Source of the DNA: a virus
Taxonomy: Duplodnaviria; Caudoviricetes
DNA length: 55,970 nucleotides
Virus record (IMG/VR): IMGVR_UViG_3300035125_000018
Coordinates: 1 to 55,970 of that record
Reading direction: 5' to 3' (one strand)
Made by a program: the position numbers and the translations under genes. Position 1 is the first letter of the stretch. Every line of letters starts with the position of its first letter. Below are positions 1 to 55,970 of the stretch, in pieces. A model generated the notes under the pieces. That model saw only the letters and a program-made list of their open reading frames with translations, was not told the DNA's origin and made no database searches.

Positions 1-127
1 CACGGAAGGAGGCTGTGATAGTGACGGCCTGGCTCAACTCAGCTCTGCGTGCGATCCTGAGTGTGCCGACCGAAGAACTGCCAGATTTCCTCGACGGCCA
101 GAAGGCCGAGGTTCCCGAAGAAGGGGA
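1..127. repeat. Terminal direct repeat, identical to 55844-55970 (circular contig overlap)
   Basis: cacggaaggaggctgtg...gaagaagggga is identical at both ends; 127 nt equals a common assembler k-mer; an ORF reads through the junction. Confidence 0.97.
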
Positions 128-193
128 ACTCGAGGACAGCAATCCCGGTGCTGAGGAACCGGACAACGACGACGAACCATTCTGAGGTACGTT

Positions 194-1264
194 ATGGATA
201 AGACAGAAGAAATGGCGATGGTACAGTCGCCGCAGAACGCGATCGCTTGTACGAGACTGGAAACGATCAACTTCGACGGACTGATGAAAGCCGCCGAACA
301 TCTCGTCAAGTCCAACTTCCTGCCCGACAGCATCAAGACCGCCCAACAAGCCGTGGCCATTGTTCTGACCGGCCGTGAGCTCGGCATCCCGACCATGCAG
401 GCACTCCGACAGATCAACGTGATCAAGGGCAAGCCGACCATGGGCGCCGAGCTGATGCTCGCGCGCGCCTATCAGGTCGTGCCGGGGTTCGCACACAATG
501 TCACCGAGAGGTCGGCGACTCGCTGTGCAATCGTGTTCTCTGCGCGTGGGCGAAAGGACTACGAGCATGAGTTCACGATCGAGGATGCGAAGAAGATGGA
601 GCTGTCCCACAAGGACAACTACCACAAGCAGCCCAAGACCATGCTGTTCTGGCGCTGCGTGTCCGGTGGGCTCCGTGCGTTCGCGCCTCATGCAGTCAAC
701 GGGGTATACACTCCCGAGGAAATGAATCCGGATCTCCGGTTCGACACCGAGGGAGCGCCGCTACCGGGACAGATCGAAGCCCCGGAACCCAAGACGATCC
801 CGGCCGAGGAAGTGGAAGTGAAGCCTCCGGCCGAAGCCGCAGCCGAAGCTGGCGGCAAGATCGAACAGGCCCGGAAGGAAGCCGCGGAACGGGACAAGAA
901 GAAAACGGCCGACAAAGGCAAAGGAAAAGGCAAAGGCAAGGGCAAAGGAAAGAAGGAAACGAAGAAGCCCGAGCCCGAGAAGAAGCCTGAGCCGGCTGCC
1001 GAAGCTACTCCCCTGCAGAAACTCGACCATGAGAACCAGCCCACCGGCGCCAAGCTGAGCGTCGCCCAGGTCGCCAAGATCAAGACGGCCTTTGCCAAGT
1101 TCAAGCTCGGCGAGAAAACGCTCGAGGACTGGTGCAGGCTCGACGCCGGCGACTGGACCGTGAGCGTCCGGAAGGATCTGCTCAAGCTCCACGCGCTGCT
1201 CAAGGCCAAGACTGTCACACCGGAGGACGTCAAAGCCCACATCGAAGCCCGTCTTGCTGAGTAG
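194..1264 (+). CDS. RecT/Redbeta-like single-strand annealing protein with Lys/Gly/Pro-rich linker and C-terminal extension
   Basis: Motifs GRELGIPTMQAL-INVIKGKP, YHKQPKTMLFWR, AFAP-GVYTPEEM typical of phage RecT-like proteins; near the exonuclease. Confidence 0.8.
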   Translation: MDKTEEMAMVQSPQNAIACTRLETINFDGLMKAAEHLVKSNFLPDSIKTAQQAVAIVLTGRELGIPTMQALRQINVIKGKPTMGAELMLARAYQVVPGFAHNVTERSATRCAIVFSARGRKDYEHEFTIEDAKKMELSHKDNYHKQPKTMLFWRCVSGGLRAFAPHAVNGVYTPEEMNPDLRFDTEGAPLPGQIEAPEPKTIPAEEVEVKPPAEAAAEAGGKIEQARKEAAERDKKKTADKGKGKGKGKGKGKKETKKPEPEKKPEPAAEATPLQKLDHENQPTGAKLSVAQVAKIKTAFAKFKLGEKTLEDWCRLDAGDWTVSVRKDLLKLHALLKAKTVTPEDVKAHIEARLAE

Positions 1265-1327
1265 CACATCTCAACCTGTAGGCGGAACGGTTCCATGCCG
1301 TTCCGTCTGCAACCAAGGGGAAAGACG

Positions 1328-2716
1328 ATGGCAACGATACCCGAAGCAACGAGGATCCCTCCGTATTCAGAGGAAGCGGAACGTGGGATCATCGGATCCA
1401 TTCTCTTGGATCCCAAGGCCATTCGTGTTTGCATAGAACATGAGCTCATGCCGGACGATTTCTATGTGCCGGCGCATAGGCTGATCTACGAAGCGGCCTG
1501 TGAAATTTTCGAGAAGAAGCATATCCCCGATCTTATCACCGTGCCTGAGAAGATGCAGATGAAGGGCACGTTCGAACAGTGTGGCGGGATCATGACGCTT
1601 CAAAGAATCGTGGATGCCACGCCGACTTCGGCGCATCTGCAGTATTACCTGAACATCGTACAGAGAAAGGCAAAGCTACGGCAGGTCATTCAAGTCTGCC
1701 GGGATACCGAAGGCGAAGCATTTGAGACTGACGAGGGAATCGAAGCGTTCCTGTCGAAGCTGAAGTTCGAGTTCCACAAGATCGGTTTCAACCATCGGCC
1801 GACTGAATCTGTGTCCGAGATAGTCCAACGCCTGATCGCATCCTATCACGGAGCGAGAGAGACAGGCAGCACAGGACTCAAGAGCCGCTGGTTTGATCTG
1901 CAGAACAAGGTGGTCGGATTCTTCAAGCAGAAAATCACGATCATTGCCGGCCGGCCAGGTCAAGGCAAGACTACGTTCGGCTTGAATGAAGCTCTCAGCC
2001 TTGCGCTCACCGGGATCCCGGGCCTGATCATCTCGATCGAAATGACAAAGGATGAGATTGTCGAGAAGCTGATCGGGGATTTCGCTGGTCTGAATATCAA
2101 ACAGTTTAAGCTCGGCCGCTGCAGCTATGAAGAGGTCCAGCGATTCAAGCTCGCCGGCGATGTGATCGAACAGCTGCCGCTGTATATCCTTGACGGGAAT
2201 TTCACGATCGAACAGATCTGTGCGGCCGTGAGAGAACACGTTGAAGAATACAAGATACAGTTCTGCGTCATAGACTACATCCAGATTGTGTCTCCGTCCC
2301 AAGGCAAGAAGTTCCAGAATCGAAATGCAGAGCTCAGCTTCATGAGCCAGCAGATCGTGGCCCTGGGAAACGATACAGGGATCCACTTCTTCGTAGTGTC
2401 TCAGCTCTCGAGAGGAATACGGCCGGGAGAAGAACCGGAGCTGCATCACCTGAGAGATTCCGGGGCGCTCGAGCAGGATGCCTACATGGTTATCTTCATC
2501 TTCGAGAACCCGGATGCCGAAGGCGAGTTTCTGGACAACGCTCCAACGATCGTCAAGGTAGCCAAGAATCGTGGCGGCGAGATCGGGAAGGTGTTCCTGA
2601 CGTTCGAGAAAACGAAGCAGAGATTCAAAGGCCAGGACAACCGGGCATTCATCCTCGAGGACTACCTGCATCTGCTGAGAGAGGAAGAAGAAGATGATGA
2701 GGAGGCTCCGTTCTAA
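1328..2716 (+). CDS. dnaB: Replicative DNA helicase DnaB
   Basis: N-terminal PPYSEEAERG, Walker A GRPGQGKT, SIEM, IDYIQ, SQLSR, LRDSGALEQDA, KNRGG. Confidence 0.95.
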   Translation: MATIPEATRIPPYSEEAERGIIGSILLDPKAIRVCIEHELMPDDFYVPAHRLIYEAACEIFEKKHIPDLITVPEKMQMKGTFEQCGGIMTLQRIVDATPTSAHLQYYLNIVQRKAKLRQVIQVCRDTEGEAFETDEGIEAFLSKLKFEFHKIGFNHRPTESVSEIVQRLIASYHGARETGSTGLKSRWFDLQNKVVGFFKQKITIIAGRPGQGKTTFGLNEALSLALTGIPGLIISIEMTKDEIVEKLIGDFAGLNIKQFKLGRCSYEEVQRFKLAGDVIEQLPLYILDGNFTIEQICAAVREHVEEYKIQFCVIDYIQIVSPSQGKKFQNRNAELSFMSQQIVALGNDTGIHFFVVSQLSRGIRPGEEPELHHLRDSGALEQDAYMVIFIFENPDAEGEFLDNAPTIVKVAKNRGGEIGKVFLTFEKTKQRFKGQDNRAFILEDYLHLLREEEEDDEEAPF

Positions 2717-3165
2717 TGAGATCAACTACGAGTAGGACTAAGGTGCTGTTCGAAAAAGAAGGATACATCGTAGCCTCTGTCGAGAAGTGGAACGCTCACG
2801 TAGGCCCGTTGGTTCCCGACGATCCGATCATGTGTCCCGAATGTGGTACGGAGATCGAACAGTTCCGCAAGGCAGGGATCCGTCAAGACCTGTTCGGGTT
2901 CGCTGACCTGATTGCATTTCATCCGGAAAAACCTGGCATCATACTGATCCAGTCTACGTCCGGAGGCGAACACGCTCGAAGAGTGGCAAAGATCCACGGC
3001 GTTGATGTAGCACGGAAATGGGTAAAGGATCCGATACGGCAGATTGCAGTCGTATCGTGGTCGAAGCGAAAACAGAAACTGAAAAAGGGCTGGAGTAAGA
3101 AGTCGTTCTGGTCCCCAAGGATTGAGTTCATTACAGAGATAGACTTCGGGAAATTACCGTTTTAA
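2716..3165 (+). CDS. PD-(D/E)XK nuclease / Holliday junction resolvase-like protein with CxxC insert
   Basis: DLFGFADLIA...LIQST catalytic-like pattern; CPECG; coupled to the DnaB stop. Confidence 0.55.
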   Translation: MRSTTSRTKVLFEKEGYIVASVEKWNAHVGPLVPDDPIMCPECGTEIEQFRKAGIRQDLFGFADLIAFHPEKPGIILIQSTSGGEHARRVAKIHGVDVARKWVKDPIRQIAVVSWSKRKQKLKKGWSKKSFWSPRIEFITEIDFGKLPF

Positions 3166-3194
3166 TCACAAACCGACAGGACAGGAGGTATCCA

Positions 3195-3353
3195 ATGGGC
3201 GAGATAGCTGAAGATATGGTTGACGGCCTGTGTTGTTCACACTGTGGGGTGTACTTCGAGAAGGAACATGGGTATCCCGTGCTCTGCCAAGATTGCCATA
3301 AACGTGACGAAGGTGAATCTGGTCTTCCAAAGGCAACAGAGAAGGAACTGTAA
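3195..3353 (+). CDS. Small Cys-rich (Zn-binding) phage protein, 52 aa
   Basis: AGGAGG RBS; MGEIAEDMVDGLCCSHCG...LCQDC; manual translation. Confidence 0.75.
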   Translation: MGEIAEDMVDGLCCSHCGVYFEKEHGYPVLCQDCHKRDEGESGLPKATEKEL

Positions 3354-3510
3354 ATCCTCACACCCTACGACAGAAAGAGAGATTTGAGAATATGGTGGGC
3401 GTACGGTCAACAAGCTGCTCAAATCGCACCTTGTCTTGGGGCATACGTCTTAAGCGATACCCCGTACCTGCGCCCACCTAATCCTCACATAGTCCAACAG
3501 AAGGAGAGAA

Positions 3511-3921
3511 ATGAGAGAGAGATTACCAGACACAAGACGGTCGGTGACACACAAGGTCACAATCGGAGGAAAGACCGAAGTGTATTTCATTATCGGTCTG
3601 TATCCTGATGGCCGGCCGGGAGAGCTGTTCATTCGTGTCGGCCAGGATGGTAGTACGATCGGTGGACTGGCAGAACAGTGGGCCATAGCGATCTCGATGC
3701 TTCTTCAAACGGGAACGACAATGAAGGAGATCGCGCGAAAGTTTGGTCACACACGGTTCGAGCCGGCGGGGTTCACCGACAGTGACGAGATCAGAGAAGC
3801 AAAGAGCATTACGGACTACGTTGTAAGATGGATGGAAAGGAGGTTCGACGATGAGAGGGTTCAAGGCAACGACAGTGAAGAGGTCCCCACGGAAAGGGAA
3901 GAAGAAACGAACAGGGCGTAA
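3511..3921 (+). CDS. Stand-alone TSCPD domain (C-terminal domain of class II ribonucleotide reductase NrdJ)
   Basis: RERLPDTRRSVTHK, GLYPDGRPGELFI, GSTIGGL, RFEPAGFT, AKSITDYVVRWM match the NrdJ C-terminal region; no catalytic domain in the genome. Confidence 0.85.
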   Translation: MRERLPDTRRSVTHKVTIGGKTEVYFIIGLYPDGRPGELFIRVGQDGSTIGGLAEQWAIAISMLLQTGTTMKEIARKFGHTRFEPAGFTDSDEIREAKSITDYVVRWMERRFDDERVQGNDSEEVPTEREEETNRA

Positions 3922-3969
3922 AGCAGGCATCGGGCCGCTGCGTCCAAAGCGAGGAAGGAGACACCTGAT

Positions 3970-4338
3970 TTGACGCCGCTTCAGATGGCACGGAAAGAGT
4001 GTGCGAATTTCCTGCCCGACTCTACCTGCATGGCCAAGCGAACCAAGTGCCTGCTGACCGACAAGTTCCGCTGTACCTACTTTGAAGAGGCCGTCCTACC
4101 GATGGCCCAAACCGTAGCCGATCCCAAGATTTCCATTCCGTTCATGCAGGCTGCCAAGATCTACATGAGTTACACCGAGCAGAATCCGCACCGCATGGTG
4201 ATCTACGGAGGAACCTGCGCCTCGAGAAACTGCCAGAGCAAACGGCTGAAGGGATTCCGGTACTGTCCGGAATGTGGTTTGAAACAGAAGAAAGAGAAAG
4301 CTCGACTGCGAAAGCAGAAACAGAGGAAGAGGCGATAA
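3970..4338 (+). CDS. Cys-rich basic hypothetical protein (possible Zn finger)
   Basis: ECAN..C..C..CTYFEEAVLP; C-terminal CxxxxC...YCPEC followed by a basic tail. Confidence 0.65.
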   Translation: MTPLQMARKECANFLPDSTCMAKRTKCLLTDKFRCTYFEEAVLPMAQTVADPKISIPFMQAAKIYMSYTEQNPHRMVIYGGTCASRNCQSKRLKGFRYCPECGLKQKKEKARLRKQKQRKRR

Positions 4339-4586
4339 TGGTATTCGTAAAGGAAAGACTCAGGCAGTTCGAGAGAACGTTGGTTGATCTTCGTCTGCCT
4401 CCGGTTACATCGAAGCTGTTGCGCTTGGCGTTCTTCGCCGGCGCCGGGGCTGTGGTCGAACGGATGTATAAAACAGCCGAGGCTGGAGCCTCCGATGAGG
4501 TCGGACAGGCAACCTTCAGTGGCCTCTTGGAAGGGGTCATTGCGGAGTACAAGAAGGCCCAACAGGATCTCGGGCTCGATAACTGA
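4338..4586 (+). CDS. Hypothetical protein
   Basis: TAATG coupling; RLAFFAGA motif common in small phage proteins. Confidence 0.65.
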   Translation: MVFVKERLRQFERTLVDLRLPPVTSKLLRLAFFAGAGAVVERMYKTAEAGASDEVGQATFSGLLEGVIAEYKKAQQDLGLDN

Positions 4587-4591
4587 TAGCC

Positions 4592-4704
4592 TGTCACGCT
4601 TTTGTGCATTTTGAGGCGTTGATTATCAACGACTTACAGAAGCGATTTGAACGATCCTATAGGATCACCCTGACCCCCCTGAAATGGCCTATAAAAGCGT
4701 GACA
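4592..4704. promoter_or_regulatory. Intergenic element bounded by 12-bp inverted repeats with two internal palindromes
   Basis: tgtcacgctttt (4592-4603) / aaaagcgtgaca (4693-4704); cgttgat-t-atcaacg (4617-4631); gatcctataggatc (4653-4666). Confidence 0.6.
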
Positions 4705-4717
4705 TAGGAGGGCTCTG

Positions 4718-4906
4718 ATGAAGGCCGAAATCTGTCGCCGCTGCTCGTCCAATCCGGTGCATCCGGATCTGGTCAGCTACGGTGTCTGCAAGGAATGTTG
4801 GAACGAAACGGTCGAGGCCGTCGAAGGTCGGCTCGACAAGGGAACAGCATACGAAAGGATGAGAGGCAAGCCATGGATGAACTCGAAGCTGCAGAGAAAG
4901 AGATAA
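4718..4906 (+). CDS. Small CxxC-CxxC protein
   Basis: GGAGG RBS; CRRC...CKEC. Confidence 0.55.
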   Translation: MKAEICRRCSSNPVHPDLVSYGVCKECWNETVEAVEGRLDKGTAYERMRGKPWMNSKLQRKR

Positions 4907-5253
4907 CACGGCTCGAGAAGAAAGTCACGGAGATGGAACGACTCCTGGCCGAGAAGCCTGTGAACCATACCACGATCCACGAAGGATTGCCGGTATGGAT
5001 TGATACCTGCCTTCAGGTATTCAACTGGAAGGACGCAATCTGGAACGAGCACCAGCGCCAACTCGAGAAGTGGGGTGTCCAAGCCCGGACCCCGTTCGAG
5101 TGGATGGCATATCTCACGGAAGAAGTTGGCGAGCTGGCCGAAGCTGTCTCCAAGTGCTGCTACCGTGACGGAGATCATCACCGGATTGTGAAGGAAGCCG
5201 TACAGGTAGCGACACTGGCCGTGAAGATCGGGGAGATGGCACACGAATCATGA
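4873..5253 (+). CDS. MazG-like NTP pyrophosphohydrolase
   Basis: WMAYLTEEVGELAEAV...KEAVQVA is the MazG EExxE...E(x)2-3[DQ] pattern. Confidence 0.8.
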   Translation: MDELEAAEKEITRLEKKVTEMERLLAEKPVNHTTIHEGLPVWIDTCLQVFNWKDAIWNEHQRQLEKWGVQARTPFEWMAYLTEEVGELAEAVSKCCYRDGDHHRIVKEAVQVATLAVKIGEMAHES

Positions 5254-5672
5254 ACACAGTCAGAGAAACTTCTCTCGAGGCGTACTACTACATCAGGGAC
5301 AACGGCCTACTGAGCAAGGTACGGTTCAAGGTGTACGAGTACCTGTTCCACCATGGGCCGGCCGCTGCCAAGGAAGTAGACATGGCCCTCAACAACGGCC
5401 GGGACTACACGGCCGGAACGTATGTCTCTCGCCTGAGCGAACTGCGAGATGCAGGCGTAGTGAAAGAGGTCGGGTTCAAGACCTGCAAGCACACTGGCCG
5501 GCGCCTGATCGTTTGGGACGTTACCAGTCTTAGAGATCCAATCAAACCTCAGAAGAAAACGAGCAAGACCCAACAGCTCGAGGCAGAGATCGAGAGACTA
5601 CAGGACATTCTCAGGGCTCATGGAATTGACTTCGAACAGAGCGAGCTTCCTCTCGAAGAGGATCCGTTCTGA
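5250..5672 (+). CDS. Winged-helix DNA-binding protein, tail ...LEEDPF
   Basis: RETSLEAYY...SRLSELRDAGVV...TGRRLIVW wHTH-like pattern. Confidence 0.65.
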   Translation: MNTVRETSLEAYYYIRDNGLLSKVRFKVYEYLFHHGPAAAKEVDMALNNGRDYTAGTYVSRLSELRDAGVVKEVGFKTCKHTGRRLIVWDVTSLRDPIKPQKKTSKTQQLEAEIERLQDILRAHGIDFEQSELPLEEDPF

Positions 5673-5698
5673 ATACACACAGAAAGGAGGTGATATAG

Positions 5699-6055
5699 AT
5701 GGTAGTGGCCAAGAAGAAAAAGAAACCGAAGAAGAAAAAGACCAAGGCCAAGAAGAAGCCCGCAAAGAAGAAAACGACGAAGAAGAAATCCAAAGCCAAG
5801 CCGAAATCCCGCAGGCCGAAACAGCAGGAGCTTCTGAAGGTAAAACGCGACAAGGTTGGGCGGGCCGCCGCGGCCTACCTGAAGGCTCGGGACATCCTGG
5901 CCGACGCGAAAGAGGATGTGATCGAGAAGGCGTTGAAGCTGGTGAAGCTGCTCCGCGATGCCAAGCGTAAAGAGATCAAGGTCGAAGGGACGATCATCAC
6001 GCTTCGCCATGTGGAGTCTCAGGACTTGCTTCGGGTGAAGAAACCTCGCGAATAG
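5699..6055 (+). CDS. Histone H1-like Lys-rich protein with C-terminal helical domain
   Basis: KKKKKPKKKKTKAKKKPAKKKTTKKK N-terminus; AGGAGG RBS. Confidence 0.75.
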   Translation: MVVAKKKKKPKKKKTKAKKKPAKKKTTKKKSKAKPKSRRPKQQELLKVKRDKVGRAAAAYLKARDILADAKEDVIEKALKLVKLLRDAKRKEIKVEGTIITLRHVESQDLLRVKKPRE

Positions 6056-6086
6056 AAAGGAGGAAAGGTTCAGATAAGCAGCTCTC

Positions 6087-6129
6087 GGGGGAGCTCGGAT
6101 GTGCTACCGGGCTCCCCCAATTTTTTTTT
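6087..6129 (+). terminator. Intrinsic terminator ending the + strand arm
   Basis: gggggagctcgg...ccgggctccccc hairpin plus T9, at the convergence of the two arms. Confidence 0.85.
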
Positions 6130-6193
6130 GCGGGTGACGCTCGCGAATCGGAAAGCGCTCGAAGCCCTCACGCTATCCGAATCGCCACGCTCA

Positions 6194-6937
6194 TCAGGAA
6201 ACTACGTCCAGAACACCATCGCCCAAAAGCTCCGCTTTCGTCCGATCGAGTTCTGTCCTCTGGCGTAGTCCTTCATGAAGGTACTTGCCGAGTCCGAAGT
6301 CAGCGATCATCACGAAGTAGCCCAAGCGCCACAGGCGTTCGGTATGGATCGGAGAAGGAAACTTCTGCTCTCCGATAGGATACAGGATGTCAATGCCGTT
6401 CACGCTGTAGGCCAGGACGAAGCCCTCAGTACAGTACACGTTATGCTCTATGTTCTTGAGACTGATCCTGCGCCGGATCCAGTTGTGGGCGATCTTCAGC
6501 AGCAGGATCTTCTTCAGCGCGGCCTTGTCATAGGGCGTCTTGAGCGCAGCCATGGTCTTGATCGAGGCGCCGGTACAATCCTGAAATGCCTCGAAGTACA
6601 TCTTGTGATTCAGGGTGACAAACGTGTGCCAACGGAAAACGGCAAAGACACGTTTCCCTTCTTGGAACTCTGCGAGTCTGACCTTGAACGGAACGAGCTT
6701 GTAGTGCGGTGGGGTAGCGTATCCAACATGGATGCCGGATGGCAGGACTACGATCGGTTCATCGTGGTTGTGCTTGGCCCCGGTCGTGGAGAGGATCCCC
6801 TTGACCATGATCCAGTCCTCGAGGGACATACCCGGCTCGACCCAAAGGGTCATAACCAAGTCACCGGTACGAAACTGCTCGGGCGAGAGGTTCAGGTTCG
6901 TATTCGGATCGTATAGTACTGGGGCCTTGTCGGCCAT
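6194..6937 (-). CDS. Permuted papain-like (NlpC/P60, YiiX/YaeF-type) cysteine amidase/peptidase
   Basis: Order GDLV...HNH...PYD...YCTE..LAY..GID...SP matches circularly permuted NlpC/P60 (His before Cys). Confidence 0.65.
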   Translation of the reverse strand: MADKAPVLYDPNTNLNLSPEQFRTGDLVMTLWVEPGMSLEDWIMVKGILSTTGAKHNHDEPIVVLPSGIHVGYATPPHYKLVPFKVRLAEFQEGKRVFAVFRWHTFVTLNHKMYFEAFQDCTGASIKTMAALKTPYDKAALKKILLLKIAHNWIRRRISLKNIEHNVYCTEGFVLAYSVNGIDILYPIGEQKFPSPIHTERLWRLGYFVMIADFGLGKYLHEGLRQRTELDRTKAELLGDGVLDVVS

Positions 6938-7221
6938 TACGCAGCTTGCCTCGGGCGTCTGCGCCTACGCACAACGGGGAGCTGCCGGCCACCACCACGA
7001 CGCCGACGACGCCTGCGCCACTTGGCAAACGTCTGAGCGAGTGCGGCCTGTCGCTTCGTGCGGGTATCGGCCCGAGATCCGGGAGCTCGGACTTGGGCTG
7101 CATACGCGGCTGTACTCATGCCGGCCGCCTTGGCCTTGGCGCTGAACGCACCGGGACGTTTGATCACTTCGCCTCTTGGCTTGCCGAACAACTGGCCTCT
7201 TCTACGCCTTTTCCTTGCCAT
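6937..7221 (-). CDS. Small Arg-rich protamine-like protein, probable virion core/DNA-binding protein
   Basis: Poly-Arg runs at both ends around IKRPGAFSAKAKAAG core; AGGAGG RBS. Confidence 0.7.
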   Translation of the reverse strand: MARKRRRRGQLFGKPRGEVIKRPGAFSAKAKAAGMSTAAYAAQVRAPGSRADTRTKRQAALAQTFAKWRRRRRRRGGGRQLPVVRRRRRPRQAA

Positions 7222-7230
7222 GACTACCTC

Positions 7231-10200
7231 CTACTCTCTGGTCTGGATTCGTTCAACTGCGGCCCGAACTGCATAGGACAGCTCGGGAGTATACTGTCTA
7301 CCAACAGCTTCGTATCTGGCCTTGAGCGAACGATCGAAGTCGCGGAGTCCCTTGCCAAGAAGAAGGATCTTCTCGGCTGCACGCTCCATGCCTTTCATGT
7401 CGTCCTTGTTCAAGGCATCGAAGAACTCTCTGTAGTACTTTGAGACTACACGACCCTTGGCTCGCTTGAACGCAATGTCAGGATCCACGCCGTTTCGTCG
7501 GGCTGCATCTATCGTGGTTGCAACGATGGATCGGAGATCAACCTTCTGGAGTCCCTTTGGCAGCTCGGTCTTGTCCACGTATGCAGCCAACGTCTTGGAC
7601 ATTGTGTAGGTCACGGATCCGGGGCTAATCCCCTTGGCCTGGGGAGCGATAAACGCAGTAGGAGAACCGTCGAACGCGGAGGTAATGGAGATCGGAAGGA
7701 ACTTCTTCACGACCTGTGCAGCGCGGGACTGCATCTTGCCCTCGGTGGTAAGCGTGCCAAGGTAGCTGTTGTCGTTGAAGGGAAGATCCCAACCGGACAC
7801 GGTTGAACCAGTGACTTGCTCATAGGCAGTCCGGACGGCCGAAGAAGATTTGCGGAGGAACATATTGGGATCCCCGAGCCAGCCTTCGAAGATCTCGTAT
7901 GCCTGCTTGCCCCATCTCATGTACTGTCTACGCTTGCCAGTGGCGCCGCCTGTATAGCCGGGGAGCTTACGCATGATCGGAGTCAGATCAATATAGGTCC
8001 TGCGGCCGGCCTCATTCATGAACGTGAAAGGAACGTCGCCTTCTTCCGGATCCCCGGCAGCGAGGAAGATGCCGAACTGCCACATATTCGGGAGCCCGAA
8101 CAGAACGATCGAAAGCATTGCCGGCCAGTACTTACGCATCATCTGGTCACGCGCAAGAGGCGACAGATTCGATACGTGCATCTTGTTGAGGATCGGGAGT
8201 CTGGTCAGACCGGAAACATTGGCGGCCGAAAGGGTCCAGTCGGGAGCGAACACCAGAGCGTGAAGGATCTGGCGGGCCTGCGGGGTGGCCCAGGTATACT
8301 GATCCCATTCCTGACCGCCAAAAGCATCGTTGATGTAACGGGCGATATCTTCCCGAACCTCTTTCTGGTCGAACTCGTCGGCCTGTGGATTCGAGTTGAG
8401 CCATTCGTTGTATACACCTTCGGCTGCGTGGAGCTTGATTCCCGGGTGGAACCTGTGCCACAGCCACTTGTCAATGAAACCCTTGTACTTGTTTAGCATA
8501 TTCAGGCCCATCGTGGCCGGCTTGCTGATCATTCCCGGTGTCCTCGAGGCCCAGTCCATAGCTCGCTGGATGTCCTGTTCAATCAGGCCGAGTCGAACGT
8601 CCGGGTTTCCAATGTCAACCATGAGGCCGGCTTCTATCCACGGAGCGAAACGCTCAGGATGGTCTTTCATGTCCTGAACAAGAGCCGTGATATTCTTCCC
8701 TGTCTGCCATGGGTGCATAGCAGGGTTCTTCATGTTCACGCCGAACGTGGCAACAAGGGATTCGAGCAACGCGAACGGATGGAAACCGGAGAACGAGAGC
8801 ATCATGAACTTCGACCAGGCATTGAAGTGTTCAATGAATCGAACGATCGCACGGTTCGAAGCGCCGTAGTGAAGAACGTTCTTCATCAGGTTTTCAGTGA
8901 CACCCTTCCGGACATAGAACTGATCAATGGACTTCGTGAGAGGCGAGTCAATCAGAGAGTAGTCGTTCTCTTCAGGACGGAACTTCTCCATCAAACGATT
9001 CAGGTTTGCTCGGGGGCTGGCTCCTGAGTCGTAGTCCTCGTCCATGAAGTTGGCTAGGTTCCGGGCGTTCTCTTCCAGAACAACGTCGTCTATGAGCTGG
9101 TTTTCGCCGACAGGGATCTCGCCTCGCTTGATCGGAATAACGATCGGGGCGCCGTCAACGTCACGCAGCACGGCCGCGGCCGACACAAGGCCCTTGTTCC
9201 GAGCGGCTGACCACACGGTATTGTTCCAGTCCTTGTAGAGAGCGAGTGCATTGAGGGTACGGGGCACGCGCTTATGGATCTCGGCCGCTTCCTGATACGT
9301 GGGGATCCTCCGGGGCTTCGCCTGGGGAGTGCCTTCGATAATGCTCTTGACCGTTGCCTGCCGTTCGGTGGCCGACATCGGAGCATACCTGTGAGTCACG
9401 TAGTTGGTAACGTAGTTGATCCATTCGTTCTCGGAAAACTCGTTCATGATCCTGTTCGCTTCTTCCCGAGCTTCATCGAAACGCTGGCGCATACGCTTCA
9501 TGACCTCGGCAGAATCAATCACCTTGAGATCGCGCGTCCGGACATATTCATCCCAAGCATCGAGCAGATCCTTCGGGCTAACTTCATTCCCTGCTTCGTC
9601 TGTCAGGAACGTGATCTCGCCGGTAGCAGGATTCTTGGTAACGGGGATCCGGTTGGATCCATCGAGAGCTGCGCCGACACCAACAAGGAAAGCGTTGGCA
9701 CGGTCCTTGTGGCCCTCGGGCATATCCTTGGCCTTGTCGTCGAGCCCGAGATCGGAACGCATCTTGTCCAAGAACGCAGTCTCACGGAACTTCGCGGCCC
9801 GGATGTTGCGATTGATCTCGAGTAGCTTCTTGTGGAACGCCGCCGGCCCGACGTTGAACCAGTTGTTGTACTCTTCGAAGATGTCGTCTATGGACTCGAG
9901 TACTCTGGTATCCTCGTCCTGCTGTTCGGTGAGCTCGAACTCTGCATTGTTCATCTGCTCGGTGAGTGCGCCCCGCATCTCTTCGTTGAATCGCGGCAAC
10001 GGAGCCAGCTCTCCGGGCATAATCGTAGGTTCTTCTCTCCGTTCTGCCTCATACTCTGCAACACGGCGCCGGGCTTCTTCTTCTGTCAGCCCTGTAAGGT
10101 CCGGAGGGATATCAATATCCTGAGCATCCTCGGGAAGATCCGGACGAAAAGCAAACGTCCGGCCTTCAAACGGAGCTGGTCGAAGCAGGTTGCCAAAGGC

Positions 10201-13200
10201 TCGCTGATCTTCGATCGTGAGATTTCTCCAGAGCTGTCGGCGTGCGCGTTCGTCGCCAGCCAAGGCACGCTCGATCATGTTGGTATAGTTGCGGGCTTCC
10301 TGATCGGAGAAGCGGCGCATATTGTTGAACCGACGAACCGCTTGGAAGATACGATACGGGAGAGTACCAGGCCGCGGAGTAATGGCCATGCCCTGTTCGA
10401 GAGCGAAGGTGCGGCCCTCGGCCAAGGCCCTTTGTCGGGCATCCTCGAACGCACGTTCCATCTCTGTCGTGAAGGTGCGCTGTGCGGTGTCGCCTTCAGT
10501 GATCTTCTCCCGGCGCATCTCCGGGCTCATGGCTGCGTTCCATGCCTCGGAAAATACAGGCATCCAATCCGGACCTACGATCTTGTCGCCTCGACGCTGA
10601 TCAAGTCCGGCCACAACGATTCGACGCGCACGGTTCGTAACAAGGAAGTCATGTATCTGTTCGGCAAACTCCCTGATCTTTGCCTTGTCACCCTTCATGG
10701 CGCGAAGCTCATCAACGGAAACCATCAGCTTTGCAGCACGGCGAGAGAGTCCGGTTGCCTCGACAGCAACGGGCTGAGTAAGACGCTGCGGACGGAGAAC
10801 AATCTCTTCCTGTAGGCGCTGCCTGATCTCTTCGACGCGAGCCGGATCACGTTCAACGCCCTGTCGGCGAGCAACACGTTGGGCCAGCTCACGGACACGC
10901 GCTGGATCCTGCCTGAGCTGTGACAGTTCTTCGGCTGAGATCAAGGGAGTACGGATATCACCACGTTCTACGAAGTCTCGCTGGCCGAACGGACTGACAT
11001 CGAGTGCAGCCAAGACTTCCGCACGATCGCCTCGGGGCAACACTCCGGTTTCTGCTGCCAATCCCATTCTCTGAATCGGATTTCCAAGAGGATCTTCAAG
11101 ACCACGCTCTGAAAGATCCACAACACCAATCATCGCTTCAGGCTGTTGTCCCATCTCGGAAGCCAGCTCGTATGCCTCGTTGACTAGGCCCCTATAGTTC
11201 TCATCGTTCACACGTTCGGGAGCCAAGAACGCATCCCAAACCTGATCGAGCTTCTTGCGGAGAGCTTCTGTGCCTTCACGCTCGACACGGACGCCCGGAC
11301 GGTCGGCCTCGGGAACGGTCAACCGCTGCATGATTTCACGGATCCGTGTAGATCCTTCTTCTTCACCGATCGTACGATCGCGGAGAACATCGAGAGAATC
11401 GAGTATGACAGCGATATCCGGTTCAGGTAGCAGGATGGCATCCTCTGCCTTGACCAAGTGAGGGACCTGGCTCATGTCTCTGGTTTCAGCCCAATCGCCG
11501 GCAATGTCTACCCAATCGTTCAACGAACGGTAGACCAGGCGCCCTTTGATTTCCCGAACGGGATCCTTGAGTTTCTTGTTGACCGGAGGAACCATGTTTC
11601 TGTCTACGATCACAGCGTTCGGGAGTCTCCGGCCCTGCTGATTCGCAAAGCGGAGCATACCAGTACCACCGGTTACGACAAGTACACGGACCTGATCACG
11701 GAGAGGCGCATCGGTAAGCGGGATCATTCTCCAGAACGGACGAACATCCATCGGCCGGAACGTATCGGGTATACCACGACGGCCGCGAAGAGGCTGATAG
11801 AATGATTCTTCCCCGAGAGCCCGTTCTTCCCGAGCCTGTGCCATCTCTTCTTCGGTCATGGCGAACGCCGGCCGGACTTCCGGAGACAATGGAAGTGCGG
11901 CTCCTGCGCGAACCGGACGAAGCGCGGCAACAGGTGGACCTGTCTGGAACATCTGTCGGGGAACGTCCTCGAGTTGCCGTATGAGAGATTCCTTGGATAC
12001 AGGATTATCTTCGGGAATGACTGTCATGCGGCGCAGGCCACGGCTTTGACTTTCCATCTTCTCGGCCAACTGTTCGGCGCGTTCCCTGTCCCTGTAGCGA
12101 TACCGTGTTCTTGCAGATGTTCCGTCCGGACGGATCTGCGCGACAACGAAACGTGTTCTCCTGGGCGGCTTGTATCCCAAGGCCACGGCATCGTTGTAGA
12201 TATCTTCGGCCGTGACTTCGCCCCATTCATTCAGCCAACGTTCCATCGGAGATTCGGGGATCTCTTCACCCTTGGCTCTGCGGTCCTCGACGTTCGCATG
12301 AATCTGCTTCAGCCATTCGGGAGCCACGGCTGCAGCATCGGCCGCGCTGAAAGCACGCTCGAACTGCGGTGGCGTAGGATATGCAATCTCTTCGTAGTCA
12401 ACACGCAGAGAAAGACCGGTACGCTCTCTTGGCTCGGCAAGAGAAACGACAACACGGAAGATTGGACGGCCTTCGGCATCAACCTCGTTGGTCGGGATGA
12501 ACTTGACTTCTTCGGACTCGGCGATCGGCGGCTGTTCGAACGCGGCCCTCCGGACCTGCCTTGCGCTGATAACCTTTCGCCGGCGCTCCGGTACTTGTCT
12601 ACGGGCAGCTTCCGCGGCCGCTGGAAGAACGATGTTCGGATCCAGTATGACTTCCCCTCCGCGCACAACGTACTCTCGATCGGCATGTGCATCCCAAGCC
12701 TGAGCTCGTCGTTTCTCTGCTTCGAATCGCTCGGTAACTTCCTCGAGAGAAACGAGTCCTTGCTCGACACCTGAACGCTCACCGAGTCGAATTCCCTTCG
12801 GACCCTCGTTCCTATTGACCGTGGCGTTCGCGAAATTCTTGGTGGCATGAAGCATACGCTTGTACCTGTAGTACACTGTATCTGCCAAGGCTGGATCGAA
12901 CTCGTCCTTCTCGGAGATCACACTGACATCGAGTTGCAGGGCAGGATTGACCAGTGTCCATTTGAAGGCCGGCTTGAACACTCCGGGGAACTGTGCCTGT
13001 TCTGCGGTCCTGGGGACGGTACGATAGAGAAGCTGAACGAAGTTACCTTCACCGTCCATGAGATTCGTAGCGTACTGCAGTATATCCCCGTACCCGTCAA
13101 CGAGCGTTCCCTGCCTGAGTACAGGAGTACGTTGGGTTTCCTCGATCGCGCTCTCGAGAGAGAACGTGACACCCTTGATACGCATTTCACGAAGAACGCG

Positions 13201-15930
13201 ACGGACACCTTCGAGATTCGCAGCTTGACGGAGATCCTTGTGTACGGCCAGGTTCAACAGCCCGATCTCAGGAGTAGGCTTTGCCTTGGCTACAATCTCT
13301 CTCAGGCGTGCAGCTCGGCCAGCCTTTCGTTCCTCGAGGGCTTCCCGAAGCTCGGCTTCTCTTTCGCCGATCTCGAGAGGCGGCTGCTTTACGCGGGAGA
13401 AATTCTTGAGCATCGTTTCACCGATGATATCGCGGAAGTTACGCATGACATCTTCGGGAACGTCTACACCAACGAGCTGCCGGGAATGGGAATCGAGATC
13501 CCTGTGCGTCTGGAATCCAAGGCCGGAGATCATGTACGTTTTCACGGCCCACTCGAAACGGCCTTGAGGCGTGGAGAGCATTTGGAACTGAGCCTCTTCC
13601 CGCTTGTTGCGCTTCTTCTTGTTGGCCAGCTCCGTGTGTCTGTTCTTTGCCCAAACGTCAATGGCCGGCGGGAGTCTCATTTCGCCTGTGTCCTGCTTGA
13701 CCTTGGCTTCGATCATATCCTCGACAATGCTGATCTCCGAAGCTGCGGTCGAGATGTCTATTTCCGTGCCTTTCTTGTTGGTCATAGCTGCACGATACAT
13801 GGCGTAACGCGCTTCACCGTTCGGGCCTTCATGATCGTATGCCTCGGAAGCAGCCGGGATCCAGTAACCAGCTTCTTCGTTGAACTGTTCCCTGGTCCCG
13901 ACGTAGACAACAGGCAGAGTCTCGAAAACCCGAGCGTTAAGGTTCGGATCCGCGAGGACTTTCTGCATCATCTTGTAGCGATCCTTGATATAGGTCATAT
14001 CGTTGGTATTCCAACGAAGCCGGAAGTCATTCCTCTGTTCGGTCGTCAGCTTCTCCCATGGAGTACTGAACTGCGTGATGTCGGCCTCACCAATCCGCGC
14101 TTCCTCTTCCCGAGCATCCACGTTCTTGACCGGAGTGATATTCGTTCGCTTCTGAAACTCGACAACTTCCTGCGGGCTCAAGCCTTCATTCTTGATGAAG
14201 AATCTTCGGTTCTTCTTCGTCTCTTTGACGATGATGCGGCCTTCCTTCACATCGGCATTGAACTTGGCGACATCCTCAGCCGTGAGGATCCCCTTTGAAT
14301 GAACACCTCTGAGCATTGAAAGAGCTTCAGTGATGGCATCAAGACCGGCCCGAGGATTGTCGGGCTGTGCTTTCTTGGCTCGTTCATAAGCGTTCCGCAT
14401 ATTCTGAACAAACGAATTGGGAAGAATGTCCCTCACGGATCCGCGCCGAGTGTCACCAAAAATACGAGTCAGAAACTCAAACGGAGTACCCTTAAACCAG
14501 TTATCAGATTCTTGGTTGAGCAATCTCCACAGCTCGTCTGTTTTCGTGCTTGCCTCTTCTTCAGTTTCGACAATGGCATCCTCGTTCTTCATTACCATGT
14601 TCTGAACGAGCTTCATGTTCTTGGCTGCCTGGAAGTAGGGAACGCCTCCCTCGATACGACCAAGACCATTTGCCATCAGGGGCAACGCGGAGAACGCAAC
14701 AGCTTCGGCCGAGAGCTGCTTCATCCCCGGCCAGAGACTACGAACAGCATTACCAAGGCCGGCTTTACCTTCGACGCCAAACAGGCCACGAAGAAAATCC
14801 CCGACACGTTCTTCGCCGATTTCCTCGAGAACATTATTCACGCCCATATAGTTAAGTGCGGTCCAGGCGGCCTTTGTTCCCATTGTACCGTTACGGGCAG
14901 AGATCCAACTGAAGATACCGGCGCGTCCGAGCTTCTGAGCAACGCCTTGAGGAAGCAGTCTCTTGGCTGCAGCTCCGAGATACCGGCCGGAAAACTCTGC
15001 AGCATATTCAAAATTCATATCCATGATGCCCTTGGCAACCGACCAACCAACAGTCTCATCTCCTTGGGCGAGGGCATTACGCAAACGGCGGTTTGCGATG
15101 GACTGACCTGTGCGGGCAGGATTCAAGGCTTGCTGCAGGAGTGCGTATGTCTCGAGCTCGGCGCCGACCTTCGCGATCTTCCCGAGAACTGTCGCGGCTT
15201 TCTTGCGGCCAGTGGCTTTCGCAAAGCCTTTAATCGTAGCCTGTTCGAGAGATTCACCAACAGCCTGCGGAATAGCAAATCCTCGAGCTGCGGCCTTCGT
15301 GAGTTTTCCGGTAATCTTCGCGGCCTTCTTTCCGAGTCCACGATAAACCATCCTGGTCAACCACTTGCGAGCTCTCTGTCGGGCTGCTGTCTTGGCTATA
15401 GTTCTTCCTGCGATATCTGCGCCGATCGCGGTTGTCGTAGGCTCAGGAGCCAGAAGGCCAGCAAGAACAAAAGCGGCCGCGACCTCGGATCCATAGGCGA
15501 CAGCGCCTTGAATGATGTCAACAACCAAGGCCCCGAAGGTCTGTTTCTTCTTCCGGTTCTGAAACTCCATGTAGTAATTCAGATCGAGAAGTTCCTGATC
15601 GGAAACGTAGTGGCCCTTGCTGACCTTCTCTGCGGTCTTGGCGATTCCGAGAGCATACGGGATCTCTGCATACGAACCTACGAACGGAACATCCTTCTTC
15701 TCGGGATCGAACATTTCTTCGAAGATCCCGCGCCGACGTTCCTGATTCTTCTGTACGAGATCGAGGTACGCTTCACCACCGGACAGATTCTCGACAGGAT
15801 TCTCGAGAGGGCGGCCGATCCAATGTGCCGTAGGATATCCGGATGATACAAGATCCGAAGGGGATCCTGCCGCATACGGCTCAATAACCGTGTAGCCCGG
15901 ATTCTCTGGCTCTATGATCGTGTAGCTCAT
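7231..15930 (-). CDS. Giant internal virion / ejection protein (large polyvalent protein-like), 2899 aa
   Basis: Last of three internal-protein genes after the tail genes; Ala/Gly-rich hydrophobic N-terminus; helical C-terminus with hydrophobic segments. Confidence 0.7.
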   Translation of the reverse strand: MSYTIIEPENPGYTVIEPYAAGSPSDLVSSGYPTAHWIGRPLENPVENLSGGEAYLDLVQKNQERRRGIFEEMFDPEKKDVPFVGSYAEIPYALGIAKTAEKVSKGHYVSDQELLDLNYYMEFQNRKKKQTFGALVVDIIQGAVAYGSEVAAAFVLAGLLAPEPTTTAIGADIAGRTIAKTAARQRARKWLTRMVYRGLGKKAAKITGKLTKAAARGFAIPQAVGESLEQATIKGFAKATGRKKAATVLGKIAKVGAELETYALLQQALNPARTGQSIANRRLRNALAQGDETVGWSVAKGIMDMNFEYAAEFSGRYLGAAAKRLLPQGVAQKLGRAGIFSWISARNGTMGTKAAWTALNYMGVNNVLEEIGEERVGDFLRGLFGVEGKAGLGNAVRSLWPGMKQLSAEAVAFSALPLMANGLGRIEGGVPYFQAAKNMKLVQNMVMKNEDAIVETEEEASTKTDELWRLLNQESDNWFKGTPFEFLTRIFGDTRRGSVRDILPNSFVQNMRNAYERAKKAQPDNPRAGLDAITEALSMLRGVHSKGILTAEDVAKFNADVKEGRIIVKETKKNRRFFIKNEGLSPQEVVEFQKRTNITPVKNVDAREEEARIGEADITQFSTPWEKLTTEQRNDFRLRWNTNDMTYIKDRYKMMQKVLADPNLNARVFETLPVVYVGTREQFNEEAGYWIPAASEAYDHEGPNGEARYAMYRAAMTNKKGTEIDISTAASEISIVEDMIEAKVKQDTGEMRLPPAIDVWAKNRHTELANKKKRNKREEAQFQMLSTPQGRFEWAVKTYMISGLGFQTHRDLDSHSRQLVGVDVPEDVMRNFRDIIGETMLKNFSRVKQPPLEIGEREAELREALEERKAGRAARLREIVAKAKPTPEIGLLNLAVHKDLRQAANLEGVRRVLREMRIKGVTFSLESAIEETQRTPVLRQGTLVDGYGDILQYATNLMDGEGNFVQLLYRTVPRTAEQAQFPGVFKPAFKWTLVNPALQLDVSVISEKDEFDPALADTVYYRYKRMLHATKNFANATVNRNEGPKGIRLGERSGVEQGLVSLEEVTERFEAEKRRAQAWDAHADREYVVRGGEVILDPNIVLPAAAEAARRQVPERRRKVISARQVRRAAFEQPPIAESEEVKFIPTNEVDAEGRPIFRVVVSLAEPRERTGLSLRVDYEEIAYPTPPQFERAFSAADAAAVAPEWLKQIHANVEDRRAKGEEIPESPMERWLNEWGEVTAEDIYNDAVALGYKPPRRTRFVVAQIRPDGTSARTRYRYRDRERAEQLAEKMESQSRGLRRMTVIPEDNPVSKESLIRQLEDVPRQMFQTGPPVAALRPVRAGAALPLSPEVRPAFAMTEEEMAQAREERALGEESFYQPLRGRRGIPDTFRPMDVRPFWRMIPLTDAPLRDQVRVLVVTGGTGMLRFANQQGRRLPNAVIVDRNMVPPVNKKLKDPVREIKGRLVYRSLNDWVDIAGDWAETRDMSQVPHLVKAEDAILLPEPDIAVILDSLDVLRDRTIGEEEGSTRIREIMQRLTVPEADRPGVRVEREGTEALRKKLDQVWDAFLAPERVNDENYRGLVNEAYELASEMGQQPEAMIGVVDLSERGLEDPLGNPIQRMGLAAETGVLPRGDRAEVLAALDVSPFGQRDFVERGDIRTPLISAEELSQLRQDPARVRELAQRVARRQGVERDPARVEEIRQRLQEEIVLRPQRLTQPVAVEATGLSRRAAKLMVSVDELRAMKGDKAKIREFAEQIHDFLVTNRARRIVVAGLDQRRGDKIVGPDWMPVFSEAWNAAMSPEMRREKITEGDTAQRTFTTEMERAFEDARQRALAEGRTFALEQGMAITPRPGTLPYRIFQAVRRFNNMRRFSDQEARNYTNMIERALAGDERARRQLWRNLTIEDQRAFGNLLRPAPFEGRTFAFRPDLPEDAQDIDIPPDLTGLTEEEARRRVAEYEAERREEPTIMPGELAPLPRFNEEMRGALTEQMNNAEFELTEQQDEDTRVLESIDDIFEEYNNWFNVGPAAFHKKLLEINRNIRAAKFRETAFLDKMRSDLGLDDKAKDMPEGHKDRANAFLVGVGAALDGSNRIPVTKNPATGEITFLTDEAGNEVSPKDLLDAWDEYVRTRDLKVIDSAEVMKRMRQRFDEAREEANRIMNEFSENEWINYVTNYVTHRYAPMSATERQATVKSIIEGTPQAKPRRIPTYQEAAEIHKRVPRTLNALALYKDWNNTVWSAARNKGLVSAAAVLRDVDGAPIVIPIKRGEIPVGENQLIDDVVLEENARNLANFMDEDYDSGASPRANLNRLMEKFRPEENDYSLIDSPLTKSIDQFYVRKGVTENLMKNVLHYGASNRAIVRFIEHFNAWSKFMMLSFSGFHPFALLESLVATFGVNMKNPAMHPWQTGKNITALVQDMKDHPERFAPWIEAGLMVDIGNPDVRLGLIEQDIQRAMDWASRTPGMISKPATMGLNMLNKYKGFIDKWLWHRFHPGIKLHAAEGVYNEWLNSNPQADEFDQKEVREDIARYINDAFGGQEWDQYTWATPQARQILHALVFAPDWTLSAANVSGLTRLPILNKMHVSNLSPLARDQMMRKYWPAMLSIVLFGLPNMWQFGIFLAAGDPEEGDVPFTFMNEAGRRTYIDLTPIMRKLPGYTGGATGKRRQYMRWGKQAYEIFEGWLGDPNMFLRKSSSAVRTAYEQVTGSTVSGWDLPFNDNSYLGTLTTEGKMQSRAAQVVKKFLPISITSAFDGSPTAFIAPQAKGISPGSVTYTMSKTLAAYVDKTELPKGLQKVDLRSIVATTIDAARRNGVDPDIAFKRAKGRVVSKYYREFFDALNKDDMKGMERAAEKILLLGKGLRDFDRSLKARYEAVGRQYTPELSYAVRAAVERIQTRE

Positions 15931-17519
15931 CAGAAGTCAAGTCGCACAAGGCCAACTCCCTTGATGTAAACCATATCTCCAACACCGAATCCCGCTGCCC
16001 GAGCTTCTTCTGCCGAATTGAACTGCTGCTGTGAAGAAGGCACTTCGCGATTCGTAGCTGTTGGCGGGGCGGGTACTGTCCGAACCGCGGCCGGCTGGCC
16101 CGGTTGCGGAGCCTGTTGAGGACCAGGCTGCGGCTGCGCGAATCCACCTTCACGGCGAATGGTGCGGACGCTCTCGTAACGACGGGTCGGCGGCTGGAAC
16201 TGTTCGAGCTCACGCTCGAGTCTCTGCCGCTGCCGAAGGAGCTTATTGTACTTCTCGCGTTCACGTTCACGCTGGATATCTTCGGGAGTCAGACCACGAA
16301 GCTCATCGAGGAACTGAACCAGCTCGTTCTGCGCGGCCTGGCTCTCGAGCTCGTCGCCTGTAGAAATCATGTGGGCGAGATCCGTAAGCGTATGAACGGC
16401 CTGCCAAGCCGCTGTCCTGTTAGGATCTGCATAAGCACGGCCGAGAACATCGCCGACATCGCCGAGCTTTCTGAACGGACGACCCCAATACCGCTTCGCT
16501 CTTTCCTTCAGGGTTCTTGGACGCTTCAACTCAATCTGATTCACGTAGTCTTGCATATACATGAAGAGAGCCTTTTTCTCGTCCGAGTATCTTCCCTGCC
16601 GGACTTCTTTTTGGAGCCATGCAGTCAGACCCTTCTTGAACTTCTGTGGAGCATCGCCTTGGATCCTTTCTTCACGGAGGAACGCCTTGTGCTTGCCCCA
16701 CTTCACGGGCCAGTCAACGACATAGACATCTTCCTTCTCGGGAATGAATTTCCTGAAGCCCCATTCCTTCGGAGGAACGCCACCGGTCTTGATGTGAAGG
16801 GCTCGCCGTTTTGCAGCTTCTTCCGAGATGCCTTCCATCTCTTCCTGCAGGAGTATGTTCTTCCTACGGAGCTGTTCCTGCCAGAGCTCACGGTCAATAG
16901 CGTTCTTCTTCATCCAGAGAGTAAGCCTGTCGTTTTCCTGCTGATTCAACATGGCCATCATTCTCTCGGGAGCATACTTGCTCTGAGAAATGTAGTGATA
17001 GTCGGGCCCAAGATTTGCCCGAGCCCGCTTGTAAACATCGGCCAGCATTTCCATGTTCCCCGAACTCATGGCCTCGTAGACCTCGCCGGCTACCTGTTGA
17101 TCAAAGGCTTGAATAACCTGAGTAGCCCGGAGTTTCTGTTTGGCCTCGAGAGTCTTTTGGCGATCCTCGAGGGCGAGCTGCTGTGCCAGGGATTCCATGC
17201 GTTCGGCAGAGTTGGCGACCTTTGCACGTTCGAGATCGTACTGCATGATCTGGCTGGCCATCTGTGCCTTGTTCATCTCGACTGCAAACATCTGCTTCGA
17301 CTGGTCGAGCTTCGTAGCCAGAGTTTGAAACGTAAGATCCATATGCCGGCGCTTCAGCGTATGGAGCTCCCGATTCATCTGGATCTTGTCGGATTCGGAA
17401 ACGGCCTCGAGTCCGGCCATGATACCACGCGCCTCATACTCGGCCGTCCGATCCTTTGTCTTGTCCACCCAGGCCAGAAGGTTTGGCCCTCTGTGTACTT
17501 GATATACTGGAAACGCCAT
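15930..17519 (-). CDS. Internal virion (ejection) protein, coiled-coil
   Basis: Helical Q/E/R-rich; C-terminal AEEARAAGFGVGDMVYIKG module; position. Confidence 0.6.
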   Translation of the reverse strand: MAFPVYQVHRGPNLLAWVDKTKDRTAEYEARGIMAGLEAVSESDKIQMNRELHTLKRRHMDLTFQTLATKLDQSKQMFAVEMNKAQMASQIMQYDLERAKVANSAERMESLAQQLALEDRQKTLEAKQKLRATQVIQAFDQQVAGEVYEAMSSGNMEMLADVYKRARANLGPDYHYISQSKYAPERMMAMLNQQENDRLTLWMKKNAIDRELWQEQLRRKNILLQEEMEGISEEAAKRRALHIKTGGVPPKEWGFRKFIPEKEDVYVVDWPVKWGKHKAFLREERIQGDAPQKFKKGLTAWLQKEVRQGRYSDEKKALFMYMQDYVNQIELKRPRTLKERAKRYWGRPFRKLGDVGDVLGRAYADPNRTAAWQAVHTLTDLAHMISTGDELESQAAQNELVQFLDELRGLTPEDIQREREREKYNKLLRQRQRLERELEQFQPPTRRYESVRTIRREGGFAQPQPGPQQAPQPGQPAAVRTVPAPPTATNREVPSSQQQFNSAEEARAAGFGVGDMVYIKGVGLVRLDF

Positions 17520-17540
17520 TGTGACTCTCCTTGCTCTTGG

Positions 17541-18746
17541 TTAAAATCCGGCTGCGCGGAACGGATCATCGGTCACTGGCATATTCGTCCGTTCCATGGC
17601 TCCCGTTACAGGATTGATGTAAAGCTCTCCAGTTCCCGGCCCATAAGAGTACAATCCGAAATTCCTGTCAGCTGTGACGGGAGCTGGAGATCCCGGCGCC
17701 GTATACGAAGCGGCCGCGGTGTACGCTGCATTCGCTTGATCACGAAGGCGAGCTGCCCGAGCCCAATCGGATTCAAGACCTTGGCCGGCGGCCGTTGCCG
17801 CGAACGAAGGACGCGCTGCCATGAGGGGAGTCTGATATCCTGTAAGACCACCGGCCGCTGCTGTTCCGGTAAAGCCTCTTCCGAAAGCCTGCTGCCGTGC
17901 CTGTTCCTGAGCCAGAGCATCACGATACAATTCCATTTCAGTATTGAACTTCCACTGTTCGAACTGACGATTCATGGCGCTGAGCTCGCGCGCCCACTGA
18001 AGCTGTGCGCTTTGCGCTGCAAGCTGCGCGTTGATCCGGGCCTGTTCCTGCCGAAGCCGCTGCTGGCCAAGCGTATAGTCTATGTCCTGGGCGCGCATCT
18101 GGACTGCGGCCTGTAACGCCTGAGCCGGATCCAGAGTCGTTCCTTCGATCAAGGCAGTCTGCAGTCGAGCCGTGGCCCCGAATACATCCATGGTCGGGGG
18201 CATGAGATACCGGGAGATCTGTGCCTGCTGTGCCGCCTGCTGAAAACCAGCCTGAGCCATCTGCAAAGAAGTCATGCCGAGATTCCGGGCCGTGGCAGCG
18301 TGAGTCCCTTGGACCTGCTGTTCGGCCGACACCATCCGAATGTAGTTGGCTACGTCCGGAGGAAGGCCACCACGAAGCATCGCAAGCGTGTTGGCCGAAG
18401 CCTGAGCCATCACAGCCTGATTCTGCGGGAACGCTCTCTCGAGATTCTGGTAGAACTGCGCGGCGACGTAGGGATCAAGAATCTGTGCTTGGGCCAATGC
18501 AAGGTTCGCTGCGTTCTGTGCGGCGAGCTGGATATTCTGCGTATTGAACGCAGGAAGGTTTCCGAGATTGATGTACTGCGCTCCCCCACCTGTAGGCGTC
18601 GTACCTGCCGGAGCCGAAAACATCGTAAGGCCACCACCGAGATTAAGACCACCGATAGCTGTACCACCTCCGGTCGTAATATGAGTCACACCCGGAACAG
18701 GCGTTGACGGTTGTTGAGGTCCACTTGTGGATATTGCTGGCATCAT
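17541..18746 (-). CDS. Internal virion (ejection/DNA transfer) protein, Ala/Gln/Gly-rich
   Basis: Low-complexity A/Q/G composition typical of pilot proteins; position. Confidence 0.6.
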   Translation of the reverse strand: MMPAISTSGPQQPSTPVPGVTHITTGGGTAIGGLNLGGGLTMFSAPAGTTPTGGGAQYINLGNLPAFNTQNIQLAAQNAANLALAQAQILDPYVAAQFYQNLERAFPQNQAVMAQASANTLAMLRGGLPPDVANYIRMVSAEQQVQGTHAATARNLGMTSLQMAQAGFQQAAQQAQISRYLMPPTMDVFGATARLQTALIEGTTLDPAQALQAAVQMRAQDIDYTLGQQRLRQEQARINAQLAAQSAQLQWARELSAMNRQFEQWKFNTEMELYRDALAQEQARQQAFGRGFTGTAAAGGLTGYQTPLMAARPSFAATAAGQGLESDWARAARLRDQANAAYTAAASYTAPGSPAPVTADRNFGLYSYGPGTGELYINPVTGAMERTNMPVTDDPFRAAGF

Positions 18747-19003
18747 TAACTCCTTTGGTTGAAATCGAAGCGCATCATGTTGAAGAAGATCCTGCTCCTG
18801 TTCGCGAGCTCGAAGTGTCTCTGGCTCTGGCGATCGGCCGGACTGAACTCCTGCCCTAGTCCGGATCCTACAGCGATCGGGGAAGTCATTTGGCTTATGA
18901 AAACAGGACGGTCCCGTACTGCCTTCTGCGCGAACTGCAGAAGAGGATTCATCTTCATGATCTTTTCTACACCCTTAAACGGGTTCGATATCTCCGTTAC
19001 CAT
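18746..19003 (-). CDS. Hypothetical virion-module protein
   Basis: Fills the gap with overlapping stop/start; start uncertain. Confidence 0.5.
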   Translation of the reverse strand: MVTEISNPFKGVEKIMKMNPLLQFAQKAVRDRPVFISQMTSPIAVGSGLGQEFSPADRQSQRHFELANRSRIFFNMMRFDFNQRS

Positions 19004-19988
19004 AACCGTGTACCTGTACGTCCTGTATGGCTCGGACGGTTTCGTAGTTGTCGGCGTCCTCGAGAAGAATTGCCTCGGCCTGTTTCTCGAACGCCTGTCC
19101 CTTGTTGAGATCTCCGGAGTCGAAGTAGCGCATGGCCTGAAGCATGGTCTTGAGCGCCGGCAGATTGGAGATCAGGCAGACATCCGAATCCCTGCTCATG
19201 GGGATCACGTTCATCTTCACCAGAGCATTGAGCCTATAGCTTCGATCGCAGACTTCCGAGTAGGCCGAAGTCTTGAACCCGTAACGCCGGTAGCTCGGCC
19301 GCGTTTCGTCGGGATGGTAGATCGCAAGGTGTTCCCTGGTCATAGTATTAGGATCACTTTCCGTGTCGAAGGCCACGGCCGAGAGATAGACATACCCGTT
19401 CGTCACAGGCTTGATGATCGAAGAGATGTGAGAGAACTTGTTGCGGGAGTAGTATCCAACATCCCGCGTTATCGGAACATACTCACCGAAGATCCAGCCA
19501 TCGTCCGTGAGCGTCCGGACCTCGCGGTTGGTTTCGTCGTGGCCGCGAATGAGAATCTGTGCATCAACAACCTCGGCTTCATCGGAGAACACCATGATCC
19601 TCATGGGCTCGGGGATATCGTACTGCGTCGGAACCATATCCCGGTCAACGAGATCCACGTACTGAGAAGAATCGTCCTCGAGCATACCGGGACCAGCTTC
19701 AAGGAACTCGTACCACTTGTCGAAAACGTTGGTGAAGCATCCGTCTACTCGCGCCTTCAGGATCTTCTTGATGTCCCGGCCGACAGTCACGCATCCGTTG
19801 TAGACGCACATCCGGACGCAACGGATCAGTCCCGGCCATCCGGACTTGTTAGCCAGCCGTTCGACAGCTTCGTTGATTCGGAGGACTACTCGATTCGTGC
19901 CGCCGGGACCGCCTGTGTCGTCGGCACACAGACCGCCATCGGCAAAGGGAGCCAGGTGCGGCTTCAGATCTCCAAGAGTGTACTGCAT
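18975..19988 (-). CDS. Head-tail adaptor / tail tubular protein A-like
   Basis: N-terminal TLGDLK...RINEAVERL helix and C-terminal helices as in adaptors; next to the nozzle-like gene. Confidence 0.55.
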   Translation of the reverse strand: MQYTLGDLKPHLAPFADGGLCADDTGGPGGTNRVVLRINEAVERLANKSGWPGLIRCVRMCVYNGCVTVGRDIKKILKARVDGCFTNVFDKWYEFLEAGPGMLEDDSSQYVDLVDRDMVPTQYDIPEPMRIMVFSDEAEVVDAQILIRGHDETNREVRTLTDDGWIFGEYVPITRDVGYYSRNKFSHISSIIKPVTNGYVYLSAVAFDTESDPNTMTREHLAIYHPDETRPSYRRYGFKTSAYSEVCDRSYRLNALVKMNVIPMSRDSDVCLISNLPALKTMLQAMRYFDSGDLNKGQAFEKQAEAILLEDADNYETVRAIQDVQVHGYGNGDIEPV

Positions 19989-19997
19989 GATACTCTC

Positions 19998-21788
19998 CTA
20001 TGCTTCGATGTCGTATGAGAAATTGTCCGGGCCTGTCTCAGTGAACCGGATATCCTCGAGCCCGCACTCGAACTTCTCGACCTCCGTGTTCGCTTCAGCC
20101 GCAATCATAAACTTTGAGATCTGTGCTACGCCAGCCCATTCCACAAGAAACTGGAACTCAAAGCCGGTGTTGATGTTACGCCGACTCACGCGATCACACG
20201 CGCCCTTTGTGAAGGCCGGGAACGGCAGCTTCGCGCGGACCTGAGGCTGCCCTCCATCGGACATATCGGCATTCACGCGAATCGTAGACAGCTCTTGAAA
20301 GTCCACGAAGTTGTCCGGAGCTGCCGAGAGAGCAAACGCGATCGCGTTCTCAAGGTGAACGAGCCAAAGAGAAGCATCGAGAAGAGTCTTGTGCATCTGA
20401 GGAACCGGCCGCGGATACTCCTTGTCATAGGCCATGAACGAGAGCGTCCGAGTATAGAACTTGCACTCGATCGGAATGTTGCCTTTGTCGTTACCGAGCG
20501 TATCCATCAACCTGTAGAGATGATTAAAACCGTTATCGTCCTTCCCAAAAACGAAACACATCTCTTCGTACTGAAAGACTCCCGAGGCGAGTCCCATAGG
20601 ATGAACCCCTGTCCAGATACCGTCATAGGCGGGCTTGAGCGTGGCTCCAAGGGACGCAAGACCGTTGAAGGTAGCAAAGTCCAAGGAGATCAGTCCGGCG
20701 AACCTGTAGTCCTCTGAGGGCTCTCCTGAGCGATCCAGAGCCGTGACCGTTTCCCCGATCGCAGTATACAGGAAACGATCATCGAACTTCGCTCCGTGAG
20801 AGAACTGAATAAGCTGAGGATCCTCGAGATCAAGGAACGGTTTGACCTCAGTATTCAGGTTCGTCATACGATGATGGGTCGCGGCCTCGACCGACAGTAG
20901 CTTGAAATCCTGTATACCATGCCAGCTCCGGAACAGAAGATCCTCGTTCATTCGCACCACACAGTACTCACTGGCACAGCCGTTGCCTCCGGGTTCGATC
21001 CGCATGATCGGCATATCTTGCCAGTTAAGCCGGGGAACGGAAACCTTGTACGAACAGATCCCGCGCTGGCACATGACCATGAGAGGGCCTTCGCCTGTCG
21101 CCTCTCCGAAAGCCTGAGCCCAACTCATAGCCGTGATGTCGCCCATATCGGCCGGCGTGAAGAACGCGCCGCCGCCGGCCAGGTATTCCGTTTCGCTGAA
21201 CTTGAGAACCGCAGTCGGAGTAGCGGGCTGGTTAATGTCGCCAGCGATAAACTCACGTACCCCTGTCTTGACGAACAGGCGGCCGTGACAGTAGGCCATG
21301 ATGGTTCCGGTCGGCACTTCGAGATCCGGAGGCGTCTGGACCGCAGCTCTCGAAGCGGTATCCTCGATGATGAGAGGAACGCTGATTCCGTCCTGTACCA
21401 CCAGATACTTCTCGACTTGGCAGAAGTGAAGCCTGTCCACGTACTGATTGAACAGGCCAGGTCCCGAGCTCATGTCGTAGATCGCGCCCGCGATCGGATC
21501 AATCAGATAGACATAACCGTTCACCCCGAACGCGATGTAGGTCGTATCCTCGTACTGATACGTATACATCCCTTGAAACTTCCCGGTCGTGATATTCTGG
21601 ATGGCGCCGGGGATCCCCGACTCGAGAACAACCTCGATGAACGGAGGCCGTGTTCCGACCACACCGTTTCGACAGGTGATATTCACGCCCATGTGGAATT
21701 GATTCTCTCCAATCAGAGAGGCCAGCGTTCCGGCATTCATGCCTTCTTGCTGAGTTGTCAGTCCATCAAAGACTTTCAGTGAGGGCAT
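19998..21788 (-). CDS. Tail nozzle / stabilisation protein (beta-propeller; P22 gp10 / T7 gp12-like)
   Basis: ~600 aa, beta-rich, N-terminal GMNA...NITCRNGVVGTRPPF typical of podophage nozzle proteins. Confidence 0.65.
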   Translation of the reverse strand: MPSLKVFDGLTTQQEGMNAGTLASLIGENQFHMGVNITCRNGVVGTRPPFIEVVLESGIPGAIQNITTGKFQGMYTYQYEDTTYIAFGVNGYVYLIDPIAGAIYDMSSGPGLFNQYVDRLHFCQVEKYLVVQDGISVPLIIEDTASRAAVQTPPDLEVPTGTIMAYCHGRLFVKTGVREFIAGDINQPATPTAVLKFSETEYLAGGGAFFTPADMGDITAMSWAQAFGEATGEGPLMVMCQRGICSYKVSVPRLNWQDMPIMRIEPGGNGCASEYCVVRMNEDLLFRSWHGIQDFKLLSVEAATHHRMTNLNTEVKPFLDLEDPQLIQFSHGAKFDDRFLYTAIGETVTALDRSGEPSEDYRFAGLISLDFATFNGLASLGATLKPAYDGIWTGVHPMGLASGVFQYEEMCFVFGKDDNGFNHLYRLMDTLGNDKGNIPIECKFYTRTLSFMAYDKEYPRPVPQMHKTLLDASLWLVHLENAIAFALSAAPDNFVDFQELSTIRVNADMSDGGQPQVRAKLPFPAFTKGACDRVSRRNINTGFEFQFLVEWAGVAQISKFMIAAEANTEVEKFECGLEDIRFTETGPDNFSYDIEA

Positions 21789-21789
21789 T

Positions 21790-22593
21790 TTACCAATCCT
21801 TTTCGACAAGTATGTACGTCATGGATGCAGGAACCTTGCTCGACACGATCGTACCCTTACCGCGCATTCGTAGCTCAAGATTAACCGTTCCCTTGTTCAG
21901 CTTCTTCGACATCCAGACAAATCCAACGTTCGATACGTTTTCAGAATCCGTGAAGGCAAGACCATGACTGCCCGTACCTTTGTTGTTGCCGTTCAGAAAC
22001 AAACTGGTCCGGACAGTCTTGGTCGCGTTGGCCTTGCCATAGATCGTAGCCATGACCAGGAGCTTATCGCCTTTCCCGACTTTGACATTCTTGCTAAGAT
22101 CTGCATGGATCGGATCCCAGGATCCTCCGGTGTTGACATTGACATCGGCAGCATCGTATTTCAACCGCTTCCGGCGATTGTCTCCGCGCCGGCCGAGATG
22201 GTCCTTGATCTTCGCGACACGGTTTGAGTACGGAATCTCAGGCGATGTTGAGATCAACGTAGTGAAGAGAGCGCCGTTCGTATCCACGGAGATCACATAG
22301 GCCGTGTCATTCGTCGCGTGAAGGATCAGACCGCGATAGGGATCCTTGGCTTCGATATCGGCTTCGTTGGCAACGATCCTACCGGCCGTGACTATTCCGT
22401 TCGTACCGACAGTCAGGCCGACAACCTCACCTTCGAACGTGTTGAGATCATAAGCGATCGTCCAGCCCTGCAGCTCAACAGTCAACTCCTTGCCTTGTGG
22501 AGACAGGATCTTAATTCGAGTCACAACTCCGGTTTCCATCTGAGCCATGGCCGGCACAGCCAGGAGCATAAAGAGTACGATCAGCTTCTTCAT
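21790..22593 (-). CDS. Signal-peptide-bearing fibre-like protein
   Basis: MKKLIVLFMLLAVPAMA/Q Sec signal; GLILHATNDTAYVISVDTNGAL fibre-like segment; beta-sandwich C-terminus. Confidence 0.7.
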   Translation of the reverse strand: MKKLIVLFMLLAVPAMAQMETGVVTRIKILSPQGKELTVELQGWTIAYDLNTFEGEVVGLTVGTNGIVTAGRIVANEADIEAKDPYRGLILHATNDTAYVISVDTNGALFTTLISTSPEIPYSNRVAKIKDHLGRRGDNRRKRLKYDAADVNVNTGGSWDPIHADLSKNVKVGKGDKLLVMATIYGKANATKTVRTSLFLNGNNKGTGSHGLAFTDSENVSNVGFVWMSKKLNKGTVNLELRMRGKGTIVSSKVPASMTYILVEKDW

Positions 22594-23546
22594 TCAATCA
22601 CTACCTTACAGTCGTTTAACCGGATATCCTTTGCAGGCCCGGTAGGAGTCGCGATTCGGACAAAGAGCTGAACATAATCGTACTGGTTCAATTCGGCTAC
22701 CCACAGCATTGTCATGATAGCAGGATTTCCAGAGTCAATCGTAGAACCCATAGCCGATGCCTGTATCGGTACTCCGTTCGTTCCGAAACTAACCTTGATA
22801 TCCTGATTGCTGCCTGTGTCCGGTTCGACAGATGGGTTTGCATGAAGCGTTAGCTTAACCGGATCTTCTCCCACGTAGACCAATCGGTTCGTCACGAACA
22901 CAGTATTGGTCAGAACATCTCCTTCAGCCCATCCGGATTCCACCAAGTAATCTGTATACTTCGCAGCAATAGGAACAACAACAACATTCGTTAATCGCAT
23001 AGATCCGATCGTTGGATCCGTACTGATCGTTACTACGCCCATGCCGTTCGTTGGATCCACATGGATCCCTGGCCCCGGAAGAATCTGCTGAACCCATCCG
23101 GTAGTCGCATAGTTCGAATACATCGCTACCCACCAGTAGGCTTGATCCCAAAAACTTGTTCTCGACTCCATGTAGTCAAAGGAATTGGAGTTAAACGAAA
23201 CCCACCACCAGGCTTCATTCCATCGGCTCGTCTGATCCTCGAGGAAAGAAACGCGATTGGTCAGATCGTAGAAATCGTTGGAGTACGTCGAAACCCAAAG
23301 GTAAGCATCGTCCCACTCGTTCGAATGGGCCTTCACGTACTCAACGACATTGGAGTTGGCTTCGATCCAGTTCCAAGAATTGGTCGCGTAGAAGTGCGCG
23401 TTCGTCGCGACCACGTAGGCGTTCGAGGCTAGGGTCTGGTTGGTGTAGATGTTGCGGCGGATCCATGGCCACCAGAAGTTGAACTCGTAAGAGTAAGACG
23501 TAGCCGGCAGGACCAGCACAAGAACAAAGAAGATCCACCTACGCAT
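22590..23546 (-). CDS. Signal-peptide-bearing fibre protein with Trp-rich repeats
   Basis: MRRWIFFVLVLVLPATSYS signal; three W[DN]xA[YW]xWV repeats; PGPGIHVDPTNGMGVVTIS fibre motif. Confidence 0.7.
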   Translation of the reverse strand: MRRWIFFVLVLVLPATSYSYEFNFWWPWIRRNIYTNQTLASNAYVVATNAHFYATNSWNWIEANSNVVEYVKAHSNEWDDAYLWVSTYSNDFYDLTNRVSFLEDQTSRWNEAWWWVSFNSNSFDYMESRTSFWDQAYWWVAMYSNYATTGWVQQILPGPGIHVDPTNGMGVVTISTDPTIGSMRLTNVVVVPIAAKYTDYLVESGWAEGDVLTNTVFVTNRLVYVGEDPVKLTLHANPSVEPDTGSNQDIKVSFGTNGVPIQASAMGSTIDSGNPAIMTMLWVAELNQYDYVQLFVRIATPTGPAKDIRLNDCKVVIE

Positions 23547-23563
23547 ATCATTGTCTCTTGCCG

Positions 23564-24040
23564 TTACGGATTTCTGCCGACAGCTTCACCACTAACCGGT
23601 TCCTCAGTGACAGCCTTGCCGCGAATCGTATTCACAGCTTCGGCCACATCACTCAGCTTGCCATGCGCGATCGCAAAGAGAAGAAAGCCAGTCAACAAAA
23701 AGAGAACAACTACTGCCGTGTAGAAAACGTACTTAACCGGAAGGCCGGCGAGTGGCCCTTTCGTGAGTACAGGCTCTTTCCCGTTGGCTTGGATAAGTCC
23801 GTTCATAGTCTCCAGCTCTCCGGTAACATGGCCAACATCTTTCTTGAGGTCACGGATCCCCGCATGATTCAACTGATCCAACTCGATAACGAGTAGCCCG
23901 TTTCTGGTCAACGGGCCTCTGGCTTCATCCCAGGCTGCATCCTCATCCAGAATCTTGCACAAGGATTCTACCGAGGATCGCACTCTGGTCTTGAGCTGTT
24001 CGTCTTGAATTTTCTGCGTCTGCGATCGTGAATCCGTCAT
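23564..24040 (-). CDS. Single-TM membrane protein (holin or anchor candidate)
   Basis: Coiled-coil followed by YVFYTAVVVLFLLTGFLLFAIA TM helix; G-rich RBS before ATG 24040. Confidence 0.55.
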   Translation of the reverse strand: MTDSRSQTQKIQDEQLKTRVRSSVESLCKILDEDAAWDEARGPLTRNGLLVIELDQLNHAGIRDLKKDVGHVTGELETMNGLIQANGKEPVLTKGPLAGLPVKYVFYTAVVVLFLLTGFLLFAIAHGKLSDVAEAVNTIRGKAVTEEPVSGEAVGRNP

Positions 24041-24057
24041 TTCAACCCCCTGGTTCC

Positions 24058-24408
24058 CTATTCGCTTGACAGTCCCCACGACTGGAGAGTGTCTGCAATC
24101 GCAGGGAAATTCGTAAATACCATTTTGAACCTGACTGAATCGTTGACTGAGGTAACGGTCACATCTACAAAGGACTGGCTTGCGCCCTGCTGATCCCAAA
24201 TCGAGGACACCCACCAACTGTTCGTTCCATCGGTCATCACCGCACAGTCATTCGTCGCAAAAGTAATGCCGATCGTTTCGTACCGGTTCGTGACTGTCGC
24301 GAGATGATTCGTTCCGTCATACCTCAAGGCTTGAAGCGCAACGTGAGGATCCGCGGCCACGATACCGGCGATCAGGACTGCTGCGAATATCCAGAGAATC
24401 TTCTTCAT
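24058..24408 (-). CDS. Small secreted protein
   Basis: MKKILWIFAAVLIAGIVAA/D Sec signal. Confidence 0.75.
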   Translation of the reverse strand: MKKILWIFAAVLIAGIVAADPHVALQALRYDGTNHLATVTNRYETIGITFATNDCAVMTDGTNSWWVSSIWDQQGASQSFVDVTVTSVNDSVRFKMVFTNFPAIADTLQSWGLSSE

Positions 24409-24411
24409 TGT

Positions 24412-25953
24412 CTACCTTCTTCCTTGCAAGTATTTCTGTCTAACTTCTTCAGCGTTCCACACATGATTGTCTACCTCTACGGTATCAATGAACCCGGAGT
24501 AACGCGCAGCAGTACTTGTCGGTAGCCACCAATATCCATAACGCGCAGTAGCAGGAACCGTTGTATGCGTAAGAGTTTCGTAATCCATCACCTGCGCCTC
24601 ACCGTCCAAGTATATCTGAACCTTTGATCCTGTTGGCTTCGACAAGTCGAGCGTCCAAACAACATGATGCCACGTTCCTTCGAAAGACTCCGGCCAAACG
24701 TTGGTTGTCGTCGCAGACCACTGAACATCATCCAAGGACCGGAAAACAATACGAAAACTTCCAACAGGCGCAAAAGACTGAGCAAGCCTAAACTCATAGC
24801 CTGTCTGACTGCCGCCGTAACCACCCATGTTCAAAATCGTATTCGAGTAATTAGGAACCTTAACAATATCAGTCGGATTGGCCCACAGAGATACAGTCAA
24901 CTTATCATCCAGGCCGCCGGGGACGTAGCGCCAGAAGTTAAACTTACCAGCGAGCATGAAATCATCCACGGTATCTATGAGAACACATCCATTCCCATTG
25001 TAGTTCGTCCAGAGTGGTTGATAGATCTGGCCGATAGACGACCAGACAGAAGGCATATTGGTTTGCTCCGCCCGATAAAAACCTGCAGCCGTGTTTGTGA
25101 ATCCCCAATGCAAAACGAGATTCGTGGGAAGCGTTCCGTTCGCAACATAGTTCGACCACTGTGCAGTAGACACCAGGCCGGACACACACATGGTTTCACT
25201 GAACCAGAGATTGCTATTGGACTCGTTCCCGACGTCATTAACATTTGGCATGAAGCCGCCCATCGAAAAATGGTAGTTATTATCTGCCGTATCGCTCGCG
25301 GTCACATTCAGATTTTGGTTCCTCAAAATACCATCAACATACACAAAGAAATCGTTGTTCGCGTTATCGAAACTACAGGAGATAAAATGCCACTGTCCGT
25401 CATTGATCGTTGCGCCCGATGCAGTCACGTTGTAAGTGGTAGAAGCAAGACGCAGAGAACCACGATGGTTTGCTTGCGGAAGCGCGTAGGAGTACCAAGC
25501 ACCTACGTTCCCCCAGTAGCCTTTTCCCATGAGGTAAAGTGGTGAGCCATCAATTTTGACCCAAGTACCCCAAGACCAGTCATGTCCAAAGATATCGAGC
25601 TTGGAGTAATCTCCACCATGGATCGCCTGGTCGCCGTAGGTAATACAGTAACTATGCGTAGACGGACGAACCGCCTTGATTACCGGTGGCGCTTTCCCGA
25701 AGAAAGGTGGCGTGAGTCTCAACCTATTCCGTGCATCTCCGGTGAGACTGTTTCCGCTGAGATCCGCGATCGTAGTCGAGGCAAGACCATTCTCGTTGAA
25801 CAGCCATGTAATGGCCGCTTCAGGCGCAACGACTGGTTCGACAACAACCTTACCATCCACCATCACTATCCGGCCATCCTGAACGACAAGCGTTCCGGCA
25901 AAAGAGACAACCAATGTCACGACTACAAAGACGGCGATCAGAAAATACTTCAT
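24412..25953 (-). CDS. Secreted protein with two LamG/concanavalin-like domains
   Basis: Signal MKYFLIAVFVVVTLVVSFA; DLSGN, WVK, DGQWHFIS, YVDG, TVSLWA, TWHHVVWT, IYLDG, GFIDTV LamG motifs. Confidence 0.85.
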   Translation of the reverse strand: MKYFLIAVFVVVTLVVSFAGTLVVQDGRIVMVDGKVVVEPVVAPEAAITWLFNENGLASTTIADLSGNSLTGDARNRLRLTPPFFGKAPPVIKAVRPSTHSYCITYGDQAIHGGDYSKLDIFGHDWSWGTWVKIDGSPLYLMGKGYWGNVGAWYSYALPQANHRGSLRLASTTYNVTASGATINDGQWHFISCSFDNANNDFFVYVDGILRNQNLNVTASDTADNNYHFSMGGFMPNVNDVGNESNSNLWFSETMCVSGLVSTAQWSNYVANGTLPTNLVLHWGFTNTAAGFYRAEQTNMPSVWSSIGQIYQPLWTNYNGNGCVLIDTVDDFMLAGKFNFWRYVPGGLDDKLTVSLWANPTDIVKVPNYSNTILNMGGYGGSQTGYEFRLAQSFAPVGSFRIVFRSLDDVQWSATTTNVWPESFEGTWHHVVWTLDLSKPTGSKVQIYLDGEAQVMDYETLTHTTVPATARYGYWWLPTSTAARYSGFIDTVEVDNHVWNAEEVRQKYLQGRR

Positions 25954-26327
25954 GGCCCCACCTGATAACTGTTCGTGATCGCATCAGAATTCTCTCCGAG
26001 AATCACATTCACGGAAGCGTTTGTCCAAGTCCAGATCTCTCCGTCCGTAACTGTCAACGGAGCATTCGGGCTGTTCGGTTTTGTCCTGTCAATACCTATC
26101 GCCCATCTCACATCATTTGAGTCAGACACAGAAACCATGATAGTCATATTGCTCAATGTGTTTAATGACAAACCACGGATACCTGTGTCACCTTCGACAT
26201 CGGCCACAAAGTTGCTCTGCACTTCGGCAGTCGCATTCGTCTTAACGAACGTAAAGATGAATCGTGGAGTAGCCACGGCCACCGAAGCCATGAAGAAGAA
26301 AGCCAGAATCTTAATAGTTGTTTTCAT
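25950..26327 (-). CDS. Small secreted protein
   Basis: MKTTIKILAFFFMASVAVA/T signal at ATG 26327; the longer ORF in the track is overlap with the upstream gene. Confidence 0.7.
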   Translation of the reverse strand: MKTTIKILAFFFMASVAVATPRFIFTFVKTNATAEVQSNFVADVEGDTGIRGLSLNTLSNMTIMVSVSDSNDVRWAIGIDRTKPNSPNAPLTVTDGEIWTWTNASVNVILGENSDAITNSYQVGP

Positions 26328-29300
26328 CACGGTGATCGGGTATCGGTGTTCCCTTGGTTCCTGTTTCTTGAGCGTTCTCCAAAATCTGTGCGTCAGTGAG
26401 CGCAGTTGTCCAGAACTTGTAGTCGTCAAAGTGACCTCTCCAGTAGTAGTTGTACGGCCCCGGCAGAACAACGTAGGAACCAAGGAAGATAGCATAGTCC
26501 GAGTTGTACGAAGCGTTCGTGAAGGTTCCAGCCGTATGTGCAATACCAGTCGTTACTTCAACCCCGTTCGTGAAGATATCGCAACCCGTCCAGCTGGTTC
26601 CTCCATCGTATCTGACAGTAAGATTGACCCATCCCTGTGAAGCTGTTATGGCCCCGCCTACGATGTTCTTGCCAATATAGACATTGTTATTGTCTTGCTG
26701 GAATACAACAAATATCAGATTGGCTCCAGAGTGCAGTACCAGCCAGTCACGCTTATAGCTGTAGCCTGTAGGATACTCCCACTTATACTTGACCATGATT
26801 CCCGCAGTCCCAGTCTTGTTGTCATTCGTTACCCAGAGAGAAGCGGTGAATCCGTTGGTCTGCCCCGAGTAGGCAGAAGGAGGATACTGCATCACCATTC
26901 TGTCGCCTGCCCCATCAAGATAGTAAGAATACTCGCCTCGTCCACGGTTCCGGCTACCACGCTGACGGTTCACGCCATCCTGAACCCATGTCGGCCCAAT
27001 ATCAGGAGTGCCGTCTGGGTAGAACATGGACGTTCGACCCGAACCATAATCTCTCATGTTGTCGTCATTTTCGCAGGAATAGTACAAGGCAAGATCATTC
27101 GTGGAAACAACGTCTATGGTTTCGTTGGTTCGGTTCGCCGCAGCGATTGTTGAAATCTGATTGCTCGTCAGTCCTGCATCGTAGTACCGAATATTATCAA
27201 CCAGACCGTGAAGAGGGTAACTTGTACTAAGACCGTATTTTGCTATTACCAGTGTGTTGTTCGTGCCAAGCGTGGAGTTGGTGCAGGTTGTCGCATCTTG
27301 AAGAACACCGTTCTTGTAAAGTTCCAGAGTCGTTCCACGAAGCGTCATGGCCCAATGCTGCCATTCATTCGTCACAACGTCTGCATTAGCTTCAGCGTAT
27401 ACCCAATCGCCAGCACCGTTCCTGTCCACATAGCCTCTGACACGATCAACAAGTTCGTAGTACATCAGTAAGTACCCGTTCTGATCAGCCGAATCAACAC
27501 AGGTCATTATACCTTGAACATTCGCTGGCCCTTCAAGATTAGTCCACTTCACCCAACACGCCATAGCAACATTCGTAGAACGGAAAACCGAGTTCGTTCC
27601 TCCATCAATATAGCTGTTCCCCGATCCGGCATTCTGATACGCCCGTTCAGTACAATCATAAGCCAACCCAATAAGCGTTCCGTCATTCCCGGCAAGACTT
27701 TCATCGGTGATGTATCCTGCGTTGTTCTGGAAAGGAATGTGCGTGATCGCAGCAACAGGATCGTTCCAGCCCGATTCATCACGACCTTGCTGGTACAGAC
27801 CCAAGACCTGTTCCGGAGTCAGCGCATCAGGAAAGAGAACAAACTCATCGAGGTCGCCTCGCGTATGCCATGACCTGGCCCAGTTGCATCCAACGTAAAG
27901 CAGGTAGCCAGGAGCGCCATCCGTACCACGAAGAAACGGATTCTGCGTAATGTTGTTGGTATAAGGGACAAGGGCAACTCCATCCTTGTAGACAGTGACC
28001 GCGGGTGACGCCTGCTTATCGAACGTCACGCAGAAATGACGCCACACGTTCGCATCGGAAGCGGTAGTATAAGCGTTCGAGGCAGCATAGTATTCACTTC
28101 CAGCGGCAGGTCTTGCATGAATACTGAACGCCTTGGCCGGCCGTGGACCTGTATCAGTAGCAGAGCCGCCGACCTTCACATCCCAAATGTCTACGTTGTC
28201 AAACGTCAGCTCTGTTGACCAATCAGAGAACCGTGGATGATTGTCTGGATCGCTGTCACGCCGCCACCATGAGATCGTGCAGGTATTCGTGTCGCCAAGG
28301 TTGTTCGGCTGGCCTTGTTGTGTCCTCCCGTATGGACGCCAGTACGTCAGCCATATAGCATCGTTTACGCCATCGAAGGTCAAGTAGCCTTGCCCGTTCG
28401 TTTCTGCCCAAGAAGGCTCGGACACACTCCCAAAACGTCCGATCAAAGATGGACAATTCGTTCCGGTCGGAACAGCTCGCCAACTATTGATCGTATTCGT
28501 GAAGGCCCAACGCAGCCTCAATCCATCGTTCGTCGGAAAAACTCCGTTGTTGTAGTAGTTCGACCAGCCAGCTTCCCCAACGATACTACCGCGAATGAAG
28601 AACGCCTCCGAGTAGTACATACCCTGGCCTTCCCAAGTGTCGTAGCCGTTCATCATAAACTGGTGATCGTTGCTGGTTACACCGTCTACCGTCATGTTGC
28701 TTCCAACATACTCGCCGTCAATCGAAACGTAGAGTGCGTTGTTGTCGTCGTCGAAGTCCATCCCCAGGAGATGCCACTGATCGTCATTCAGATTCGCGTT
28801 GGGGATCGTCACTCGTTCATCATCGCCATCGAAAAAAGCTGCGATCAAGTTCGTATACGAAGCGCCGGCAGAACCATCTATCCGGAAACCCCATCCGTTA
28901 CCCCATGTTCCTTTGCAGAGCATGAACTGGTAGTTGTTATCTGAGGCTGCCAGCGTAGACGGGATCTTCACCCACACACCTGCAGAGCTGTTGGTGTTCA
29001 TATTGAGGCCCGGATCAGTCAATCCACCGGGATGTCCTACCGCCCAAGCGTACTCACACCAGCCATACGTCATAAAGTAGACGCTGCCGTAGAGATCATC
29101 TAGCGGGCCATCCTCGAACCAGAACCAATAATCTCGCACCGCCGCGCCACCATACGATTTGGCATAGTTATCGTTCCCTGACAGATCAGGCTGGAAGTTC
29201 GTCGGCGAATGAGAGAAAGACCGGATATTGAAGTCCCATCCCATCGTCGGATTACCCGGATCCGTTGGAGTGACTACAGCAACACGAACGAAGCCTCGTC

Positions 29301-29373
29301 CTCGCTGAACTATGACAACAGCCGATGCCACTCCAGCGATCAGGAGCAGCACGACAACGATCAACTTCTTCAT
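26311..29373 (-). CDS. Large secreted protein with about four LamG/concanavalin-like domains (receptor-binding candidate)
   Basis: Signal MKKLIVVVLLLIAGVASA; repeated WVK / W-H / YxxG / GxxD..-LT..QI LamG motifs. Confidence 0.85.
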   Translation of the reverse strand: MKKLIVVVLLLIAGVASAVVIVQRGRGFVRVAVVTPTDPGNPTMGWDFNIRSFSHSPTNFQPDLSGNDNYAKSYGGAAVRDYWFWFEDGPLDDLYGSVYFMTYGWCEYAWAVGHPGGLTDPGLNMNTNSSAGVWVKIPSTLAASDNNYQFMLCKGTWGNGWGFRIDGSAGASYTNLIAAFFDGDDERVTIPNANLNDDQWHLLGMDFDDDNNALYVSIDGEYVGSNMTVDGVTSNDHQFMMNGYDTWEGQGMYYSEAFFIRGSIVGEAGWSNYYNNGVFPTNDGLRLRWAFTNTINSWRAVPTGTNCPSLIGRFGSVSEPSWAETNGQGYLTFDGVNDAIWLTYWRPYGRTQQGQPNNLGDTNTCTISWWRRDSDPDNHPRFSDWSTELTFDNVDIWDVKVGGSATDTGPRPAKAFSIHARPAAGSEYYAASNAYTTASDANVWRHFCVTFDKQASPAVTVYKDGVALVPYTNNITQNPFLRGTDGAPGYLLYVGCNWARSWHTRGDLDEFVLFPDALTPEQVLGLYQQGRDESGWNDPVAAITHIPFQNNAGYITDESLAGNDGTLIGLAYDCTERAYQNAGSGNSYIDGGTNSVFRSTNVAMACWVKWTNLEGPANVQGIMTCVDSADQNGYLLMYYELVDRVRGYVDRNGAGDWVYAEANADVVTNEWQHWAMTLRGTTLELYKNGVLQDATTCTNSTLGTNNTLVIAKYGLSTSYPLHGLVDNIRYYDAGLTSNQISTIAAANRTNETIDVVSTNDLALYYSCENDDNMRDYGSGRTSMFYPDGTPDIGPTWVQDGVNRQRGSRNRGRGEYSYYLDGAGDRMVMQYPPSAYSGQTNGFTASLWVTNDNKTGTAGIMVKYKWEYPTGYSYKRDWLVLHSGANLIFVVFQQDNNNVYIGKNIVGGAITASQGWVNLTVRYDGGTSWTGCDIFTNGVEVTTGIAHTAGTFTNASYNSDYAIFLGSYVVLPGPYNYYWRGHFDDYKFWTTALTDAQILENAQETGTKGTPIPDHRDENNY

Positions 29374-29382
29374 GCGCTCCTC

Positions 29383-31362
29383 CTATGGACAGGATATCAG
29401 GAAGTCTACGCTGATCAGATTCGTGCTTGCGAAGGCCGACAGACCGGATGGAATGAATCCTATCCTCATCCCGTTGGTCACGGCCGCGGATCCGGAAAAG
29501 CTCGAGTCGGCCGTTCCGGTGGCATTGGCAGCGATCCCGCTGTCAACCGTGTTGTAGGTATACCATCCCTGGCTTCGATGTTGGGAGACTACCGTTACGG
29601 CGCCTGTCGCTCCATGAGCCTTCGCGTAAATCTCTGTGATCGTACAGGATCTAGTTCCGAACGGGTTGGCCATCCAGTAGGCTATCCCATTCGTCATATC
29701 CTGAATCTCAAGAGTGAACGATCGAACGATGTTCGTCTGATTCGCGTTGTTCTTGTAACCGGCAGCCGCATGATCTCCCCAACCGTAGGCCGTATCCCAT
29801 TTGTTCGACTCACTTTCAACGTACTTGTAGAGAGGATCGTTGGTAGTGACCAGGCCGGTAAAGTTGGTTGAGCCAGCCAGCCTGACTCCATTGACAAAAG
29901 CATTCGTGCCGAGAAGAACCCGAACACCAGATCCCCTGTAATCCTGATCTCCTGCCGTGACCGTATTCGGACCATCATTCGTCATGAGATTAGCTGGCAG
30001 GGTGGATATGAAGTTCGATGGATTACTGGCCTTATAGTACAAGTTCGATTCCGAGGTCCATATAGGATCTGTTTCAACAAATCCTGTCAGATAACCAGCG
30101 TCATTCGCGAAGAAACTGACGTTCGTAGGATACGAGTAGTTCAACATCCGTCCCGATCGAGCAACGGAGAAGTTCGTACCGGGCTGCACGGATCCGTTCG
30201 TAACCGCGATCTGATAGATCGGATCATTCGTATAGACAACGCGATTGCTGTTGGAGTTCCAGTCGGGATCCAGTTCGGCAGTCAGAAATCCCGGGTCGTT
30301 ATTGTACTGGCTCAGATTCGTCCAGCCGCCTTCCTGGCCGAGCTGAACATAGGCAACACCATCCGTGTTCGCAAACGGGATATACACAAGAGCCTGACCG
30401 TTCGTGAACCTGAGAAATGGATTCCTGTTATGGGTCCACGAAGATCCAACCGTATTGAAATTCGAAGCAGAGATCTCTTTGAACGGCATCTGCTGAGATC
30501 CGATGGATGTAGCATTGGACCCGATCGGCATGATGGAGTTGCTGACAATCAGCATACCGTTGATGAAGAAACGCCGATTATCAAACTCACCATAGACCAG
30601 AGCATTTGTCGTACGGGAATACGCAGGGTTCCCATCAATGATGAGAGTATACGGCCGATTCACACTATACCCCGCTTCCCGACCAATAAAGACACAGTTG
30701 CTATTCCCGTAGGCAGTAGAATAACCGGCGCGAGGCCCGATCATCACGGAGTACTGAGCATTATTAGCTCCCCATCGGCCGGTATAGTACCCAATGAGAA
30801 CGGCCTGATCGTAGTTGGTTGATGTCGTGCCGGCTCCCCATCCAAGAGCTGTTCCATAACTAGTATCATTTGCTCCCGTCCCTGCTCGGGTTCCGATAAA
30901 CGTAGAACCAGGCACTCGTCGCGCTACATTTCCGGCGAGCGATCCGTATGCTGTCAGCTCTGTGCTGCTCTCGGCAAAACGACCGGCATAGTATCCAACG
31001 ATCGTCTGAAACGTACTGTTCGATGCAAACTCGCCAGCGTGATAACCAATATAGATCGAATCGGCCGAGTTGACTGCTTCCTTCCCGGCGCTGTGATCAG
31101 TACCAATCGCGAGAACACCGTTGGTATTAAGAACATTCAAAAAACCAGTGATGTTCAAATTCGTGGCACTACTGTTCGTGAACCAGAGATTGTCAATCCA
31201 CGCGTTCGAAAAAAACTGAGTTGTCCCAGGATCGTAGGTGTTGTTCTGAGAAGTACGAACAACGTCGCCCGGAAGCGTGAAGTCTGCCGTCGGGTTCACA
31301 ACGCCAGCAATAAGAACCGAGGCGATCAAAACGATCGCCGCAGCGAAAAGAAGATGCTTCAT
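29383..31362 (-). CDS. Signal-peptide-bearing trimeric tail fibre with YadA-head-like repeats
   Basis: Signal MKHLLFAAAIVLIASVLIA; ~8 (I/V/L)GxxAG repeats; ETDP/ELDP, NDAGYLT and WDTAYGWGDHAAAGY fibre motifs. Confidence 0.8.
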   Translation of the reverse strand: MKHLLFAAAIVLIASVLIAGVVNPTADFTLPGDVVRTSQNNTYDPGTTQFFSNAWIDNLWFTNSSATNLNITGFLNVLNTNGVLAIGTDHSAGKEAVNSADSIYIGYHAGEFASNSTFQTIVGYYAGRFAESSTELTAYGSLAGNVARRVPGSTFIGTRAGTGANDTSYGTALGWGAGTTSTNYDQAVLIGYYTGRWGANNAQYSVMIGPRAGYSTAYGNSNCVFIGREAGYSVNRPYTLIIDGNPAYSRTTNALVYGEFDNRRFFINGMLIVSNSIMPIGSNATSIGSQQMPFKEISASNFNTVGSSWTHNRNPFLRFTNGQALVYIPFANTDGVAYVQLGQEGGWTNLSQYNNDPGFLTAELDPDWNSNSNRVVYTNDPIYQIAVTNGSVQPGTNFSVARSGRMLNYSYPTNVSFFANDAGYLTGFVETDPIWTSESNLYYKASNPSNFISTLPANLMTNDGPNTVTAGDQDYRGSGVRVLLGTNAFVNGVRLAGSTNFTGLVTTNDPLYKYVESESNKWDTAYGWGDHAAAGYKNNANQTNIVRSFTLEIQDMTNGIAYWMANPFGTRSCTITEIYAKAHGATGAVTVVSQHRSQGWYTYNTVDSGIAANATGTADSSFSGSAAVTNGMRIGFIPSGLSAFASTNLISVDFLISCP

Positions 31363-31363
31363 C

Positions 31364-31912
31364 CTAGTACTCCTGAGTTAGCGCCCTCGCGGGTTGGTCT
31401 ATGCAGATTGCGTACACGGCAAGCTGAAGCTGTTCCTCGCTGGCCCAAGCTGTTCCACCAGGCTTCAAGAGGATCCCGGCATTCGTGACCGCAGGATACC
31501 CATAGGCAAGCCAGATATCATTCGTGCCGCCATTCCCGATCTCGATACCTGTACGATCCCGAGGCTGGACGCGCCGCCAAACGTTCGTTGTGCCATCGGC
31601 AGCATCGCCCCAGGCATGATCAGGCATCGTGACGGTGACGTACTTGTTCGTGACTGGAGACACGTTCCAGTACACGCGATCGGTATGGCTGGTACTACGA
31701 CACAGATCTCCGTTGCCATACGCACGACCGGCCTCCCAATTTCGCGCGGCCCGGACACGCGGCGCCGCGATCATGAGAGAGTACGTCTGCAGGTTAAATC
31801 CGGCTGGCCGCACTCGGTAATTCTTGACACCGCCGGCGAACGCGAAAACTCCGGCCATGAGTGCGACCAGCACGAAAGCTATACTTGCATAGAGGATACG
31901 CTTCATCTTCAA
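31364..31912 (-). CDS. Secreted virion-associated protein
   Basis: Signal KRILYASIAFVLVALMAGVFAFA; WEAGRAYGNGDLC carbohydrate-binding-like motif; C-terminal IGNGGTNDIWLAYG...GILLKPGG. Confidence 0.7.
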   Translation of the reverse strand: MKMKRILYASIAFVLVALMAGVFAFAGGVKNYRVRPAGFNLQTYSLMIAAPRVRAARNWEAGRAYGNGDLCRSTSHTDRVYWNVSPVTNKYVTVTMPDHAWGDAADGTTNVWRRVQPRDRTGIEIGNGGTNDIWLAYGYPAVTNAGILLKPGGTAWASEEQLQLAVYAICIDQPARALTQEY

Positions 31913-31918
31913 TCTCCT

Positions 31919-32551
31919 TTAACCTATTGCGATCCAGTTAATGTTCACGGTCCTGTCCACAGGAAAGTCGTTGCAGCCATAGATCTTGAATCCAAGGTAA
32001 TCAGCATCCCGAACATAGACAGAAAACAGATTCGCGAGATCCGAGTCAACATCAACCGTAAGAACGACAATCGGATTAACCGCCGCACCAAACGGAACCT
32101 GATACGTCACGGTTGTTAGTTCCTCATCGTCGTTACCCGATGTCATGTCAATAGCCTCTTCCTGGCCGGATAGAACCTGCACGTTCTGCGTAACCGGAGA
32201 AACAATCTTGTATGGATTCGGAGGACCGACCTGAAACATGATCGAGCCTTCGGGGGCCACGGTCCCGGGAGAAGAGTTGACAAGAACGCCGGTATTCACC
32301 ATCGCCAATCCGGTAACTCCTACGCGACCGATAATCTGCATGAAGCCAAGACCATCAATGTAGACATATGCACCGATCGCCCAATGATTACTATTGCACA
32401 CGATAACCGTTGTCGTACCTCCAATGCTCGGCATACTCACAGCCGAGGCAATCGCTTCCCACATATAGGAAGTGTTGCAGGCCGCAGCCTCGGGAGTCTC
32501 TGCGACACAATGAATCGTGCAGTCCGGGGGAAGTATTACAGGATCAGTCAT
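31919..32551 (-). CDS. Virion structural protein (no signal peptide); C-terminal H-type-lectin-like domain
   Basis: VTYQVPFG..PIVVLT...GFKI...INWIAIG pattern typical of fibre-tip domains. Confidence 0.6.
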   Translation of the reverse strand: MTDPVILPPDCTIHCVAETPEAAACNTSYMWEAIASAVSMPSIGGTTTVIVCNSNHWAIGAYVYIDGLGFMQIIGRVGVTGLAMVNTGVLVNSSPGTVAPEGSIMFQVGPPNPYKIVSPVTQNVQVLSGQEEAIDMTSGNDDEELTTVTYQVPFGAAVNPIVVLTVDVDSDLANLFSVYVRDADYLGFKIYGCNDFPVDRTVNINWIAIG

Positions 32552-32562
32552 TTCATTTCTCC

Positions 32563-34212
32563 TTAGCTGATTCCAGGGGCTACCTGTAGTCGAAGCGGAT
32601 TCCGTACAGCATGAACACCGGCATACGGGCTGAACGTGATATCAAATATCGGATGCCCGGTAGAAGGATCCAACGTGACAGTCATATTGTGGATCGTAAG
32701 ATTCCACTTCACGCCGGGGTGAACGTGTCCAACCTCATGAGGTGTTCCGTTATCATAGATCTTTACTCCGGTCGTAGATCCATCTCCCCAAGTCTTTGAG
32801 TACTGGTAGGCGTTCCCGCCATATCCAACGTAGGTCATTGGTGTGATGTTGACGCCACCCCCGCCAGGATAAGACCATGTATACTTTGCATCTATCGGGC
32901 CGGCCAGCGGAGTCTGCACCTTGATATGAACCTCAACCAAACTGGATCCAGTCTCGGACGGATTTGCAGGATTCTCGGCCTGGGCTTCCAGAGTACCGCC
33001 GTTGTAATCACCAGCTCCATCCCCAGCTGGCGTATACTCGAGCGTTCCCGGCTGATTGCCTCCTGCAATAAGACCTGTTCCATTCGGAGGCGTAACAACG
33101 AATGCACCAGACAAACCCCCGTCCGGAGTATTGACCATCGTGAAGTCAACCGGGACAAGAGCGTTATTCTGAAGAACCCAATCTTCAGACACAGGGTTGT
33201 TGTCGAGAGGCACTACGGACATCACGATCGGATCCGGCGTAAGATCCACGGCGATCACAGCCGCTTCGAATGTTATCACCTTTGAGTCCGTTGTAATTGC
33301 ATCGTCGGCACAAGCGGCCACTTCATGCGTATGAATCGTCACAATGCAGGAAAGAGTCTCTGTGGCAACAGGAGCCGAAGTAAATTCTACATCGAAGTTC
33401 CGAACAATCTCATCGGAGATCGGACCCAAACATCCAGCCGGCACGGTAACATCAGAACCGGCCGGCCAAGTTCCCTGCTTCTCAACAGTAATCCTGTAGT
33501 AACCTGTAACTCCGTGAATGTTGGAAAACTCGACGTTGACTGTAGAGTCGCCCGTACCGCTATCTACTGTTCCTGTCTGTGACTCAGAAGTTTCAAAACG
33601 AAACACCGGACGAATTACCCAAGGATCAGGTTCCGAATCCGTTGGGAGTAACACGTTCTGCTGATTCTCATCTCCGGGTTCCGGATAGAAATTATCCCAA
33701 TTCGGCTCACCGGGATATACACCTGTAGGCGTTACAGGCTGCGTAGGATAACGACGAAGATTCAGGCTACCTTGCTGATTGTACGGATACGGAAGCAGAG
33801 GTGTTGGAATCGGCAACGGATTCGGAGGCCGTATCGGTGGTATCGGCGCAGGAGGCACTTGCGGTAGCGGTGGTATTCTCAGCCAGAGCTGTTCACCATT
33901 TGGATCCGGCAGAATAACCGTCCACGGAAAGATCGGATTCATTTCATCGTCAAAGATCTCGGGCTCGGCCTGCCAGTTCTGATCGGACTCAAACCAGATC
34001 GTGGCAAAAGGAAGTTCCTCTCCCGGATAGATAGTGAAGCTGAACCAGATTGGTTCCCCGTTCTCGTAGTAGTCGGCCGTGAGCATGGCCGGCGAATAGA
34101 ACCCGCGCTCCCAAGGAACCCAATCCGCAATCTGTGTGAGAGAGTCAGGGGACCAGCATCGAGAACAACCGCAACCAGCTCTATGACAACACTCGGAGGT
34201 TTCGCAAGTCAT
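32563..34212 (-). CDS. Pro-rich virion structural/decoration protein with Cys-rich N-terminus and Ig-like domains
   Basis: GGGGAG RBS before ATG 34212 (MTCETSECCHRAGCGCSRC); Pro-rich linker; beta-rich acidic C-terminus. Confidence 0.6.
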   Translation of the reverse strand: MTCETSECCHRAGCGCSRCWSPDSLTQIADWVPWERGFYSPAMLTADYYENGEPIWFSFTIYPGEELPFATIWFESDQNWQAEPEIFDDEMNPIFPWTVILPDPNGEQLWLRIPPLPQVPPAPIPPIRPPNPLPIPTPLLPYPYNQQGSLNLRRYPTQPVTPTGVYPGEPNWDNFYPEPGDENQQNVLLPTDSEPDPWVIRPVFRFETSESQTGTVDSGTGDSTVNVEFSNIHGVTGYYRITVEKQGTWPAGSDVTVPAGCLGPISDEIVRNFDVEFTSAPVATETLSCIVTIHTHEVAACADDAITTDSKVITFEAAVIAVDLTPDPIVMSVVPLDNNPVSEDWVLQNNALVPVDFTMVNTPDGGLSGAFVVTPPNGTGLIAGGNQPGTLEYTPAGDGAGDYNGGTLEAQAENPANPSETGSSLVEVHIKVQTPLAGPIDAKYTWSYPGGGGVNITPMTYVGYGGNAYQYSKTWGDGSTTGVKIYDNGTPHEVGHVHPGVKWNLTIHNMTVTLDPSTGHPIFDITFSPYAGVHAVRNPLRLQVAPGIS

Positions 34213-34224
34213 ATCGCTCCCCGT

Positions 34225-34259
34225 AAAGCAAGGCCGCCTGCATGGAACAGACGGCCTTG
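34225..34259 (-). terminator. Hairpin, probable terminator/attenuator
   Basis: caaggccgtctg...caggcggccttg stem followed by cttt on the - strand. Confidence 0.5.
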
Positions 34260-34286
34260 TTGGATACAACTGAAACCGTCAGCCTG

Positions 34287-34691
34287 CTATATCTGCCGCC
34301 AGTCGTTGGTGGTCAGACCGACGGAGATCCAGGCCGCGCCGACACTGTTCGTGTTGCCGACGAGGATTTCCCCAAGCATAACCGGCTGGTATGCTGTCGT
34401 GGTTGTGGTCGTGTTCGTGTCAACCGTGACCAGGGGGAGCTTGCTTCCACGATACTGCACCGTATCGTCGTCCGCGTTCGAGCCTGTCCCGATCTGACAG
34501 GCGCGATCGGCGTCCACCGAACTCATACCATCGCATGAGCTGAGAGCAATGCTCCCGGTGGAGTCGGCCGAGATCACGGACCCGAAGCCGAGCTTGTGAT
34601 TCTGTGTGCCCTGCTGAACGAACGTGGCCCCGGTCAAAAACCCGACCACCAGCACGCAGATAACCAAGGTGATAACGTGAGCTTTCTTCAT
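34287..34691 (-). CDS. Secreted protein directly after the major capsid gene
   Basis: MKKAHVITLVICVLVVGFLTGA signal; AGGAGA RBS. Confidence 0.7.
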   Translation of the reverse strand: MKKAHVITLVICVLVVGFLTGATFVQQGTQNHKLGFGSVISADSTGSIALSSCDGMSSVDADRACQIGTGSNADDDTVQYRGSKLPLVTVDTNTTTTTTAYQPVMLGEILVGNTNSVGAAWISVGLTTNDWRQI

Positions 34692-34742
34692 GTTCCAATT
34701 TCTCCTGTTGAATTGAACTTCTACTGTCCCACCTCGAAAGAT

Positions 34743-34771
34743 CGCCGAGGGAGCGTCATGCTCCCCCGGCG
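34743..34771 (-). terminator. Hairpin after the capsid gene
   Basis: cgccgggggagc-atgac-gctccctcggcg GC-rich stem on the - strand; weak U tract. Confidence 0.55.
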
Positions 34772-34785
34772 TTGCTACTTACTGT

Positions 34786-36339
34786 CTACGCAGGATCGGT
34801 GCAATGGGCGCACCAGGCTCCTACGAGGCCACCGTCATAGGCGCACCATCCACCAGCCTGTGTCGCGGTGAAGGCCACCCTGTAGGTCGGCGCATTGGCA
34901 TCGCTGACAATGATCGCCGCGTCGGAGACATCGGTCGCTCCGGCTGTTCGAACGTCAATGGACTCGCCGGGACCGCAATCCAGCAAACCATCCAGCTCGA
35001 GATCGTACTCGGTAGCGTCGTCGTCGGGCACTTCGCTGTCCACCTTGGCGCAGGCTACGACCGTTTTCAGGTCGCAGTCGCCCTCGAGGCAGACGGTGAT
35101 CGGGAGCTGCGTGCAGCGACGGTGCAGGAACAGAACCGCGTCCGTGCTGTACTGCAGAGGTTCGGGAGCGATCCGGAACCGTGCGAAGAAGAAGCCCTTT
35201 TCCCGAAGGATGTTCTCGCAACGGTCCTGAATGTTGATCCAGTGGAACTCACCCATGTTGTCCGCGGGATCAAAGTCGTACGCGCCGGCCAACCGCGAGG
35301 GGTTGCTCGGAGGCACAAGGGCCTGGTAGACGTTCTTGAGGAACACCACAGAGATCTCGAAAGGCGCCATGATGTATTCCTCGGAGATGTTGACCGCCTC
35401 GCCGATCGTGGTCGGGGAGGTTTCGAACGGGAACACTCGCTCGAGCCGGGTTCCGTCCTCGCTCACCTTGAAGCGCGGCGTGCAGGCGTCATGAACGTGC
35501 GCCCACCCACGGTACGATTGCACCGTGCCGTACCCTTCGATCAGGAAGTTCTGATCCACGTACCGCATATCCGTGTTCGCGGTCGGATCGTTGCGGATGA
35601 TCTCGGTCGAGGTTTCGGGGCTGGTGATCAGCGCGAACTGCGGCATCCCGTTCCGCATCCCCATGGAGGCTTCGGCCGCCTGCCGGAAGAGATACTGGTA
35701 GATCCTGTCGAGGATCGGCTGCGTGAGCGTTCCGATTGCATCGAACCCGCCTGCCGGGACGGTGATGTAGCAATCGCCCAGGTTCATCGTGAACTCCTGC
35801 AGGCCGAGTCCGTCCGGGCTGTTGCTGACAAGGTACTTCGTGCAGAAGTCCATGTAGAACTCACGCTCGATCTGCTCCCACTCGCCGAGCGTGACATTGG
35901 CGAGCATCCCGTAGGTCAAGCGGAGCTGCTTCTCGAACTGCCACTTGAAGAGGAGATCGTTCAGGCAGATGTCGAGAGTCCTGCGCGTGGCCTGATACAG
36001 CGTGTAGGACTTTTCCTCGAACCCGTAGTTGATTACGGGCGACTCGTAACGGCACGCATCGTGCCCCGGATCGTCCTGACCGTTCGTGCCGGCCGGACGC
36101 GACGGTTCGACCACGGACCAGGATGCACCGCAATCCTGAATGGCCGTGCCGCCGTAGAAGGTCTGTGATTTCTTGACGTAGCCTTCGCCGTACTTGAACG
36201 TTCCGCGACCGACCTTCGAACGGTAAAGGGAAACGTACTTCTTGGTCTTGTCGGCAATGACCGGGTTGATGTACTGCACGGCGTCAATGAAAGCCTGATT
36301 GAGCACTTCCACATCGCAGGGGGAATCGGATCCAAACAT
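34786..36339 (-). CDS. Major capsid protein with C-terminal extra domain
   Basis: Follows portal and scaffold; own promoter, strong RBS and downstream hairpin; strongly biased codons. Confidence 0.8.
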   Translation of the reverse strand: MFGSDSPCDVEVLNQAFIDAVQYINPVIADKTKKYVSLYRSKVGRGTFKYGEGYVKKSQTFYGGTAIQDCGASWSVVEPSRPAGTNGQDDPGHDACRYESPVINYGFEEKSYTLYQATRRTLDICLNDLLFKWQFEKQLRLTYGMLANVTLGEWEQIEREFYMDFCTKYLVSNSPDGLGLQEFTMNLGDCYITVPAGGFDAIGTLTQPILDRIYQYLFRQAAEASMGMRNGMPQFALITSPETSTEIIRNDPTANTDMRYVDQNFLIEGYGTVQSYRGWAHVHDACTPRFKVSEDGTRLERVFPFETSPTTIGEAVNISEEYIMAPFEISVVFLKNVYQALVPPSNPSRLAGAYDFDPADNMGEFHWINIQDRCENILREKGFFFARFRIAPEPLQYSTDAVLFLHRRCTQLPITVCLEGDCDLKTVVACAKVDSEVPDDDATEYDLELDGLLDCGPGESIDVRTAGATDVSDAAIIVSDANAPTYRVAFTATQAGGWCAYDGGLVGAWCAHCTDPA

Positions 36340-36460
36340 GGTGTTACCTCCAAAGAAGTTTTCAACGAACTATTCCGCTGAGTGTAACGCTGGACTCAGC
36401 CCGCGCTTCTTTGGCCTGTAACACCGGCCGTGCGCTATCACATAACGCTGTGAGTGCGAT
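36340..36460 (-). promoter_or_regulatory. Structured 5' leader of the capsid mRNA (three hairpins with G(C/U)GUUA loops)
   Basis: Stems at 36438-36453, 36413-36429 and 36377-36400. Confidence 0.6.
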
Positions 36461-36473
36461 TCATGGTGAGAGA

Positions 36474-36503
36474 ACGATACCTCACTTAACCGAAAATCGT
36501 CAA
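36474..36503 (-). promoter_or_regulatory. Sigma70-type promoter for the capsid gene
   Basis: TTGACG-N18-TATCGT with an upstream A-tract. Confidence 0.65.
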
Positions 36504-36515
36504 GACTTTTTTTTC

Positions 36516-37754
36516 TCAGCCGTAGGCTTTGGTGCTTCCGGCCACGGCAGCCACGGCATCATCCACGCTCATGGATCCTGAAACCTGCTTCTTTGCAGGG
36601 GTTTGCGGAGCCTTCGCGTCCACCTTTGGGATCGCGATATTCCGGTCCTTGAGGACTTCCTCGAGATGGACCCGCTGTGCTCTTTCTGCGAAGAACATCT
36701 CTTTATACATCGGTACGAGGGCCGACGCTGCAAGCGCCTTTGCATGGACCGCAGGATCGTCCGTGGCGAACACAGCCTCGATCTTCTTGTTCAACGCCTC
36801 GACGGATTCATTCCACGCATCGTTACCTTCGACCTTCTGAAGCAGGATCTCTTCTTCGGCCAGAGAGGTAACTGCCTCTTCTCTTTTCTCGGCCTTGAGT
36901 TGATCAAAGGCGGCCTGCGACTGACTCACCGTTTCGGTGTTCATCTGTTGCAACACGGCTTCGTGCTGATTCAGTTCCGCATCCCGAGCGTTCTCGATCA
37001 TATCGAGCTGAGAGAACATCGGAATGAGAGTGGCGACTGCAGCCTGTTGAAGTTCCTCGGGGAGCTGACTGGCGAGAAAGTCTATCCGATCCTTCGCTCC
37101 GATCTGTGCCGCGAACGCGATAACTTCCTCTGCGTTCAAGTCCTCGACGTTGTAACTCTCGAGCGTAGACTTCAGGTTCTCCGTGATCGGATTCGTCTGT
37201 GCATCGTACTTCGCGACGAACCGGGGATCCGCTTCGAGATTCAGCTTTCCGATCGTGTCCAAGAGCTGAGTCTTTTCTTCCTGCCACTTCTTTGCGGCTT
37301 CAGTCTCATCCCCAGGAGCAGCTTCGAGTTTCTTTTCGAGCTCGGCTGCCTTGGCCTGCAGAGCCTCGTACTCTTTCGTGACACCGTTCAGCTTGTCACG
37401 CATCTTCGCGAAGTTCGGCCGGACCTTCTCATCGAGTTCTTCGAGCTTGACCGCGTTCGGATCGAAGTCGTCGTCGTCCTTCTTGTCGTCGGGCTTCTTC
37501 AAGAGCGTATCCGGAATCGGCGGCGGTCCCGGAGGCGGCTCGTCAGATTTCTTTGGAGGGGGCGCAGGCTCCTTCGCCGGCGGTGTCGGTTGCGGCTGAG
37601 GCTCGCCAGGTTTCGGCTCCGGAGGCGGCTCGCCTTTCGGACCCGGTTCCTGAATCATGTTGTCTGCCACCCCCTTGAGAGTGTTCTGTATATCCATCTT
37701 TGCGACGGGCGTCTGATCCTGTGGTGCTTGTGGTGCTGGTTCTCCTGCCATCAC
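36516..37754 (-). CDS. Capsid scaffolding protein
   Basis: Pro-rich acidic N-terminus, long coiled coil, located between portal and capsid. Confidence 0.7.
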   Translation of the reverse strand: MMAGEPAPQAPQDQTPVAKMDIQNTLKGVADNMIQEPGPKGEPPPEPKPGEPQPQPTPPAKEPAPPPKKSDEPPPGPPPIPDTLLKKPDDKKDDDDFDPNAVKLEELDEKVRPNFAKMRDKLNGVTKEYEALQAKAAELEKKLEAAPGDETEAAKKWQEEKTQLLDTIGKLNLEADPRFVAKYDAQTNPITENLKSTLESYNVEDLNAEEVIAFAAQIGAKDRIDFLASQLPEELQQAAVATLIPMFSQLDMIENARDAELNQHEAVLQQMNTETVSQSQAAFDQLKAEKREEAVTSLAEEEILLQKVEGNDAWNESVEALNKKIEAVFATDDPAVHAKALAASALVPMYKEMFFAERAQRVHLEEVLKDRNIAIPKVDAKAPQTPAKKQVSGSMSVDDAVAAVAGSTKAYG

Positions 37755-38059
37755 TTATCCTCCGCGTTCTTTTTGTTGGGAGCCTCCGGTTTCGCGCCGT
37801 AGGTTTCCCGTAGTTCTTCCATGGCGCTCGGATCGAGTCTACCCAAAGCCTGAAGGGCGTCGAGCAAGAGCCATGAACCGAAGTTTTGGCCAAGACAAAA
37901 CTCCGAGGTTGATTTGTTGAGCTTATCGGCATCGGGAACGGCTGGCCGACAGTACAACTCACGCAGTACACCAATACCGATCTGTACCGCATCAGACTGG
38001 ACTGCCTTCTGGTAGTCGGCTACCAACGACTCGTTCCCCAGGAACTCCTGTAGGGTCAT
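37751..38059 (-). CDS. Small head-module protein
   Basis: ~100-aa helical gene between portal and scaffold, as in many podophages. Confidence 0.6.
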   Translation of the reverse strand: MTLQEFLGNESLVADYQKAVQSDAVQIGIGVLRELYCRPAVPDADKLNKSTSEFCLGQNFGSWLLLDALQALGRLDPSAMEELRETYGAKPEAPNKKNAEDK

Positions 38060-38075
38060 TCGCGTTCTCCTACTG

Positions 38076-40430
38076 TTAACCGGTCGCGGCCTTAGCTGAC
38101 TTCAGGGCGATCTCGTTTTCCGCGAGTGCCTGCTTCAGCCGCATACCGTGAATTGCTTTGGCTTCTCGAACCTGCTGATTGTTCTGCTCCTTGAGGATCC
38201 GGAGCTGGAGATCCGCGTTGATCTTGGCAAGCTCGACTTGGAGCTTCTGATCTTCGGCCGCCTCCATGGCCTGCTGGACTGCACGCTGCTGTGCCTGAGC
38301 TTCGGCCTGCCGTTGCTGTGTGAGCTGCCTGACCTGACGCTCGACCGCAGAGTACAGCTTGACGAGCTGGTTGAACTGTTCCATGTACGAGTTGTACTCG
38401 TTCACGCGGGCCGGATCCTGAGCCATGAAGTCAAGGTGCATGGCAGAGTGATTCAGAGCCACGGTCAAGTACTGGTACAGCTGCTCGAGATCGCCACGGA
38501 AGGTTCCTTGGATATACGCATCGGCAATCTCCATCAACGGCCTCATGTGAACCAACAGGTGAATAACATGGGGCTGGTCAATTCCCACGATCGTAGGAGT
38601 GCCTTCCTGATGATCGTTGTTCTCAAGGCCGGCAAGCGTGTGCTCGGACGTCGGAACATCGTTCCGGTTCACAATGGGCTTGTACCGATCCACGCCGCGC
38701 TGACCTGCTCTGGCCCACACGTAGTCGCGCACGGCATTGTCCTTGCCGACTTCATCGAAGTACGGAGCGATGCTCAAGATCTCGGCCGAGATCAATCCCT
38801 TCATGACCGGGGATCCATAACCGATCGCGCGAGCTGCCGTGATCTTCAACTGGTCCGGCTTGAGAAGATCCTCGGGAACTCCACGATCAATACACCGTTT
38901 CCGAAAGGCTCTGGCTTCCTTTGCGCCGGGGTCTATATCGTTGACCGTATTCTTGTTCAACGCTCTCCTGAGAACTTCCTCGAAGAGAGAATCGAGCTGC
39001 GCGTAGTACATCGTGATATCGCCGCGCTCGAGTCGCGCCTCGTTCGTGATGCGATCGCGTTCCTCGCCAAGCGTCCGGGCCTGCGGAGTTTTCTCGGAGT
39101 CTATGACATCGGGAACCTGCAGCCCGACATTCCTGTTGATCCCTACATCGAGGACGTTCTTCAAACCGAGAAGCAGATTGATGTTCGCCTGATAGGATCC
39201 GTGGTTCATGATGTTGTAGCCGGAAGGCACAACGGAGAATGGGCCAACGCGAGTCAGACGGATCCGTTCCTTCTGAGCTTCGTTGGAAGGCTGCAGGAGA
39301 ATCGTGGCCGCGGCCATGCCGCCATCAATCATCGTGTTCATCATCCGATCGTTGAGAACACAAGCGGCAAACACTTTCGGCCCCAGGCCGCGAACGCTGT
39401 GATAGGTCCCTTCGCCGATATTCAGGAAGAACAGTCTCAAGGCATTCTTCCAATTCTCGTACCGATCAATCTTCTTGAACAGGAACTTCCGGGGATTGTC
39501 GTTCTTGTCCTTGTTGTACTCTTCATCCTCGGGAATGATGTAGTGCGTGATCTTCCCGTTGTACTCCTTCACGTAGACATGGGCGGCCTTGATCTTCTGC
39601 TGGATCGCATACGTGTAGTACAGATCGTTGTCCTTGATCCGCTGCTGAAGAGATTCCCATTCCCCGACTTGAAAGTTGTCCTTGATATCGGTCGAGTTGT
39701 TCACGGAGGCTATCAGAAGTTCGATGATCAGCTCCGTATCCCAACCGGCATCCTGAGACTTCTGCTTCGTTTCATCGTCCTTGACCTTCTCGAAGAGTTC
39801 GTGAACGCGGTAGTCCGTCCGAATAGCCATGAGATCGAGGTCGCCGATCGTAGACTTCGTTTCATCGGGAACAAGAAAGGATCCAACACGCGCCGCCTTA
39901 AATCGCCAGTCAACTTCATCTTCCCAATAGCAGTTTCCGATTCCCCAAACCACAAGCTGCTCTTGGTGCAGGAACATCGTATACAGGAAATCTTCCCAAT
40001 CACGGAGCATGGTCGTGAACTCTTCCGCGATGATCTTTCCGTAGTCCGGATTCTCGACGCCAAGGAGAGCCTGCCGTATCGCCTCGGAATACTTCGGGGT
40101 CTTGATGTCAACAAGGGTTTCGACTTCCATCACCAGCTCGTAGTAGCTGGACTTCCGCTTATCGCGGATCTGTTCGGCCTGCCTGAAATTCACGTTCGAT
40201 CGGGAAGCCTGGCCGAGCCTCTTCAGCTCGTTCTCGTCGTAGGGAGGGTTGCCATCAATCTGGCCTTGGATGATCGCCCGCTTTCGCGAACGCTGGTCGT
40301 CGCGCTTCACCATCCTGTTGAGGATGTCCCACGCGGCCTTCGGAGAGTTGATACGTGACTTCGGCGGCTTGCCTGTCTCGGAAAGGGGTTGGAGATCCGT
40401 ATCGGTCTTTTTCTCTTCAGCCATGTTCAC
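38076..40430 (-). CDS. Portal protein
   Basis: 784 aa, downstream of TerL; RTLGE motif; C-terminal Gln-rich coiled-coil barrel as in P22-like portals. Confidence 0.8.
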   Translation of the reverse strand: MNMAEEKKTDTDLQPLSETGKPPKSRINSPKAAWDILNRMVKRDDQRSRKRAIIQGQIDGNPPYDENELKRLGQASRSNVNFRQAEQIRDKRKSSYYELVMEVETLVDIKTPKYSEAIRQALLGVENPDYGKIIAEEFTTMLRDWEDFLYTMFLHQEQLVVWGIGNCYWEDEVDWRFKAARVGSFLVPDETKSTIGDLDLMAIRTDYRVHELFEKVKDDETKQKSQDAGWDTELIIELLIASVNNSTDIKDNFQVGEWESLQQRIKDNDLYYTYAIQQKIKAAHVYVKEYNGKITHYIIPEDEEYNKDKNDNPRKFLFKKIDRYENWKNALRLFFLNIGEGTYHSVRGLGPKVFAACVLNDRMMNTMIDGGMAAATILLQPSNEAQKERIRLTRVGPFSVVPSGYNIMNHGSYQANINLLLGLKNVLDVGINRNVGLQVPDVIDSEKTPQARTLGEERDRITNEARLERGDITMYYAQLDSLFEEVLRRALNKNTVNDIDPGAKEARAFRKRCIDRGVPEDLLKPDQLKITAARAIGYGSPVMKGLISAEILSIAPYFDEVGKDNAVRDYVWARAGQRGVDRYKPIVNRNDVPTSEHTLAGLENNDHQEGTPTIVGIDQPHVIHLLVHMRPLMEIADAYIQGTFRGDLEQLYQYLTVALNHSAMHLDFMAQDPARVNEYNSYMEQFNQLVKLYSAVERQVRQLTQQRQAEAQAQQRAVQQAMEAAEDQKLQVELAKINADLQLRILKEQNNQQVREAKAIHGMRLKQALAENEIALKSAKAATG

Positions 40431-40519
40431 TCTCCTGAGTTACAGAGGGGAGATCCCGAAGAAGAAGCGGGACCAGCAACAATCCCAGGAGTAGGATCTC
40501 CCCTCAAATTCAAACCGAC

Positions 40520-41062
40520 TCAGAAGGGATCTTCGGGAGTCGGCGCTTCAGTTTTCGTTTCAGTACCTTCCGGCTTCTTGTCAGCCTCAGCCGTGGCCGG
40601 GGGTGACGCTGGTTCCGGTGCTGTGCCACCTTCGCTCGGTGAACTCTCGCTCGATTCGGGCTGCGCGTTCTTCGGGGGACTCGCTGGAGCCTCTTGGGGC
40701 GGCGGCGCCTCCGATGTTCGGGGGGCTGAATCGGTCGGAGGCTGCGGGGTGTCTTGGCCGGACAATGCTTCCTTGCCGCCGGCTACCGGCAGCTCCGACG
40801 GCTTGACTTCTTTTGGGAGTGGCTTCTTGGGATCCAGACCTTCGAGAGTGCGCTTGAACATACTCTCGACAATGGGATTGACCTTCTTACCGGCCAGCTC
40901 CGCCACAGCATCCGCCCTTGTGGCTCCCTGGCCCCACGCGCTTGAGGTCCATTCCTTTCCGTCCTTTACGAACGTTAGCCGTGCGATAACTCGGACCACG
41001 GCTCCGTCCGCCTTTTCCATGAGCTGTATTCTTACGCTCGCTTCTACCGTTGGTAGATCCAT
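40520..41062 (-). CDS. Hypothetical protein with Pro/Glu/Ser-rich disordered tail ending EDPF
   Basis: AAAGGA RBS; small beta domain plus long low-complexity tail. Confidence 0.65.
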   Translation of the reverse strand: MDLPTVEASVRIQLMEKADGAVVRVIARLTFVKDGKEWTSSAWGQGATRADAVAELAGKKVNPIVESMFKRTLEGLDPKKPLPKEVKPSELPVAGGKEALSGQDTPQPPTDSAPRTSEAPPPQEAPASPPKNAQPESSESSPSEGGTAPEPASPPATAEADKKPEGTETKTEAPTPEDPF

Positions 41063-41690
41063 GTTCGCGTCCTTTCTTCACTATTTTCAGTTTCCAACAA
41101 TGCTCAGGATATCCGGAAGCCTTCTTCGTAGTCTCGATGATGGTCTGCTCATCTATGAACACATGAATCTGATTCAGTACCCCGCAGATACCACAGGCCA
41201 TCAGCTTATCATCGTGTGCAGTCCTCCTTCCACGTTTGAGATTTTCGATAATGCTCCGAACACCCCGGCAAGACATACAGCCAGCGAAAGGAAGGTTCTT
41301 GGAGCAGTCCCTACAGACTGCAGCTCTGGCATTGGCAACTCTCGTTTTAACGTTTGAACGGGAGGCACGCTGCATGATCCGATGAATAAGCATGGTCGCT
41401 CGGACTGCTGACTCAGCCGTTTTGTGAGCAGCGCCATACCGTACCGTTCGTCCTCGCGAGTCTTTGCAGATCCCCGCCGGCATTTTTCCGCAGAGCCAAT
41501 CTTCAATACGCTCGGGAAGATCATCAGGGATGGGGAGCTTATTCGAGGTCCGGTGGACTGTGACCTTCTTGACAAGGCGTGCCATATCCGGTGCAGAAAA
41601 CTTCTGGTTCGTGTCCGAGTCAACGTACCTAAACCCCCCTGGCGGCGTCACATTCTTTCTGGCCAGCTTTAACATGGCGGTTTGTATCAC
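40887..41690 (-). CDS. Cys-rich metal-binding protein downstream of TerL
   Basis: PPGGFRY N-terminus; CRDC, CMSC, CGIC, HCW. Confidence 0.65.
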   Translation of the reverse strand: MIQTAMLKLARKNVTPPGGFRYVDSDTNQKFSAPDMARLVKKVTVHRTSNKLPIPDDLPERIEDWLCGKMPAGICKDSRGRTVRYGAAHKTAESAVRATMLIHRIMQRASRSNVKTRVANARAAVCRDCSKNLPFAGCMSCRGVRSIIENLKRGRRTAHDDKLMACGICGVLNQIHVFIDEQTIIETTKKASGYPEHCWKLKIVKKGREHGSTNGRSERKNTAHGKGGRSRGPSYRTANVRKGRKGMDLKRVGPGSHKGGCCGGAGR

Positions 41691-43429
41691 CCCCCGAATC
41701 CATCGGTCAAGTACAAATTGTCCCGGCCATCCAGATCATACTCGATTGCCTCGAGATCTTTCTCTCGATTTTCCTGTGGTCGAATCGTGGCGCCGGGGTG
41801 TATTCCCATGCGTTCTCGGGCAAAAGCCGTGACACAGGCCGTGGCATCCGACAGGTCCGGAGACTGGCCTGTTCGGGTTTTCATGATCTTCTTCGGCTCA
41901 ATCCAAATCCAGCGGAGATCCTTGTCCATGAGCTGCCGAAGGCAAAACTCCTTGGCCGTTTCGAGATCCAATCCGCGGATCTGATCGAAGCGAGAAAACT
42001 CCGAGAAGTTCATCCAGAGCTCGGAGACTCGATTCTTGTAGACATCCTTCGCCGGCCGGGGATCCTCGAGCGATGCGGGAAGATCCGTCGCGTTCCCAAC
42101 GAAGTCAACGCGGAGAATTCCCTTGCCCCATTCTTTCTCGAGAACATCCACAAGCATCCCCTGGACTCCTGTTGTATCCACGGCAAGATTCTCGGGCGTG
42201 ATCTCGAGCTGCACACAATGTCGCTTCACCTGTTCCGTGATGTAGTACGTCATGGGCTGGCCGGTAGAGAGCTTCAGGTTGATAACGATTGGAGGCAGAA
42301 GCGCGATACCGAGAACTCCCCAAGTGAACATTCCGATCGCGGCCGGCCGCAACACGCACCGATCGCCACCGGAAGAGTACGCGGGATCCAGACCGCCAAC
42401 CATCGTATAGTCCGACACCCATTCCGGATTGTCCATACAGTGATACTTCGAGATCGCGCTCTCAGTAAGAACAGTCTGCGTGAGTCCTTCAGGCGGGACA
42501 AAGCCTCGACGCTGTGACCAGAACGCAGGAGAATCCTCGCCGCGCCTCTTGGCAAGATCATCAATCTGTTTCTGATTCAACAGGAAGTACAGCCGCTTCG
42601 GTTCCTTGATCGCGGGAGACTTGAGGCCATCGAAGAAGTGTGTCTTGCCGAACTTGGTTTCCCATGACTCGGTAACATCGGCAGAGACAGAATCCCATCC
42701 GTTGACCGGCTCGCTGTACTGGCCGAGAAGATCCAGTCGGCTCTCAGGGTTTCCCATGCCGAGGAACTTGAACTCTTCCCCGGTGGAAAGGTTGTCGGTC
42801 GCGTCCATGACTACAGGAAGCGTGGCCTGCATCTCGTCCACGACCAGCCGATTGAATCGGTTGTGAATCCCGATCAGGTTCCCGAGTGCTTGTTTGGCCG
42901 TACCCTTTTGGATCGCGATTCCGAAGATCCCGTTCTTGGAGTTTTCGTCGCCGAACAGGATTGCGTTCTTGCTCCGGTAGTACGTGCCGGGGAGCTGGTC
43001 CTTGTAGAGTCCGTGGTAGCGAATGATCTCCCCGAAGATACGCTTCTCCAACATATCCTTCGTGGTAGAACAGACTATGGTTGTAGTCTCGCTGGCAGCA
43101 GAAAGCCAGTCGGCCAGGATAATCAATCCAGCATCGGTTGACTTGCCGGAGGATGAAGGCCCCCACCACGTTTGCCAATCCTCGTCGCCTTCGTGAAACT
43201 CCGAGCTCGTCCATGCCTTTACTCTCCGATCGGACCACTTGTGCCAGAAGTATCCGCGTGAGCCCGAGGACATCTTCTCGGGCCAGAGCATTTGGATGGC
43301 GTTCTTGAGATGCTGAAACTTGCCGAGGCCCCCGCGCTCGGGAGTAAGGTTGTTCCGGTAACACCACAGCTCGATCGAGACTTCATTGATGTGATCCGGA
43401 AAGTCGAGGCCATATCTCTTCGTGACCAT
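41687..43429 (-). CDS. terL: Terminase large subunit
   Basis: Walker A GPSSSGKS, Walker B LVVDE, coupling GNP, RNase H-like GLDPA..GGD and SPDLSDA; start taken at the TGATG overlap. Confidence 0.92.
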   Translation of the reverse strand: MVTKRYGLDFPDHINEVSIELWCYRNNLTPERGGLGKFQHLKNAIQMLWPEKMSSGSRGYFWHKWSDRRVKAWTSSEFHEGDEDWQTWWGPSSSGKSTDAGLIILADWLSAASETTTIVCSTTKDMLEKRIFGEIIRYHGLYKDQLPGTYYRSKNAILFGDENSKNGIFGIAIQKGTAKQALGNLIGIHNRFNRLVVDEMQATLPVVMDATDNLSTGEEFKFLGMGNPESRLDLLGQYSEPVNGWDSVSADVTESWETKFGKTHFFDGLKSPAIKEPKRLYFLLNQKQIDDLAKRRGEDSPAFWSQRRGFVPPEGLTQTVLTESAISKYHCMDNPEWVSDYTMVGGLDPAYSSGGDRCVLRPAAIGMFTWGVLGIALLPPIVINLKLSTGQPMTYYITEQVKRHCVQLEITPENLAVDTTGVQGMLVDVLEKEWGKGILRVDFVGNATDLPASLEDPRPAKDVYKNRVSELWMNFSEFSRFDQIRGLDLETAKEFCLRQLMDKDLRWIWIEPKKIMKTRTGQSPDLSDATACVTAFARERMGIHPGATIRPQENREKDLEAIEYDLDGRDNLYLTDGFGG

Positions 43430-43782
43430 CAGCTCTGCATATTTTCCCACCACTCGAGCAGATCGTCACGACTCTTGCCTTCGAAGGAGCTCTCGATTAC
43501 CTTGACCCGTTCTTCCGTTTCGCGCTCACCCTGCTTGGCAACAGTCAGGATCGTTTCTGTGAACGGGTAGTCATACTCTTGATGAGCCTCAAGATTCTTT
43601 CGATTCTGGCGTAGTACCTTCGCAAGATCTGAATGGTGTTTGCTGAGTTCATCTTCGGCTTCGGCCAGGTGTCCCAACGCGAAGTAGTAGTGCTCGGGAT
43701 ATCCGCGCATTGACTCGAGCATGAGCACTCGGGCCTGAGCGATGTGCTTGCAGGCACAGAGTACGCACGACTCACGATCCAT
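43429..43782 (-). CDS. Hypothetical protein with CxxCxxKH motif
   Basis: SCVLCACKH...GHLAEAEDE; coupled to TerL. Confidence 0.65.
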   Translation of the reverse strand: MDRESCVLCACKHIAQARVLMLESMRGYPEHYYFALGHLAEAEDELSKHHSDLAKVLRQNRKNLEAHQEYDYPFTETILTVAKQGERETEERVKVIESSFEGKSRDDLLEWWENMQS

Positions 43783-44395
43783 CTTCGAGGATTCCCTTCT
43801 CCTTCAGCATGGCCGTGCAGAGCTGGCACTCGACAAGAGAGTTCATCTTGACTTCGGCCACCTTGACTTGGGCCGTAGTCCACTCGAGAACGTGACCACA
43901 CTCGGCATACAGGTAGTACTTGTCCTCTTCGGGATGGCTCTGCATCTTCTTGACTGCTCGCCGGCCGTCGAGCCGCATGGTTTCCAGCGGCGGCCGCGTG
44001 ATGTGAGGAACACCTTTCGCGAAAGCCATGATCTCCTGAAACTCCATACAGTTGACGAGCTGGCCAGCCTCGCACTCGAACCCGTACTCCCTGAGCTTCA
44101 CACAGGCTTCGAGAATCAGTTGTTGGAGCTTCTTGCGTTCCTCGACCATGCTGACGAGATACTTCTCGGCCTTGATGGCCCGATCGCGCCAGTTGACCGG
44201 AGCATCCTTCCGCTTGCGGAGCTGACCGGTCTTGGGATCCCGAATGTACTCTTGGTCGCCGATCTTCTCCATCGCGCCCTGCTGGAGATCTTGGATCGGC
44301 ATACCGTCAAGTACCTGGGCGAGTCCTTCGAGTCTCTGCTTGAAAGCAGGATCGTCGGCGTCAGGATTGGTATGGATGTTAAGACTGTCGTCCAT
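43772..44395 (-). CDS. Hypothetical protein with C-terminal Zn-ribbon-like motif
   Basis: ECGH...CQLC; AAAGGA RBS. Confidence 0.6.
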   Translation of the reverse strand: MDDSLNIHTNPDADDPAFKQRLEGLAQVLDGMPIQDLQQGAMEKIGDQEYIRDPKTGQLRKRKDAPVNWRDRAIKAEKYLVSMVEERKKLQQLILEACVKLREYGFECEAGQLVNCMEFQEIMAFAKGVPHITRPPLETMRLDGRRAVKKMQSHPEEDKYYLYAECGHVLEWTTAQVKVAEVKMNSLVECQLCTAMLKEKGILEDGS

Positions 44396-44419
44396 CGTCG
44401 CGTTCCTTTCGATGTTCGA

Positions 44420-44689
44420 TCAGCCTTTTTTCTTCTTGCTCTTCTTGACCTCGACGGGAGGTTTCTGGAGCTTGAAGTTCATCAGCTTCCGGGCATCGGC
44501 AGCCACCTTCTCGACGCCGGCAACGAGTCCCTTTGGGAGCTCGACTGCGCTCGAGAGTTCCAGCTCGGTAACGAGCTTCTTCATCTGGACTGCCGAGGCG
44601 TAGGCATTGATCGCGTCTTGGGTAGACACGGACACTACCTTCTCGGGGCGCTGGATTTCCGGAGGGACTTTCGACTTCTTCTTCGCCAT
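44420..44689 (-). CDS. Hypothetical basic protein
   Basis: AGGAGG RBS before MAKKKSK. Confidence 0.6.
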   Translation of the reverse strand: MAKKKSKVPPEIQRPEKVVSVSTQDAINAYASAVQMKKLVTELELSSAVELPKGLVAGVEKVAADARKLMNFKLQKPPVEVKKSKKKKG

Positions 44690-44705
44690 TATGGCCTCCT
44701 TGGGG

Positions 44706-44897
44706 TTACGACGGGTACTTGATGTGATCCCGCATCTCAAGAATCTTCGCGTCTATGTCGTCCAGCGTGGCCTGCTCGAGAGTCACAATGCCGATCCGGT
44801 TGATCTCTTCGGCGTGGCGCTTCATGACTTTGAGGTAGGCATCGTGGAGAAAGGCGTCGCTCTGAGCTTTGGCGTCGGAAGTTACGTTCTGGCCCAT
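44706..44897 (-). CDS. Hypothetical protein
   Basis: AGGAGG RBS before MGQNVTS. Confidence 0.55.
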   Translation of the reverse strand: MGQNVTSDAKAQSDAFLHDAYLKVMKRHAEEINRIGIVTLEQATLDDIDAKILEMRDHIKYPS

Positions 44898-44947
44898 GGG
44901 GAATCCTCCTGGTAGGTTGAACGAGTCATGGGCGCAGGATGCCAGAA

Positions 44948-45526
44948 TCACCCAAACCCGTCAAGCACCTTTTTCGTTCCGCGCTCTTGTGGAGGAATCT
45001 CGGGCAAATTCAAGTGTTTGAACAAGATCTCTTCGGTCGGACAAGGGATCGGTTCTCCGTTCCGGGTGAGCATCCCGCCTTGAATTCTCAGGCCATACCG
45101 ATGCGCTCGCTTGGCTATGCAGTAGTGACTGAAGTCGGCAGGTCCGGTTCTGATCGCGAGGATCACGCCCCAGTTGTCGTGCCGTGCCATGAAGATGTCT
45201 ACCGGGATCTCGTCCTCGTCCTCGTCCACGATCGCGATCTGAACCATTCGGCCTTCGTATGGATCTCCCTTACGTAGTTTCCAGACCCCATCTCTTGCAG
45301 AGAAAGTTCCCCTGAGCATCTTCACGAATTGGGGATCCCGCTGCCTGATCGGCTCTCCGAACAAATCGGACTCGATCATCCGGTCTTTCGGGATACAGAC
45401 GATCTCGACATCGTGTGGATTCTTGTCGCGTCGAAGCACGCTGCCGGCGATCTCGATCTGATGGCAGTACGGTTCGAGAGCTTGCTTGACGTTCTCGGCT
45501 ACGAGCAACGCTTCACTGAGATACAA
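44948..45526 (-). CDS. polX: Minimal family X DNA polymerase (Pol beta-like palm + thumb)
   Basis: IEIAGSVLRR...HDVEIV...VDIF...RTGPADF...TEEILFKHLNLPEIPPQER. Confidence 0.85.
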   Translation of the reverse strand: MYLSEALLVAENVKQALEPYCHQIEIAGSVLRRDKNPHDVEIVCIPKDRMIESDLFGEPIRQRDPQFVKMLRGTFSARDGVWKLRKGDPYEGRMVQIAIVDEDEDEIPVDIFMARHDNWGVILAIRTGPADFSHYCIAKRAHRYGLRIQGGMLTRNGEPIPCPTEEILFKHLNLPEIPPQERGTKKVLDGFG

Positions 45527-46103
45527 GGATCACCTTCAGGATCTTGGTTCGCTTCTTCACGCTGCGACGATGATCGCGACACAGGCCAGTAATGGCGATG
45601 TAGACCACGGCCTCTTTGCCTTCGAGATCCCACGGAAAGTGTCTGAGCGTTTGGCCCGGACGGATATAGTCCCACTGTCTCATGTGGATCACACCGTCCA
45701 TCTTCAGGACGCCAATCCAGCACACGCCGATAACATCGTATCCTTTCGGGTTCTCCCATTCCTTGGTCGCGGTCTGGATCAACCGGACCTGGCCGCCACG
45801 CTTGCCTTCGAACCTGAGATCGTGAGTAACCTCGTAGTCCTTCGGATTCTCGGAACCGCCTTTCCAGAGAACCGCCTTCCCATCATTCTCGTCTGGAAAC
45901 TTCGCAGGATCCTCTTCGGTCTGCTTGTTGCCGGCAATCACATCGGGAACAGACTGGAACCACTCAATCAGGTCTTGGGTTTCGTCAACCCACTTCCCGA
46001 CCTTGTCCTTGTCAAACACAGGGATGGGAGTTCCGCACCCGACCCACAGCAGGGCAAGCGCACCGACCAGCAACACAGACAACTCAGGCCAGTACTTCTT
46101 CAT
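45513..46103 (-). CDS. Lipoprotein
   Basis: MKKYWPELSVLLVGALALLWVG/C lipobox-like signal; AGGAGG RBS at ATG 46103. Confidence 0.7.
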   Translation of the reverse strand: MKKYWPELSVLLVGALALLWVGCGTPIPVFDKDKVGKWVDETQDLIEWFQSVPDVIAGNKQTEEDPAKFPDENDGKAVLWKGGSENPKDYEVTHDLRFEGKRGGQVRLIQTATKEWENPKGYDVIGVCWIGVLKMDGVIHMRQWDYIRPGQTLRHFPWDLEGKEAVVYIAITGLCRDHRRSVKKRTKILKVILVSQ

Positions 46104-46126
46104 GGAGCCTCCTTTCGTTGAAGGCC

Positions 46127-46156
46127 AGAGTACCGCGCCGCCGCCCCACCCGTCAA
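46127..46156 (-). promoter_or_regulatory. Sigma70-type promoter heading the - strand (late) arm
   Basis: TTGACG-N18-TACTCT; same -35 and spacing as the capsid promoter. Confidence 0.6.
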
Positions 46157-46620
46157 GCCCTTTCGCTCCGCTCCCCTCCCCCTCTTCCCCAGCGGAGCAG
46201 AAGGGAGGGGGGAGCCGACGCCACACACACCTCTGGTGTGTGGCAGTCCATGGTGCGAATCTGAACCAATTTTCACCAAACTGCACCAGCTTCGAAAACA
46301 AACTCCACCTCGAGCCAGCCAGCCCACGCGTGCGCGAGGCCAACATACGTGAGAGAGATATTTGTTGGATAGATGATACCGTATGGATGGGGCCGACCAT
46401 GCCCGTGGAGTGCGGTGGGGGGGTGTATGAAAAAAGCATGCTTATTTCTGTGGGGAGGGTTGATGTTGCTATCCACTGTTGTACTCTTCCCTTGTACTCT
46501 TCCACTCTTCTCTCCTGTGCTGTCGCTCTCTCACCTACCAAACCATGTTCGTTTCATATTACCACCACAATAATCTCATCGCTTTGTATCTCTAAGCCAG
46601 CAACATCGAGAGGCGGTGGG
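46157..46620. other. Non-coding divergence region (candidate packaging start / control region)
   Basis: Strand switch point; G/C homopolymer runs and purine/pyrimidine tracts; no credible ORF. Confidence 0.45.
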
Positions 46621-46639
46621 AGAAGTTGGAGGGTCAGTC

Positions 46640-46981
46640 ATGGCCAAGAAGAAGCAGAAGCAGTATCCCCCGGTGAATGAGGATCCGGTGGTGGCAGCGT
46701 TCCGTTGGGTCCGCGCCACCGTGGATGAGAAGGGCCGCCCGAGCTTTATCATCCCCGGTTCTGACCGGTGGGAGCCCGGTGCTCTGGCGAAGGAGCTCAA
46801 GATCGAAGCGCGGGCCAAGGAGGCAGGGATCTCCGTGGGCGCTATGATCGACAGGCTCATCGCCGAGCGTGAGCTCATCGGCTTCGCGACCTTCATCGAG
46901 ACCAAGAACGGTCCGAGGTTCTTGGAGAAGGTCGTGGTTGCCACGGGCTCGCGTAGCTCCGGCAATTCCAACAGCTGGTAG
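46640..46981 (+). CDS. First early gene, hypothetical
   Basis: GGAGG RBS; biased codons; followed by a terminator. Confidence 0.7.
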   Translation: MAKKKQKQYPPVNEDPVVAAFRWVRATVDEKGRPSFIIPGSDRWEPGALAKELKIEARAKEAGISVGAMIDRLIAERELIGFATFIETKNGPRFLEKVVVATGSRSSGNSNSW

Positions 46982-47007
46982 CAGCTGTCGGCCGACAACT
47001 GAATAGC

Positions 47008-47053
47008 GCGGAGGGGTTGGCAAGCCAAAGCCACCCCTCCGGCATCTTTTTTT
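47008..47053 (+). terminator. Intrinsic terminator
   Basis: cggaggggt...acccctccg stem plus T7. Confidence 0.75.
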
Positions 47054-47155
47054 CCCTCCAGTATACAGTACTAATGGGTATTGGCTTGTGCACAGGCATT
47101 GTGCTTGAGCCTATCTCCGTTGGTGAATCAGTCCAGTAATACAGGGAGTAGTATC

Positions 47156-47347
47156 ATGGAGAAGGATGAAGTTGTGGGAAAGAGTATTACAGGGAGAGAA
47201 TGTCCTGTGGATTGTGCGGGTCGTGGTCCGGAGGCTGATACGTGTCTGGACTGTGCGCGGCTGGCACGGCTCGACGCGGAGCTCAAGGTGAGGAACGTGA
47301 GCACGGTCGGGATCATCCTGTTGACCGAGGATCTTTCGACGGTATAG
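47156..47347 (+). CDS. Small Cys-containing hypothetical protein
   Basis: GGGAG RBS; CPVDC...CLDC. Confidence 0.5.
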   Translation: MEKDEVVGKSITGRECPVDCAGRGPEADTCLDCARLARLDAELKVRNVSTVGIILLTEDLSTV

Positions 47348-47488
47348 AACGAGGTGGTGTGCTGTCACCAGAAGGAGGTCGAGATGTACTAGACGTAGTA
47401 CCATGACATAGCGTTGCCGCTGTGGCTCCTGTCCCGTAGCCTCGGGCCCAGGTCCGGGGCTACACGATCGGAACTACATATCTACCAT

Positions 47489-47524
47489 AGCCTGCAGTCC
47501 TGCATGGGATCGCAGGCTTTTTTT
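47489..47524 (+). terminator. Intrinsic terminator
   Basis: agcctgc...gcaggct stem plus T run. Confidence 0.65.
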
Positions 47525-47554
47525 GTCGGAGTAATAACAGAAGGAGGAAGAAGA

Positions 47555-47785
47555 ATGAACACGATACAGGTCATGCTCGGACTGATCGCAGTCGCCGGCC
47601 TCCAGCTGATACTGCTGGTCGCCCTGGCAGGTGTGGACAAGAAGCTGGACTACATGAACGACCAGTTCAGCACGCCAATCTCCGTCGAGTGCAAGGGCTA
47701 CGATGAGGTCGAGGCCCTGCTCGAACGCCTGCCATGCGTGTGTACGAACGTCCACGCCAAGGGACTTGAATACAGGGATCGCTGA
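47555..47785 (+). CDS. Small membrane-anchored protein
   Basis: AGGAGG RBS; N-terminal hydrophobic helix. Confidence 0.6.
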   Translation: MNTIQVMLGLIAVAGLQLILLVALAGVDKKLDYMNDQFSTPISVECKGYDEVEALLERLPCVCTNVHAKGLEYRDR

Positions 47786-47894
47786 ATCTTCTTCCCCACA
47801 ACTAGAGTCCTGCCGGGGAGACTCAACCCTCTGCCAACGGCAATGAGCGCACGGTAAGATCGAACCGGCAGGTACTCGAAAGGAGGACAGTACC

Positions 47895-48074
47895 ATGTTC
47901 GAGATCATGAAGAAGGGGAAGGTGTACCTCACGGTCAACAATTTCAGAGGAGAACGAGTAGCCAGGCAGTTGCTTGCCATGCTCCACGCCTACGGTCATA
48001 GGGACTGCAGTCTGTGGCGCAACGGTGAGTGTATTGTCGAAGCACAGAAGGAGGAAGCAATCCGATGCAGCTGA
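47895..48074 (+). CDS. Small hypothetical protein (59 aa)
   Basis: AGGAGG RBS; manual translation MFEIMKKGKVYLTV... Confidence 0.6.
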   Translation: MFEIMKKGKVYLTVNNFRGERVARQLLAMLHAYGHRDCSLWRNGECIVEAQKEEAIRCS

Positions 48075-48484
48075 TATTCATACTGGTTCTCATGGCTCTG
48101 GCCTTCGTCTACCTGTGGAAGAAACAGTGGACGAAGAAGGAGCCTGCGGGATACACGCTGGAGGATCCAGTCGTGAAGGGCTTGGCTCAGGTCGAGCTCG
48201 AGGAAGTATACTGTCAAGACCGACTGCACGTTGAGCCCGAGCCTGCCATCAAGCACACCCCACCGACGAAGTACCTGTCTGATACCGACATCGAGAGATG
48301 CGTCTATATCGTGGACCTCATGCTGTTCGGCGTGCCGGCCACGCCTGCAACCGAAGTGCCTGCCTACATCTCTGCCTTCCTGCAAGAGACAACCATGAAC
48401 GAGGCCGAGGTCCTGGCCCTGTCCGAACGCATCTTCAAGTGGATCAACAAGAGACACAAGGAGCGCCTTGGTCATGACCGCTAG
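48065..48484 (+). CDS. Membrane-anchored hypothetical protein
   Basis: MQLIFILVLMALAFVYLWKK N-terminal TM helix; AGGAGG RBS. Confidence 0.6.
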   Translation: MQLIFILVLMALAFVYLWKKQWTKKEPAGYTLEDPVVKGLAQVELEEVYCQDRLHVEPEPAIKHTPPTKYLSDTDIERCVYIVDLMLFGVPATPATEVPAYISAFLQETTMNEAEVLALSERIFKWINKRHKERLGHDR

Positions 48485-48758
48485 TGGATGGTATCGGCAC
48501 GGAGTACAGTGGATTCTCGTAGATCAGGGCGGCGCCCCTGAGTACTGGCTTGACCAGAATCCCAATGCCGGCTCGATCTTCGCCGAAGCAAAACGGCTCG
48601 GCATGGACATCGTTTGGATATGCTCTGCGCTCCCGGTTCCCGGGAACGTACAGTATACAGGAGAAGTAATCGTAAACGGCGAACGCATGGACCGGAACCA
48701 GGCCAAGGCTCGGGCCTCTGCGTATGCGTTCAACAACAGGAGGAAGAAGTCAGCATGA
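48474..48758 (+). CDS. Hypothetical protein
   Basis: Tightly packed ORF with RBS. Confidence 0.55.
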   Translation: MTASGWYRHGVQWILVDQGGAPEYWLDQNPNAGSIFAEAKRLGMDIVWICSALPVPGNVQYTGEVIVNGERMDRNQAKARASAYAFNNRRKKSA

Positions 48759-49006
48759 CACCGGCAACAGAAATCATCGAATGGCTGAAAACCTTCGATC
48801 CGTTCGAGGGTATCGGCATAGACGATGGCGGCTTGGCTCTGACCAACGAGAGTCAGGACAAGACCTTCGAGATCGGCGGGATCCCCACGGTGTTCGACAA
48901 GATCGAGGACACCATCCATGACTGGGCCGGCAACAAGTACCCCGAGATGGACGCGAACGAACGGATGGACCTGACCAACCGGATCATCAAGGAGCTCAAG
49001 CTATGA
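48755..49006 (+). CDS. Hypothetical acidic protein
   Basis: ATGA overlap; GIDDGGLAL...EIGGIP. Confidence 0.6.
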   Translation: MTPATEIIEWLKTFDPFEGIGIDDGGLALTNESQDKTFEIGGIPTVFDKIEDTIHDWAGNKYPEMDANERMDLTNRIIKELKL

Positions 49007-49254
49007 GTCGCTGCAATCTCTGTACTCTGAAGAGTATCAGGCACAGCCTGAAGGGAACCGGATCCCGGATCCATCTTCGGCCGTCCGGTTTCATGGGTGG
49101 CATAGACGTATTCGTGGTTCCGAAGGGAAAGAAGCTGCCGCCCAAGTCCGAGATGATCGAACCGAACGACGAGTATCCGAATGGCAACGAAGCCTACTCC
49201 AAGTATCACCGTGCGTGGTTCATGGAGATCGGGAAAAGGTGCTGTTGTGACTAA
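49003..49254 (+). CDS. Hypothetical CxxC protein
   Basis: MSRCNLC...AWFMEIGKRCCCD; ATGA overlap. Confidence 0.6.
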   Translation: MSRCNLCTLKSIRHSLKGTGSRIHLRPSGFMGGIDVFVVPKGKKLPPKSEMIEPNDEYPNGNEAYSKYHRAWFMEIGKRCCCD

Positions 49255-49258
49255 TGAA

Positions 49259-49681
49259 ATGCAAACACAACCTGAACCAGAAGAACGAGTGCCAGAAGTG
49301 CCGGATGGTCCGTCGAGTCCAGCAGATGATGAAGGATCTCCCCCATCTCAAGGCGATGATGGGTGGAACATTCGTTGTCGTTGTGGACACGAAGCCCCGC
49401 TCGACTCGTTCACATCGGACAACCCCAGGCTCAAAGGCTGGTACGTCTGTCCCGGCTGCAAGATAGTATTCAAACCCGAGAACGGGAAGCTGATCGTGAT
49501 GCAAGAGGACGGTCCTTTGTGGGACCGAATCCGGCTCGATCGGTTGAAGGCTCGCCTCGAGCGAGAGAAACAGGAACGCATCGAAGAATGGGAACGACTG
49601 AACAAGGAGGATCACAAGCGATGGCTGGCAACAAGAAGAATCCTGAAGAAGAACAACATTCCACTCCCAAACGAAAGGTGA
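49259..49681 (+). CDS. Hypothetical protein with Zn-ribbon (CxC...CxxC) and coiled coil
   Basis: IRCRCGH...YVCPGC; start uncertain. Confidence 0.5.
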   Translation: MQTQPEPEERVPEVPDGPSSPADDEGSPPSQGDDGWNIRCRCGHEAPLDSFTSDNPRLKGWYVCPGCKIVFKPENGKLIVMQEDGPLWDRIRLDRLKARLEREKQERIEEWERLNKEDHKRWLATRRILKKNNIPLPNER

Positions 49682-50052
49682 ACGCCTTCGAGTACCTGTG
49701 TATCTACGATGAACGGAATCCCAATTCCGAATACCTGATCATGGTTGACGACGAGGACAAGCCCAAGCCTAGGAGAGACTGTGCCTGTGACAACTGCTTC
49801 TACGGGAGAGACGAGCTGGCCCTCGAGATCATCCGATTGCAGGAGGTCATTACCCACGCCTTGAAGATTGCCGGGAACAGGTCGGGCGCCGGCCAGAGAA
49901 TCAGGCGTATCGTGGTGGCGCTGCAGTCAGCCAACAGATTCAGAAAGGTTCCTCATCCTCATCGGGCTCGGGCTCAACGTCAATCAGATCCCCGACATCT
50001 TCGGGAGACTTCGGATCCGGACCGGGAGGATTTTGTGGAGCGCTCGGAGTAG
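49678..50052 (+). CDS. Hypothetical Cys-rich protein
   Basis: LCIYDERNP...CACDNCFYGRDELA; GTGA overlap; 3' end overlaps the antisense TerS candidate. Confidence 0.5.
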   Translation: MNAFEYLCIYDERNPNSEYLIMVDDEDKPKPRRDCACDNCFYGRDELALEIIRLQEVITHALKIAGNRSGAGQRIRRIVVALQSANRFRKVPHPHRARAQRQSDPRHLRETSDPDREDFVERSE

Positions 50053-50530
50053 GAACGAAATTCGTATTGATGAGGACTGCCACGCCTGTAGGTCCACCAG
50101 CTCGGCCGCCTGCCTGGTCCAGACCAACGACCCTGCCTGTGATATTCCCGCTTGCCTGAAATGCCTTTGATACAGACAATAGATCATCCGGCTTCAAGTT
50201 CTTCTCGTCCTCTGTGGCCTTGTCGAGTATCTTCTCGGCATGGTCCTCGATCTTTTCTCCGACAGTGAGATGGCGCTTCATGACACCGACCCGACTCTCT
50301 TGGACAACACGGGCTGCTTCGAAGTCCGATCGCTCCTGCAGATCTTTCTCGAGGCGGCGCCGTTCGTCGGGCCATTTGTCATGGAAATGCCAGGAACGTA
50401 CCGTGTTCAACGGAACGGCAACACGGCCGGCAATCTCGGCCAGTGTGAGTTTGGTCGTGAGGTAAAGCTCTCGGGCTTTCACCTTCACATGAGGAGGATG
50501 GACACCAACAACGTGTTTCTCTTCAGACAT
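49940..50530 (-). CDS. Terminase small subunit-like HTH protein, tail ...DEDEEPF
   Basis: KARELYL...TLAEIAGRVAVPLNTVRSW...KW HTH followed by coiled coil, as in TerS. Confidence 0.55.
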   Translation of the reverse strand: MSEEKHVVGVHPPHVKVKARELYLTTKLTLAEIAGRVAVPLNTVRSWHFHDKWPDERRRLEKDLQERSDFEAARVVQESRVGVMKRHLTVGEKIEDHAEKILDKATEDEKNLKPDDLLSVSKAFQASGNITGRVVGLDQAGGRAGGPTGVAVLINTNFVPTPSAPQNPPGPDPKSPEDVGDLIDVEPEPDEDEEPF

Positions 50531-50567
50531 CGGTGGAACGATACCACCAGAAAGGATAGGTGACAAG

Positions 50568-50786
50568 ATGAAATTCATGAAGTGGATCCGTGGACTCGGG
50601 GAGAAGAAGGCCAAGGGACCGAAGGTGTCGCACTTCGAGCGGCCCCCGATGGCAGCTCCGGTGATCCCGGTAGCCAGGAGAACGCAGAAGAAAACGAAGG
50701 CCGTCCGGATCCCAAGCAAGATCAAGCGGGCCCGGAAGAAGGCACGCCGGATGAGGAAGCTCCCGGCTTGCAGGCCAACGTACTGA
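50568..50786 (+). CDS. Small basic protein
   Basis: Lys/Arg-rich C-terminus. Confidence 0.5.
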   Translation: MKFMKWIRGLGEKKAKGPKVSHFERPPMAAPVIPVARRTQKKTKAVRIPSKIKRARKKARRMRKLPACRPTY

Positions 50787-50797
50787 GTACTTGTATT

Positions 50798-50919
50798 ACA
50801 TCATAAGGGTAAACCGTAGATGTGCGCTACTCCCGCGCACGCGCGCATCTACGTATACAGTATTCTACCTCTCACCCCGCACAACCCTTACTCGTTTCAT
50901 ATTATCTCCCTTATGATGT
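50798..50919. promoter_or_regulatory. Intergenic nested inverted-repeat element
   Basis: acatcataaggg (50798-50809) / cccttatgatgt (50908-50919) enclosing gtagatg..gcg / cgcgcatctac. Confidence 0.55.
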
Positions 50920-50950
50920 TGTTAATCGGTTAATCGAAAGGAGAGAACTG

Positions 50951-51721
50951 ATGAGTAGGAAGATACCATTGACAGGAACAGAGATCCTTGAGCTCCTGAA
51001 GCTCGAGGAAAAGAGGGTCAAGTCTGAAGTGATCCGTGGTCCCCGGAAGTACGACGGGTACACGATCGAGGATCGCACTCGGCACTGTGATTTGGTGCAG
51101 CGTGCCGAAGAGATGGGGAACATCCTGCCCGAAAACTTCGAGGTTCCGTACAAAGAGAAGTGCGAAGAGTACGAGTGGGCCTGCGATCGGATCCGGCAGA
51201 TCAAGGACACGCTCGGCTGCCTGGACATGGACATCGAGAAGTTCATCCAATGGCTCGACAACTACAAGAACCAGTACATCTGCCTGTCGAAGAAGATCGA
51301 GGACATTGACCGGACCTGCGACGAGGCAAAGATCATCGGCTGTGCCACCCAGGAACGTGTTGGGATCCTGCTGAACCAGCTCGAACGGGAAAAGAAAGAG
51401 TGCAAGTTCCGGCAGAAGGCCATGGAAGAGGTCGCCGACTGCTTCGGTGTGGACTACGATGCCATTCAGGAGTTCATTGATTCCATGGTCGAGCAAGGGA
51501 TCCGGCTCAAGACTCTCGAGACATTGCCGGCGCCGGTGCTTGACGAGAAGGATCGCCTCATCCGGCAACTCACGGAGCTGAACACCAGGCAGTCTACGGA
51601 TCTGACGAATCTCAGACAGTCCAAGGAACACGCCGAAGCCTGTCTCCAAGAGGCAGCTCAGATGATGGCCGAAGCCTTGGCCCGAAACAACAAGGAGAGA
51701 GCCGCATCGAGAGGGGAATGA
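50951..51721 (+). CDS. Coiled-coil hypothetical protein
   Basis: AAAGGAG RBS; heptad-rich. Confidence 0.65.
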   Translation: MSRKIPLTGTEILELLKLEEKRVKSEVIRGPRKYDGYTIEDRTRHCDLVQRAEEMGNILPENFEVPYKEKCEEYEWACDRIRQIKDTLGCLDMDIEKFIQWLDNYKNQYICLSKKIEDIDRTCDEAKIIGCATQERVGILLNQLEREKKECKFRQKAMEEVADCFGVDYDAIQEFIDSMVEQGIRLKTLETLPAPVLDEKDRLIRQLTELNTRQSTDLTNLRQSKEHAEACLQEAAQMMAEALARNNKERAASRGE

Positions 51722-51771
51722 TGCACCCCGCCTGATGAAATCTTATGAAAAATTCACAAGGAGGAAATCCA

Positions 51772-53403
51772 GTGAGCAAATACATTGATGCTCCGGTAGC
51801 CAAGATCGTGCTGTCCGGAGAGAATCCGCGGGGCAAAGCGAACGTTACCAACGGTGACTTCCGTGAGCTCTGCAGTTCCGTCAAGAAGTTCGGCGTCATT
51901 GTCCCACTCATTCTCAGGCCCCATCCGAAGAAGAAGGGCTTCTTCGAGCTGCGCGCTGGCGAGCGCCGGTTGGCGGCCGCCAAGAAGAACAAGATCAAGA
52001 CCGTCCCTGCATTACTCACAAGCATGACAGACATCGAGGCGTTCGAGACTACGATGGTGGAGAATATGCACCGGAAGGAGCTCGACACGCTGGAACAGAT
52101 CACCGCAGTCGCCACATTCCTGAACAAGTACAAGGGGGATCACAAGTCTGTGGCCGACAAGCTCGGCATGACGCTGCAGCAGGTGAAGCTCCGGGCCAAT
52201 GCCGTGAACCTGTCGAAGAAGTGGAAGGCGGCAATCGCCAAGAACGAAAACTTCCGGCTTCTCTCGGCCGAACACTTCGACAAGATCGCAAGGCTGCCCC
52301 AGGATATACAGGATGATCTTCTCGAGGAATCCAGTTCGCGAAGGATCTTCTTTGATTGGGATGGATACGTCCAGCCCGTCAAGATCCTCGAGCAGTTCAT
52401 CAACACACACTACATTCATGCCCTCAGCAAAGCCAAATGGGATCTCGATACGAAGGTCAACAGCATCACGGCCTGCAACGACTGCGTGAAACGGTCGGAC
52501 GCACAAGGACAGACCGACCTGTGGGAAGATCCCAAGGACAAGCAGAAGAAAACCGCACGCTGCCTGGACGGACTGTGTTGGGAGAAGAAGGACGAACACG
52601 TTGTCCGTTGCGCCCTGATCGAAGCCAAGCCGAAGTACAAAAACCTGCAGCTCGCATCCGGATCCATGCTCAGCCAGCAAGAGGTCCGAAAACGCGCACG
52701 GAATCTCGGCTTCTCGGCCGAAGAGAGCGACAAGGTTCACTCGCTCGATCTGACCGTGCCGGCCAAGAAGAACGAGAAGAAGTCGTTTCATGTGTTCGTG
52801 CTCGACGGCCCCCAGGCCGGCAGGGTTTTGCTTCGTCGAAGCAAGTACACAAACGATGGACGGCTCGCCAAGTCCGGAGGCGAGAAGAAACAGAGGAAGA
52901 AGATCCGGACCATGAAGGATCGGAAGCGTGACCATCACGGCCTGCGCCTGAAGTTGATCTACCCCGAGCTCCGCCAAGCCATTGCAAAATGCGACCAGCC
53001 CAAGGACAAGACACTCAAATTCGCGGCCGCCGTGGCTGCGGTATACGGAACAACGAACGAGTTCCGGTACAAAGGTGAGTGGCGAACCGGTGGGCTCAGT
53101 CGTGATCAGATCGTGGAGAAGCTGATCAAGGGTGAGCAGCTGACCCTCGAATCGTGGCACAACGGCGAGAAATCGCTGAAGGCCAAGCTCGCTCAGGCTC
53201 TGTGGCTCAGGGCCCGAGGCTGCTTCACGGAAATCGTGCCCGGCAACTGCAATGCACAGGACGCACTCAAGGCCGAGGCGAAGTGCAAGGCTATCGCTGT
53301 TCTGGTCGGCTTCGACTGGAGCAAGGCCCTCGAGAAAGCGACCAAGGAAAAGCCCGACCCGAAAATCTGGCAACGCCTGAAGGCCGATGGGACGCCGAAA
53401 TAA
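51772..53403 (+). CDS. ParB/RepB/Spo0J-family protein with central Cys cluster and long C-terminus
   Basis: NPR...ELCSSVKKFGVIVPLILR...AGERRLAAA...ENMHRKEL, HTH, CNDC...RCLD..CW. Confidence 0.88.
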   Translation: MSKYIDAPVAKIVLSGENPRGKANVTNGDFRELCSSVKKFGVIVPLILRPHPKKKGFFELRAGERRLAAAKKNKIKTVPALLTSMTDIEAFETTMVENMHRKELDTLEQITAVATFLNKYKGDHKSVADKLGMTLQQVKLRANAVNLSKKWKAAIAKNENFRLLSAEHFDKIARLPQDIQDDLLEESSSRRIFFDWDGYVQPVKILEQFINTHYIHALSKAKWDLDTKVNSITACNDCVKRSDAQGQTDLWEDPKDKQKKTARCLDGLCWEKKDEHVVRCALIEAKPKYKNLQLASGSMLSQQEVRKRARNLGFSAEESDKVHSLDLTVPAKKNEKKSFHVFVLDGPQAGRVLLRRSKYTNDGRLAKSGGEKKQRKKIRTMKDRKRDHHGLRLKLIYPELRQAIAKCDQPKDKTLKFAAAVAAVYGTTNEFRYKGEWRTGGLSRDQIVEKLIKGEQLTLESWHNGEKSLKAKLAQALWLRARGCFTEIVPGNCNAQDALKAEAKCKAIAVLVGFDWSKALEKATKEKPDPKIWQRLKADGTPK

Positions 53404-53516
53404 TTCGTGAGCCGGCGGCACAGCTTGTGCCAAAGGGATCCATCACGGATAGTCGGGGGGCCATAAGGCAGTTTGATCCTGTCGGCCCCTCGCAAAAAAA
53501 GGAAGGAACAGTAATC

Positions 53517-54263
53517 ATGGGTATCTCACTCAGAAACAAGGTTGCGCTGGCAGATCTTCAGAAGATCGTGATGCCGGAAAGGACCGATACCTACTGCCCG
53601 ATCAGCCACTATGATCTGGCGCAGAATATCCAGAAGGTGAGTACGGATCTTCTGGAACCGAAGGGCTACGTTTTTGTGGATGCAGTCTACGGCACGGCCA
53701 GGGAAGGCCAGCGTGTATTCGGACTGTTCCGGTACAAGAACGGTGGCGAGGAAACCGGAATGGCGATCGGATGGAGGAACAGCTACGACAAGAGTATGTC
53801 GGCTGCCGTTGCGATCGGGGCAAACGTGTTCGTGTGTGACAATCTCTGCATCCACGGAGACATCACCATCATGCGCCGGCACACGAAGAACATCGAGGAC
53901 GATCTGGTGCAGTCCATCATCAACGCCCTCTACAATGCCACGACCAGCTATGAGCATTTCATGGAGACAGTCAAGCTCCTGAAGGATGTCGGAATCTCCG
54001 ACAGGCTCGGATACGAAATGCTCGGAGTTCTCGTTGGGGAAGGCGTGCTCACGCCGACGATCTTCAACGAGGCCATGCGCGAATGGAAGAAGCCCTCGCA
54101 TGAATCCTTCCAGCCAAGGAATGCCTGGTCCCTGTATAACGCCATTACGCACGGACTGAAGCAGGCGCCGCCGCACAAGGTATTCGAGATGCACCGTGGG
54201 GTACATGACGTATTCGTGGCAGAGTTCGTGGCGCAGCAGCCGGACTCGAAGGAGCCGTTCTGA
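53517..54263 (+). CDS. DUF932-family protein, tail ...DSKEPF
   Basis: TYCPISH, GWRNSYDKSM, VFVCDNL, RRHT, NAWSLYNAIT. Confidence 0.8.
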   Translation: MGISLRNKVALADLQKIVMPERTDTYCPISHYDLAQNIQKVSTDLLEPKGYVFVDAVYGTAREGQRVFGLFRYKNGGEETGMAIGWRNSYDKSMSAAVAIGANVFVCDNLCIHGDITIMRRHTKNIEDDLVQSIINALYNATTSYEHFMETVKLLKDVGISDRLGYEMLGVLVGEGVLTPTIFNEAMREWKKPSHESFQPRNAWSLYNAITHGLKQAPPHKVFEMHRGVHDVFVAEFVAQQPDSKEPF

Positions 54264-54574
54264 TGATCCGTGAGTTTTTCTTCGCCATCAAGGACCGTGC
54301 AGCCAGAGGTCGGAACGGTCTGTTCCGGCCTCACAAGGCTGTCCTGCATTACCACGGAAACGGCAGACTCTACCTCGAGATTCTGTCCAAACGTGCAGGA
54401 AAGCAGGCTCCAATCATAATCCCATTCGGAGTATTTGATGCTCTCGAGATGGGAGATGCCTTGGTGAGTTTGGCCAGATCGGCCAGCATCAAGAGTAGTA
54501 GGGCCGCCCCGAAGGACGGCCCAAGCAACGAAGACCCGGAGGCCAGATCCAGGGAGGATCTTCCAGAGAAATAA
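54263..54574 (+). CDS. Hypothetical protein
   Basis: TGATG coupling. Confidence 0.5.
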   Translation: MIREFFFAIKDRAARGRNGLFRPHKAVLHYHGNGRLYLEILSKRAGKQAPIIIPFGVFDALEMGDALVSLARSASIKSSRAAPKDGPSNEDPEARSREDLPEK

Positions 54575-54635
54575 CATTTGACAGTTGTGGACGCAAGCGT
54601 TAAATTGCCAGAGGCAACGAAGAAAGGAGGGCTCC

Positions 54636-55529
54636 ATGCAGCTCACCAATAAGCACGGTCTGTCGCAGGCGTGGATGAACGCCGTGAAGGCCGACGACGA
54701 AGCGTACGACAAGGTTGGTTGGAGATCAGTAACGAATCTGATCTCGCCTGTCCGTGCTTCGATTCTCAGGGAACGGCACGATGAGGAAGTCGTGGAGGAT
54801 GTATCCGATCGTATTTGGGCGCTGCTCGGAAGCGCGTGCCACTACGTTTTGGAAAAGGCAGCCGACGAAGATTCTCTGACCGAGCAACGGTTCACGATCG
54901 AAGTGCTCGGGAAAGAGATCAGCCTCAAACCCGACAGAGTAGAGGTAATCCCGAACACGGATCCCGCAGAATACCATCTCAAGGATCTCAAGATCACATC
55001 GGTCTGGTCCGTGATTCTGGATACGAAGATCGAATGGGTTACGCAGACAAACATCTATGCGTATGCCCTTCGGACTATCGGCATCAACGTGACTCGGATC
55101 TCCATGGAAGTGCTGATGAAAGACTGGCAGCACAAGGAGGCCATTCGGGACAAGACCTATCCCCAGGACAAGGTTGCTGTCGTTCCGATCGAAGTCTGGA
55201 CAGACGAGGCTGTGAAGGAACTTCTCGAGAAGCGTGTCCGTGCGTTCCTCGAAGCAGAGGAAATGGGCGATGCGGACCTGCCCGAATGCACGGAGCAGGA
55301 GCGTTGGGCTCGGCCCGACAAATTCGCGATAACGAAGAAAGGAGCAAAGCGAGCGACGAAGGTGTGTGCGTCAAGACCCGAAGCCGAACGGTACATGGAG
55401 GACAAGGGATACACGGAGTCCACCCATGAGATCGTGTTCCGTGCCGGGACAAGCGTGCGCTGTGAGAAGTACTGTTCTGCAAAGCCATTCTGCAATCAGT
55501 ACCATGAGAACGTGAACCCCGAGTTCTGA
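54636..55529 (+). CDS. PD-(D/E)XK exonuclease (Cas4-like), partner of the RecT-like annealase
   Basis: SVTNL, GSACH, EQRF, PD...DLKIT, QTNIY, C-terminal RCEKYC..KPFC. Confidence 0.8.
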   Translation: MQLTNKHGLSQAWMNAVKADDEAYDKVGWRSVTNLISPVRASILRERHDEEVVEDVSDRIWALLGSACHYVLEKAADEDSLTEQRFTIEVLGKEISLKPDRVEVIPNTDPAEYHLKDLKITSVWSVILDTKIEWVTQTNIYAYALRTIGINVTRISMEVLMKDWQHKEAIRDKTYPQDKVAVVPIEVWTDEAVKELLEKRVRAFLEAEEMGDADLPECTEQERWARPDKFAITKKGAKRATKVCASRPEAERYMEDKGYTESTHEIVFRAGTSVRCEKYCSAKPFCNQYHENVNPEF

Positions 55530-55536
55530 GGGAACC

Positions 55537-55970
55537 ATGGCAATCGAACAGAAATATCTGGACATCATCGAACAGTGTGAGGCAAGGCAGGACGAGCTCT
55601 CCGAATGGGAACGTGGCTTCGTTATGGGCGAGCCGGGGAACAAGAAGAAGCCGCCGATCAAGAGCCGCCCCTATCTCTCGATGGGCCAGAAGCAAATCCT
55701 CGATCGGATCGTGGTCGAACGGTTCGAAGGAGGAAAGTGGGACAACAAGAAGATCCGCGTGGATTACGGAACGGTGAACGCGGTTCGTACAGACGATGGC
55801 TGGAAAGTCTTGGTCGCAGACTATCCAGTTGGATTCGGAATAACACGGAAGGAGGCTGTGATAGTGACGGCCTGGCTCAACTCAGCTCTGCGTGCGATCC
55901 TGAGTGTGCCGACCGAAGAACTGCCAGATTTCCTCGACGGCCAGAAGGCCGAGGTTCCCGAAGAAGGGGA
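55537..55970 (+). CDS. Hypothetical protein (163 aa) spanning the junction and ending at TGA 183-185; acidic tail ...EEPDNDDEPF
   Basis: Manual translation MAIEQKYLDII...; open across the repeat; lies between the exonuclease and the annealase; missed by the linear ORF track. Confidence 0.85.
   Translation, partial: MAIEQKYLDIIEQCEARQDELSEWERGFVMGEPGNKKKPPIKSRPYLSMGQKQILDRIVVERFEGGKWDNKKIRVDYGTVNAVRTDDGWKVLVADYPVGFGITRKEAVIVTAWLNSALRAILSVPTEELPDFLDGQKAEVPEEG
55844..55970. repeat. Terminal direct repeat, identical to 1-127
   Basis: Exact copy of the first 127 nt. Confidence 0.97.

What the first reader, a model, noticed from the sequence alone, without database searches (positions are those of the whole stretch)
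21790..34691. Tail-fibre/decoration block made largely of Sec-exported proteins
Seen: nine genes between capsid and nozzle (starts 34691, 31912, 31362, 29373, 26327, 25953, 24408, 23546, 22593) begin with M-K/R plus a hydrophobic core and usually a small-residue cleavage site. Several also carry phage fibre motifs: WDTAYGWGDHAAAGY, ETDP, NDAGYLT, YadA-head-like GxxAG repeats and LamG domains. A single-TM protein (23564-24040) sits among them. Established: Caudoviricetes fibres normally fold and attach in the cytoplasm and have no signal peptides. Inference: this phage exports its appendages to the periplasm and adds them to particles at or after inner-membrane breach, i.e. two-compartment assembly. 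Alternatively it displays them on the infected cell as adhesins or receptor decoys. I know of no described tailed-phage system like this.
Basis: partly seen in the sequence, partly recalled or inferred. Interest (0 to 1): 0.9.

Follow-up and report, generated by a model that had tools for sequence, protein, structure and literature searches.

The report
Phage fibre proteins carrying export signals
A complete 56-kb short-tailed phage, like many of its uncultured relatives, puts ordinary bacterial secretion signals on nine sugar-binding, fibre-like proteins encoded between its capsid and tail genes, so its host-recognition gear probably folds outside the cytoplasm where the particle is built.

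Summary
By my own hydrophobicity rule (no trained predictor was on hand), nine of the 12 genes at 21790-34691 start with a Sec-type leader: a positive start, an apolar core and small residues at -3/-1. None of the 27 other genes does. The block lies between a capsid-position gene and a protein whose model matches podovirus tail nozzles.

The trait is conserved. In relatives with 26-76% capsid identity, leader-like starts mark 64 of 177 ORFs downstream of the capsid gene against 7 of 267 upstream. Leader sequences drift while the mature N-termini stay conserved. Some distant relatives follow the Bacteroidota +1-Gln rule.

The bodies are receptor-binding types: LamG, a YadA-head-like roll, and C1q in relatives. 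They sit among leaderless tail-collar fibres and lysis-type genes.

Export is likely (about 0.85). The destination is open. I favour late attachment to the particle (0.35) over non-virion envelope roles. A cultured analogue exists: the GenBank record of Cellulophaga phage phi18:3 lists three leader-bearing proteins as MS/MS-detected virion proteins.

This scan has noted the same phenomenon on many other genomes. I found no paper that explains it.

The parts
34786..36339 (-). Major capsid protein candidate (517 aa). It has no leader and forms the upstream border of the block.
   Evidence: It follows portal-sized and scaffold-like genes. It has 63 homologues. Atlas feature look-alikes at 0.92-0.93 include clusters with Phage_capsid_4 and Gp10A-like families. 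No Pfam, PHROG or PDB sequence hit. Not folded.
34287..34691 (-). Leader protein 1 (134 aa): MKKAH plus a 20-residue apolar run, then a conserved beta-roll module and a short C-terminal tail.
   Evidence: Flagged. Orthologues occupy the same position in 16 relatives: 12 flagged, 1 leader-like by eye (L021) and 4 leaderless. In the AF2 model residues 30-88 have pLDDT above 90. The best structural matches are trimeric autotransporter heads: UspA1 Z 6.7, SadA 6.0, YadA 4.9, all below the tool's own Z 8 caution line.
32563..34212 (-). Leaderless 549-aa protein with an N-terminal Cys cluster (CxxxxxCC...CxC..C), a proline-rich linker and beta-rich domains. The longest ORF starts at TTG 34269.
   Evidence: Cys-cluster proteins of 92-623 aa follow the first leader gene in L018, L019, L046, L011, L013, L047, L010 and L002. 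Only the N-terminal ~100 residues align with L018 and L019.
31919..32551 (-). Leaderless 210-aa protein, a candidate cytoplasm-built receptor-binding or adaptor protein.
   Evidence: Homologues in L019 (199 aa) and L002 (291 aa, directly upstream of the nozzle gene). No Pfam or PHROG hit.
31364..31906 (-). Leader protein 2 (180 aa): MKR plus a 24-residue apolar run, either a cleaved leader or a signal anchor.
   Evidence: Leader-bearing homologues in L019 (42% identity) and L002.
29383..31362 (-). Leader protein 3 (659 aa): a mosaic fibre-like protein with IGxxAG-type repeats, NDAGYLT/ETDP/WDTAYGWGDH motifs and a C-terminal domain at 545-659.
   Evidence: HMMER over 1.84 billion representatives found 1592 hits at E<=0.001. 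Of the 150 listed (query included), 67 have a leader-like start. No hit in GenBank phages at 1e-5 or in PDB sequences.
26311..29373 (-). Leader protein 4 (1020 aa): MKK-LIVVVLLLIAGVASA, with four LamG (Laminin_G_3) stretches.
   Evidence: Pfam PF13385, E 1e-41. PHROG 3545 and 14220. Paralogue of 24412-25953 over residues 1-469.
25950..26327 (-). Leader protein 5 (125 aa): MKTTIK-ILAFFFMASVAVA|TP.
   Evidence: No family hit.
24412..25953 (-). Leader protein 6 (513 aa), with two LamG domains.
   Evidence: Pfam PF13385 E 1.2e-17 and Laminin_G_2 E 6.1e-6. Flagged.
24058..24408 (-). Leader protein 7 (116 aa): MKK-ILWIFAAVLIAGIVAA|DP.
23564..24040 (-). 158-aa protein with a charged N-terminal ~100 residues and a single C-terminal TM segment. 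It is the only holin-like or membrane gene in the block.
   Evidence: TM peak at residue 106, mean hydropathy 2.52. No homologue in the related loci. Other small membrane or lipobox genes sit at the same place in relatives.
22590..23546 (-). Leader protein 8 (318 aa): MRR-WIFFVLVLVL-PATSYS, then a conserved mature N-terminus (xxFxxxWPxIxR), Trp-rich SNxWDxAY repeats and a variable C-terminal beta-sandwich.
   Evidence: Orthologues lie directly upstream of the nozzle gene in L018 and L019, both with leaders. The C-terminal domain matches PHROG 16509 and the C-terminus of leaderless KVP40.0366.
21790..22593 (-). Leader protein 9 (267 aa): MKK-LIVLFMLLAV-PAMA|QM, the most classical leader. It overlaps the nozzle gene start.
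   Evidence: No family hit. Atlas look-alikes score below 0.9.
19998..21788 (-). Tail nozzle/hub protein (596 aa from the ATG). It has no leader and forms the downstream border of the block.
   Evidence: AF2 with an 8-row alignment: pLDDT 62.9, pTM 0.68. Foldseek against PDB: Pa223 tail E 5.3e-13, P22 tail complex 1.1e-11, Sf6 1.7e-11, VP1 8e-11, T7 tail 9.9e-9.

Best explanation
The block is the phage's receptor-binding module. Nine of its proteins carry working Sec-type leaders.

Proposed sequence of events: the proteins are made late together with the head and tail proteins. They are threaded through the host inner membrane and trimmed by signal peptidase I; the longest apolar runs may instead stay as membrane anchors. 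They then fold in the periplasm as glycan-binding fibres and lectins. The particle (capsid, portal, nozzle, internal proteins) is built in the cytoplasm. The two sets meet only when the inner membrane is breached by the membrane and lysis genes embedded in the same locus. The exported proteins then dock through their conserved mature N-terminal modules.

Shown here: the leader features, their restriction to this block, their conservation across the family, the receptor-binding-type domains, and the nozzle fold.

Inferred: export itself (I put it at about 0.85) and attachment to the particle. The confidence given is for the whole chain.
For: (1) Restriction to the block. Leaders occur on 9 of 12 block genes and 0 of 27 others.

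(2) Family conservation. In de-duplicated ORFs of the related loci, 64 of 177 downstream of the capsid gene are leader-like against 7 of 267 upstream (Fisher p 8e-22). A 98%-complete relative with 34% capsid identity (G001) has eight leader proteins in a row before a 590-aa nozzle: seven flagged and one by eye.

(3) Leaders evolve like leaders. In the nozzle-adjacent fibre, only M1 and L13 are invariant in the leader, while F22, W26, P27, I29 and R31 just after the cleavage site are invariant.

(4) Host dialect. Gln follows the predicted site in 13 of 29 leaders of the distant group, against 4 of 22 and 3 of 9 in the others. This is the Bacteroidota Q-rule (PMC10653852, abstract only; PMC10367356, passages).

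(5) Fibre architecture. Two families (34287-34691 and 22590-23546) have a conserved N-terminal module and variable C-termini.

(6) Leaderless orthologues. Four of the 17 members of the first family lack a leader but keep the module, so its partner should be reachable from both compartments.

(7) Mixed blocks in relatives. Leaderless Phage Tail Collar proteins (E 2.9e-11 and 6.2e-12) are interleaved with leader proteins that carry LamG, RCC1+C1q or a weak depolymerase C-domain.

(8) Transcription. There is no excess of promoter-like sites (9 against 12.5±3.9 in shuffles) or terminator-like sites (10 against 14.4±3.8) inside the block.

(9) Cultured analogue. Cellulophaga phage phi18:3 gp085, gp086 and gp087 sit next to the endolysin gene. 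The record annotates them as virion structural or tail proteins 'based on experimental MS/MS proteomics analysis'. All three start with Q-rule leaders, as 3 of the 12 MS-annotated proteins I scanned do.
Against: - No tailed phage has a demonstrated Sec-routed virion part. I found none in print.
- No leader protein has a recognisable homologue of a known particle-binding domain.
- The same locus also holds lysis-type genes in the window and in relatives, so its position does not prove a virion role.
- Leaderless candidates could supply receptor binding alone: 31919-32551, 32563-34212, the Collar proteins in relatives, and the 271- and 327-aa proteins of G001.
- Of the 150 best hits of 29383-31362, 67 carry leaders. 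Many look like large cellular surface proteins, so fibre motifs are not specific to virions.
- The trend 'more leader genes, shorter nozzle' has an exception. It runs window 596 aa/9, G001 590/8, L018 605/3, L019 600/3, L003 1356/2, L005 and L032 ~1093/2, L006 1987/0, L007 2180/0. But G002 (L002) has a 1211-aa nozzle ORF with seven leader genes.
- Cysteine counts in the mature parts are 2, 2, 3, 12, 0, 4, 1, 1, 0, which gives no clear pairing signal.
- MS/MS detection in phi18:3 could reflect sticky lectins or vesicles that co-purify. I did not read the primary paper.
- All leader calls rest on my own heuristic.
Confidence: 0.35

Rival explanations
1. The proteins are exported but are not part of the particle. 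They act on the infected cell's envelope from the periplasm. They could bind or mask glycan or peptidoglycan structures, exclude superinfecting phage, help lysis or release, or act as adhesins. On this view they belong with the lysis genes that share the locus.
For: Holin-like, spanin-like (lipobox) and papain-like peptidase genes sit inside or beside the leader block in the window and in relatives. Known exported phage proteins are all non-virion; the T4 RI antiholin has a cleavable signal peptide (PMC8385771, search listing only). Matrishin et al. read Q-rule leader proteins of Porphyromonas phages as modifiers of the host outer membrane (PMC10367356, passages). Leaderless receptor-binding candidates exist for the particle itself.
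Against: Nine genes covering about 10 kb of a 56-kb lytic genome is a large outlay for an accessory role. None has a lipobox or an outer-membrane anchor or sorting domain by Pfam, so nothing takes them beyond the periplasm. No leaderless paralogue shares a binding domain with a leader protein, which a decoy or masking scheme would predict. Conserved N-terminal modules with variable C-termini, and leaderless orthologues, fit docking to a conserved phage partner better.
Confidence: 0.25
2. The proteins are exported only to fold. The periplasm supplies calcium, an oxidising milieu and perhaps modification. They are then set free at lysis as soluble lectins or depolymerase-like proteins. These condition neighbouring cells, capsule or debris without being bound to the particle.
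For: LamG/ConA-like, C1q, RCC1 and a weak depolymerase C-domain are carbohydrate-binding or carbohydrate-cutting folds. The small leader proteins (116-180 aa) do not look like fibres. S/T-Asn dipeptides are 2.4-fold over expectation in the leader proteins alone (106 observed against 44.9 expected; other genes 42 against 47.8). That hints at a shared structural or modification feature of an extracytoplasmic set.
Against: No catalytic family was detected in the window's nine proteins. The conserved mature N-termini have no role in a free soluble protein. This reading shares every step with the best explanation except docking.
Confidence: 0.15
3. The hydrophobic N-termini are not export signals. 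They would be buried trimerisation or docking helices, or membrane-active segments used at infection, and the proteins stay in the cytoplasm.
For: Five of the nine apolar runs are 19-24 residues long, longer than typical cleaved leaders. No trained predictor was run. AF2 models residues 3-18 of the first protein as a helix.
Against: The full n-h-c layout, with Lys/Arg at positions 2-3 and small residues at -3/-1, recurs on unrelated proteins. The sequence is not conserved where the mature part is. The Q-rule in one sub-group matches host signal-peptidase usage. Four orthologues do without the segment.
Confidence: 0.08
4. The leader proteins are type II membrane anchors of a lipid envelope or membrane patch that the particle acquires.
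For: Several apolar runs are long, and a tail-anchored membrane protein lies in the block.
Against: The terminase hits, the nozzle fold and the gene order are those of ordinary membrane-less podoviruses. At least four leaders are short, classical and proline-broken.
Confidence: 0.03

Closest known systems
Cellulophaga phage phi18:3 gp085, gp086, gp087 (GenBank NC_021794; Pachyviridae, cultured podovirus)
   Same: Three consecutive large proteins (547, 785 and 559 aa) with classical Sec-type leaders sit a few genes upstream of the endolysin. The record annotates them as virion structural or tail proteins from MS/MS. No other MS-annotated protein I scanned in that record has a leader (3 of 12).
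   Different: No sequence similarity to any protein of this family and no Pfam domain. The host is a Bacteroidota member and the leaders have +1 Gln. The genes lie outside the head-to-tail gene run. The lead came from earlier notes of this scan, and I recalled the accession and confirmed it from the record. I did not read the primary paper, and I found no text that discusses the leaders.
Leaderless podovirus tailspikes and fibres (P22 gp9, T7 gp17) docking on the adaptor/nozzle
   Same: The tail hub fold is the same. So is the fibre logic of a conserved N-terminus and a variable receptor-binding C-terminus. From memory, P22 tailspikes attach to finished heads in vitro, so late attachment is chemically plausible.
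   Different: Those proteins have no leader and fold in the cytoplasm. No homology to their particle-binding domains was found here.
Bdellovibrio bacteriovorus mosaic adhesive trimer (MAT) fibres (Caulton et al. 2024, PMC10769870; abstract and passages read)
   Same: Phage-fibre-like trimeric proteins with a signal peptide, a conserved part right after it and swapped adhesive tips, exported and shown on a cell surface.
   Different: MATs are cellular. All 21 share one ~130-aa N-terminal domain. The nine proteins here share no common domain and are encoded in a lytic phage's late operon.
Trimeric autotransporter adhesin heads (YadA, UspA1, SadA, BoaA)
   Same: They are Sec-exported. The conserved module of 34287-34691 gives its best structural matches to these heads (Z 6.7-4.8). 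An orthologue has a sub-threshold YadA_head hit (E 0.0083).
   Different: There is no C-terminal beta-barrel anchor (no Pfam hit). All Z scores are under the tool's caution line of 8.
Q-rule signal-peptide proteins of Porphyromonas gingivalis phages (Matrishin et al. 2023, PMC10367356; passages read)
   Same: Tailed-phage genes have leaders adapted to the host's signal peptidase usage. The distant relatives here show the same +1 Gln habit.
   Different: Those are five genes of unknown function in prophages. The authors read them as modifiers of the host outer membrane, and the passages I read do not mention fibres or tail parts.

Membership tests
Sec / signal peptidase I signal peptides | Short positively charged n-region | tested here: met
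   All nine start M-K/R within the first 2-6 residues and have net charge +1 or +2 before the apolar core.
Sec / signal peptidase I signal peptides | Hydrophobic h-region near the N-terminus | tested here: met
   The best 10-residue hydropathy is 2.56-3.86 and starts at residues 4-9. Genes outside the block score at most 1.65. Uncharged runs are 10-24 residues; five of them (19-24) are long enough to be anchors instead.
Sec / signal peptidase I signal peptides | c-region with small residues at -3 and -1 | tested here: met
   Each of the nine has at least one such site 15-26 residues in, for example AMA|Q, ASA|V, AVA|T, VAA|D. This is a rule of thumb and not a trained model.
Sec / signal peptidase I signal peptides | Positive call by a trained predictor, or demonstrated export and cleavage | not testable with these tools
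   SignalP and DeepTMHMM were not available, and there is no experiment.
Podovirus tail nozzle/hub (P22 gp10, T7 gp12), for 19998-21788 | Nozzle fold | tested here: met
   Foldseek E 5.3e-13 to 1e-8 against Pa223, P22, Sf6, VP1, PhiM1 and T7 tail chains, with target-normalised TM up to 0.61. The model has pTM 0.68.
Classical podovirus tail fibre or tailspike (T7 gp17, P22 gp9) | Recognisable N-terminal particle-binding domain | tested here: inconclusive
   No Pfam, PHROG, NCBIfam or PDB sequence hit. Conserved N-terminal modules exist, but their partner is unknown.
Classical podovirus tail fibre or tailspike (T7 gp17, P22 gp9) | Leaderless protein that folds in the cytoplasm | tested here: not met
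   Nine proteins carry leader-like N-termini.
LamG / concanavalin A-like lectin superfamily | Pfam Laminin_G_3 above the gathering score | tested here: met
   24412-25953 scores 64.9 bits and 26311-29373 scores 143 bits, against a cut-off of 27.6.
Trimeric autotransporter adhesins | YadA-like head repeats | tested here: inconclusive
   Structural Z 4.8-6.7 for residues 25-98 of 34287-34691. Pfam YadA_head scores only 16.9 bits, under the cut-off of 25, and in an orthologue. Foldseek E values are above 0.2.
Trimeric autotransporter adhesins | C-terminal beta-barrel membrane anchor | tested here: not met
   No anchor family appears among the Pfam hits of eight of the nine leader proteins at E<=0.01; 25950-26327 was not scanned against Pfam (NCBIfam only).
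Bdellovibrio MAT fibres | One conserved ~130-aa domain after the signal peptide in all members | tested here: not met
   All-against-all BLAST of the block proteins links only 24412-25953 with 26311-29373, and weakly 22590-23546 with 29383-31362.
Bacterial lipoproteins, including exported phage lipoproteins such as spanins | Lipobox with Cys at +1 | tested here: not met
   None of the nine window leaders ends in L-x-x-C. Lipobox genes do occur beside the block in relatives (L005, L032, L046).
Type IX secretion cargo (relevant to the Q-rule relatives) | C-terminal sorting domain | tested here: inconclusive
   No such Pfam hit in the relatives' leader proteins that I scanned: 6 and 6. Not all were scanned.

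The most novel reading that the evidence does not exclude
Two-compartment virion assembly is a conserved and obligatory trait of this podovirus family, across hosts of different phyla. The head, nozzle and internal proteins are built in the cytoplasm. The whole outer host-recognition set is exported by Sec, folds in the periplasm, and docks through conserved mature N-termini only once the membrane genes embedded in the same locus open the inner membrane. Lysis timing and completion of the particle would then be one coupled step. Given the cultured phi18:3 analogue and the many similar notes in this scan, this would be a widespread, overlooked assembly route of tailed phages.
Probability: 0.3. 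Interest if true: 0.9.

Novelty: new variant of a known kind. Interest (0 to 1): 0.72.

Why it matters
Textbook tailed-phage assembly happens wholly in the cytoplasm. If receptor-binding proteins are routed through the periplasm, four things change:
- where and when particles become infectious;
- which host factors phages depend on (Sec, signal peptidase, periplasmic folding and perhaps modification);
- how lysis timing couples to maturation;
- how fibres should be expressed for structural work or engineering.

It also bears on annotation. Leader-bearing genes in phage late operons are usually set aside as non-structural. Even if the proteins never join the particle, a conserved battery of up to nine exported lectin-like proteins in a lytic phage has no described function.

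The question is directly testable in a cultured, harmless marine system, Cellulophaga baltica phage phi18:3.

Tried and rejected
- **N-glycosylation sequons.** N-x-S/T is not enriched beyond composition in the leader proteins (39 observed, 42.1 expected). I dropped host N-glycosylation as an explanation.
- **Paired cysteines.** There is no consistent even count. A Cys pair in 34287-34691 and its three closest orthologues is absent from the leaderless orthologues, but also from other leader-bearing ones.
- **A shared 'DGR' strand after the leader.** Only three proteins carry it, so I dropped it.
- **Nozzle insertions as fused versions of the leader proteins.** BLAST found no similarity between the insertions of the 1093-2180-aa nozzle proteins and any leader protein, and Pfam found nothing there.
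- **Tat signal on 22590-23546 (MRR...).** Rejected by eye: the n-region is 3 residues and the core is very hydrophobic.
- **Sequence searches that gave nothing useful.**
  - PHROG and Pfam on head and packaging genes.
  - NCBIfam on the block.
  - PDB sequence searches with 29383-31362, the capsid profile, the nozzle and the portal.
  - tblastn of 29383-31362 against GenBank phages.
  - Word-index searches with 22590-23546 alone and as a 3-row profile, which returned only itself and the L018 orthologue.
  - A cluster look-up of 10 homologues of 29383-31362, which returned no names.
  - The Atlas search with 21790-22593, with all scores under 0.9.
- **Fold searches.** Foldseek of the 34287-34691 model against PDB and BFVD gave nothing at E<=0.001.
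- **Complex prediction.** I tested 32563-34212 with mature 34287-34691. The verdict was 'no answer', score 0.00 against a mark of 0.32, and the controls were not run. This is neither for nor against binding.
- **Host.** No tRNA genes. One 2987-bp capsid-gene contig is binned in an uncultured Planctomycetia MAG, which is too short to trust. The strong Shine-Dalgarno sites and the lack of +1 Gln argue against Bacteroidota for the window phage itself.
- **Literature.** Searches, and passages of PMC3338817 and PMC12014285, turned up no description of Sec-routed tail fibres.

Full report
**What the window is.** The 55,970-bp window is a whole IMG/VR virus record with direct terminal repeats, rated 100% complete. 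Genes from about 6.2 to 46.5 kb run on the minus strand.
- The gene at 41687-43453 gives weak tblastn hits to annotated phage terminases (8 records, E 9e-6 to 3e-4).
- Portal-sized (784 aa), scaffold-like (412 aa) and capsid-position (517 aa) genes follow it.
- None of these, nor a 2899-aa protein further on, has a Pfam or PHROG hit, so this is a very divergent phage.
- The 596-aa protein at 19998-21788 was modelled with an 8-row alignment (pLDDT 62.9, pTM 0.68). It matches podovirus tail nozzle/hub chains: Pa223 E 5.3e-13, P22 1.1e-11, Sf6 1.7e-11, T7 9.9e-9.
- 'Capsid' rests on gene order, 63 homologues and language-model look-alikes whose clusters carry phage capsid families.

**The observation.**
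- A simple scan flags 9 of the 12 genes in 21790-34691 and 0 of 27 genes elsewhere. It asks for a best 10-residue hydropathy of at least 2.4 near the N-terminus and positive charge before it.
- Four leaders are textbook: a 10-16-residue core, with a proline or small-residue c-region such as PAMA|Q or PATSYS|Y.
- Five have uncharged runs of 19-24 residues that contain internal AxA-type sites. These could be cleaved or could stay as anchors.
- LamG domains are confirmed in two proteins, and the fibre motifs are present in 29383-31362.
- The block has lower G+C (0.495-0.534) than its flanks.
- It shows no excess of promoter-like or terminator-like sites, so it is probably read with the late operon.
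- I had no trained signal-peptide predictor.

**Relatives keep the signals.** A capsid profile brought in 15 viral loci, 1 genome-collection locus and 50 metagenome loci, with 26-76% capsid identity.
- I took mechanically called ORFs of at least 60 aa on the capsid strand and de-duplicated them. For each ORF I kept the most hydrophobic of its alternative starts; this inflates both classes alike.
- Leader-like starts mark 64 of 177 ORFs downstream of the capsid gene, 7 of 267 upstream and 0 of 56 overlapping it (Fisher p 8e-22).
- A 98%-complete relative with only 34% capsid identity (G001) repeats the whole layout. After the capsid gene come eight leader proteins (seven flagged, one by eye) and one small Cys-cluster protein. 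Next come a small TM protein and three leaderless genes of 191, 271 and 327 aa, none with a Pfam hit, followed by a 590-aa nozzle.
- Not every relative has the trait. L006, L007 and L036 have no leader genes after the capsid gene.

**They behave like real leaders.**
- In the fibre next to the nozzle gene (22590-23546 and its L018 and L019 orthologues), the leader shares only M1 and L13. The first mature residues F22, W26, P27, I29 and R31 are invariant.
- In the most distant group, Gln follows the predicted cleavage site in 13 of 29 leaders. The figures are 4 of 22 in the near group and 3 of 9 in the middle group.
- That is the Bacteroidota 'Q-rule' (PMC10653852, abstract). Matrishin et al. 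already noted it for unknown genes of Porphyromonas phages (PMC10367356, passages).
- So leaders in different sub-groups seem tuned to different hosts. The window phage has strong Shine-Dalgarno sites and only one +1 Gln, so it probably has a non-Bacteroidota host. One 3-kb contig in a Planctomycetia bin is only a faint hint.

**What the proteins are.**
- The first gene after the capsid gene has positional orthologues in 16 relatives. All share a module (IAIGS...A.QIGxGxNxT..QYR) followed by unrelated C-terminal domains.
- AF2 models this module confidently, with pLDDT above 90 for residues 30-88. Its best structural matches are heads of trimeric autotransporter adhesins (UspA1 Z 6.7, SadA 6.0, YadA 4.9) and the phi29 appendage (Z 5.0). 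All are below the tool's caution line, and Foldseek gave nothing significant.
- Of the 17 members, 12 are flagged as leader-bearing, one (L021) looks so by eye, and four (L023, L028, L029, L065) have no leader at all.
- The C-terminal sandwich of 22590-23546 recurs at the C-terminus of leaderless KVP40.0366.
- 24412-25953 and 26311-29373 are paralogues.
- In relatives, the leader proteins carry LamG, DUF2341, RCC1 plus C1q, a glycine-rich domain and a weak depolymerase C-domain. Leaderless Phage Tail Collar proteins sit among them.
- The locus is therefore the receptor-binding region. It also houses holin-like, lipobox and papain-like genes.

**Limits of the fibre argument.**
- HMMER over 1.84 billion representatives found 1592 relatives of parts of 29383-31362. 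Of the 150 best (query included), 67 have leader-like starts, and many look like large cellular surface proteins.
- Fibre motifs with leaders are thus common outside phages. The Bdellovibrio MAT fibres are a studied example (PMC10769870).
- The window also has two leaderless, fibre-like-composition proteins (31919-32551 and 32563-34212) that could serve the particle.

**A cultured analogue.** Following a lead in earlier notes of this scan, I opened GenBank NC_021794, Cellulophaga phage phi18:3.
- gp085, gp086 and gp087 lie just upstream of the endolysin. The record annotates them as virion structural or tail proteins 'based on experimental MS/MS proteomics analysis'.
- All three begin with Q-rule leaders. 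None of the other nine MS-annotated proteins I scanned does.
- They share no sequence similarity with this family.
- This is the only experimental hint that leader-bearing proteins travel with tailed-phage particles. I did not read the primary paper, and co-purifying contaminants are possible.

**Reading.** Export is well supported by inference (about 0.85). The destination is not settled. I favour late docking on the particle (0.35) for these reasons:
- two families have the fibre pattern of a conserved N-terminus and a variable C-terminus;
- one family works with and without a leader;
- there are no decoy-style leaderless paralogues;
- the phi18:3 record lists leader-bearing proteins as virion proteins.

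Against this: there is no proven precedent, the locus also holds lysis genes, and the suggestive inverse trend between nozzle length and number of leader genes is broken by G002 (a 1211-aa ORF with seven leader genes).

The rivals are a periplasmic envelope role (0.25), free extracellular lectins (0.15), not a signal at all (0.08) and a lipid-bearing particle (0.03).

**Place in the scan and in print.** The same phenomenon has been noted on many other genomes in this scan. Later checks there upheld the observation but priced the bold reading near 10 in 100. Relatives of this particular family had not been seen before. My literature searches found no paper that describes or explains it.

Noticed in passing
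window 21790-34691 (the nine leader proteins) against all other genes: Ser/Thr-Asn dipeptides are 2.4-fold over the composition-shuffled expectation in the mature leader proteins (106 observed, 44.9 expected). They are not enriched in the 30 other genes (42 against 47.8). They usually follow a hydrophobic residue. N-x-S/T sequons are not enriched (39 against 42.1). I have no explanation; it may be structural (turns of beta-rich fibres) or a modification motif.
   Followed up: partly
window 23564-24040; L018:15785-16533; L005:15558-16509; L032:7231-8182; L074:5063-6082: Small membrane, coiled-coil, lipobox (spanin-like) and papain-like genes lie inside or right after the leader block, between the capsid and nozzle genes, in several branches of the family. 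The window itself has only the one tail-anchored TM protein there.
   Followed up: partly
window 32563-34212 and L018:11801-13672, L019:12714-14522, L046:4788-5162, L023:13457-13786, L011:12556-12861, L002:3392-3670: A leaderless protein with an N-terminal cysteine cluster follows the first leader gene throughout the family. Its size ranges from 92 to 623 aa. The short forms end in a beta-rich segment with an NGxxQxxGxDYT-like motif that also opens the leaderless 415-aa fibre-like protein of L036. It may be a metal-binding anchor piece.
   Followed up: partly
L003:13299-17369, L005:16502-19783, L032:8175-11459, L006:13206-19169, L007:8765-15307, L075 (G002, 1211-aa ORF): The nozzle core is three conserved segments (window residues 1-56, 69-355 and 360-596). 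Relatives carry insertions of hundreds of residues between them, or a long C-terminal extension. These have no Pfam hit and no similarity to the leader proteins.
   Followed up: partly
window 7231-15930: A 2899-aa protein after the tail genes has no Pfam hit, no cysteine and one weak hydrophobic peak. It is presumably an internal or ejection protein of the T7 gp16 kind by position only.
   Followed up: no
P0037 (capsid homologue): One source names a 47%-identical homologue of the capsid-position protein 'microcompartment protein CcmK/EutM'. This looks like a mis-annotation.
   Followed up: no
L017 (CAYQKA010000095.1, 2987 bp): The only hit in the species-genome collection is a 3-kb contig holding a 48%-identical capsid gene, binned in an uncultured Planctomycetia MAG. 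This is a weak host hint at best.
   Followed up: no
L068:2807-4261 (Vibrio phage KVP40, KVP40.0366): This 484-aa hypothetical protein lies between the major head gene and inh. It has a fibre-like N-terminus and shares its C-terminal sandwich with window 22590-23546. It has no leader.
   Followed up: partly
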